A stretch of DNA of 37,790 nucleotides from Candidatus Hydrogenedentota bacterium (GTDB taxonomy: Bacteria > Hydrogenedentota > Hydrogenedentia > Hydrogenedentales > SLHB01), in the NCBI GenBank assembly GCA_035367355.1, contig DAOSJS010000003.1:1-37790 (forward strand), in the 5' to 3' direction. The translations under genes were made by a program, and so were the position numbers. The notes beneath the pieces were generated by a model that saw nothing but the letters and a program-made list of their open reading frames with translations, made no database searches and was not told the DNA's origin. Shown here one piece after another: positions 1-37,790 of the stretch. Position 1 is the first letter of the stretch. Each line of letters begins with the position of its first letter.

Positions 1-761
1 GGGACGAGATTACGCGGGCAGAGATTGCCCGCGGATTTCGGGAGGCAGGCCTTCGCTCCGGTGAGGCCATCCTTGTACACAGTTCCCTGAGCAGCTTCGG
101 TCGCGTGGCAGGCGGCGCGGACGCCGTGCTCGACGGCCTGCTCGATGCGCTGGGCCCCGAAGGCACGCTGCTGGCGCCCACGCTGACCGGCGGCCCGGAA
201 CTGTCGCCCGAAAACCCGCCTCATATCGATTTGCGCACCGCGCCCTGCTGGGTGGGGCGCATTCCTGAGACGCTGCGGCAGCGCCCCGACGCAGTGCGCA
301 GCGTACACCCCACACATTCCTGCGCAGCCCTTGGCCGGCGCGCAGCCGAGCTGACCCGCGGCCACTATCTGTCTCCCACGCCGTGCGGAGTGACCTCGCC
401 GTACTTTCGCCTGGCGCTCGCCGGTGGGACGATTGTAATGATTGGTTGCGACTTGAGCCGCTGCACCACCTGCCACACCGCCGAAGAACTCGCCAACGTG
501 GATTATCATCTTCAGCCGCGTGTAACCCATGGATCGTGCATCGATCAGTGCGGCGTGCGAATCGAGACGCCCTGCCGTCTGCACCGGTACGACGGCCCCG
601 AACGCAATTTTCCCGCCCTTGAACCGCTGCTTCTCGAAGCCGGCCTGATGCGCAAAGACCGCGTCGGCAATGCGGAGATCCGCCTCATCGACGCGATGGG
701 TCTCATCGAAACCGCGCTCGACCGCCTCCGCTTCGACCCGTATTTCCTCACATCCCGGTAG
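1..761 (+). CDS. AAC(3)-family aminoglycoside N3-acetyltransferase-like protein, 5' end cut by window edge
   Basis: Frame 3 is open from nt 3 (DEITRAEIARGFREAGLRSGEAILVHSSLSSFGRVAGGADAV...), so the GTG listed at 105 is internal. The ILVHSSLSSFG, GTLLAPT and VHPTHS motifs are typical of the AAC(3)/YokD family. Confidence 0.8.
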   Translation, partial: DEITRAEIARGFREAGLRSGEAILVHSSLSSFGRVAGGADAVLDGLLDALGPEGTLLAPTLTGGPELSPENPPHIDLRTAPCWVGRIPETLRQRPDAVRSVHPTHSCAALGRRAAELTRGHYLSPTPCGVTSPYFRLALAGGTIVMIGCDLSRCTTCHTAEELANVDYHLQPRVTHGSCIDQCGVRIETPCRLHRYDGPERNFPALEPLLLEAGLMRKDRVGNAEIRLIDAMGLIETALDRLRFDPYFLTSR

Positions 762-1734
762 TCAGGTCGACGCGGCAGTTGGTTTCGGCGGCGGCGAGTG
801 CGGCGGCGGCGATGGCCACGGCGTTGCAGGCATCGTCGAGCCGCAACCGGTTCCAGGCTTGTCCGTCAATGGCATCAAAAAATTCGAGAAATTCGGTGCG
901 CAACCCATCGACGCCCATGCGGTCCGGGTCGATGGAGACTGGTTCGGGCTCGCCGCCTTCCTGGCGCAGGAGGATGGGGTCTTCGCCGGGGGTCTGTATG
1001 TCGAGCACGCCTTCCGTTCCAGCGACATGCAGTGATGATTTCATGGTCTCTCCCGGGGAGAGCACGAACCCGCCGTCGACCGTGGCCGCGACGCCATCCG
1101 GGCATGCGAAGGAGGCCGTCAACCGCTGGTAGGCTCCGGAGGGGTGCTTGTGCCCTGTAGCTACGACGCTCTCGGGCACGGCACACAGCCATTGCAGGAG
1201 GTCGTAATCGTGGAGCAGCAGGTCGAATGGGGCGCCGCCGCCCTGGCCGGGCTGCATGCGCCAGTCGCGGCCCTTGTCGGATGTCTGCCACCGGGCGGCA
1301 TGAATTGTCCGCACTTGACCCAGGCCGCCAGAGCGCACAATCTCGGCTGCGGCGGCATACAGCGGCGTATGGCGGGTCAGGTGGCCGGCCATCAGGACGC
1401 GCCCGGCGCGGGCGGCAGCGCCGGCCACAGCACGCGCGGCGTGGCCGCACAGGGCGAGGGGCTTTTCACAGAATACGTGTTTGCCTGCGTGAAGGGCAGC
1501 CTCGGCCTGGGAACAGTGCAGGCCGTTGGGCGATGAAATGACGACTGCGTCGATAGAGGGGTCGGCGAGGACGGCATCGAAGCCAAGAACCGGCAGCTGC
1601 GGCGCGGGTTCAAAAGGGGTGTCGCACTGGTTGCGCGCGACCAGTGCAACCTCCACGCGCTCGGGGAAACCGCGCAACGCGGCGTAGTGTCTCGCGGCGA
1701 AATTGCCCGCGCCTACCAGAGCGACTCGCAGCAT
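748..1734 (-). CDS. Gfo/Idh/MocA family NAD(P)-dependent oxidoreductase
   Basis: N-terminal Rossmann motif MLRVALVGAGNFAARHY and the FCEKPLA motif. 328 aa. The 3' end overlaps the convergent acetyltransferase gene by 14 nt. Confidence 0.85.
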   Translation of the reverse strand: MLRVALVGAGNFAARHYAALRGFPERVEVALVARNQCDTPFEPAPQLPVLGFDAVLADPSIDAVVISSPNGLHCSQAEAALHAGKHVFCEKPLALCGHAARAVAGAAARAGRVLMAGHLTRHTPLYAAAAEIVRSGGLGQVRTIHAARWQTSDKGRDWRMQPGQGGGAPFDLLLHDYDLLQWLCAVPESVVATGHKHPSGAYQRLTASFACPDGVAATVDGGFVLSPGETMKSSLHVAGTEGVLDIQTPGEDPILLRQEGGEPEPVSIDPDRMGVDGLRTEFLEFFDAIDGQAWNRLRLDDACNAVAIAAAALAAAETNCRVDLTTGM

Positions 1735-1850
1735 GAACGTCCGCCTTTGGTTTTGCGGACACCATACCCGATTTCGGCAACGAACACCACTGCGCCCGTC
1801 CGGCGCTCCGGCGAGAGGTTCGCAGCATCGAGGAGACGTTGCAAGAGGAC

Positions 1851-1874
1851 GGGCGCCCCGGTGGTGGGGCGCCC
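1851..1874 (-). terminator. GC-rich hairpin about 35 nt downstream of the holin stop; possible terminator separating the phage-like operon from the co-directional oxidoreductase gene
   Basis: Perfect 9-bp inverted repeat GGGCGCCCC-N6-GGGGCGCCC. The trailing minus-strand sequence (GUCCUCUUGC) is only weakly U-rich. Confidence 0.35.
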
Positions 1875-1909
1875 GCGGGGGCAGGGAGGGGCGAGGGATG
1901 CGGGAGAGT

Positions 1910-2284
1910 TCAGGATTTGACCTGCCGTACGAGGCGTTCCAGCCAGGCGTCGAGGTAGCTGTGCCCGAGTTCTCGGGCGATATCCAGGCCCTCGACCCGC
2001 GCTAGCTCGATGGCGTATTCCTTGGCGCGGCGGCGGGCCTCTTTTCGTTCCGCGGAGGTCAGTTTGCCGTCTTCACGCGAGGCCTTGATCTCGCGCACGT
2101 AAGTTTCGTAGGTGTTCATGACACCCGTTTCGAGGGCAAGAAGGGCGCGTTCGCACCGGAGGCGGCGGGCACGCGCGTACAGATCAGTCGATTTGAAAAG
2201 AGACCAGAGTCCGCCCAGTACGACACCGAGCAGCATGAGTCCCTGGTCAGAATGGATCGCGTCGTTGAAGGTCACGGTAGGCAT
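1910..2284 (-). CDS. phage holin-like membrane protein (LL-H-type architecture)
   Basis: ATG at 2284 (MPTVTFND...) directly follows GGGAGG and lies 8 nt after the endolysin stop. The 223-aa track ORF is an upstream extension overlapping the endolysin gene. 124 aa: one N-terminal TM helix (GLMLLGVVLGGLWSLF), then a charged helical region. Confidence 0.5.
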   Translation of the reverse strand: MPTVTFNDAIHSDQGLMLLGVVLGGLWSLFKSTDLYARARRLRCERALLALETGVMNTYETYVREIKASREDGKLTSAERKEARRRAKEYAIELARVEGLDIARELGHSYLDAWLERLVRQVKS

Positions 2285-2292
2285 CCTCCCGG

Positions 2293-2796
2293 TCACGTCG
2301 GCGGCGCCGCGCGATGGCGGTTGTCCGCGTGGACGTGCCCGTCGTTGTAATCGTCTTTTACCCAGTCGAAGTAGCGGCGGCACACGGCTCCAAGCGTTTT
2401 CTGAGGGACACGTGCGCGGTTTCGTTCGAGCACGGCCACGATGTCGGCCGCGATGCCGCCGAATTTTGCGAGATGCCGGGAATTGCGGGACACGGCGCCG
2501 CCCTGGTCCGTCCATCCGTAAAGGGCGGCCAGGCGGCGCAGGTCCTCCTCGGTACGCACCGCGCTGGTGACGAGGATCCACACGGTCTCGCCGGCCATCT
2601 CGCAGAGATCCCGGCGGACCCGCTCGAGGGATTCGAGCAGCGTGGAGTGCACCATGGCCAACCCCGCGGCATTTTCGAACTCACGCAGACGAAAATGGGA
2701 AACCTCTCTGCCGTCGAGATTGGTCAACAGGCGGACATCGTTTCGGCGGTTATACGTAAGTGCGGACATCGCTGATGTATCCATTGAGGCCGTCAT
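2293..2796 (-). CDS. phage endolysin, peptidase M15 (Peptidase_M15_3-like zinc D-Ala-D-Ala / L-Ala-D-Glu peptidase fold)
   Basis: FRLREFEN, SRHLAKFGGIAADI (S-x-H...G-x-A-x-D) and DGHVHAD motifs match the H/D/H zinc site of M15 peptidases. Sits next to the holin. Start uncertain: ATGs at 2796, 2784 and 2769, none with a clear SD. Confidence 0.7.
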   Translation of the reverse strand: MTASMDTSAMSALTYNRRNDVRLLTNLDGREVSHFRLREFENAAGLAMVHSTLLESLERVRRDLCEMAGETVWILVTSAVRTEEDLRRLAALYGWTDQGGAVSRNSRHLAKFGGIAADIVAVLERNRARVPQKTLGAVCRRYFDWVKDDYNDGHVHADNRHRAAPPT

Positions 2797-3271
2797 CCGT
2801 GTTGACGACGGCGGTCATGCCGGGGCGCAGATGGAGGTGGGCCAGGGCAAGGCACGCGGCGCCGGGTCCGGGCGGCGATGGCGACACAGCTTCAACCCCC
2901 GGCGTGATGGTGACATCCCAGGTATCGAGCCGGGCTTGCACCAGGTCGATGCGCGGATGATGCAGCGGCGCGGCAATGCCGCCGAGGACCGTCGCAGTTT
3001 TCAAATGAAACGGAAACCGCTCGATGAAGGCGTATCCCGGCGCGACCTGTACCGCCAGGGCCGGCGGAGAAATGGCCGAGATGCCGAGATCGCCGTCGGC
3101 AGCGTTTCGAAGGATGCCGTTGCCGCCGCCCCAGGCGAGGCTGATGAGGTTCATGAGGAGTTCGAGAGCGGCCTCGATGCGATCGTCCCAGGTGTTGAGT
3201 TTGGCCGAGGCCACGGGCCGCTCCTGAAAGGCCCAGGACGTCTTGATGAAGCTTTTTCCACGAATGGCCAT
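2750..3271 (-). CDS. short phage tail fibre / receptor-binding-like protein
   Basis: ATG at 3271 preceded by GGGAGA plus a 5-nt spacer. The N-terminus KTSWAFQERPVASAKLNTWDDRIEAALELL resembles the conserved K-x-D-W...N-R-I-E fibre N-terminal motif. The C-terminal ...YISDVRTYV is also fibre-like. Confidence 0.45.
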   Translation of the reverse strand: MAIRGKSFIKTSWAFQERPVASAKLNTWDDRIEAALELLMNLISLAWGGGNGILRNAADGDLGISAISPPALAVQVAPGYAFIERFPFHLKTATVLGGIAAPLHHPRIDLVQARLDTWDVTITPGVEAVSPSPPGPGAACLALAHLHLRPGMTAVVNTDDGLNGYISDVRTYV

Positions 3272-3314
3272 GGTATCTCCCACGGAAAACCGCGCGCGCC
3301 GCGGCGTCCGGTAG

Positions 3315-5051
3315 TTATTCCAGGTGATAGCCCGAATCCAGGCCCACCGCCGGGTCATCCAGGCGAAACTGATACAGAGACTGTTCCGGCCCCTGGTGCT
3401 GCATCATGTGGTAGAGGGGATTCGCCACAGACCGCAACGGAGAGGTGCATCCGAGGGTCGTAGTTACCGTGCGCCCTGAAAACCGGTGGGTCACCCGGTT
3501 GACGCGCCGGACCAGGCGCCCGGCGAACTGGCCGCCCCATTCCCCGGGAAGCGGAAGGTCAAGCCGTCGCGGCGGCGCTCCGCGCAGTTCGAGCAGGTCG
3601 CCCGCCTGGAACGCTGCGGCGCCGTGATAGAGCGTGAGGAAGCCCGCGGCCTCGGGGTAGGCCAGGTCATGAAGCAGGCCGTTGGCAAGCCGATCGGCGT
3701 CGCCTTCGCTGGCAATGCCAAAATGCCGGAACCGCCGCGCGCGAAATCCGAACGTGTCCGCACTCTCCCCGCGAATATACGTCTTTTTGACCGGTCCCAG
3801 GATGGGATTGCCTTCAAAATAGAGGGCATTGACGATACTGGCGCCGTCCGAGGCAAGCTGGACGCCTATGGTGAGCGGGTCGTAGGCGAGAACGTGATCG
3901 CAGATGCCGGCCGGGCGAAAATGCACGGCGTCGTGAGGGCTGAGGTTCCAGACGCATCCGCCCGCATAGGCCAGCGCCGTCAACAGATCAAAGAGGCCGT
4001 GATCCGCTTCAAATGCGTTCAACGTGACCGGAACCGCTTCGATGGAATCGCTGCTGGCGCGGGTGTAGGAAAAATACTCCTTGAGCCGCATTTCGGGCGC
4101 ATGATACCGGCCGTCTTTGTACTGATAGACCTCGGAATGGCCCAGTTCCACCATGGCCGCGTTGAAACATTCGCCGCCGCCATAGACCAGGCCGACATAA
4201 CGGCCGTAGGCGTCAATACGGTCGTCGTAGGCGCCCGAAGCCCCCCGGTGAGGGTTCAATTCGATGGCGCGGATGCCTTTGCTGTCGATGAGATCCTGCA
4301 ATGCGCGCCGTGCCGCCTCGCCGGCCAGCGCGTAGCCGCTCGCGGCATACCGGGCCGAAGACCAGGAGGCAATTTCGGGATGGCGCGCCACGGCGTGGCT
4401 GTTTCGGGTCAATTCCTCGCAATCGATCATCATCAGGCGCAGGTCCGGCCAGGCAACGCCATCCACAGACAGCCCGGCGATGGTGTCGCCGTCTTTGGCG
4501 TAAGCGCGGGAGGCATCGATGCGGGGTGTTTCAACCCATTGCCCGGCGCTGATCCCGCCGAGCTCGAGCTCGTTGGCGGGAGTCTTTCGGGCGAGGTATT
4601 TGCCGTATTCGCGCTCGGCGCCGTCAGGATAGGCGGTATGGGTCACGAGATAGTGCACAGGTCCCACGGCGGTATTGATGAGATCTTTGACGATGGCATC
4701 GAGGCGTTCAGGACCGTAGCCCCGGGTCACGTGGGTATTCTGACGGGTGTTGCGGCGCTCGGCCCGGATTGCGATGACTTCATGAAAGTTTACGTAGCGG
4801 TCGAGTATGAGTTTCTTCGTGTCGCTCCATTGCGGACCCACCCAGGTGACTTCGGCCTCGCAGAACAGCTCATCTTCGAGCCGGATCGCGATGCGGCAAC
4901 CGGGGCCAAGCCCGTCGACGGCTTCAGGGAGCAATCCTTCGATGCGATCGGGCTGATCGGGAGCGCTGCGGGTTGCGTCCATCAGGGGCACGGAATGGAA
5001 GCGGGCTATCCGGAGGCCTTGTTGGTTATAGATCTCGATCGCGTAGCGCAT
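3315..5051 (-). CDS. phage tail-tip protein with embedded staphylococcal-nuclease (SNase/thermonuclease)-like domain
   Basis: About 578 aa. ATG at 5051 lies 2 nt after the upstream stop; an in-frame GTG at 5060 is the alternative start. Internal KDGDTIAG, LRLMMIDCEE and DAYGRYVGLVY...NAAMVELGHSEVY align with SNase IDGDTVKL, FRLLLVDTPE and DKYGRGLAYIY...NEALVRQGLAKV. Confidence 0.6.
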   Translation of the reverse strand: MRYAIEIYNQQGLRIARFHSVPLMDATRSAPDQPDRIEGLLPEAVDGLGPGCRIAIRLEDELFCEAEVTWVGPQWSDTKKLILDRYVNFHEVIAIRAERRNTRQNTHVTRGYGPERLDAIVKDLINTAVGPVHYLVTHTAYPDGAEREYGKYLARKTPANELELGGISAGQWVETPRIDASRAYAKDGDTIAGLSVDGVAWPDLRLMMIDCEELTRNSHAVARHPEIASWSSARYAASGYALAGEAARRALQDLIDSKGIRAIELNPHRGASGAYDDRIDAYGRYVGLVYGGGECFNAAMVELGHSEVYQYKDGRYHAPEMRLKEYFSYTRASSDSIEAVPVTLNAFEADHGLFDLLTALAYAGGCVWNLSPHDAVHFRPAGICDHVLAYDPLTIGVQLASDGASIVNALYFEGNPILGPVKKTYIRGESADTFGFRARRFRHFGIASEGDADRLANGLLHDLAYPEAAGFLTLYHGAAAFQAGDLLELRGAPPRRLDLPLPGEWGGQFAGRLVRRVNRVTHRFSGRTVTTTLGCTSPLRSVANPLYHMMQHQGPEQSLYQFRLDDPAVGLDSGYHLE

Positions 5052-5053
5052 GG

Positions 5054-5740
5054 TCACCACCAGCGCTCACGGAACGCGACTGTGGCGGCCGCCTGATGTG
5101 AGCTCGTGGATTGGTCCGTATAGGTGAGCGTGGTCTCGCCGGGTTCAAGCCGGGGGAAGGCGCCCCAGGTATATGGAGTGACGTCTTCGCCATCCAGCGT
5201 GGCTCGCGCCCGCGCCGTGTCGAATTCGAGGAAGGAGCCCTCCTTCACGATGCCGTCGTACTCGAGGCATTGAACGCCGTCGCTGAAGGTTGGCCGGACC
5301 AGCGCCCCGGCGGCCGTCAGCATGATCCGGGGGAGGGCGCAGGCGGTGCCGCCGCTGTTCACAAGCAGCGAAGAAGGCGATGCCGTGATCGGCCAGGCGA
5401 TTTCCGTAAGCGATTCGGCCTCTTCAAACGGGTCGCGCGCTTCGAGTTTGAGCGTGAACATCCCCACGAGACGCGCATGCTGAATCTCGCGGCGGAACGC
5501 CGCTCGCCGCACCATCAGCCGCCGTCCCGGGCGAATCGACAGCGCCGCCGAATAGTCCACCGCCGACGCCGCATGCAGTACGGCATCGAGCCGGGCCTCA
5601 AGTGCAGCGACGGACGTTTCTCCGAGGAGCACTCCAGCAATTTTTACCGTTCGCGCGTCCCGCCCGCCGACTTCCTCGTGCTGTTCCTGAATGGAGGTGA
5701 GCATTTCATCGAGAAGCAGGCCATTGAGCGTGATCGCCAT
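5054..5740 (-). CDS. phage tail-tip/baseplate protein (distal-tail-protein-like); family not securely recognised
   Basis: ATG at 5740 overlaps the upstream stop (TGATG), with GGAGGG 8 nt upstream. 228 aa. Lies between the connector and the large tail protein. The C-terminal ...FRERWW resembles siphovirus Dit-type proteins. Confidence 0.35.
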   Translation of the reverse strand: MAITLNGLLLDEMLTSIQEQHEEVGGRDARTVKIAGVLLGETSVAALEARLDAVLHAASAVDYSAALSIRPGRRLMVRRAAFRREIQHARLVGMFTLKLEARDPFEEAESLTEIAWPITASPSSLLVNSGGTACALPRIMLTAAGALVRPTFSDGVQCLEYDGIVKEGSFLEFDTARARATLDGEDVTPYTWGAFPRLEPGETTLTYTDQSTSSHQAAATVAFRERWW

Positions 5741-6159
5741 CAATCGGACCCTCCGAGGATGGGAATGGTATCCGTGACGTCGGCCGGGGCATGCGGCGGA
5801 TGGTCCCGGAGGAAAGGCGCCAGGAGATCCCAGGCCGCGGTGCGCGCGCTGCGCGCGACCGCCATGAGCGCGTCAAAACGGCGGCCGGCTTCGACGCGCT
5901 GGCCGCCTACGGCGACGTGAACCTGACTGTGCGCATCCTGCGCAGCGAGAGCGCGATAGACCTCGGCGCCAGCGAGCAGAGTCTCACCGGTGACGACGAG
6001 GTGGGGCAACGGCGCCTCGGTAAAACCGGGTTTCAGCCGGGTAAGCAGTTCGGCGTGAGCGTCGTCGATGGCCGCTTCGATGAGTTCGGCCGGAACAGAC
6101 GCCGTGTTCTGGAGTTGAAATCGCAGCCGGACCATGGTTTCGGTGGTAAAGCCGGACAC
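5740..6159 (-). CDS. head-tail connector/adaptor candidate (gp6-like)
   Basis: GTG at 6159 preceded by AAGGAGG plus a 7-nt spacer. The N-terminus ...MVRLRFQLQNTASVPAELIEAAIDDAHAELLTRL is typical of head-tail connector proteins. Lies immediately downstream of the major capsid gene. Confidence 0.45.
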   Translation of the reverse strand: MSGFTTETMVRLRFQLQNTASVPAELIEAAIDDAHAELLTRLKPGFTEAPLPHLVVTGETLLAGAEVYRALAAQDAHSQVHVAVGGQRVEAGRRFDALMAVARSARTAAWDLLAPFLRDHPPHAPADVTDTIPILGGSD

Positions 6160-6187
6160 GTCGGAACCTCCTTATCGGTGCGGGAGA

Positions 6188-6220
6188 CGGGGGCGGCCCG
6201 TGGGACGCGGACCGCCCCCG
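6188..6220 (-). other. 13-bp GC-rich stem-loop between major capsid gene and connector gene
   Basis: On minus-strand RNA, CGGGGGCGGUCCG-N7-CGGGCCGCCCCCG pairs fully, with one G-U pair. On the plus strand the same position is a C-A mismatch. It starts 5 nt after the capsid stop codon and has no U-tract. Confidence 0.5.
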
Positions 6221-6225
6221 TTACG

Positions 6226-7272
6226 TCAGGACCAGTCGCTCCGGATCACTACGCGGGCTTTCTCGTAGATGATCGCGAAATCGGTGACGACGGTCAGGTA
6301 CGTGCGGTCCCACTGCTGATTGATGAGCTTGTCGCTCTCAACCAGGAGCTCCTGCTCCGTCAGCTTCTGCGCCGCATACCCGGCATCGAGGATGGTCAGC
6401 CGGTTGGCGGGCTGGCCGGCCATGGGCACAAGCCTCGTCCCGAGCGGTGTGGGGAGATTGCCGGTCTTCGTGAAATCGAAAAGGGCGCTCTCCCTGAACG
6501 CGTCCAGTTCGAGGATGGTCTGACAGAGGTCTGCGTTGGCCAGCATATGGGTCGGCGTGAAGTAGTGGTCGAGGGTGAGCGTCATGAACCCGTTGACCAG
6601 ATCGCCGTAGGCCCAGGTGTCCGCCGTGGCAGTATCGAGCGTGACCGGCGCGGTGCCGGCGGCGCCGTCGCCCTCGGCCAGGATCTGCGCAAGGCGCGCG
6701 TCCAGATGGCGGCCCAGACGCTCCCCAATGCGCTGCAGGTGAACGCGGAGCATGTCGACGGACATGCGCCGGATCACTTCGTACGATGCAATCACGCCCC
6801 GGCCTTTCTTGTCGAGCTTGATCACGCGGTCGCCGTACTTGATGGACGACTCAGGGATCGCGGCGCCTTCCGCTACGGTGCGCAGCTCTTCTTCAAGCTC
6901 GTCCTCCCGCACGTAGGGGACGTCAAAGGCCGTGCTGGCGACCCGTTCGTCGCGGATGATCAGGCTGGGGTAGACCGGTTTGCGCGTCATGCCGCTGACG
7001 ACGGCGTCGCGGACCATGTCCGGAAACAGCCATTTGGCGTTGGGGTCAGATTGAAAGAAGCGGTCGACGGTGATCCGGTCCAGGTCGATGCCGAATTCCT
7101 GGGCGCAATAGTCCCGTACGGTCGTGCCGAGCGCGCGGAAAAACTGTCCGTGATTCAGGCCGAGCCCCTGCAGGGTCTCGTAAAGTCCCGCGCCACGGAT
7201 TTGGCGGAGCTGGCCGGGTTCCTGGCTCAGGAACGCGACCCGCTCCTTCACGATATCGTCGCGATACGCCAT
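6226..7272 (-). CDS. phage major capsid protein (HK97 fold)
   Basis: ATG at 7272 (MAYRDDIVKE...) preceded by GGGAGGA plus a 7-nt spacer. The 450-aa track ORF is a Pro/Arg/Ser-rich upstream extension overlapping the decoration gene. 348 aa, with the size, position and sequence character (..GVIASYEVIRRMSVDMLRVHLQRIG..) of a major capsid protein. Confidence 0.75.
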   Translation of the reverse strand: MAYRDDIVKERVAFLSQEPGQLRQIRGAGLYETLQGLGLNHGQFFRALGTTVRDYCAQEFGIDLDRITVDRFFQSDPNAKWLFPDMVRDAVVSGMTRKPVYPSLIIRDERVASTAFDVPYVREDELEEELRTVAEGAAIPESSIKYGDRVIKLDKKGRGVIASYEVIRRMSVDMLRVHLQRIGERLGRHLDARLAQILAEGDGAAGTAPVTLDTATADTWAYGDLVNGFMTLTLDHYFTPTHMLANADLCQTILELDAFRESALFDFTKTGNLPTPLGTRLVPMAGQPANRLTILDAGYAAQKLTEQELLVESDKLINQQWDRTYLTVVTDFAIIYEKARVVIRSDWS

Positions 7273-7285
7273 CGTTGATTCCTCC

Positions 7286-7669
7286 CTAGAGCAAGACGTG
7301 GACCTGGCCAGCGACCGTGTCCACTTTGAGGTTGATGCCGGCCCCGTTGCCGGATGCCGGCGCCTTGACCTTGCCGCTGGACTCCGCGGCGACGATGCCC
7401 GCAAGCCCATTGACCGTGGGCGGGGTCTCGCCTTCGTAGTCAAAGACGGATACGCCGCGCACCTTGACCGGAATGGCCGCGCCATTCGCGGTGCTGCCGG
7501 CGAGGGCCTCGCCGAGCACGGGACTTTCGGCATCGGCGTCGTTGCAGACGGTATACGGTCCGGCCAGCGAGACGGCATCGCCCTTGGCGATGTTCACGGA
7601 GCCGGAATCGGGGGTTTTGCAGGTGATGACGAGTTCGGTCACCACGCCGCCAATATCTCCAAATGCCAT
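7286..7669 (-). CDS. head decoration/cement protein (DUF2190-like)
   Basis: ATG at 7669 (MAFGDIGG...) lies 8 nt after AGGAG. 127 aa, Gly/Ala/Val-rich beta protein directly upstream of the capsid gene, as with lambda D-E. Confidence 0.6.
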   Translation of the reverse strand: MAFGDIGGVVTELVITCKTPDSGSVNIAKGDAVSLAGPYTVCNDADAESPVLGEALAGSTANGAAIPVKVRGVSVFDYEGETPPTVNGLAGIVAAESSGKVKAPASGNGAGINLKVDTVAGQVHVLL

Positions 7670-7807
7670 GATGGTCACTCCTGGGGTTCGGCCGCGCAGC
7701 CGTAGCGATTCATGACGGTATGTGCGGCCAGGTTGTTCGTGTCAGGAACCGGCCCTTCGCCCGGGCTGTTGGAGCCGGGACAGAGAGCGCCGTGGCGCGG
7801 CCGGCGT

Positions 7808-8512
7808 TCAGCCGCCGCGCACGATACCCATCGCCCGGTCCGTCCAGGCCGCAGGCTCGCTGTCTGGGAGCGCTTCCGGCTGCGACGTGGGTGATGGGGG
7901 AAATTTGTTATCAAACCGGACCTCGTACGCACGCAAATGGCGGGTAATTTCTTCGAGACTGAGGGATTCCAGCGTTCGCCGCCAGACCCCCTCGTCAAAG
8001 GCGGCGGCGTCGAGCTCGCGCCCAAGTCCGCAGAACCGTTCGAGTGCACGCTGCCGCGCCGTCACGCCATCGCGCACGATGCCGGCCAGGGCCGTGGGCT
8101 CGAGCGCCATTTCGCGGATGGTTTCGTGGAGGGCGCGCGCGGTGTCCGGAGAGAACGACGGCATGCGTTCTGCCCGGAGAAATTGCGTACTATGCCGGCC
8201 TTCGAGCAGGAGTTCGCGCACGTCCTTCGACCACCTGATGACAGTGAACAGGCCGGCTTCTTCACGCACGGCATCGCCGTCGTGCTCGAGCCAGCGCAGC
8301 GGATGCGGCGCCTTTTCAGTAGCCCAGACGCCTTCCGGGCAGGGCGCCTGCTCAAAACGCCAGCCGACCAGGTATCCCGCCTGTTCGAGCCGCAGATCCC
8401 GGTGCGGGCCTGCGGCGTCAACGTGGCGGTGGAGCACAAAACGCCCCGCGGGCGCCTGATTCCGTTCCGAAACCGGGCTCATTTCCGGCAAAAAGGCGAT
8501 TTTCCAATACAT
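7808..8512 (-). CDS. LigD 3'-phosphoesterase (LigD_N/PE)-like domain protein with an unknown C-terminal half
   Basis: ATG at 8512 preceded by AAGGGAGA. RFVLHRH-x6-HRDLRLE...GW...HPLRWLEHDG resembles the PF13298 signature F-V-x-Q-x-H...H-Y-D-x-R-L-E...SWA...DHPL-x-Y. The C-terminal ~120 aa is unrecognised. Confidence 0.55.
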   Translation of the reverse strand: MYWKIAFLPEMSPVSERNQAPAGRFVLHRHVDAAGPHRDLRLEQAGYLVGWRFEQAPCPEGVWATEKAPHPLRWLEHDGDAVREEAGLFTVIRWSKDVRELLLEGRHSTQFLRAERMPSFSPDTARALHETIREMALEPTALAGIVRDGVTARQRALERFCGLGRELDAAAFDEGVWRRTLESLSLEEITRHLRAYEVRFDNKFPPSPTSQPEALPDSEPAAWTDRAMGIVRGG

Positions 8513-8532
8513 GCCCACAGTCTCCCTTCTCG

Positions 8533-8757
8533 TTACGCCAGTTGGCGCAGCAAAGACATGATGACGCCCACCAGATTGGCCACCAGCAGGGCCACGCCCC
8601 GCGCAAGCGTGCTTTCGAGCCGCTGCACGCGGGTCTTGACCTCGCAGAGATCCTCCCGAAGGCTCATCCACTGAATGTCATGGACGGGCTGGTAGGGGCA
8701 CGCTGCCGCGCTGTCAGGCAGTGCCTGTTTTCCCGCTGCGTTGCTGCACGGATTCAT
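8533..8757 (-). CDS. small tail-anchored membrane protein (XhlA-like architecture)
   Basis: ATG at 8757 preceded by AAGGAGG plus a 7-nt spacer. 74 aa: a helical region (LREDLCEVKTRVQRLESTLA) followed by a C-terminal TM helix (GVALLVANLVGVIMSLL). Confidence 0.4.
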   Translation of the reverse strand: MNPCSNAAGKQALPDSAAACPYQPVHDIQWMSLREDLCEVKTRVQRLESTLARGVALLVANLVGVIMSLLRQLA

Positions 8758-8771
8758 CGCGCGGCCTCCTT

Positions 8772-10433
8772 TCAGTTGCTCGACCGGCTGATTTCGTACC
8801 AGGCGCCGGCCACAAATACGAGCACCAGGGTGTCGTCGGGATGGGCGGTCCACGGCCCCGCCAGGTGAAGGTTGGCGTTGTCGGCGAACACACAGTCAGA
8901 ATCCCCGCCGACGATGGTGACGAATTGCCCGGGGGCTCCGTCTTCGAGCTGAGTGACGTCATGACCGGGCGTCCAGCCGTCAGGCACGCAAAAGACGTTG
9001 GCTCCCCGTACGCTGGGGGTGCTGTCGTTGGCGGCGAAGGTGACGAGCGCGGAGGTGTTGAGCGCCCCGGCCACAGACGCATTCGCGCCAAAGAACGCAT
9101 CCGGCCCGTTCAGGCGCAGGGCCGTGGTCTGCGTTCCAGCGTTGAGAAGCCGGAATTCGATCTGGCCCGATTCGCTGCCGGCAGCGGTCTCCTGGATTCG
9201 GCTGGAAATCAGCGCGTATGACACAGGACTGGATGCGCTGTTGAGTCCGCGGAATACGATCGAACCCACCGCGGTGTCTTTGACCGGCGTACCGGTGCGG
9301 TCCAGGTACAGCGCCGGTTGCGTGCTGTTGTGAAGGCGTATCTGGCCTTGCTGCTGGAGTTGCGATGCGCTGACTGAGAAATTCGAGGAAGCCAGCGTAA
9401 GTGTCGCTGCGCCGCTGGCGGCAGAAACGTTGAGGTTGCCCGGCGTGGTAAGATCTCCGCCCTGGACTTCGAGGTCTCCCGCGACGGTAACGTCGTCGCC
9501 AAACCGGCAGGCGCCCCGCCCGGTATAAACGGCGTAATTGGCCGCCATACCCTGAGTGATGTCATCGAGATACAGGCCGTAGAGGTTGGTGACCGTGCCT
9601 GTGGCGCCGGAGACCCGGCCATGCAGGGCGACGCCGTTGGTCATGCCGCCGAGCTGGTTGAGCAGCACTTCGCCGCGGACGCCGACTCCCCGGTTGATTG
9701 AGGTGAAAACCGGTCCCGGCATCACGCGTCCGGCTGCGCCAATGAGGTCGGTTGCCGAAGCGCTGTATCCCGAGCCAATGGTGGCGCTGCCCGCCATGCC
9801 TTGAATGCTGGATGCGGTATGAAATCCGCTGGACCACACGGTATGGCCTTCGAGTGCGGCACGGCTGGTGGAGGAGAGCGTACTGGAACCTTCAAACTGC
9901 GCCTTCAGCAGATACGAATTGCCGGTGGCCGTTCCAGCGGAAACCGGGCCTCTTACGTTGAGAGCCCCGGGCAATATGACGTCGCCGCTGTTCTGGATGC
10001 GGAGGTCCGGGGCGTTCAAAGGCTGGATCGCGCTGCCGGTATCCTTCCACAGTTGTTCGCCGGTTCCACTGAGGAAATCCGCCCGCGTCATGTTGCGCGT
10101 GGCGCCAGCGCTGGCGTCATGGATCAGGACCATGTCGGCGTCATCGGCCTGGGATTCACTCTGGGCGGCCGGAATGCAGAGCGCACCAGCGTCGAGCAGC
10201 CCTTCGCTCGTCGTGAGAGTATGTTCCTCCGGACCCGCCACCAGTCGGCCGCGAAGAATGATGCCGCCGTCGGTCCGGATGTCCCCGTCGGCGTCAATGT
10301 CGACTCCGCCGTCCGAATCGCCATAGCCGCCACCGATGCGCAGCGATTCCAGGTAGCGTGGTGCGGCGCCCAGGGCCGGCAGCAGAACGGCCGCAATGCC
10401 TATGCTGAATAACCAGGGATATCTGCGCATCAT
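8772..10433 (-). CDS. fibre-like / beta-rich repeat protein with signal-peptide-like N-terminus
   Basis: 553 aa. The start overlaps the protease stop (ATGA). N-terminus MMRRYPWLFSIGIAAVLLPALGAAP. Gly/Ser/Thr/Ala-rich body. The DDADMVLIHDASAGATRNMTRADF motif and the C-terminal ...LVLVFVAGAWYEISR are common in phage fibre proteins. Confidence 0.5.
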   Translation of the reverse strand: MMRRYPWLFSIGIAAVLLPALGAAPRYLESLRIGGGYGDSDGGVDIDADGDIRTDGGIILRGRLVAGPEEHTLTTSEGLLDAGALCIPAAQSESQADDADMVLIHDASAGATRNMTRADFLSGTGEQLWKDTGSAIQPLNAPDLRIQNSGDVILPGALNVRGPVSAGTATGNSYLLKAQFEGSSTLSSTSRAALEGHTVWSSGFHTASSIQGMAGSATIGSGYSASATDLIGAAGRVMPGPVFTSINRGVGVRGEVLLNQLGGMTNGVALHGRVSGATGTVTNLYGLYLDDITQGMAANYAVYTGRGACRFGDDVTVAGDLEVQGGDLTTPGNLNVSAASGAATLTLASSNFSVSASQLQQQGQIRLHNSTQPALYLDRTGTPVKDTAVGSIVFRGLNSASSPVSYALISSRIQETAAGSESGQIEFRLLNAGTQTTALRLNGPDAFFGANASVAGALNTSALVTFAANDSTPSVRGANVFCVPDGWTPGHDVTQLEDGAPGQFVTIVGGDSDCVFADNANLHLAGPWTAHPDDTLVLVFVAGAWYEISRSSN

Positions 10434-11119
10434 TCGTCCTCCCAGAGTCCGCCTGCCCCCAGCTCGATGGGCAGATGAAAGTCGCGCCGGGCCGCAGCCA
10501 GCGCATCATCGAGACCGAGCGCCCGGGTCCCTGCCACGAAGCGGGTGCCCTGCGAACCCGAGGCGACGACGGAGCCTTCGGTTACCTCGAGCACATCGCG
10601 CAGCACGCAATGACATAGATTTTCGCCGTAGCTGCGCCCGGGGATGTGTTCGCAGGTCCGCAGATCTTTGCCACAGACCGAGCATTCGGGTTTGCGGAAC
10701 GAGAAACCGATCGAGGTCTCCCGGTACACGCCGCCTTCGATGTTCAGGATGAAGTCCTGATTGGCGCGGGTACGGAGAACATAGACATCGGGCCGGACCG
10801 CCAGCTGTTCTCCGTCGGTATGAAGGCGCGAACGGAAGAACGTGCCCCGGGGCAGCGAACCGCGCACATCATGCCGTTCCATGAGGGGGCGCCCCGGAAC
10901 CAGCGCGTTGATCCGCTCCAGTTCTTCCTCGGGAAAGCGGCTGAAATGGCGGTCGATCCGGTTGTTGCACAGATCGAGCGTGAATACGGCGAATTCTTCC
11001 GCCGTCAGAGGCCGCAGGGTAAACGCATTGACCTCGTCGATCGTATCGGCCACTGTGCCGCCATCGCGTGTGCCGACGAGGACGCCTTCGTGGCGGAAGA
11101 CAAACGGTTCCAGTTCCAT
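10430..11119 (-). CDS. prohead protease candidate (S78/HK97-like) with Cys/His cluster
   Basis: ATG at 11119 preceded by GAGGAAAGGA. Lies directly after the portal gene. LMERHD...LPRGTF...IEGGVYRETSIGF resembles the His and Ser regions of Peptidase_S78. Followed by CSVCGKDLRTCEH...CHC. Confidence 0.5.
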   Translation of the reverse strand: MELEPFVFRHEGVLVGTRDGGTVADTIDEVNAFTLRPLTAEEFAVFTLDLCNNRIDRHFSRFPEEELERINALVPGRPLMERHDVRGSLPRGTFFRSRLHTDGEQLAVRPDVYVLRTRANQDFILNIEGGVYRETSIGFSFRKPECSVCGKDLRTCEHIPGRSYGENLCHCVLRDVLEVTEGSVVASGSQGTRFVAGTRALGLDDALAAARRDFHLPIELGAGGLWEDE

Positions 11120-11146
11120 TGGAGTTCCTTTCCTCGGGATACGGGT

Positions 11147-12418
11147 TCAGGAGACAGTGATGCCCAGGGATTCCGCGGCCTTTTCGTGAGTGAGGAAGCC
11201 GGCGTCGCGCAACAGAATCGCGTTTTCAATCTCGTGGCGCCGGGCCTGGGCTTCGCGCACGATGTCGGCGGTGCGGTGCGAGCGCATGTGCACGGCGGCA
11301 CGCGCGCTGCCCCACATGAGGGCCAGCTCAAAGTTGTACAGCCGTTCGAGCAGGCGTTTGACGCAACGGTTCACCGCAGTAACCTGGCGGGTGATGATCT
11401 CGAATTGCGCTGTGCCGTAGGTTTCTGTCGTACCGTAGTTGCGCCCCAGAAGGATCGGCATCAGGTGCATGCCCGTGATGACCTGTTCCTCGATGGCCTT
11501 GTGATTTTCATAGAAAACCTGGGAGCGCTGATCGCCGCGGACCAGCGACACGCTGACGTTGTCAAAGGTCACAAGATTCTGATCAGTCTCCAGGGAACTC
11601 AGCTTCGTGCGCAGTTCGGAGAAATTGGCCTCTACGCGGTTGTGATAGGCCTCAACCGATTCGCCCCGCTGCCGTTCCTCGGGCCGGTACTGAACGTGGA
11701 GCTTCGCCCATCCCGCGTTATGGGTGGCCTTGGCCATGTCTTCCAGAAGACGCTGCTGGATCTTGACCACGAACGGAATGGCACGCAGCATCGATCGCCC
11801 ATACGGATTGGTGCCGTCGCGATCGAGGCCCACATACATGAAACGCTCCCGGGGCAGGGGGATCTCGCGGCCTTCGTGGAGCTGGAAAGCCTCCAGCCCA
11901 TGTTTCCCGCGCCGGAACCGCAGCGTCCAGACATCCACCGGCACAACGTCCCAGATCGATTCCCGGCTCTGCGACAGCACAATTTCGACCGCCGCCGCCC
12001 CGTACGTGAACAGGGAGGTGTAGAAGATGTCGAGCAGGCCGTCCATGCCCCGGTCGCCGCTGTTGACGCGGCGGTTGAGGGCATCGAGCAGGCGTTCCGC
12101 CCGGCGCTGAGCCGGGCGCGATGAGGCCTGCGTGATCTCGAGGTCGTAGCCGGTCTGGCACAACCGTTTCCAGGTCCAGATGGCATCCGAGATGTCGGGG
12201 ATGGCATCGCGAAGAAAGCGATAGACCTGCAGCATGTAGAACGGAGTCTCGTTGGGCAGCCCGATCACATCCCGAAGGGCCCCCTGCAGGCGGCTGGCGT
12301 CTTCCGGCACCGTGTACGTCCGGGGCGGCCTTTCGCGGAAAGTCTCCGCGAGCACTGTGGTTTTGCGCCGGGCCGGGCGCCACGGCATCGTCCGAAATCG
12401 CTCCAACCATCGTGCCAT
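11147..12418 (-). CDS. phage portal protein
   Basis: ATG at 12418 (MARWLERF...) preceded by AAGGAG plus a 5-nt spacer. 423 aa, with the size and position expected upstream of the protease/capsid genes. Portal-like central region (..NPYGRSMLRAIPFVVKIQQRLLEDMA..). Confidence 0.65.
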   Translation of the reverse strand: MARWLERFRTMPWRPARRKTTVLAETFRERPPRTYTVPEDASRLQGALRDVIGLPNETPFYMLQVYRFLRDAIPDISDAIWTWKRLCQTGYDLEITQASSRPAQRRAERLLDALNRRVNSGDRGMDGLLDIFYTSLFTYGAAAVEIVLSQSRESIWDVVPVDVWTLRFRRGKHGLEAFQLHEGREIPLPRERFMYVGLDRDGTNPYGRSMLRAIPFVVKIQQRLLEDMAKATHNAGWAKLHVQYRPEERQRGESVEAYHNRVEANFSELRTKLSSLETDQNLVTFDNVSVSLVRGDQRSQVFYENHKAIEEQVITGMHLMPILLGRNYGTTETYGTAQFEIITRQVTAVNRCVKRLLERLYNFELALMWGSARAAVHMRSHRTADIVREAQARRHEIENAILLRDAGFLTHEKAAESLGITVS

Positions 12419-12665
12419 GTTCGCTCCTTGCGGGGGGTTGCGGCCGCGTCTACTACATTGGAGCGTGTATTGTCCCGGCAGCGAAACGTATTCGCTCTGG
12501 AAGATGCTGAAGTGACGTATCTTAGGACGGAGTGCCTCCAGTGTGCATGTACTCCGTAAGAGCAGCAGCCGGCCACGGAGGTTCAATCGAACTCAGAGGG
12601 GAAAGGCTCTGCGGATCCGGTCCGGGCGTGGGCGGCCAGCGAAGTGCCGTGCCGCGCCAGGCGAG

Positions 12666-14420
12666 TCAGCGGGCTGTTTCGTCCATGGCCTGCGTGGCGG
12701 GCCGGGGCGTGCGGTAATTGAGATCCACGGGCGATGCTTCGGTCGTAGGCAGCAGTTCGGCGAAATAGACGTCGTTCTGTTCACGGAGCCGCAGGCGGCG
12801 GTGGCAGACGCCACATTTGAACTCGGTGCCCGCCTCGCCGGTCTCCGGAACGGGTACGTACGTACTGCAGAACGGACACGACACGCTGAGGTCGTCTTTG
12901 GCGTAATTCTGGAAGATCGCATCGACGCGCCCGGCCCGGTAGGCCCGGACCATGGCATCAACGATCACGGGGTCGAACTGGGTGCCTTTGCCTTTTTCGA
13001 GTTCCGCGACGGCGATTTCCGGGCTGAGCCCTTTGCGGTACGGGCGATTGCTGGTCATGGCGTCGAAGGTGTCGGCCACCGCAATCAGGCGGCCCTCGAT
13101 GGGGATCTCTTCTCCCGTGAGGCCGAACGGATAGCCCTCGCCGTCGTAGCGTTCGTGATGATACAGCGCATACGGGATCAGCGAGGCGAGAGCGGGCACA
13201 TCCTGCATCATGCGCGCCCCGCGTTCAGGATGCACTTTCATTTTCTCGTATTCGTCGTCGTTGAGGCCGCCAGGTTTGCGCAAAATGTTGTCGTCGATGG
13301 CGATTTTGCCCACGTCATGCAGGACGCCGCCCATTTCGCATTCGCGGAGTTTTTCGTGGTCCCAGCCGAGCTCGCGCGCGATGGCGAGGGCAAAATTGGT
13401 GACGCGCCAGGTGTGGCCCACCGTGTAATGATCGCGGGCCTCGATGGCGTTAGCCGTCATGACCAGGGTGCCCTGATATGCGCTCTCGAGCTTATCGACG
13501 TATTGCGCATTTTTGATGGCGATAGCGGCTGGTCCCGCAAGGGCCACGAGGAGCTCGAGATCGCCCTCCGTAAACGCATTCGTGGTGCCTCGTGTGTCGA
13601 CATAGAGCACGCCCAGCGTCTCATCGTGCACCTGCAGGGGCGTGCACATGGCCGAGGCAATGTTGTGCAGAATAATGCTCTGGCCGTGGCCCAGACGGCT
13701 GTCGTCCGCGGCGTCAAACACGAGGATGGCTTCGCTCTGATCGTAGGCCCGCTGCACGATGGTGGAACTGATCGTCACGTGCTCGTTTTCGTCGCGGCCC
13801 TTGCGCATGTGGGCAGGTTCCAGGCGCGATGTGGCGGGGTCGGCCAGCAGAATAGCCCCGTTGTGCGCCGGCACCAGCCCAAAGATCTGGTCGAGAACGC
13901 GCTCAAAAAGCCGGTTCAGATCGCGCTCGCTTGAGATAACCTGATTGGCCGCATAAACCGCCGCAAGGCGCTCCTGGGCCTTGCGGGCCTGCTCTGCGGT
14001 CTGCGCGGACAGAGGAGCGGCAAGAAACGTGCGGTGAACGTTTTCCGCGGTCAGGGCCTGCACATTCTCCACGCCGCCTTCCTCAAACACCACGGAGGGC
14101 GACCCTGAATGGCTCGGCAATTCCGCCGCACAGCTTTCAAACCGCAGACTAATGGGGCCGATGGAAATGACGTCGCCGTGAGACAGCCGGTACTCGACAA
14201 TCCGGTGGTTGTGCACATACGTCCCGTTGCCGCTCCCCAGGTCCCGGATAAGCGTGCCCAGCGCCGTCTGTTGAATCACCGCATGCCTGCGGGACACTTC
14301 GAGCTCGTTGAGTTGCAGGCCGCTGTGCGGGCTCCGGCCAATGGTCAGCGTGCCTGTGATTGGGCACGTTTCACCCTTCCTGAGGCCGGTCAGAACTCGG
14401 ATTGTCTCGCAGGGTTTCAT
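12666..14420 (-). CDS. FHA - GAF - HD-GYP (c-di-GMP phosphodiesterase-type) protein with C-terminal zinc ribbon
   Basis: N-terminal FHA (TIGRSPHSGLQLNELEVSRRHAVI...GSGNGTYVN-like). Central GAF. HD-GYP motifs HDVGK and HHERYDGEGYP. C-terminal CPFC-x19-CGVC. Confidence 0.85.
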   Translation of the reverse strand: MKPCETIRVLTGLRKGETCPITGTLTIGRSPHSGLQLNELEVSRRHAVIQQTALGTLIRDLGSGNGTYVHNHRIVEYRLSHGDVISIGPISLRFESCAAELPSHSGSPSVVFEEGGVENVQALTAENVHRTFLAAPLSAQTAEQARKAQERLAAVYAANQVISSERDLNRLFERVLDQIFGLVPAHNGAILLADPATSRLEPAHMRKGRDENEHVTISSTIVQRAYDQSEAILVFDAADDSRLGHGQSIILHNIASAMCTPLQVHDETLGVLYVDTRGTTNAFTEGDLELLVALAGPAAIAIKNAQYVDKLESAYQGTLVMTANAIEARDHYTVGHTWRVTNFALAIARELGWDHEKLRECEMGGVLHDVGKIAIDDNILRKPGGLNDDEYEKMKVHPERGARMMQDVPALASLIPYALYHHERYDGEGYPFGLTGEEIPIEGRLIAVADTFDAMTSNRPYRKGLSPEIAVAELEKGKGTQFDPVIVDAMVRAYRAGRVDAIFQNYAKDDLSVSCPFCSTYVPVPETGEAGTEFKCGVCHRRLRLREQNDVYFAELLPTTEASPVDLNYRTPRPATQAMDETAR

Positions 14421-14650
14421 TCAGTCGTCCACGGTCCGGAGTTTACACATTCCCGCGCTTGTCCAGGGCCTGGAAGACCTGCCCGCACGCCACACCTCGC
14501 ACCGCGAAGCCGGGCGGATGGGCTGCCACGCCCTGCACTAATCCGCACCTTGAGATTATGCCGGAAAGGCTTTCTTTCCGCATTTCCCCTCCTTTATAGC
14601 ACACAACCCTGCCAAGATTCGCGGAAAATCGCATGCGATCGTCCGTTTAG

Positions 14651-14679
14651 TTGACAGGTGTCTGGCGAGTTCCTATAAT
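14651..14679 (+). promoter_or_regulatory. sigma70-type promoter for the HDOD gene
   Basis: TTGACA (14651-14656), a 17-nt spacer, then TATAAT (14674-14679): both hexamers are consensus. Confidence 0.6.
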
Positions 14680-14691
14680 CGCAGTGTCAAT

Positions 14692-14764
14692 AGCGGGAAA
14701 TCTGAGTTTTCCCGCTCACGTCTGTGAGAGCGGGTCGTGTGAGATCCCTGGGGTTTGTCAGGGA
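14692..14764 (+). promoter_or_regulatory. structured 5' leader of the HDOD gene: two mutually exclusive hairpins plus an SD-occluding hairpin
   Basis: Hairpin A: AGCGGGAAA (14692-14700) with TTTCCCGCT (14708-14716). Hairpin B: CCCGCUCAC (14711-14719) with GUGAGAGCGGG (14724-14734); it shares CCCGCU with A. Hairpin C: TCCCTG (14745-14750) with CAGGGA (14759-14764); it overlaps the GGGAGG SD. Confidence 0.4.
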
Positions 14765-14772
14765 GGATTCAG

Positions 14773-15627
14773 ATGCGAGGCCGCGTTGAAGCAATCGATG
14801 ATATCGCGACCCTGCCCGAGGTTTTGACCCGGATCATCGCCGTGGTCCAGGATGAAAGCACCACCGCCCTGGATCTGGCCGACGAGATCGTGCGTGATCA
14901 AGCTCTGGCGATGCGCGTCCTGCGTGTGGTGAACTCCAGTTTCTACGGCTTTCCGCGGGCCATTTCAAACATCCCCGAAGCGGTGGTGATACTGGGCTTC
15001 AACGAAATCGAGCGGCTCGCCCTCACCATCTCCGTCATCAACATCTTCGGGAAGAGCCCGGCCCATGTACGTGCCCTGCACAATCTCTGGCGGCACAGTC
15101 TGGCCTGTTCGCTGGCAGCCGGAACGCTGGAACAGCATTTTCGCCGGCTGTACCCCGAGATTGCGGGCGCGCATCTCGCGGGCTTGCTGCACGACATCGG
15201 CAAGGCGGTGATTATCCAGTATTTTCCCGACGAACTGACTCGGGTGATCCATATGGTGGAGTCCCTGGGCTGCTCCGCTTACGAAGCAGAGTACGAAGTG
15301 TTCGGCGGCATAACCCATGGTGAAATCGGCGCGTGGCTGGCGGAACGATGGCAGTTGCCCGAAGTGCTGGTACAGAGTATCGCCGGGACTCACCGCCCGT
15401 CCGATGTGCCGGGCAATCCGATCATGCCGCATGCGACTCATTTGGCGGACGCGCTGGTCAACATGATGGGCATCGGCGCGCTGAACGATCAGCCGCAAGC
15501 CCTGTCTCCCAATCCCGAGTCGCTCGAAAGACTCCCCCTGGATGAGGGTCTTGTGACGCGGATTCAGGAACGCCTCAATAAACAGCGGGGATTGCTGGGC
15601 GCGGTGGCGGTAGGCGCACTGAGCTGA
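14773..15627 (+). CDS. HDOD domain-containing signalling protein
   Basis: ATG at 14773 lies 6 nt after GGGAGGA. The sequence LPEVLTRIIAVVQDESTTALDLADEIVRDQALAMRVLRVVNSSFYGFPRAISNIPEAVVILGF is a canonical HDOD N-terminal region. Confidence 0.85.
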   Translation: MRGRVEAIDDIATLPEVLTRIIAVVQDESTTALDLADEIVRDQALAMRVLRVVNSSFYGFPRAISNIPEAVVILGFNEIERLALTISVINIFGKSPAHVRALHNLWRHSLACSLAAGTLEQHFRRLYPEIAGAHLAGLLHDIGKAVIIQYFPDELTRVIHMVESLGCSAYEAEYEVFGGITHGEIGAWLAERWQLPEVLVQSIAGTHRPSDVPGNPIMPHATHLADALVNMMGIGALNDQPQALSPNPESLERLPLDEGLVTRIQERLNKQRGLLGAVAVGALS

Positions 15628-15734
15628 CCGCGTGTGGCGGACCCGGTTTCGGTAGCGGTATATTGAACCCACATGATGGGCTTGCGGACAGGTGATTTTT
15701 CCCCGTGCCCTGCATACCCGGAAGGAGAACTGAC

Positions 15735-16592
15735 ATGATGATGCGAACAGCCTTGGCTGGAATGATCGCGGTGCTGGGTTGCCAGGCAGCGCTCGGCGCC
15801 GAGCAACCCGTGCCTAAAAACGTGCTTTTTCTACTGACGTCGGAAGGCTTTGCCCACAGCCCGACCGTCGCGAAAGACGGCGAACCACCGCTTGCGGAGA
15901 AGATCCTGCGGCCCATTCTCGAGAAGATGGGGGCCAGCCTGACGGTGACGTACGACGCCAGCACCATCAACGCGGAAAACCTCAAAAATTACGACCTCGT
16001 CATGTTTTACACCCAAGGGGACCTCACCCGGCCCAATATGACCAATACGCCGCCCATGGGGCCGAACGGCCAGACGGAACTGATCCAATGGATCGAGAAA
16101 GGCGGCCGCTTCCTCGGGTTTCATTCCGCAACGGACACATTTGACGTCGAGGGCGACGTGATCACGCCGTACATCTCCATGATCGGCGCGGAATTCAAGA
16201 CGCACGGGCAGCAATTTGTGGGCAAGGTGCAGGTGGTCGATCCCCAGCATCCGGCCATGGCCCGTATCCCCGACGGCTGGGAGCTCAACGAGGAGTGGTA
16301 CTTGTTCCACAAGTTCAATGTGGATGCGATTCATGTGCTGGCCCTCATGGATCCCGGTGCGGAACGCGCGAAACAGGAAATGTACAACATCGCCCCGTAT
16401 CCGGTCATCTGGATCCGCGCCCTGGGACAGGGCCGCGTGTATTTCACCGCGCTGGGGCACCGCGAGGACCTCTGGGAAGGCCAACAGTTCCAGCAGGCCT
16501 TCGTCGACGCCGTGCACTGGCTCATGGGTACCGGAGACCCCCAGGCCGAGCCCAATTACCGGAAGGTTGTGCCTGACGCGGCAGCAAAATAA
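15735..16592 (+). CDS. ThuA domain-containing protein (secreted)
   Basis: ATG at 15735 follows GAAGGAGA. Signal peptide MMMRTALAGMIAVLGCQAALGA. Motifs ...GGRFLGFHSATDTF... and YFTALGHRED are typical of the ThuA family. Confidence 0.75.
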   Translation: MMMRTALAGMIAVLGCQAALGAEQPVPKNVLFLLTSEGFAHSPTVAKDGEPPLAEKILRPILEKMGASLTVTYDASTINAENLKNYDLVMFYTQGDLTRPNMTNTPPMGPNGQTELIQWIEKGGRFLGFHSATDTFDVEGDVITPYISMIGAEFKTHGQQFVGKVQVVDPQHPAMARIPDGWELNEEWYLFHKFNVDAIHVLALMDPGAERAKQEMYNIAPYPVIWIRALGQGRVYFTALGHREDLWEGQQFQQAFVDAVHWLMGTGDPQAEPNYRKVVPDAAAK

Positions 16593-16828
16593 CCTGCCGG
16601 CTGCTGACAGGCCCGTACCCGGTAACGCCGTGAGAGATCGGCAGGGTGACGGGTTTGTCTGAATACAGATACATCACTGCGACGCCCAGGCGCAACAGGT
16701 CACGCGCCTGGCGTTGTCGATGGCTTTGGTCATTTTCGTGATCAATTCCTCAAAATCCGCCACCCCGGAAGCGGGCACGAAGTCGTTTTCCTGAGCGCAC
16801 TTCACCCCGCCAGCCCCTCGTTCTGTCG

Positions 16829-16857
16829 TTGACAAGGTATCCGGGGGCGCGTACACT
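16829..16857 (+). promoter_or_regulatory. candidate sigma70-type promoter for the bifunctional-nuclease gene
   Basis: TTGACA (16829-16834), a 17-nt spacer, then TACACT (16852-16857), about 60 nt upstream of the GAGGAGGA SD and the ATG at 16920. Confidence 0.45.
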
Positions 16858-16919
16858 CCAAACCAGACAGTCAACCGGCAGCGGAACAGGCGATAACAGG
16901 GTCCGAAGAGGAGGACGTA

Positions 16920-17381
16920 ATGCTTGAAATGGATATTCTGGGGGTCAGCTTGAGCGAAGAGCACCATCCGCCGGTTGTGCTGCTGCGCCATGGCGACCGG
17001 GTCCTGCCCATCGTCGTGGGCCGGGCGGAGGCGCAGGCCATCCATACCGGCATGATCCACCAGGATCTGGGGCGGCCCATGACCCATGACCTGATCTGCA
17101 ATGTGCTGGCTGGGCTGCGCGGCGAGCTGAAGTCCGTCACGATCTATAAACTCGAAAACGAGACCTTCTACGCCCATCTTAACGTTGAGCAGCAGTCCGT
17201 CGACGGCCAGGTCGAGCAGGTCCTCCGGATCGACTCACGGCCCAGCGACGGGATCGCCATTGCCACCCGCGTAGGCTGCCCTATCTTCGCGGCCGAGGAA
17301 GTCCTCGAAATCGCGGGTCAGGACGTGGCCAACCTGGGACCAGGTGATGACGAGGACGAAGAAGACGATGAATTCGAGTAA
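16920..17381 (+). CDS. bifunctional nuclease family protein (DUF151/BFN) with acidic C-terminal tail
   Basis: PVVLL...RVLPIVVG..EAQAI......RPMTHDL...TFYAHL...IDSRPSDGIAIATRVGCPIF matches the DUF151 pattern. The tail is GDDEDEEDDEFE. Confidence 0.8.
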   Translation: MLEMDILGVSLSEEHHPPVVLLRHGDRVLPIVVGRAEAQAIHTGMIHQDLGRPMTHDLICNVLAGLRGELKSVTIYKLENETFYAHLNVEQQSVDGQVEQVLRIDSRPSDGIAIATRVGCPIFAAEEVLEIAGQDVANLGPGDDEDEEDDEFE

Positions 17382-17575
17382 GGCCCGGTGCGGATGCGCC
17401 AAACCTGCGCGGCAGAAAGCACCGGGGCCCGCGGCCCCCATGCCGCGGCCGCGGCGCCGGATGAAACGCCGGCGGTAAACTCGGGACGATTACGAACGCC
17501 AGCGGCCCGCTTGCGTGCTCCAGCATGGAGAACCGGGGTCGGCCAGGGTTTTCTCAGGACCCCGGATCGGCTATC

Positions 17576-19168
17576 ATGACAGGCAAGATGGCGTCTTGGG
17601 GGACATATTTCAGACGGGCTTCGCTGGCGGTGGTTATCGCGGGGAGCGTGTGGCTCCTGTGGCCCCGGGCCGGCGGCGAGTTCGCCTCGGGTGCGCCGGA
17701 GCACCGGAATAACGGCGCGGAGCCCCGGTTTGTCATCAAATTCGTCCCCGGTCAACAGTATATGCCCGGCACGACCCCGTTCGGGCTGGGTGAACCGCTC
17801 CGCGGCATTGCGGACGTGGTGCGGGATTTTGAGGCCCGGTTTCCCGACACACGGGTGGAACTCATCACCGTGCCCGGCGTGCGCGAGTATCTCGTCACCC
17901 AGCTCAGCAGCGGCAGCGCCCCCGACATCCTGATGGTCAACGTCGAAGATGTCTGGGTCGATGTGCAAAAAGGCTGGTACGTGCCGCTCGACTCCTATCT
18001 GGAGGCTCCCAACCCGTTTATCCGCGAGAAAGGCGACCCGGCTCAGCCCGGATACGGCCAGTGGTGGGACATGTTCAAATACCAGGCCATCAGCCGGGGA
18101 AAGGCCGCGCCCGATAACCTCAATTACTGCATCAGTTTCGACATGGTCGAGACAGGCATCTTCTACAACAAGAACATCTTCCGCGAGGTGGGGGTCGAGC
18201 CGCCAACCACCTGGGACGACTGGCTTGTATCAATGGAAAAGTTGAAGGCCGCCGGGTACATCCCCCTCTTGATGAACCGGGATTTCTTCAACGACTGGGC
18301 CGTCGACCTGGTATTTGACCAGCTGTACTATTCCATTTTGCCGGGCATCGACCTGGTGCAGGACCCCGTGCGGGAGGTTTATCTGGAAGGCTACCTGGAC
18401 TGGGACGAGTTGTGTTTTCTGTTCGAGCAGGGATATTTCACGAAAAAAGACCCGCGGTACGTCGAGTTGTGGACGCATCTGCACGACCTGCGGCAATACT
18501 GCAATCAGAATTTGATGGGCACCGACCTTGCCCGGGAGTTCGTGACGCAGCAGGCGGCCATGCTGTGGATGCCCACGCCGTTCACGTACCGGTTGACGGG
18601 CGACCGGCAGCTCGCATTCGACTGGGGCGTTTTCTATGTGCCCCGCTTCACCACGAAAACCTCCCGGTTCGCCTCCAACACCGACATGTGCGTCATCGGC
18701 GGGGCGGGCACGCAATATGAGGTCAGCAACAGCGCCTATGGCGATACGGGCGATCCGGAAACGTCCGAGCGGTTGAAGCGGGTGATCGCCCTCCTCCAGT
18801 TCCTCATGGTGCCGGAAAACTACGAACGTGTCGTCAATGAGTATCCGTCCATGCTTCCCAATGTGATCGGCGTGCCCGTGCTGCCGGCTGTGCAGCCCTT
18901 CGCCGACATCCTCGAACGCCGCTACACTACTACGAAATGGGTCTATACTTTCGATCTCAAATTCAATGACATCCAGGCGCGGATGCTTGAATTATATCTG
19001 AACGACGGCATCGGCCTGGAGGAATTCATGCGCTGGCAGGTGGATAACGTGCGTACCGCCACCCGTAACCTGCAACTGCGCAAACCGCTCGACCTCACGC
19101 GCCTCGAAGCGCGCTGGAACGAGCTGGCGCCGTTGCGGGCGGGTATGGAGGGGCTGCCCCATGACTAA
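17576..19168 (+). CDS. ABC transporter extracellular solute-binding protein (carbohydrate type)
   Basis: N-terminal anchor/signal (ASLAVVIAGSVWLLW). About 530 aa with family-1 SBP character. Its 3' end overlaps the first permease gene by 8 nt. Start uncertain (17525, 17576 or 17588). Confidence 0.65.
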   Translation: MTGKMASWGTYFRRASLAVVIAGSVWLLWPRAGGEFASGAPEHRNNGAEPRFVIKFVPGQQYMPGTTPFGLGEPLRGIADVVRDFEARFPDTRVELITVPGVREYLVTQLSSGSAPDILMVNVEDVWVDVQKGWYVPLDSYLEAPNPFIREKGDPAQPGYGQWWDMFKYQAISRGKAAPDNLNYCISFDMVETGIFYNKNIFREVGVEPPTTWDDWLVSMEKLKAAGYIPLLMNRDFFNDWAVDLVFDQLYYSILPGIDLVQDPVREVYLEGYLDWDELCFLFEQGYFTKKDPRYVELWTHLHDLRQYCNQNLMGTDLAREFVTQQAAMLWMPTPFTYRLTGDRQLAFDWGVFYVPRFTTKTSRFASNTDMCVIGGAGTQYEVSNSAYGDTGDPETSERLKRVIALLQFLMVPENYERVVNEYPSMLPNVIGVPVLPAVQPFADILERRYTTTKWVYTFDLKFNDIQARMLELYLNDGIGLEEFMRWQVDNVRTATRNLQLRKPLDLTRLEARWNELAPLRAGMEGLPHD

Positions 19169-20084
19169 GCCGGGCAGGCCGCTCTTTGGTTACCGGGCGC
19201 GGTTCACCCTGACCTGCTACGCCCTCCTCGCGGTGCAGATGACGCTGCTGGTGGTGTTTGTCTACGTGCCGGTGTTCTGGGCGTTCTCGAAGTCTTTTTT
19301 CCAGTTCGAAGTGGGAAGCGAGTCGCATTTCGTGGGATTCGCCAACTACACCGAGCTGCTGTTCCGCGATCCCACAACTCTCCCATCACTGCTGCATATG
19401 CTGTTCCTGACCGCATTCGCGGTCTGCGTCCGGCTGACCATCCCGCTGGTGGTCGCGAAATTAATCCATTCGCTTTCGCGCGAGAAAAGCCGGTACCTGT
19501 TCCGGATCCTGTTCCTGGTGCCCGTGGTGGTTCCGGGCGTGGCAGTGCAGCTGATCTGGTTCGGGATGATTTACAACGACCGGGGCATGGCGAACGAGCT
19601 GCTTCGGGCGGTGGGTCTCGAGCACTGGGTCCGGGGCTGGTTGAGCGACCCTTCCACAGCCCTCGTAGCCGTCGCGTTCGTGGGGTTCCCCTGGGTGGGC
19701 GGATTTGAGGTGCTGATCTACTATGCCGGCCTCTCGTCCATCCCCGAAAGCGTGACCGAGGCGGCCCTGCTCGAAGGATGCACGGGAATCCAGAAGTTTT
19801 TCCGCATCGACATCCCCATGGTGATGAGCCAGCTCAAGCTCATCCTCATCCTGACCATCATCGGGGGCGTACAGTCGTTTGAGAGCCTGTTCATTCTGAC
19901 CAAAGGCGGGCCGGGTTTCAAGACCATGGTCCCCGGATTGTGGATGTATTTTAACGCGTTCAGTTTTCAGCGCATGGGATACGCCTGCGCCATCGGTGTG
20001 TGCCTGTTTTTCATCATTTTCGGGCTGACCGTCCTTAATATGCGCTATTTTCGTTCCACCACCGAACTGGAGGGACAGGGATGA
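19161..20084 (+). CDS. carbohydrate ABC transporter permease (MalF-type)
   Basis: Multi-TM protein with an EAA-loop motif (EAALLEGCTGIQKFFRIDIPMV). GGAGGGG lies 7 nt upstream of the ATG. Confidence 0.8.
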   Translation: MTKPGRPLFGYRARFTLTCYALLAVQMTLLVVFVYVPVFWAFSKSFFQFEVGSESHFVGFANYTELLFRDPTTLPSLLHMLFLTAFAVCVRLTIPLVVAKLIHSLSREKSRYLFRILFLVPVVVPGVAVQLIWFGMIYNDRGMANELLRAVGLEHWVRGWLSDPSTALVAVAFVGFPWVGGFEVLIYYAGLSSIPESVTEAALLEGCTGIQKFFRIDIPMVMSQLKLILILTIIGGVQSFESLFILTKGGPGFKTMVPGLWMYFNAFSFQRMGYACAIGVCLFFIIFGLTVLNMRYFRSTTELEGQG

Positions 20085-21040
20085 CTGGAGAGCGGCGGCG
20101 GCGCGCGCGCGACCTGGCGCTGATGCTCTGCATCGGCGGCTTCGGCGCGCTGACGCTCATTCCGTTCGCGTTTGCGCTCAACAACTCGTTTCGGGCCAAT
20201 TACGAGATGGACCACGCGTTTTTCGGATTTCCGGAGAACTTTAAAGGCCTGGCGCGGGCAACTGTTGCCGCGATGTCGGGCTCGGACACGGTTTTTCGAG
20301 TTGAAACTGACGCGGGCGACCTGATCGAAGCCTCCGGATGGGGCGCCGTGGGCCGCTACTGGCATGCGGCTACCAAAGGGTACCGGGTGTCCTGGGGCAC
20401 GCTGAGACCGTACATGATCAATACATTCTTCGTGTGCGGCGCGACTACCCTCGGCGTGGTCGCGCTGGGCTCGATCTCGGCGTATATTCTTTCGCGGTAC
20501 CGGTTCTATGGTTCGCGAATCATCTTCTACTTCATCATCGGCACCATGATGTTTCCCGCTGCGCTCACCCTGGTCCCCTCGTTCATGGTCGTGCGAAGCC
20601 TCGGCCTGCTTAACACCTACGGGGCGATGGTCTTGCCCTATATCGCGGGCGGACAGGTCTTCGCGACCTTTGTGTTTAAAGGATTCTTCGACGGGCTCCC
20701 CGAGGAGCTGTTTGAATCGGCCCGTATTGACGGCGCAGGCCATTTCCGGATCTATATCGACATTGTGCTGCCTCTGTCCAAGCCGGTGCTCTCCGTGGTG
20801 GCGATCATGACCATCCTCGGCACGTGGAATAACTTCCTGTGGCCGTTCATCGTAAATACCGACGGGCGCTATCACGTGATCGCCTCGGGGCTCTACGTGC
20901 TGGCAACAACCAATTTCGCCCAGAATTACAGCAGTCTGTTCGCCGCCTACATGACCGCCAGCATTCCCCTCTTGCTGCTCTTCACCTACGCCACGAAGCC
21001 TTTCGTGCAAGGCGTGACCTCGGGAGCGTTCAAGGCGTAG
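20081..21040 (+). CDS. carbohydrate ABC transporter permease (MalG-type)
   Basis: ATGA overlap with the upstream permease gene. EAA-loop motif ESARIDGAGHFRIYIDIVLPLSKP. Confidence 0.8.
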   Translation: MTGERRRRARDLALMLCIGGFGALTLIPFAFALNNSFRANYEMDHAFFGFPENFKGLARATVAAMSGSDTVFRVETDAGDLIEASGWGAVGRYWHAATKGYRVSWGTLRPYMINTFFVCGATTLGVVALGSISAYILSRYRFYGSRIIFYFIIGTMMFPAALTLVPSFMVVRSLGLLNTYGAMVLPYIAGGQVFATFVFKGFFDGLPEELFESARIDGAGHFRIYIDIVLPLSKPVLSVVAIMTILGTWNNFLWPFIVNTDGRYHVIASGLYVLATTNFAQNYSSLFAAYMTASIPLLLLFTYATKPFVQGVTSGAFKA

Positions 21041-21212
21041 CCGGAGGATCGTCTCCAGGAAATCATGGCACGGCGGAACGGGTTGACTCTGCAGCGCGCA
21101 GAAGGCGGGGCCTGCCACAACCACGAAACTGCGCAGCCTGTTCAAGGCGGTTTGCTTGTCGTAACATATTGATTTACAACCAATTAACTGGCTATTGCCG
21201 GAAGGGTGAATC

Positions 21213-21241
21213 TTGACACTTCCGGCAAAATACAGTAAAAT
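21213..21241 (+). promoter_or_regulatory. candidate sigma70-type promoter of the polysaccharide operon
   Basis: TTGACA (21213-21218), a 17-nt spacer, then TAAAAT (21236-21241), inside a locally AT-rich intergenic stretch. Confidence 0.5.
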
Positions 21242-21310
21242 TCTCACTACGTGCCCTTCGTGGAGACAAGCGCGGCCCAAGCATCGATCCAGGGGGCTGG
21301 AAGGGGAAAG

Positions 21311-22732
21311 ATGGCAGTTCGTCGACAGTCCAGGCTGTTCAGGCTGGGAGTGGCGTTTTGCGACCTGGTATGTGCGGTATGCGCCTATGTCGGGACGCTG
21401 CTGCTGCTTCAACCCGAAGGACAATCGCTTCAGGACTTTGCACGGAGTAATCTCGCGTATTTCTGCGTATTCGCCCTGGTATGGTGTGGCACGGCCACGG
21501 ATCAGCATTTATTCGCTCTTCCCCGGGAAGACAACCTGAAACGACTGGCGTGGGCGGTGCTGAAATCCGTGGTTGTGGCGCTGGTATTCAGCGGATTCGT
21601 GATCACCTTTTTCACCCGGCAGGGCGTCGGCCGCGAGTTTTTCCTGACGTTTGGGTTCCTGGCGCTTACGTTCATCCTGGTGTTCCGGCTGGCCTTGCGG
21701 GCAATTCTTGAATACGTGCGGAAACAGGGGTTCAACTTCCGCCGGGTGGTGGTGGTCGGCGCCAACGAACGGGCACAAAAACTGGTCGATATCATTCAGA
21801 GCCACCTTCATTACGGCTACCACATCATTGGATTTGTGGATGACGAACCGGAACGCCAGGAGGCGTTCAAACCGCACCGTCTCGACTACCTCGGGAATTG
21901 CGGCGAACTGGAACAGATGCTCCAGGAAGGCGTGATTGACGAGGTCTACATCTGCCTGCCGGTTCGTTCGCATTACGAGAAGATCCGCCGTATCGCGTAT
22001 CTGTGCGAAGGTGTCGGGCTGCCGGTGCGCCTCGTGGCCGAATTGTTCCCCTTGCGCCTGGCTCGCAGCCATCTCGCCCACTTCGATGATCTGCCGCTGT
22101 TGTCGCTGTCGACCACACCGGAGACGTACGGCCAGCTGCTCATGAAACGGCTGATTGATTTTTCCGCATCGTCTCTGGGCTTGCTGGCCACCGGATGGTG
22201 GCTGTTTCCGATCGTGGCGATCCTGATCAAGCTGGAATCGCGCGGGCCGGTCTTCTTCAAGCAGGAACGCGTCGGCCAGAACGGCCGGCGGTTTCATATC
22301 TACAAGTTCCGTTCGATGGTAGTCGACGCTGAAGAGCGCAAGAAAGACCTGGCTGCGCTCAATGAGGCCGACGGACCAGTCTTCAAAATGCGCCGGGACC
22401 CCCGGGTCACGCGCGTGGGCTCGTTTCTCCGAAAAACCAGCCTCGACGAGCTGCCCCAGCTGCTCAACGTATGGCTGGGCCACATGAGCCTGGTGGGGCC
22501 CCGCCCGCCGATCCCGTCCGAAGTTGAGCAGTATTCCTGGGAGCAGCGGCGGCGCCTGAGCGTCCGGCCGGGGCTCACGGGGCTCCAGCAGGTCAGCGGC
22601 CGAAGCGATGTGAGTTTCGACGACTGGGTGGCCATGGACCTCGCCTATATCGACGAATGGTCGCTCATGACCGACCTCCAAATCCTGCTCCTGACAATCC
22701 GGGTGGTCTTGCTGGGCAAAGGCGCGCGGTAG
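21311..22732 (+). CDS. polyprenyl-phosphate glycosyl-1-phosphate (priming sugar) transferase, WbaP/WcaJ type
   Basis: ATG at 21311 follows GGAAGGGGAAAG. N-terminal TM helices. The C-terminal catalytic domain shows FKQERVG..G..F.IYKFRSM...[37 protein letters not shown]. Confidence 0.85.
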
Positions 22733-22742
22733 CGCACGCGCT

Positions 22743-24086
22743 GTGAACGGCACGGCCGACAACCCCCCATACGCCTTCGCGCCCCGCCGCACGCGCTCCT
22801 GGATGCAGGCCTTCGGGGTGGTCCTCTTGATGCGGACCGCAGCGGCAGGACTGGCCTTTACCGTAACCGCGCTGATCGGCCGCCAGCTCGGCGATGCCCT
22901 GCTCGGCCGCCTCGGGCTGCTGCTGGCCGTCATGGACGTGGCAGCCGGCCTGGTGGGACCCGCCCTCGACACCACGCTGGTCCGGTTTGCCGCGCGCCAC
23001 ATTGCCCCCGGCAGGGATGCTTCGCTCGCCTATTTCCAGCGCATGTTCCGGCTCAAGCTGGCCGTAGCGGTGGGGCTGCTCGCGGCCGGCGCGGTGCTGG
23101 CGCGTCCCTTCTTGAGTTACGTGATGGCCCCGTCCGCGGGCACGGCCATTGGCTCGGGCGGGGTCGTGCTGGCGTTTGCAGGCGCGGCGGTGCTCACTCT
23201 GCTGGGGTTCGCCCAGGCATATTACCAGGCGCATTTTCAGATGGCGCGTTACGCGTTCATCGAACTTGCCAACAGCCTGCTGCGCCTGATGGTTGTGGGC
23301 AGCCTGCTTGCCGTGCTCGGGCAGCCATCGGCCCTGCTCCTGCTCGGCGCGTTCGTAGCGAGCTCGGCGCTGGTCGCTGCCGGGAGTCTGGCACGACTGC
23401 CGGGAGCGGTATTCCACAAAGCCACGGATGAGGCGGTCTCACTGCGCGCAGCGCTGGGTTTTGCGAAATGGGTGGCGCTGGCCGCCGTTGCCACCACCCT
23501 CGCCCAGCGGGCGGACGTCTTCATTCTGGGCCTGACGGGGACAACCGGCGCCGCCATTGGGCAGTATGTGGCCGCATTCACGGTAGCGCGGCTCGGCGAT
23601 CTCGCGATCATGACCCTGTTCAGCGTACTGCTTCCCCGTACGAGTGCGCTGACAGCGCCGGACGAATTCCGCCGTTTCCTGAACCGCTTGCTTCCGCTCG
23701 TTTTGGCAGCGTTCGCTGCCGGTCTCCCCGCCTTCTTTGCCTCCCGCTGGGCGGTAACGCTTGTGTTTGGCGCATCTTTCGCGCCCGCGGGCCTCCTGTG
23801 CGGGATTCTTTGCCTGGGCGTGCTGGCCTCGTTCGGCGCGGCCCCGGCGGGCGCAGCGCTTTACGGGATGGGGCGCTCACGCGATGTCGCCGCCCTCGAA
23901 GTGTCCAAACTGATCGCACTCGCCGCGCTGGGCGCGTTTGCGGCCAGGCATTTCGGCGTTGCCGGAATGGCATGGACGGTCTCGGCAGTTCGCGCTACAA
24001 TAGGGATTGCGACATATCTCTGCGCTTATCGCGGAACGAGACTGTTCGCACAAGAATCCGTCGCCAGGGGAGATCACGCGCTGTGA
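22743..24086 (+). CDS. polysaccharide flippase (Wzx/MOP-type) candidate
   Basis: 447 aa, a highly hydrophobic multi-TM protein in the expected operon position. Start uncertain: GTG at 22743 has no clear SD, and the alternative is ATG at 22803. Confidence 0.55.
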   Translation: MNGTADNPPYAFAPRRTRSWMQAFGVVLLMRTAAAGLAFTVTALIGRQLGDALLGRLGLLLAVMDVAAGLVGPALDTTLVRFAARHIAPGRDASLAYFQRMFRLKLAVAVGLLAAGAVLARPFLSYVMAPSAGTAIGSGGVVLAFAGAAVLTLLGFAQAYYQAHFQMARYAFIELANSLLRLMVVGSLLAVLGQPSALLLLGAFVASSALVAAGSLARLPGAVFHKATDEAVSLRAALGFAKWVALAAVATTLAQRADVFILGLTGTTGAAIGQYVAAFTVARLGDLAIMTLFSVLLPRTSALTAPDEFRRFLNRLLPLVLAAFAAGLPAFFASRWAVTLVFGASFAPAGLLCGILCLGVLASFGAAPAGAALYGMGRSRDVAALEVSKLIALAALGAFAARHFGVAGMAWTVSAVRATIGIATYLCAYRGTRLFAQESVARGDHAL

Positions 24087-25612
24087 CCGTCATCACCGGC
24101 AAGCCGTCGCCTGTTTCTGGGAACCTCGCTGCTGTCGCGGGCGGCGCTTTCCTGGCCGTTCTGGCGGGATTTGCCGTTCTGGCGGGGGGAGTCTATGCCC
24201 TGCTGGCCGAGCTGGGCCTGATCGTCTTCGTATTGATACTTCGCTGGCCCGTGCTGGGCCTGTATCTGACCACCGCGCTGCTCCTGTTGTCGGGCCCTTC
24301 GGGCGTGATTGGCTCGGTTCGCGTGGCCATTCCAGTTACGGCGGCCAAGGTCGTTGGTGCAATGACCTTCGCCAGCTGGCTGCTCAATGTCACCCTGCGC
24401 CGGGAACGGTTCCGGATGGGCTGGGAATCGGTGCCCCTGCTGGCGCTGTTTTTGTGGAGCGCACTCGGGGTGTTTCTCTCGGACACCTGGCGGCTGCAAT
24501 GGCCGGAATGGTTCCGCCTGGGCACGCTGGTGGCCTACTACCTGCTTTCGGTCAATCTGCTGAACTCGCAGCAGCGCATTCATGCGTTCACGATGGTCGT
24601 CATCTACTGCGGTGTAGCGATGGCGTTATTCGCGGTGGCGCAGTATTTCATTCCGGCGTTCCACTTGCAAACGGAGACGGCGATTGCCGATATCGGCGCC
24701 GGCGTGGAAGGGGCTTTTGTGGACCCGGAATCGCTCAACGGCAACGCGGCAATCCGGGTCAGCGGCCGCGCAGGCCATTCCAACTGGCTCGCGCTTATCA
24801 TTCTGATCATCATGCCGCTTAACGTGTACTGGTATGCTGCGGCAACGTCGCGAAAGGCGCGCGCTTTTTGCGTGGGCGCCGTGCTCCTGGAGATATTGGC
24901 CCTTATTCTGACGTTCACCCGCACGGGATTTCTCGTAGGCCTCGTGATCTTCGCGGTCCTGGGCATGCGGCGCCTGGTACGAATCAACCCGCCCCGGCTG
25001 GCCTATGTCGCGTTTGCGGCCGTGCTCGTGCTCCTGACCCTTCCCCCGGCCTACAAAGAACGTGTTTTCGACCCCCAGAAATATACCCGGTCAGATTCCG
25101 TCCGGCACCGCCTCCAGCTGCAGGATGCCGCGTGGGAAATGATGCTCGAAAAACCGCTGTGGGGCGTCGGTTTGTCCGGCTATGGATTGCGCATCGTAGA
25201 CGGCGACTCGGAAGTGGCGCACATCATGCGCTGGCTCGTCGACGAAATGCATTGGGATCCACGCATCATCGGCACCCACAACATGTATCTTCAGCTGGCC
25301 AGTGAAACTGGTCTCGTAGGCCTCGCCTTCATGCTTCTGTTCTTCGGGATCATGCTGCGCTACCTGAGTCAGGCCGAGCATTTTCATCTGAGATTGGGCA
25401 ATGCGCGTGCCGCAACCCTGATCATGTCGCTGCAAGTAAGCCTGTTGAGCTTCCTGCTGTGCGCTGTCTTCCTGCACGCGCTGCAGCAGAAGATCTGGTG
25501 GATGATGGCTTCCATCGCGGCGGTCGTGCCGCTGTATACCGCCGGCGCCACGGGACGGCGAAACGATGTGCCTGTCGCGACTGAAAACGCTTCATTCGCC
25601 GGTGAATCCTGA
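24083..25612 (+). CDS. O-antigen ligase / Wzy-like polymerase family membrane protein
   Basis: GTG at 24083 overlaps the upstream stop (GTGA). The track ORF starting at 23468 is an Arg-rich out-of-context extension. Multi-TM, with the motif THNMYLQLASETGLVGLAFML typical of the O-antigen ligase family. Confidence 0.7.
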   Translation: MTVITGKPSPVSGNLAAVAGGAFLAVLAGFAVLAGGVYALLAELGLIVFVLILRWPVLGLYLTTALLLLSGPSGVIGSVRVAIPVTAAKVVGAMTFASWLLNVTLRRERFRMGWESVPLLALFLWSALGVFLSDTWRLQWPEWFRLGTLVAYYLLSVNLLNSQQRIHAFTMVVIYCGVAMALFAVAQYFIPAFHLQTETAIADIGAGVEGAFVDPESLNGNAAIRVSGRAGHSNWLALIILIIMPLNVYWYAAATSRKARAFCVGAVLLEILALILTFTRTGFLVGLVIFAVLGMRRLVRINPPRLAYVAFAAVLVLLTLPPAYKERVFDPQKYTRSDSVRHRLQLQDAAWEMMLEKPLWGVGLSGYGLRIVDGDSEVAHIMRWLVDEMHWDPRIIGTHNMYLQLASETGLVGLAFMLLFFGIMLRYLSQAEHFHLRLGNARAATLIMSLQVSLLSFLLCAVFLHALQQKIWWMMASIAAVVPLYTAGATGRRNDVPVATENASFAGES

Positions 25613-25639
25613 CCCCAGACAACATGCACGGAGGTGCAG

Positions 25640-26812
25640 ATGCCCAAACGCATGAACGTACTGTACCTGGTCCGCACCTGGGCCATCGGAGGTTCGCACA
25701 CCATCATCTTTCTCTTGCTTCGGCACCTGCCGAAGGATCGCTTCAACATCATCTGCGTTCCGTTTGACACCCCTTCCCAGAGTGACGAAGCGTTCGTGCG
25801 CGCGCTGAAGCTTCGCGATCTGCCCGTCGCGGACGACCGCGTCCCGTGGCGAAGCCGCCTGGGATGGCGGAAAGCCCGGAACGCCATCTCAGCGCTCATT
25901 GAAAAATACGACATCGATCTCCTCCATACACACGATCCGCAATCCAATGTGCTGGTGGGCCTTGGCCGGCACCGCTGGCCCTGCGCGGTCGTCGCCAGTC
26001 CGTATGGCTGGTGGGCACGCATGTTTCCCCTGCGGAGCCATGTTTACAACTGGATCGAGCGATCCTGGGCCCTGCCCGGCGTTGACCAGATCATTACGGT
26101 GTCGCAGGATATGAAGCAGAAGATCCTGCGCGGCCCAACGCAGGAAGACCGTGTCAACGTGGTGTACACGGGACTCGATCCCGCTGAAATGCAGGGAGGC
26201 GCGCCGCGCGCGGAAATCCGTGCTGCGCTGGGTATCCCCGACGACGCCTGCGTCGTGGGCACGGTCAGCCGCCTCTATGTGGAAAAAGGCCACACCTTTC
26301 TGCTGGATTCCCTGTCCCACCTGGCGGACAGCGTGCCGCATCTGCATGTGCTGATCGTGGGTGAGGGGCCGCTGCGACCGGCGCTGGAACGTCAGGCGCA
26401 GAATGCCGGACTGGACGGGCGCGTGCATTTCACGGGATTTTACGACGATCTCCCCGGAGCGCTGCGCGCGATGGACGTGTTCGCGCAACCGTCTGTGCTT
26501 GACGAGGGATTCCCCACGGCCGTGCTCGAAGCCCAGCTGGCGGGTCTGCCCGTCATCGCTTCGGATGTCGGTGGTACCGGCGAAACCATGCAGCCAGGAA
26601 AAACAGGGCTCCTCGTGCCGCCACGGAACGTGGAGGCCCTGGCGGAGGCGGTCCGCACACTGGCCGAAGATCCGGACCGCCGGATGGCCATGAGCACCGC
26701 CGGACCGGAGTGGATCCAGCGCTCGTTTACACTCGAAAACATGATCCGGCAGGTGACGGGTGTTTACGAAAAGGCCGTCACGGCCTATCGCGCGAGGAGC
26801 GGGCCCTCGTGA
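25640..26812 (+). CDS. glycosyltransferase family 4 (GT-B)
   Basis: ATG at 25640 lies 5 nt after GGAGG. C-terminal motif EGFPTAVLEAQLAGLPVIASDVGGTGE. Confidence 0.8.
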   Translation: MPKRMNVLYLVRTWAIGGSHTIIFLLLRHLPKDRFNIICVPFDTPSQSDEAFVRALKLRDLPVADDRVPWRSRLGWRKARNAISALIEKYDIDLLHTHDPQSNVLVGLGRHRWPCAVVASPYGWWARMFPLRSHVYNWIERSWALPGVDQIITVSQDMKQKILRGPTQEDRVNVVYTGLDPAEMQGGAPRAEIRAALGIPDDACVVGTVSRLYVEKGHTFLLDSLSHLADSVPHLHVLIVGEGPLRPALERQAQNAGLDGRVHFTGFYDDLPGALRAMDVFAQPSVLDEGFPTAVLEAQLAGLPVIASDVGGTGETMQPGKTGLLVPPRNVEALAEAVRTLAEDPDRRMAMSTAGPEWIQRSFTLENMIRQVTGVYEKAVTAYRARSGPS

Positions 26813-27933
26813 TACGGCTCGCGATCGATGCCCACGCCCTCGGGACCGGTGCGGGAGGCAACGAATCCTATATCCGGGCGCTGCTGGATGCCCTGTCTTC
26901 TTCGACGCCGGACATTGCACCGGTGGCCCTGACTCCTCCCGGCTGGCGCGAGGAGTTGCCCGCCGGCATGGCCTCGCAAGCCCTGCGCACGCAGCGCTCA
27001 TGGGTTCGGGTGGCGCTGGAGCTGCCGGCCCTCCTGCGCCGGGAAAGGTTCGATCTCTTTCATGCGCAATACATCGCGCCGCCGGCCTGTCCGTGCCCGG
27101 CCGTCGTCAGCATTCACGATTTTGTATGGAAACGGCATCCCGCAACCTTGCCGCCGCTCGTCCGCTACCGCCTGCAGGCGCTCATTCCCGCCACGCTCAG
27201 GCGCGCGCGCCGGGTCTTTGTGCTCTGCGAGGCAATGCGTCAGGAATTACTCGAACTCTACGATTTTCCCAAAGATCGAATTGATGTCGTTCCACCCGCT
27301 GTTCATCCGCGCTTCCACGCCGTGATTGAACCGCAGGCGCTGGATCGCGTGCGGACCAGACACCGGCTGCCCCCGGAATATGTTTTGTATGTGGGCGCGT
27401 TGCAGCCGCGCAAGAATTTGAACCGTTTACTGGAGGCCTTCGCGGCAGTACGGCGCGAAGGCCTGCCTCACCGGCTCGCCATGGTGGGACAGGAGGCGTG
27501 GATGGCCAGGCCGCTGCGGGAGACCATACGCCGGCTGCGGCTTGAGGATGCCATCGTCTTCACAGGCTACGTGGAAGACGCCGATCTGCCCGCGCTGTAC
27601 CGCGGCGCGGCGGGCTTTGCCTACGTTTCCATCTATGAAGGTTTCGGCATCCCTGTTGCGGAAGCCCTGGCCTGCGGGACGCCGGTACTCACGTCGAATA
27701 ACGGGGCGCTCGCGGAGGTCGCGGGAGACGCAGCGCTGACCCGCGATCCCTTCGATGTGGATGCCCTCGCGGACGGGCTGCGAACCCTACTTACCGACGC
27801 GGAGCTGCGCCGGCGTTTACGGGACGCCGGACCCGGCCGGGCGCGCATGTTTTCCCACGAAGCCATGAGAGCGGCCGCCTGTCAGGGGTATCGCCGCGCG
27901 GTCGAAGATACCGGGCGTCTCAACGGCAGATGA
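26809..27933 (+). CDS. glycosyltransferase family 4 (GT-B)
   Basis: GTG at 26809 overlaps the upstream stop (GTGA). Motif YEGFGIPVAEALACGTPVLTSNNGALAEV. Confidence 0.75.
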   Translation: MIRLAIDAHALGTGAGGNESYIRALLDALSSSTPDIAPVALTPPGWREELPAGMASQALRTQRSWVRVALELPALLRRERFDLFHAQYIAPPACPCPAVVSIHDFVWKRHPATLPPLVRYRLQALIPATLRRARRVFVLCEAMRQELLELYDFPKDRIDVVPPAVHPRFHAVIEPQALDRVRTRHRLPPEYVLYVGALQPRKNLNRLLEAFAAVRREGLPHRLAMVGQEAWMARPLRETIRRLRLEDAIVFTGYVEDADLPALYRGAAGFAYVSIYEGFGIPVAEALACGTPVLTSNNGALAEVAGDAALTRDPFDVDALADGLRTLLTDAELRRRLRDAGPGRARMFSHEAMRAAACQGYRRAVEDTGRLNGR

Positions 27934-28006
27934 ACCCGGCACGAGAGCCGGGACATCACGGATTACGCTGCCGCCAGGCGCTCCAGCGTCAAGCAGATGG
28001 ACATCT

Positions 28007-29722
28007 CTATGGCGCGAGCGTGGTGATGGCTTCGGCGAGCCGTTCGCGGAGGCGCGGCAGCGCGCCGGGGTCCTGGTTCCAGGTGCCCCACGTCGGTACC
28101 GCTTCGCGCACGATAGCTTCCACCATCCCCGCTCCGCCCCGCTGTTCGAGGATCACGAAGTACTCGTAATCTTCCATGCCGTCGCGCAGGCTCTTCAGAC
28201 GCAACGAGCCGACGGGCCCTTCGAGACCTGCGTCCGTGCCGGGATAAAACAGCGCGCCGTCGCCGTTCCAGTACCCGCGAAAACCTGGCTCATCCCACGG
28301 ATTGCGATCCGGGCTGCCCCAGTAGCACGTTGACCAGTAGAGCAGACCGGTGATGCCGTAACGCCGGTTCAGCCACGGCGCAATACGATAACTCACCAGC
28401 GGGACATCGATCTGCCAGTACGGCGGATCCTCGCCTTTGACCTTCTCATACTCGGGGTGATAGTCCGGCGCCCGCTGGTAGAGGGCGGTATAACTCCACA
28501 CCTCGTCGCCTTGCGCCTGTTTTTCGGCGACGCTCGGTTCGTGGATGAATCCGAACAGCGGGCACCAGATGTCGAATGCGCCATCGAGGACTCCCCAGGC
28601 GGGATCCTGCGTGTAGGGCTGTTCCACCACCAGGCGGCGGATGCGCGGTTCGGCTTCATGTACAAGCGCTCCCAGCTTACGTACGGTCTCGTATTCTTCC
28701 GGCGTATTGGGCTCATCGAGCATGTAGTGGTACGAGCGGTCTGCCCATCCCTTCCGCTCGAGGTAGGCATACCACGACCGCATGAAATTCTTCGCCTTCT
28801 CGCGGTTCGCGCCCAGGATGTCGCCGAAGGGCGCCCGCGGAATCTCAAGATTGGTCACATGGAACTGGTCTACAAACGCCGAGATGGCGGCATCCACCTC
28901 GGAGAAGTCGGTTGTTCCGTCGTCCTGAATGGCCGGCCAGAGACGGCGCGGAAACGCCGGGTTGATGCGGTGTTCCGCAAGCAACGCTTCGTACCGCTCC
29001 TCGATACGGTGAAATTCATCGGAATCACGCTCCAGGCCGAGGTACGAATGCACGCGGTCCACGCCGCCGAAATGGTTCTCGTGAGTTGGGCCGTCCGGCA
29101 AGGTGAAATCCCAGACCGTCAGCGTCACCGGCAGTTCGATGGCGTCTATGCCTTTGGCCGTAATGGTCAACACGCCCGTATAGGCCCCCGCCGGCGCGTC
29201 TTTGGGCACGGCGATATCCACCCACAGCATCTGATTCTGGTCCGGCCACACATCAAACGGGCTGCCGCCGAAACGCCCCGGCAGCATTTTGGCCGCGTCG
29301 TCGCTCCATTGGGCCCTGCCCAGCGCGTCGCCGGTATACGGGTCGATCAGAGGCACCAGCGGATCCCGAATCAGTCCCGGCCCCTCGCTTGCTCTGTAAC
29401 CCGAGCGCCGGATCGGCACGCATTCTTCGCGGTACAGGCGCACACTGGATGCGGAGATCACATAATCGCCATACGTCAACGGGCCGGCTTCCACGCGCAC
29501 ACCCTGAAGCTGCCCGTTCCGCGCGATGATCGCAACTTGAAAGGACTCGACTTCATTCTTTGCGGCAGCGATCGTGGCGTCCAGCGCGCCCTCTACTGCG
29601 TCGTACGGGCGGAGCCGTACGGTGGACGGCAATACGCGTACCACGGCCTCCGGTTGTGCAACCGCAACCGCAGTCGTCAGAGCCAGTAGAAGTGCGAACA
29701 CAGGAACCCGGCACTTTCGCAT
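28007..29722 (-). CDS. secreted DUF4091 domain protein (glycoside-hydrolase-like)
   Basis: ATG at 29722 lies 7 nt after AAGGAGGA; the alternative is 29728. Signal peptide MRKCRVPVFALLLALTTAVAVAQP. The C-terminal LRDGMEDYEYF motif is typical of DUF4091. Confidence 0.7.
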   Translation of the reverse strand: MRKCRVPVFALLLALTTAVAVAQPEAVVRVLPSTVRLRPYDAVEGALDATIAAAKNEVESFQVAIIARNGQLQGVRVEAGPLTYGDYVISASSVRLYREECVPIRRSGYRASEGPGLIRDPLVPLIDPYTGDALGRAQWSDDAAKMLPGRFGGSPFDVWPDQNQMLWVDIAVPKDAPAGAYTGVLTITAKGIDAIELPVTLTVWDFTLPDGPTHENHFGGVDRVHSYLGLERDSDEFHRIEERYEALLAEHRINPAFPRRLWPAIQDDGTTDFSEVDAAISAFVDQFHVTNLEIPRAPFGDILGANREKAKNFMRSWYAYLERKGWADRSYHYMLDEPNTPEEYETVRKLGALVHEAEPRIRRLVVEQPYTQDPAWGVLDGAFDIWCPLFGFIHEPSVAEKQAQGDEVWSYTALYQRAPDYHPEYEKVKGEDPPYWQIDVPLVSYRIAPWLNRRYGITGLLYWSTCYWGSPDRNPWDEPGFRGYWNGDGALFYPGTDAGLEGPVGSLRLKSLRDGMEDYEYFVILEQRGGAGMVEAIVREAVPTWGTWNQDPGALPRLRERLAEAITTLAP

Positions 29723-29822
29723 GTGCATATCCTCCTTATTCCGCTCAGATGGCTTTTTCAAAGTGCAGCCGAGTGTAGTATATTGGTTCTGTTATCCCAT
29801 TTACACCGGAATCTCTCCGCCT

Positions 29823-30320
29823 ATGAACGCGAACGCCAAGAAAAGCAACGCCGGACACATCGAAGCCCGGGTCGCCGCGCTCCGGGCACGCTGCAGCGAA
29901 TGCGGGCTCCGCTTCACCCCGCAGCGCCAGGAGATCTACCGCGAAATGGCTCGCGCCTGTGACCATCCCAGCGCGGAGACGCTCCACAAACGTATCGCCC
30001 GCCGCATGCCGGCCATGACGCTCGACACGGTATATCGCACGCTGGGAACCTTTGAAGCGATGGGGCTGATTGAACGCGTCGCTGCAGTTGGGAACAGCGC
30101 GCGTTTCGAGGCCAATCTGGCGCCGCATCATCATTTTGTCTGCAAGCGCTGCGGCAGTATTCTCGATGTGCCTCCAGGCCGCTTCGAGCCGTCCGAATTC
30201 ACGGGCGATCTGCCGGACGGCAGCCTGCTCCATTCAGCCCGGATCGACATGCGGGGAATCTGCTCCCAGTGCGCGCGATCGTCTGCATCGCATCGAAAGC
30301 CAGCCCGCCTCATAGAATAG
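29823..30320 (+). CDS. Fur family transcriptional regulator (Fur/Zur/PerR not distinguished)
   Basis: 165 aa starting at ATG 29823. Winged-helix region ..TPQRQEIYREMA...HPSAETLHKRI. HHHFVCKRCG and CSQC metal-site motifs. Confidence 0.8.
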   Translation: MNANAKKSNAGHIEARVAALRARCSECGLRFTPQRQEIYREMARACDHPSAETLHKRIARRMPAMTLDTVYRTLGTFEAMGLIERVAAVGNSARFEANLAPHHHFVCKRCGSILDVPPGRFEPSEFTGDLPDGSLLHSARIDMRGICSQCARSSASHRKPARLIE

Positions 30321-30434
30321 AGCGCGGCCTGCTTCGCGGAGTTTTGCGCCGCCTCTGGAAAGCACAAAACCGTGGGGTATCCGCCCGGCATCGTCCTGAG
30401 GCCCGGCATGCCGTCCGGCCAGCGAAAAACCTCG

Positions 30435-30460
30435 AGACCGCTGGCGGTCTTGTGTTTTCT
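30435..30460 (+). terminator. intrinsic terminator-like hairpin between the fur-family gene and queE
   Basis: AGACCG-CTGG-CGGTCT stem-loop followed by TGTGTTTTCT. Confidence 0.45.
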
Positions 30461-30548
30461 CCCGCTGTCCGGGTTTCTTATAATGGTTCCCGTCGGTGTG
30501 CGCGCCCGCGGACAGGATTGAAGCGCGTGACACTGCGTAACTTCAGGA

Positions 30549-31268
30549 ATGTGTATGTCCTCACCCCCGTTGCCGCCAGACGATGCCTCGAAGCATCCTG
30601 CGCGTCCGGCAAAAGCGTCCGAGAAGACGCTCGTCGTGACCGAGATCTACCGGAGCATCCAGGGCGAATCGACCTGGGCCGGCCGGCCATGCACCTTTAT
30701 CCGGCTCACCGGCTGCAACCTGCGCTGCGTCTGGTGCGATACCAGCTACGCGTTCAAAGGCGGTACCCGGATGACGATCGCGGAGATCCTCGCGGAGTGC
30801 CGCCGCCTCGGCTGTGCACTGGTCGAGATCACCGGCGGCGAACCCCTGCTGCAAAAGGCATGCCCGCGCCTGGCAGAGGCCCTGCTGGCCGAAGGATACA
30901 CCGTCCTGTGCGAAACCAGCGGCTCCCTTCCGATTGCCGACCTCCCCCGCGACGTGGTTAAAATCATGGACCTCAAATGCCCCGGCAGCGGCGAATGCGA
31001 GAAAAATGACTGGGCCAACCTCGACGCGCTCGGTCCCCGCGATGAGATCAAGTTTGTCATTGCCAGCCGCGCCGATTATGAATGGAGCCGCGACGTCTTC
31101 AGGAAGTACAATCTGGCCGCACGCTGCCACGCAGTCCTGTTTTCCCCCGTCTTCGGCGCCATCGCGCCGAAAGATATTGTGGCGTGGCTCCTGGAAGATG
31201 CCCTCGATGCCCGGTTTCAACTGCAACTGCACAAATTCATCTGGCCCCCCAGCCAGAAAGGAGTCTGA
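30549..31268 (+). CDS. queE: 7-carboxy-7-deazaguanine synthase (radical SAM)
   Basis: EIYRSIQGESTWAGRPCTFIRLTGCNLRCVWCDTSY is the canonical QueE N-terminal CX3CX2C-type region. The ATG at 30555 has better spacing to the AGGA SD than the ATG at 30549. Confidence 0.85.
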   Translation: MCMSSPPLPPDDASKHPARPAKASEKTLVVTEIYRSIQGESTWAGRPCTFIRLTGCNLRCVWCDTSYAFKGGTRMTIAEILAECRRLGCALVEITGGEPLLQKACPRLAEALLAEGYTVLCETSGSLPIADLPRDVVKIMDLKCPGSGECEKNDWANLDALGPRDEIKFVIASRADYEWSRDVFRKYNLAARCHAVLFSPVFGAIAPKDIVAWLLEDALDARFQLQLHKFIWPPSQKGV

Positions 31269-31967
31269 TTGAAGGTTCAACTCACCAAAACGTTCTTCGC
31301 CGAAGCGGCCCACCGGAACCCGGGCGGACCACCCAAAACCCGCCGTCTGCACGGACACAGCTACGAGATCGTGCTGGTGGTCGAAGGCGACGTCACCTCA
31401 GAGTTCGGCTGGCTGATTGACTACGGCGATATCACGGCGGCATTCAAGCCAATCTATCAGCACATAGATCATGCGCTCCTGAACGACATCCCGGATCTCG
31501 ATGAGCCGACCGTACCCGGGCTGCGCGATTGGATTCTGCGCAAACTGGCGCCCGCGCTGCCCGGCCTGAAGGACGTCCGGGTCGCTATTGTCGGCGACTG
31601 TACGTATGCCCCCGAGGTGATCCCGCCGTGCCCCGGCACGGATCAGCCCGGCGCCATCCGCTTCACGTTTGAGGCCGCACAATCCCTGGCTCAGCTGCCC
31701 GACACCCACAAATGCCGCCGCATGCACGGCCATAGCTACCGTGTGGAAGTCGCGGCCAACGACCCCGAGGTGTTGCGCGAACCACTGCGCGACGTCTACG
31801 AACTCCTGGATCACACGTGCCTGAACGATGTGCCCGGGCTCGAAATCGCCACCTGTGAAGTGATCTGCCATTGGCTCTGGCAACGGCTCGCGGCCTGCCC
31901 CGCCGGCATCCGCGCAGTCGCCGTCCAGGAAACCCCTTCCGCGAGGTGCACGTACTATGGAGAATAG
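31269..31967 (+). CDS. queD: tandem-fused 6-carboxytetrahydropterin synthase (two QueD/PTPS T-fold modules)
   Basis: TTG at 31269 lies 6 nt after AAGGAG and directly abuts the queE stop. Module 1 has FFAEAAHR...RRLHGHSYEI. Module 2 has FTFEAAQS...HKCRRMHGHSYRV...VQETPSARCTYYGE. Confidence 0.75.
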   Translation: MKVQLTKTFFAEAAHRNPGGPPKTRRLHGHSYEIVLVVEGDVTSEFGWLIDYGDITAAFKPIYQHIDHALLNDIPDLDEPTVPGLRDWILRKLAPALPGLKDVRVAIVGDCTYAPEVIPPCPGTDQPGAIRFTFEAAQSLAQLPDTHKCRRMHGHSYRVEVAANDPEVLREPLRDVYELLDHTCLNDVPGLEIATCEVICHWLWQRLAACPAGIRAVAVQETPSARCTYYGE

Positions 31968-32385
31968 GCCCGCAAAGGAGCAATTCAAAGCCCTTGACAA
32001 GACCCTCCCGTTCAAAGGGCCCGAGGCCATCGAATCCGGCCTTCTCGAGTGTTTTCCTTACGAATTCGCCGGAAAACCCATCGGCAACAGCCTTGAAATC
32101 GTCACCGAAACCGCCGAATTTACCTCCGTTTGCCCCTTTTCCGGATTGCCCGATTTTGCTCGCATCACCATCACCTACACTCCCGGCGAGCTGTGCCTCG
32201 AACTCCGTTCGCTCAAATACTACCTGCTTTCGTACCGCGACGTCGGGATCTGGTACGAACACCTCGTTAACCGTATGCTCGAAGACCTGGTCGCCGCATG
32301 CCAGCCCTGCCGGATGAAGATCTCCATTGTCTGCAATCCCCGCGGCGGACTCACCAGCACCGTCACCGCCGAATATTCGAAGTAG
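31957..32385 (+). CDS. queF: NADPH-dependent 7-cyano-7-deazaguanine reductase, unimodular (YkvM) type
   Basis: EFTSVCPFSGLPDFARITITY (catalytic Cys region) and the ELRSLKYYL QueF motif. Overlaps the queD 3' end by 11 nt. Confidence 0.85.
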   Translation: MENRPAKEQFKALDKTLPFKGPEAIESGLLECFPYEFAGKPIGNSLEIVTETAEFTSVCPFSGLPDFARITITYTPGELCLELRSLKYYLLSYRDVGIWYEHLVNRMLEDLVAACQPCRMKISIVCNPRGGLTSTVTAEYSK

Positions 32386-32616
32386 ACCCCGGGCGCCCGG
32401 GTAGAAACAGAAACTCCCTGTATTCCCAGCCGGGATGGCATTCGCCGGTATCAGAGTGGCTCCAGAAGCTATAAAAACCGAAAATGCCGGGCTCAAGGAT
32501 TAGACGAAAGTTGCAGCGGACGAAATCCGGTTGGATAAGCCCGCTTCGTGCTTAACTTCTTTCACACCATAGCTTCATGCGCGAGTACCGGGCAGACGCC
32601 CAAGGTGTCCGGGCGC

Positions 32617-32645
32617 TTGACAGGCGCCTGGGCATGTGGTAGTAT
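32617..32645 (+). promoter_or_regulatory. sigma70-type promoter of groEL
   Basis: TTGACA (32617-32622), a 17-nt spacer, then TAGTAT (32640-32645). The CIRCE element starts 10 nt downstream. Confidence 0.65.
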
Positions 32646-32654
32646 CCGCGTTTG

Positions 32655-32681
32655 TTAGCACTCAGGCGCAATGAGTGCTAA
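32655..32681 (+). promoter_or_regulatory. CIRCE operator (HrcA binding site)
   Basis: TTAGCACTC-N9-GAGTGCTAA is a perfect match to the CIRCE consensus inverted repeat. Confidence 0.9.
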
Positions 32682-32856
32682 GCGGCTCCCCAAGAGGCCG
32701 AACCGGGCGTTCAGGCAACAACGGTGCGCACCATGCGTCCGTGTACCAGCGCCAAAACCTTTGCGTAAAACCGTTTACAAGATAGTACGGAAGAAGCAGC
32801 CACGGCCCCGCCCATGCGGGGTATGCGCGAACACAGCACAGCAGAGTGGAGGATAG

Positions 32857-34521
<1,665 letters not shown>

Positions 34522-34550
34522 TCCCGCGCCATTTTCACTCTGCACATTCT

Positions 34551-34586
34551 GCGCCGGCACCGTTTTGGAGCCGGCGCTTTTCTTTT
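34551..34586 (+). terminator. rho-independent terminator of groEL
   Basis: GCGCCGGC-N11-GCCGGCGC 8-bp stem followed by TTTTCTTTT. Confidence 0.85.
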
Positions 34587-34701
34587 GCGCAGCCGGCAGG
34601 ACCGTTAAGGGGGATGGGAAAAGGCGTGGCTGAACAGGCTCATTAGCCCGCACTGGCGGCAATGGCGCCGTATTCCCCCGCCGCCGCGGCCAATGCCGGG
34701 C

Positions 34702-34983
34702 TCACTCCTCGTGCCACGAGGCCCGGATCACCGTGTCGTCGCCGCTTGGCTCGAGTGTGAGATGGCCATGAGCCGCAAGCCAGTGCAGGGTTTGGTCGCA
34801 GGCCGTCTCGGAAAGCTGGAAATGCTGCTGCAATTCTTGTTTTGAGCACGGGTCGTGGTGTTGTACGAAGGCTTCTATGGCCGCAGCCAATTCCAACAAT
34901 GACGGATCCACGGGCGATCTCCACTGCGCACCCAGGGAAATGCTCCCGCATCCGCAGCCGGGCACGATCGGCACGGATGCCAT
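34702..34983 (-). CDS. small hypothetical protein, winged-helix-like with N-terminal CGCG motif
   Basis: ATG at 34983 follows GAGGT plus a 7-nt spacer. The longer track ORF would overlap the outer-membrane-factor gene. 93 aa. LLELAAAIEAFVQHHDPCSKQELQQHFQLSETACDQTLHWLAAHGHL looks like a FeoC/wHTH-type fold. Confidence 0.35.
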   Translation of the reverse strand: MASVPIVPGCGCGSISLGAQWRSPVDPSLLELAAAIEAFVQHHDPCSKQELQQHFQLSETACDQTLHWLAAHGHLTLEPSGDDTVIRASWHEE

Positions 34984-35057
34984 TTCTGCTACCTCAGCCT
35001 GACGTTCTCTGGTGCTCAGGGCTTCAGAGCCCCGGCCCGCCGGGGCGCTCCGGGCGT

Positions 35058-36671
35058 TCAGAATGGCGGCGGCTCCACCGCCTGGGCCTCCGTCATGGGC
35101 CCCCATCCGCCGCCCAGCGCTTTGTACAGACGCACCAGGTTCGCTGAGATGGCCCCTTCACTCAGAGCCAGCTGTTCCTGATATAACAGAAGCGACCGCT
35201 GCGCATCCAGCACGTTATTGAAGTCGCGCAGCCCGTTATTGTACTGGTCCTGCGCCACTTCGAGCGCGTTGCGGGCGGCGTCGGCCGCCAGCGTCAGCGA
35301 TTGCCGGCGCTGCTGTTCCTCCGCATAATCCACCAGGGCTTCACGCACTTCACGGACCGCGTTCAACACGGTGTTTTCGTATGCGGCCAGATACTGTTCC
35401 TGCAGTTCGGTCTGCACATGGATGTTCCGGCGAATGGCGCCCGCGTGGAAGATCGGCCAGGAAACGCGCGGGCCGACATTCCACGCCCTGCTGTCGCTGT
35501 TCAACAGGGTTCCCGAGCTGATCGATTCCAGACCGATCGAGCCGGCCAGGAAGAATTTGGGGTAGAGCTCGGCCTCGGCCTGGCCCACCCGCGCAGTCTG
35601 TGCGGCCAGGGCGCGCTCGGCCATGCGCACGTCGGGCCGCTGGCGCAAGGTATTGGCCGGTATCCCCGTGACAACCTTAAGGGAGGCGACCGGGATCGGC
35701 TCCGTGGTGTTCAGCCGCTCATGCAGCGTGCCCGGCATGACGCCGGTCAGCACGGCCAGGCTGTTCATGGCCGCTTCGAGCCCGCTGTGCAGCGGCGGGA
35801 TCAGCGCGCGGGTGTTTTCCATGATGTAGCGTGCCTGCTGCACAGCCAGCGCATCGCGCAGGCCCGACTGATAAAGCGAATCGAGCAGTGTATAGGTCTC
35901 TTCCTGGGCCCGCAGGTTCGATTCGGCCACCGCCAGCCGGGCTTGATACGTGCGCAGCGCGATGTAGCTTCGCGCCACGTCGCCCGCAAGCGATACCCAG
36001 GCCGCGTTCAGGTTCTCATGCGCCGCATCCACGTCGGCTTCCGCAGCTTCGATCGCCCGGCGGGTTCCACCGAAAAGATCGATCTCCCAGGCCGCGTCAA
36101 CGCCAGCCCGGTAAAAATCGCTCTCCCAATCCACTTCCCGCGGGAACGGCCACGACGCGATCTGACCCGGCACCGTCAAGATGCCCCGGGACGGGTCCTG
36201 CATCATCAGAGACCAGTTCTGCGCGGCGCCCATCGCCGCCGCGACATTTCTCGCCGCGCCCTGCACTTTATCGGTCTGCGAGGGCCCTTCTACCCGGTTC
36301 TGGCTCATCCGGCTGCGCTGATACGCAGCCGCGCCATCGACGTGGGGATACAGGCCGGCCTCGGCGATCCCGGCGATCTGCCGGGCCATACGCACGCGCG
36401 ATTGAGCCTGGCGGATGTTCAGGTTGCCTTCGAGCGAGTCCCGGATGAGCTCCGTCAACAGAGGATCCTCGAGGGTCTGCCACCAGTCTGCAAGCAGCTC
36501 CGCGGTAACGGGCCCCGACTCCGCCGTGGCCTCGCCATCACCCTTCTGAAGGACATCTTCTACCGGGGCCTCGGGAATCTCGGGCGCAACATAATCGGGG
36601 CCTACCGTGGCACATCCGGTATACACAAGGGTCAGCGCACAAGCTATACGCTGCAGGATGCGGCGCATCAT
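35058..36671 (-). CDS. RND efflux outer-membrane factor lipoprotein (NodT family)
   Basis: Lipoprotein-type N-terminus MMRRILQRIACALTLVYTGC followed by ATVGPDYVAPE, the hallmark NodT start. Two TolC-like repeats. The start overlaps the RND pump stop. Confidence 0.9.
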   Translation of the reverse strand: MMRRILQRIACALTLVYTGCATVGPDYVAPEIPEAPVEDVLQKGDGEATAESGPVTAELLADWWQTLEDPLLTELIRDSLEGNLNIRQAQSRVRMARQIAGIAEAGLYPHVDGAAAYQRSRMSQNRVEGPSQTDKVQGAARNVAAAMGAAQNWSLMMQDPSRGILTVPGQIASWPFPREVDWESDFYRAGVDAAWEIDLFGGTRRAIEAAEADVDAAHENLNAAWVSLAGDVARSYIALRTYQARLAVAESNLRAQEETYTLLDSLYQSGLRDALAVQQARYIMENTRALIPPLHSGLEAAMNSLAVLTGVMPGTLHERLNTTEPIPVASLKVVTGIPANTLRQRPDVRMAERALAAQTARVGQAEAELYPKFFLAGSIGLESISSGTLLNSDSRAWNVGPRVSWPIFHAGAIRRNIHVQTELQEQYLAAYENTVLNAVREVREALVDYAEEQQRRQSLTLAADAARNALEVAQDQYNNGLRDFNNVLDAQRSLLLYQEQLALSEGAISANLVRLYKALGGGWGPMTEAQAVEPPPF

Positions 36672-37790
36672 GAAATCTCCTCCTGCTGCTGTGTGGTCGG
36701 CGAGATATGCAGCACTCGTTTCAGCCGTTCACGCGTGGCCTGGAACATCACATACAGAGCCGGAATAAACAAAATACCCAGGACGGTGGCCAGCGTCATG
36801 CCGGCAAACAGGGTGGTGCCGATCGAACGCCGGGCGCCGGAACCCGCGCCCGTGGCCAGCACCATCGGAAGCGTGCCCAGAAACGTCGTAAAGGCCGTCA
36901 TCAGCACGGGACGAAACCGCTCATACATCGCGTTCGTACCCGCGTCCAGAATGCTCTTTCCGCCGCTCTCACGGCTGTCGCGCGCGAATTCCACGATAAG
37001 AATGGCGTTCTTGCTCGCGATGCCCACCAGCATGATCAACCCCAGCTGGGCGTAGATGCTCAGAGACATGCCGGTGAATTTGAGGCCCAGCACGGCGCCC
37101 AGCATGGCCGTCGGCAACGACAGGATCACCGGCACCGGCACCGTCCAGCTCTCGTATTGCGCCACCAGGAACAGGTAGCCGAACACGAGCGCCAGCGCCA
37201 CCAGCACCAGCCCTTCGCTGCCCGTCTGCTTTTCCTGGTAGCTCATGCCCGACCACGCCACGCCGTAGTCTTCGGGAAGCGTCTCGGCGGCAACGCGCTC
37301 GATGGCTTGCATCCCCAGCCCGGAACTGATGCCAGGCATCGTCGACGCGGTGATGGCTGCGCTGGGGAACAGATTAAAGCGGGTCATCACGCGCGGGGCC
37401 GTAATTGTGCGCAAGGTGACCAGGCTGTCCATCGACACCATTTCACCGCGCCGGTTCTTCACGTACAGCCGCCGGATGTCCTCGGCATCTTTGCGGTCTT
37501 CCCAGTCCGCCTGGATATACACCTGATTGACGCGGCTCCCAAAATTGACGTCGTTGACGTAGCGGGAGCCCAGGTATCCCTGCAGGGTCGTGAAGATGCT
37601 GGCTACCGGCACACCCAGCGATTCAGCTTTTGCACGGTTCACGTCCACATAAAGGTTGGGTGTGTCTGCCGCATACCCCGTGAAAGCAAACATGATCTCG
37701 GGCGCCTGATTCAAAGCGCCCAGGAATCCCCGGGTCACAGACGCAAGCCGCTGCGGATCCGGATCGCCGAGTGCCTGCAGCCGCATGTCG
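36668..37790 (-). CDS. RND (HAE1/AcrB-type) efflux permease, C-terminal ~373 aa; gene continues beyond the window
   Basis: The reading frame is open to the window edge. The C-terminal TM bundle motifs (..AQLGLIMLVGIASKNAILIVEFA..., ..RFRPVLMTAFTTFLGTLPMVLATGAGS..) are typical of AcrB-family pumps. Confidence 0.9.
   Translation of the reverse strand, partial: DMRLQALGDPDPQRLASVTRGFLGALNQAPEIMFAFTGYAADTPNLYVDVNRAKAESLGVPVASIFTTLQGYLGSRYVNDVNFGSRVNQVYIQADWEDRKDAEDIRRLYVKNRRGEMVSMDSLVTLRTITAPRVMTRFNLFPSAAITASTMPGISSGLGMQAIERVAAETLPEDYGVAWSGMSYQEKQTGSEGLVLVALALVFGYLFLVAQYESWTVPVPVILSLPTAMLGAVLGLKFTGMSLSIYAQLGLIMLVGIASKNAILIVEFARDSRESGGKSILDAGTNAMYERFRPVLMTAFTTFLGTLPMVLATGAGSGARRSIGTTLFAGMTLATVLGILFIPALYVMFQATRERLKRVLHISPTTQQQEEIS

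Follow-up and report, generated by a model that had tools for sequence, protein, structure and literature searches.

A phage-derived head, tail-tip and lysis block in Candidatus Hydrogenedentota that looks like a gene-transfer-agent-like system

We think it probable that a ~10.5-kb block of phage head, tail-tip and lysis genes in a Candidatus Hydrogenedentota genome forms the structural and lysis operon of a particle system of phage origin, most likely GTA-like, that was domesticated early in Hydrogenedentota and inherited vertically; it would appear to be a gene-transfer-agent-like system not described before. The block occupies positions 1910–12418 of the analyzed stretch of 37,790 nucleotides (the window), the remainder of which consists of cellular genes. 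An earlier note on this DNA had listed thirteen co-directional minus-strand ORFs here, and all of them are present (g1 to g13). Its account of the layout also held: the gene coordinates yield the couplings it had pointed out (an ATGA overlap at 10430–10433 between g2 and g3, a TGATG overlap at 5738–5742 between g8 and g9, and a 2-nt gap at 5052–5053 between g9 and g10), GGAGG, GGAG or AGGAG lies upstream of most starts in the block, and cellular genes abut both ends, with the start of a Gfo/Idh/MocA gene at 1734 and the stop of an FHA-GAF-HD-GYP gene at 12666, leaving 247 non-coding bases between the latter gene and the portal gene. No tRNA gene was found in the whole window; the note had recognised none in the flanks. 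The composition of the block is fully ameliorated to the host, with a GC3 of 0.761 compared to 0.762 in host genes and a codon-usage correlation of r = 0.95 between the two.

Far from being a dying prophage, the block is an element of long standing that has been domesticated and inherited vertically. Relatives of its capsid protein were found in no fewer than 71 species-level genomes, almost exclusively Ca. Hydrogenedentota, with one locus per genome and capsid identities of 57–94% across species; all genomes compared are metagenome-assembled. The gene order g1-g2-(g3)-g4-g5-g6-g7-g8-g9-g10-g11-(g12)-g13 is kept almost everywhere, g12 and g13 being absent in some species and g8–g11 being missing from the locus in one clade (L061, L065, L066, L080 and L081), and the core genes contain two in-frame stops in ~530 gene copies. 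Most of the 13 genes show dN/dS values of 0.05–0.25, compared to 0.08–0.20 in adjacent host genes (maxima in some pairs reach 0.36 for g4 and 0.61 for g6), and dS is ~0.6–0.7 in the block and likewise in its flanks. The comparison of synteny and dN/dS across relatives that the earlier note had proposed thus finds conserved order and purifying selection like that on neighboring host genes, and these results, along with the number of genomes and the co-divergence with chromosomal flanks, uphold its reading of the locus as domesticated. We conclude that inheritance is vertical because flanks are shared by members of the same capsid clade and because flank-gene identity tracks capsid identity (r = 0.88–0.98 in nine of ten gene families), the capsid being the more conserved in 88% of pairs.

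Chromosomal neighbors of the block differ between distant species, and ordinary cellular genes adjoin it in every Pfam-annotated case (~15 species, deepest branches included). The gap upstream of the portal gene measures 55–800 bp in ~50 species, and neither in these short gaps nor in the Pfam-annotated flanks does a terminase or integrase gene adjoin the block. More broadly, integrase, replication and regulator genes and att-like repeats were not found in or adjoining the block in the species examined. Where the block is interrupted, by cellular genes or by an IS element, its own genes remain intact. Only two related contigs were found in IMG/VR.

The head module opens with a Mu-type portal protein of 423 aa (g1, 11147–12418, minus strand like all that follow; PF06074 at 5.6e-8, phrog_3753 at 1.7e-43), whose median cross-species identity is 70% and whose reading frame is undamaged in all 53 copies. 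The 348-aa HK97-fold major capsid protein (g7, 6226–7272; PF25209 at 1.6e-13, phrog_3922 at 2.2e-48) evolves with a dN/dS of 0.05–0.09 and has 364 homologues, the best 120 of which share at least 70% identity at lengths of 341–350 aa. These profiles substantiate the portal and HK97-type capsid named in the earlier note. Its prohead protease, decoration protein and connector are more tentative. The first is a 229-aa protein with a Cys/His cluster (g2, 10430–11119) that matches a family of unknown function (phrog_16951, 2e-36) and no Pfam family or PDB sequence; in phages its homologues are encoded between portal and capsid, one of them bearing the annotation 'major head and protease protein', and the conserved residues H83-D84 and S136-x-G-F accompany this probable protease role. 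The second (g6, 7286–7669, 127 aa) is a small, decoration-like virion protein matching the 'virion structural protein' family phrog_4588 at 1.7e-7, and it sits directly upstream of the capsid gene, where Bacillus phage CUBc25 has a 129-aa gene. The third (g8, 5740–6159, 139 aa), which yielded no profile or PDB match, is a presumed head–tail adaptor because it lies between the capsid and Dit genes and its stop overlaps the start of g9.

Three further genes lie among these. A 553-aa protein with a hydrophobic N-terminus (g3, 8772–10433), present in a subset of species, has conserved ends (residues 1–60 and 453–553) and a variable central part; it appears tail-spike- or fibre-like, as a relative (L070:8523–9452) matches a PHROG tail-spike family at 1.5e-7, and its dN/dS of 0.21–0.26 is among the highest in the block. 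The small membrane protein g4 (8533–8757, 74 aa), predicted to be tail-anchored through a C-terminal hydrophobic segment at residues 54–70, is preceded by a strong ribosome-binding site and keeps its position between g2 and g5. The 234-aa g5 (7808–8512) joins an N-terminal LigD-type 3'-phosphoesterase domain to a helical C-terminal half, which is all that one clade retains. Its family profile matches PDB entries 3p43 (1.5e-7) and 3p4h (7.7e-7), there is a match to TIGR02777 (1.8e-5), residues H30, D32, H37, D39, R41, E43 and H70 are invariant, and no homologue was found among 50,697 phage genomes.

The tail-tip assignments of the earlier note were likewise confirmed. The 228-aa g9 (5054–5740) is a distal tail protein, Dit (PF22768 at 1.5e-7, phrog_33 and phrog_5577 at ~1e-11). 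The product of g10 (3315–5051) is a baseplate hub of the gp27/Mu gp44/VgrG type, with a staphylococcal-nuclease (SNase) domain inserted at about residues 175–330: its AlphaFold2 model (pLDDT 88, pTM 0.88) matches baseplate hubs at 1e-11 to 1e-8 and SNase at 2e-5 in Foldseek, and its family profile matches SNase at 7e-7. Conservation of D192, R208, D213, E216 and R287, the equivalents of SNase D21, R35, D40, E43 and R87, suggests that the nuclease domain is apparently active. The hub has 329 homologues and, like g5, none among the 50,697 phage genomes. A small protein (g11, 2750–3271) of 173 aa, a length found in 119 of 120 homologues listed out of 373 (the remaining one has 172 aa), resembles trimeric fibres or receptor-binding proteins; in its model (pLDDT 80) a disordered N-terminus is accompanied by a helix at 24–46 and a beta head, and its best matches, all weak, are a phi812 baseplate protein, SPP1 gp22, the p2 RBP and Mtd. 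It does not resemble a tail tube. Tail tube, terminator, sheath and tape-measure genes were found in none of the loci examined. Dit rings do not usually occur without a tube, so further particle parts may be encoded at other sites, or the particle may lack phage-like DNA injection.

Two genes complete the block. The M15 endolysin claimed for g12 (2293–2784) proved to be an M15/LAS-fold zinc peptidase, visible through its relatives (Peptidase_M15_3 in 9 of 61, best 1e-10) and family profile (Hedgehog N-domain at 1e-3, Ply500 L-Ala-D-Glu peptidase at 9e-3), and with its invariant H104, D114 and H152 it is probably a cell-wall hydrolase. Roughly a third of species have it, and in L022 an Amidase_2 endolysin-type gene is present instead. 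The 124-aa g13 (1910–2284), conserved in 37 loci, has a single predicted membrane segment at residues 14–30 and a PHROG holin match of 0.004, so that the holin proposed in the earlier note is best called holin-like.

A promoter-like element, GACAAT-N13-TAGTAGA, lies at 12449–12474 on the minus strand, 31–56 nt upstream of the portal ATG. It is unique in the window, where none is expected by chance, is conserved in the window's clade, and is a local variant of a motif, (G)TGCAAC-N13-16-TAnAGA, that recurs across the sampled Hydrogenedentota genomes. The TGCAAC form lies ~55 nt upstream of the portal gene in 24 of 51 species, compared to 13 of 238 control upstream regions, and ~20 of the 24 matches to the composite motif in 2.18 Mb of loci are directly upstream of genes of the block or the terminase locus described below. 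In split operons the motif also precedes g2, g6 or g10, and it precedes the Amidase_2 gene of L022. We infer from these positions that it acts as a promoter.

Following this motif led us to a terminase unit outside the window, a pair of genes standing alone among cellular genes, with the motif in front, that encodes a small protein and a large terminase. The large terminase (470–492 aa, 64–83% identity between species) carries a Walker A motif, CDGRDVGKT, and a Walker B motif, IVDEAQE; its best PDB match is the ATPase domain of the P74-26 large terminase, and its clusters carry the name Hydrogenedentes. In tblastn searches it matched annotated phage large terminases at 3e-19, 1e-16 and 4e-7 and an unannotated Microcystis phage gene at 9e-34. 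For the small protein, no similarity to small terminases could be detected. In three species (L046, L077 and L094) the unit and the block are on the same contig. The suggestion that packaging is encoded elsewhere is thus borne out in related genomes, and we infer that the source genome itself has such a locus.

We propose that the dedicated promoter (TGCAAC-N13-16-TAnAGA, or GACAAT...TAGTAGA in the source genome) would drive expression of the operon, and that a head would be built from the portal, the protease-like protein, the small capsid-associated protein and the HK97-fold capsid protein. It would carry a stubby tail tip, with no linked tube or tape-measure gene, made of the adaptor, the Dit ring, the gp27-like hub with its Ca-nuclease domain and the small fibre-like protein. 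The large terminase, with its small partner and under the same type of promoter, would package DNA, filling heads with host DNA in gene-transfer-agent fashion, and the zinc peptidase and small membrane proteins would release the particles by lysis. Since phage genes for replication, integration and regulation are absent, gene-transfer-agent-like behavior is the most likely.

A domesticated particle might instead serve a purpose other than gene transfer, as a killer or effector with the hub nuclease as payload, for which effector-bearing VgrG spikes are a model, or as a device that degrades extracellular DNA or scavenges it, the head and terminase being retained for assembly or a different cargo. 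The hub SNase domain keeps all catalytic residues across the phylum, and a LigD-type 3'-phosphoesterase, an enzyme that removes the 3'-phosphate ends SNase produces, is fused to a head-module protein; neither g5 nor g10 has a phage homologue, and a tube or tape measure that could deliver DNA is missing. However, DNA packaging is favored by the conservation of portal and large terminase, which is as strong as that of the capsid; moreover, the nuclease lies within the hub and is not a detachable C-terminal effector, and one clade has lost the phosphoesterase domain. We regard such a role as rather unlikely.

The mobile and moribund alternatives raised in the earlier note fare worse. Head genes without a linked terminase, tube or tape measure, next to chromosomal neighbors that differ among distant species, would suit a capsid-forming PICI-type satellite or the virion module of a helper-dependent short-tailed mobile element. 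We nevertheless consider this very improbable: the modules and repeats of mobility are missing in and next to the block in the species examined, as are tRNAs in the window, the clade-conserved flanks co-diverge with the capsid at equal dS, interruption by cellular genes or an IS element has cost no block gene, a conserved large terminase is encoded by the lineage itself, and IMG/VR holds just the two related contigs. A cryptic prophage left by a recent deletion and not yet decayed would explain the missing modules and is compatible with the window taken alone, but the same truncated content in at least 71 species, at capsid identities down to 57%, with intact genes, strong purifying selection and full compositional amelioration, refutes this alternative.

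Among phages, the closest are Bacillus phage vB_BcM_CUBc25, Brevibacillus phage Jenst and uncultured gut phages (MT835769 and others), which have the portal, a g2-like protein, a small pre-capsid protein and the capsid in identical order; however, identity is only 21–36%, with 25–33% between the head genes of the block and those of the closest phages, a terminase lies directly upstream of their portal, and they have a tape measure and full tail and no g5 or g10 homologues. Capsid-forming PICIs (cf-PICIs) are mobile elements with an integrase, regulators, a replication module and a small terminase that borrow the large terminase and tails of a helper. The block resembles them in its portal, protease, HK97 capsid and connector and in having no linked large terminase or full tail, but it is vertically inherited, is without their mobility modules and has its own large terminase in the lineage.

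Gene transfer agents and related particles also offer parallels. RcGTA of Rhodobacter capsulatus (Alphaproteobacteria) consists of chromosomal phage-derived head, tail and lysis genes that are inherited vertically over a large clade under purifying selection, with no replication or integration genes and with several loci under common regulation. The Hydrogenedentota system is similarly fixed in the chromosome, vertically inherited, selected and spread over loci that appear commonly regulated. The two are not homologous, however: the portal here is Mu-type (PF06074) and the capsid PF25209, with PF05065 only in some relatives; the terminase is in a separate two-gene unit, whereas that of RcGTA is inside its main cluster; the tail tube, tape measure, terminator and megatron genes of RcGTA were not found here; and the hub nuclease and LigD-type phosphoesterase have no RcGTA counterpart. 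Unlike RcGTA, the Hydrogenedentota system is known from its genes, from which DNA transfer would be predicted. Brachyspira VSH-1, Bartonella BaGTA and Bacillus PBSX are chromosomal loci for non-propagating phage-like particles with complete tails, each restricted to a genus or family. Compared by description, they share the chromosomal head, tail and lysis genes, whereas the Hydrogenedentota block extends across a candidate phylum as far as it has been sampled, with a tail tip only and protein families of its own. The hub has its own parallels: although no sheath or tube system surrounds g10 and its enzyme is an SNase-type nuclease inserted mid-hub, it shares with the T4 gp27–gp5 lysozyme and evolved VgrG proteins a gp27/Mu gp44/VgrG hub fold with a built-in enzymatic domain.

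All 13 minus-strand genes of the phage-derived block (window 1910-12418; numbered here from g1, the portal gene, to g13) are present in the window, with the overlaps and Shine-Dalgarno sites that the earlier note had claimed for them. Its statement that cellular genes abut both ends of the block was confirmed by profile searches, which also showed the remainder of the window to be cellular (Gfo/Idh/MocA, FHA-GAF-HD-GYP, HDOD, ThuA, ABC sugar transporter, O-antigen ligase, glycosyltransferases, GH123, GroEL, and an outer-membrane efflux protein); likewise, no tRNA flanks the block, as none lies in the window. This chromosomal stretch has a GC content of about 0.63, and the block is indistinguishable from its surroundings in base composition, with a GC3 of 0.761 compared to 0.762 in host genes and closely correlated codon usage (r = 0.95). 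The window's capsid protein has an exact match on JAKPKP010000020.1 (312,911 bp), a contig of the Candidatus Hydrogenedentes MAG GCA_029553625.1, and identical proteins occur in 24 other contigs from many samples with the gene context unchanged.

Profile searches upheld the portal (g1, PF06074, Mu-type), HK97-fold capsid (g7, PF25209), and Dit (g9) identities. On the basis of phage homologues and motifs, g2 is probably a prohead protease, while g8 is a presumed adaptor, assigned by position alone. Searches of Pfam, NCBIfam, and PHROGs at relaxed thresholds returned nothing useful for g2, g3, g4, and g8, and sequence-profile searches gave no PDB match for g2, g8, g11, or gX, a small protein encoded outside the window and described below. 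The g3 gene is accessory, conserved at both ends but variable between them, and one relative matches a PHROG of tail spikes; g4 and g13 encode small single-pass membrane proteins, the latter with a weak PHROG holin match. The window's g12 protein alone had no profile match, and its membership in the M15/LAS zinc-peptidase superfamily is apparent only via relatives, 9 of 61 of which match PF08291; a wider profile matches Hedgehog, Ply500, and VanX, and the zinc-site residues H104, D114, and H152 are invariant. Structures were modeled for g10, treated below, and g11, whose model runs from a disordered N-terminus through a single long helix to a beta head; the g11 matches are weak and restricted to receptor-binding and baseplate proteins, and the modeled fold is not tube-like.

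Far from decaying, the block is old and has been maintained. Among 364 capsid homologues, the best 120 are 70–94% identical and 341–350 aa long, and the named ones are nearly all from Ca. Hydrogenedentes. Among genomes each representing a single GTDB species, 71 loci were detected, one per genome, nearly all labelled Hydrogenedentota, and tblastn with all 13 proteins recovered the order g1 g2 (g3) g4 g5 g6 g7 g8 g9 g10 g11 (g12) g13 nearly everywhere. The portal, g2, and the capsid have median identities of 70%, 69%, and 72%, and g10 and g11 of 54% and 58%; only two in-frame stops were found among about 530 core-gene copies. Lengths are similarly constrained: g11 homologues have exactly 173 aa in 119 of the 120 listed, the remaining one having 172, and g10 homologues mostly have 578–584 aa. 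The earlier note had proposed comparing synteny and dN/dS across relatives, and the comparison revealed conserved order and purifying selection. Measured against the nearest species (the related loci L004, L005, L006, and L008), dN/dS was 0.05–0.25 for most of the 13 genes and 0.08–0.20 for adjacent host genes; higher values were obtained for g4 (0.25–0.36 against L006 and L008) and g6 (0.42–0.61 in the two closest pairs). Synonymous divergence was equal inside and outside the block (dS about 0.6–0.7 versus 0.59–0.78 in flanking genes). Some block contigs carry other labels, such as 'uncultured Nitrospiraceae', 'Bathyarchaeia archaeon', 'Planctomycetota', and 'Rhodothermaeota' (e.g., L006, L012, L020, L032); judged by gene content, these are probably Hydrogenedentota with placeholder or mis-binned names.

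Flanking genes differ among distant species and are common to members of capsid-defined clades, a pattern of conservation within clades that indicates vertical inheritance. Pairwise identities of flanking genes and capsids were strongly correlated in nine of ten flank gene families (r 0.88–0.98), and in 88% of pairs the capsid was better conserved than the host gene beside it (means of 81% versus 59%). Block genes remain intact even where the cluster has been interrupted, by about 7 kb of cellular genes and an inversion in L075, by two genes in L077, by NHL and ankyrin/Kelch genes between g5 and g6 (L069:6052-8863; coordinates after a colon are those of the related locus), by a DDE (IS) transposase gene between the capsid gene and g8 (L033:11643-12224), and by a DUF6414 gene between the portal gene and g2 (L048:208-1275). 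A deep-branching clade with capsids 57–66% identical to that of the window (L061, L065, L066, L080, and L081; e.g., L066:2474-7693) has only g1 g2 g4 g5 g6 g7 g12 g13 and lacks the adaptor, Dit, hub, and g11 genes at the locus, so either the tail-tip genes of this clade are located elsewhere or the clade can do without them. In L066 and L081 the neighbour on the upstream side is conserved and is a TPR protein.

Searches with the CUBc25 large terminase as query (phmmer and tblastn) detected no terminase in the window or in roughly 85 related loci, and no tail tube, tape measure, or terminase was found within the cluster in any species' locus examined. Ordinary cellular genes directly flank the block on both sides in seven species according to precomputed Pfam annotation, and likewise in eight deep-branching species according to our own Pfam scan. 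The gap upstream of the portal gene is 55–800 bp in about 50 species, and the single larger gap (1.9 kb) contains a gene for a secreted zincin-like protein in the opposite orientation. Of the best 25 of 93 PHROG families in a scan of 128 flank proteins, none that two or more proteins matched was a terminase or integrase family. Replication, integration, and lysogeny-control genes were found neither in nor beside the block in the window and about 15 Pfam-annotated species, and without them the element would be unable to propagate itself. A portal-alignment scan of IMG/VR retrieved only two contigs, each a fragment of the block in its head-only form. Genes inserted inside the block were considered as terminase candidates and proved to be the ankyrin/Kelch, NHL, DUF6414, and IS transposase genes. 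The earlier note had also raised the possibility of a terminase or tube protein hidden among the unassigned ORFs, which was not borne out: g3 is fibre-like, g5 is phosphoesterase-like, g10 resembles a hub, g11 is RBP-like, and the others are too small.

A large terminase is conserved in related Hydrogenedentota genomes and absent from the window. It is the predicted product of gY, which lies adjacent to gX in a two-gene unit that stands alone among cellular genes; a metagenome scan with a gX alignment returned 13 loci, and gY clusters are named Ca. Hydrogenedentes. Four terminase clusters that were traced to their genomes all came from assemblies other than GCA_029553625.1. The gY proteins (470–492 aa, 64–83% identical between species) combine Walker A (CDGRDVGKT) and Walker B (IVDEAQE) sequences with acidic motifs of the nuclease type, and tblastn matched them to annotated large terminases of phages Moorella MTATph1 (3e-19), GX15bay (1e-16), and HGTV-1 (4e-7), as well as to an unannotated Microcystis phage gene (9e-34). 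They have no precomputed Pfam match, and their best PDB matches, to the large-terminase ATPase and nuclease domains of P74-26 and G20c, are weak (E = 0.02–0.9). A small-terminase role for gX is suggested only by its size, its place ahead of the large terminase gene, and a shared promoter motif; gX has no Pfam, PHROG, PDB, or phage match and no similarity to a known small-terminase family; an impression from its sequence that it is a P27-type small terminase was supported by no search. The unit is often arranged as gX, a 3D-domain (PF06725) protein gene, a BD-FAE esterase gene on the opposite strand, and the large terminase gene (L103-L117, e.g., L103:752-4476), and the 3D-domain protein may be a further cell-wall-active component. 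A 3D-domain gene also follows gX beside the portal gene in L082 (2885-4032). The unit and the block share a contig in L046 and L077, with gX-gY 2–5 kb upstream of the portal gene, and in L094, with gX divergent from it.

The dispersed parts are apparently linked by a promoter-like motif. In 24 of 51 species the sequence (G)TGCAAC precedes the portal start by about 55 nt, compared to only 13 occurrences in 238 control upstream regions. The composite TGCAAC-N13-16-TAnAGA was matched 24 times across 2.18 Mb of loci, and about 20 of these matches directly precede the portal gene, gX, an Amidase_2 gene, or g2, g6, and g10 exactly where the operon has been split. Split operons often have a second copy of the motif in front of the downstream part, and the motif or a TGCAAT variant is found upstream of gX in most loci. 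The window's clade carries the variant GACAAT-N13-TAGTAGA (12449-12474), and a sigma-70 consensus scan of the block returned no sites. The shared motif offers a direct handle on the rest of the regulon in complete genomes. The Amidase_2 gene, of endolysin type (L022:4026-4589, minus strand; PHROG amidase, 2.5e-25), lies about 2 kb upstream of the portal gene in a species without g12 and bears a TGCAAC...TATAGA motif, suggesting that the lysis enzyme was replaced within one regulon. An orphan copy of the motif (TGCAACGGGTTGTCTGGTATATAGG; L050:2395, plus strand) is followed by G-rich, structured-looking sequence with no called gene downstream.

Two block proteins carry predicted enzymatic domains. 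The g10 model (pLDDT 88) has the fold of gp27, Mu gp44, and VgrG-type baseplate hubs, with Foldseek E-values of 9e-12 to 1e-8 against CIS, Mu, T5, pyocin, and T6SS hubs in the PDB and 6e-14 against viral tail proteins. By its modeled structure, g10 is a baseplate hub with a predicted staphylococcal-nuclease (SNase) domain inserted mid-protein, as indicated by matches of the single sequence to PF00565 (8e-5), of the family profile to SNase (7e-7), and of the model in Foldseek (2e-5); all 45 aligned g10 homologues retain counterparts of the catalytic and Ca-binding SNase residues D21, R35, D40, E43, and R87. The head-module protein g5 is predicted to combine an N-terminal LigD-type 3'-phosphoesterase domain with a helical C-terminal half. 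Its family profile matches the LigD 3'-phosphoesterase structures 3p43 (1.5e-7) and 3p4h (7.7e-7), the single sequence falls below the curated cut-offs of PF13298 and TIGR02777, and residues H30, D32, H37, D39, R41, E43, and H70 are invariant. In one clade (L044, L049, L053, L054, and L056) g5 is reduced to the C-terminal half (about residues 125–232), which argues that the LigD-type domain is an accessory N-terminal fusion and the helical half the conserved core. Neither g5 nor g10 has a homologue among 50,697 phage genomes. Cleavage by SNase produces ends with a 3'-phosphate, the group that LigD phosphoesterases take off; the g10/g5 pairing is therefore chemically coherent, but any role for it here is a matter of speculation.

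The evidence fits a domesticated phage-derived particle system, similar to gene transfer agents (GTAs), whose parts are dispersed but apparently co-regulated. GTA particles carry random fragments of host DNA to recipient cells, the DNA being packaged by their own terminase. Two features of that class are found here: a chromosomally fixed phage-derived structural cluster that is vertically inherited under purifying selection, and the lack of replication, integration, and lysogeny-control genes in or beside the block in the window and about 15 annotated species. The domesticated-particle reading, which the earlier note had put forward among three, gained from the synteny across 71 species, dN/dS of 0.05–0.25, and dS equal to that of the flanks. 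A decaying (cryptic) prophage would have a patchy distribution, pseudogenes, relaxed selection, and foreign composition, none of which was observed; the note had regarded the intact ORFs as atypical of such a remnant, and wide distribution, purifying selection, and host-like composition all speak against decay. The note's suggestion of a phage satellite is also disfavoured: cf-PICIs and other phage satellites are mobile and have an integrase with att sites, replication, and regulatory modules, and no such genes were seen in or beside the block in the window and the Pfam-annotated species; the window has no tRNA, and the flanks are conserved within clades. The closest real phages, only 21–36% identical in portal, g2, and capsid, differ in carrying a large terminase immediately upstream of the portal gene, a tape measure, and a full tail.

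The domesticated system is also distinct from the RcGTA homologous family, in which the cluster contains the terminase, a PF04860-type portal, a tube, and a tape measure; here the portal is PF06074, the capsid is PF25209, and terminase, tube, and tape measure are missing from the cluster. We consider it possible, though unlikely, that the block is not a conventional GTA and instead represents a tube-less 'head plus baseplate' machine, conserved across sampled Hydrogenedentota, that has innovated DNA-end chemistry. Under that improbable scenario, the Ca-dependent hub SNase would cut DNA and the phosphoesterase on a scaffold-like head protein would heal the 3'-phosphate ends, making the system a phage-derived organelle that acquires, processes, or delivers DNA by a route undescribed for phages or GTAs.

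Domesticated phage particles are already known as a kind, and the gene transfer agents described so far trace to a few lineages, each an independent phage domestication. The block system represents a separate lineage of such particles, unusual in architecture and in a phylum new to them, and its conservation suggests an origin close to the base of that phylum's sampled diversity. If it is a GTA, it would add a further independent case, the first in the FCB-group candidate phylum Hydrogenedentota. Its layout is atypical in that the terminase is unlinked from the structural genes yet apparently co-regulated with them via the shared promoter motif, and in that it combines the lack of a linked tail tube or tape-measure gene with a hub bearing a predicted nuclease domain and a head-module protein bearing a putative DNA-end-healing domain. 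We found no paper in the searchable literature linking Hydrogenedentes or Hydrogenedentota with GTAs, capsids, or domesticated phage. Members of the phylum are abundant in anaerobic digesters, and to our knowledge it has no isolate.

Several features of the neighbourhood were also observed. Between the ABC transporter and O-antigen ligase genes of the window lies a predicted 497-aa ORF (21509-23002, minus strand) with no Pfam match. Envelope-polysaccharide genes (PMT_2, polysaccharide synthase, and GT2) lie downstream of g13 as one context across several clades (L017, L018, L026, L039, L067, L070, L073, L075, and L077); in the window, O-antigen ligase and GT4 genes (23468-27933) are located on the opposite side of the block, 11–15 kb upstream of the portal gene. 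Directly upstream of the portal gene (12666-15627) are cyclic-di-GMP-related genes for an FHA-GAF-HD-GYP phosphodiesterase and an HDOD protein, an arrangement limited to the window's own clade (L005); L030, L036, and L071, which belong to a different clade, have a response regulator gene adjoining the portal gene.
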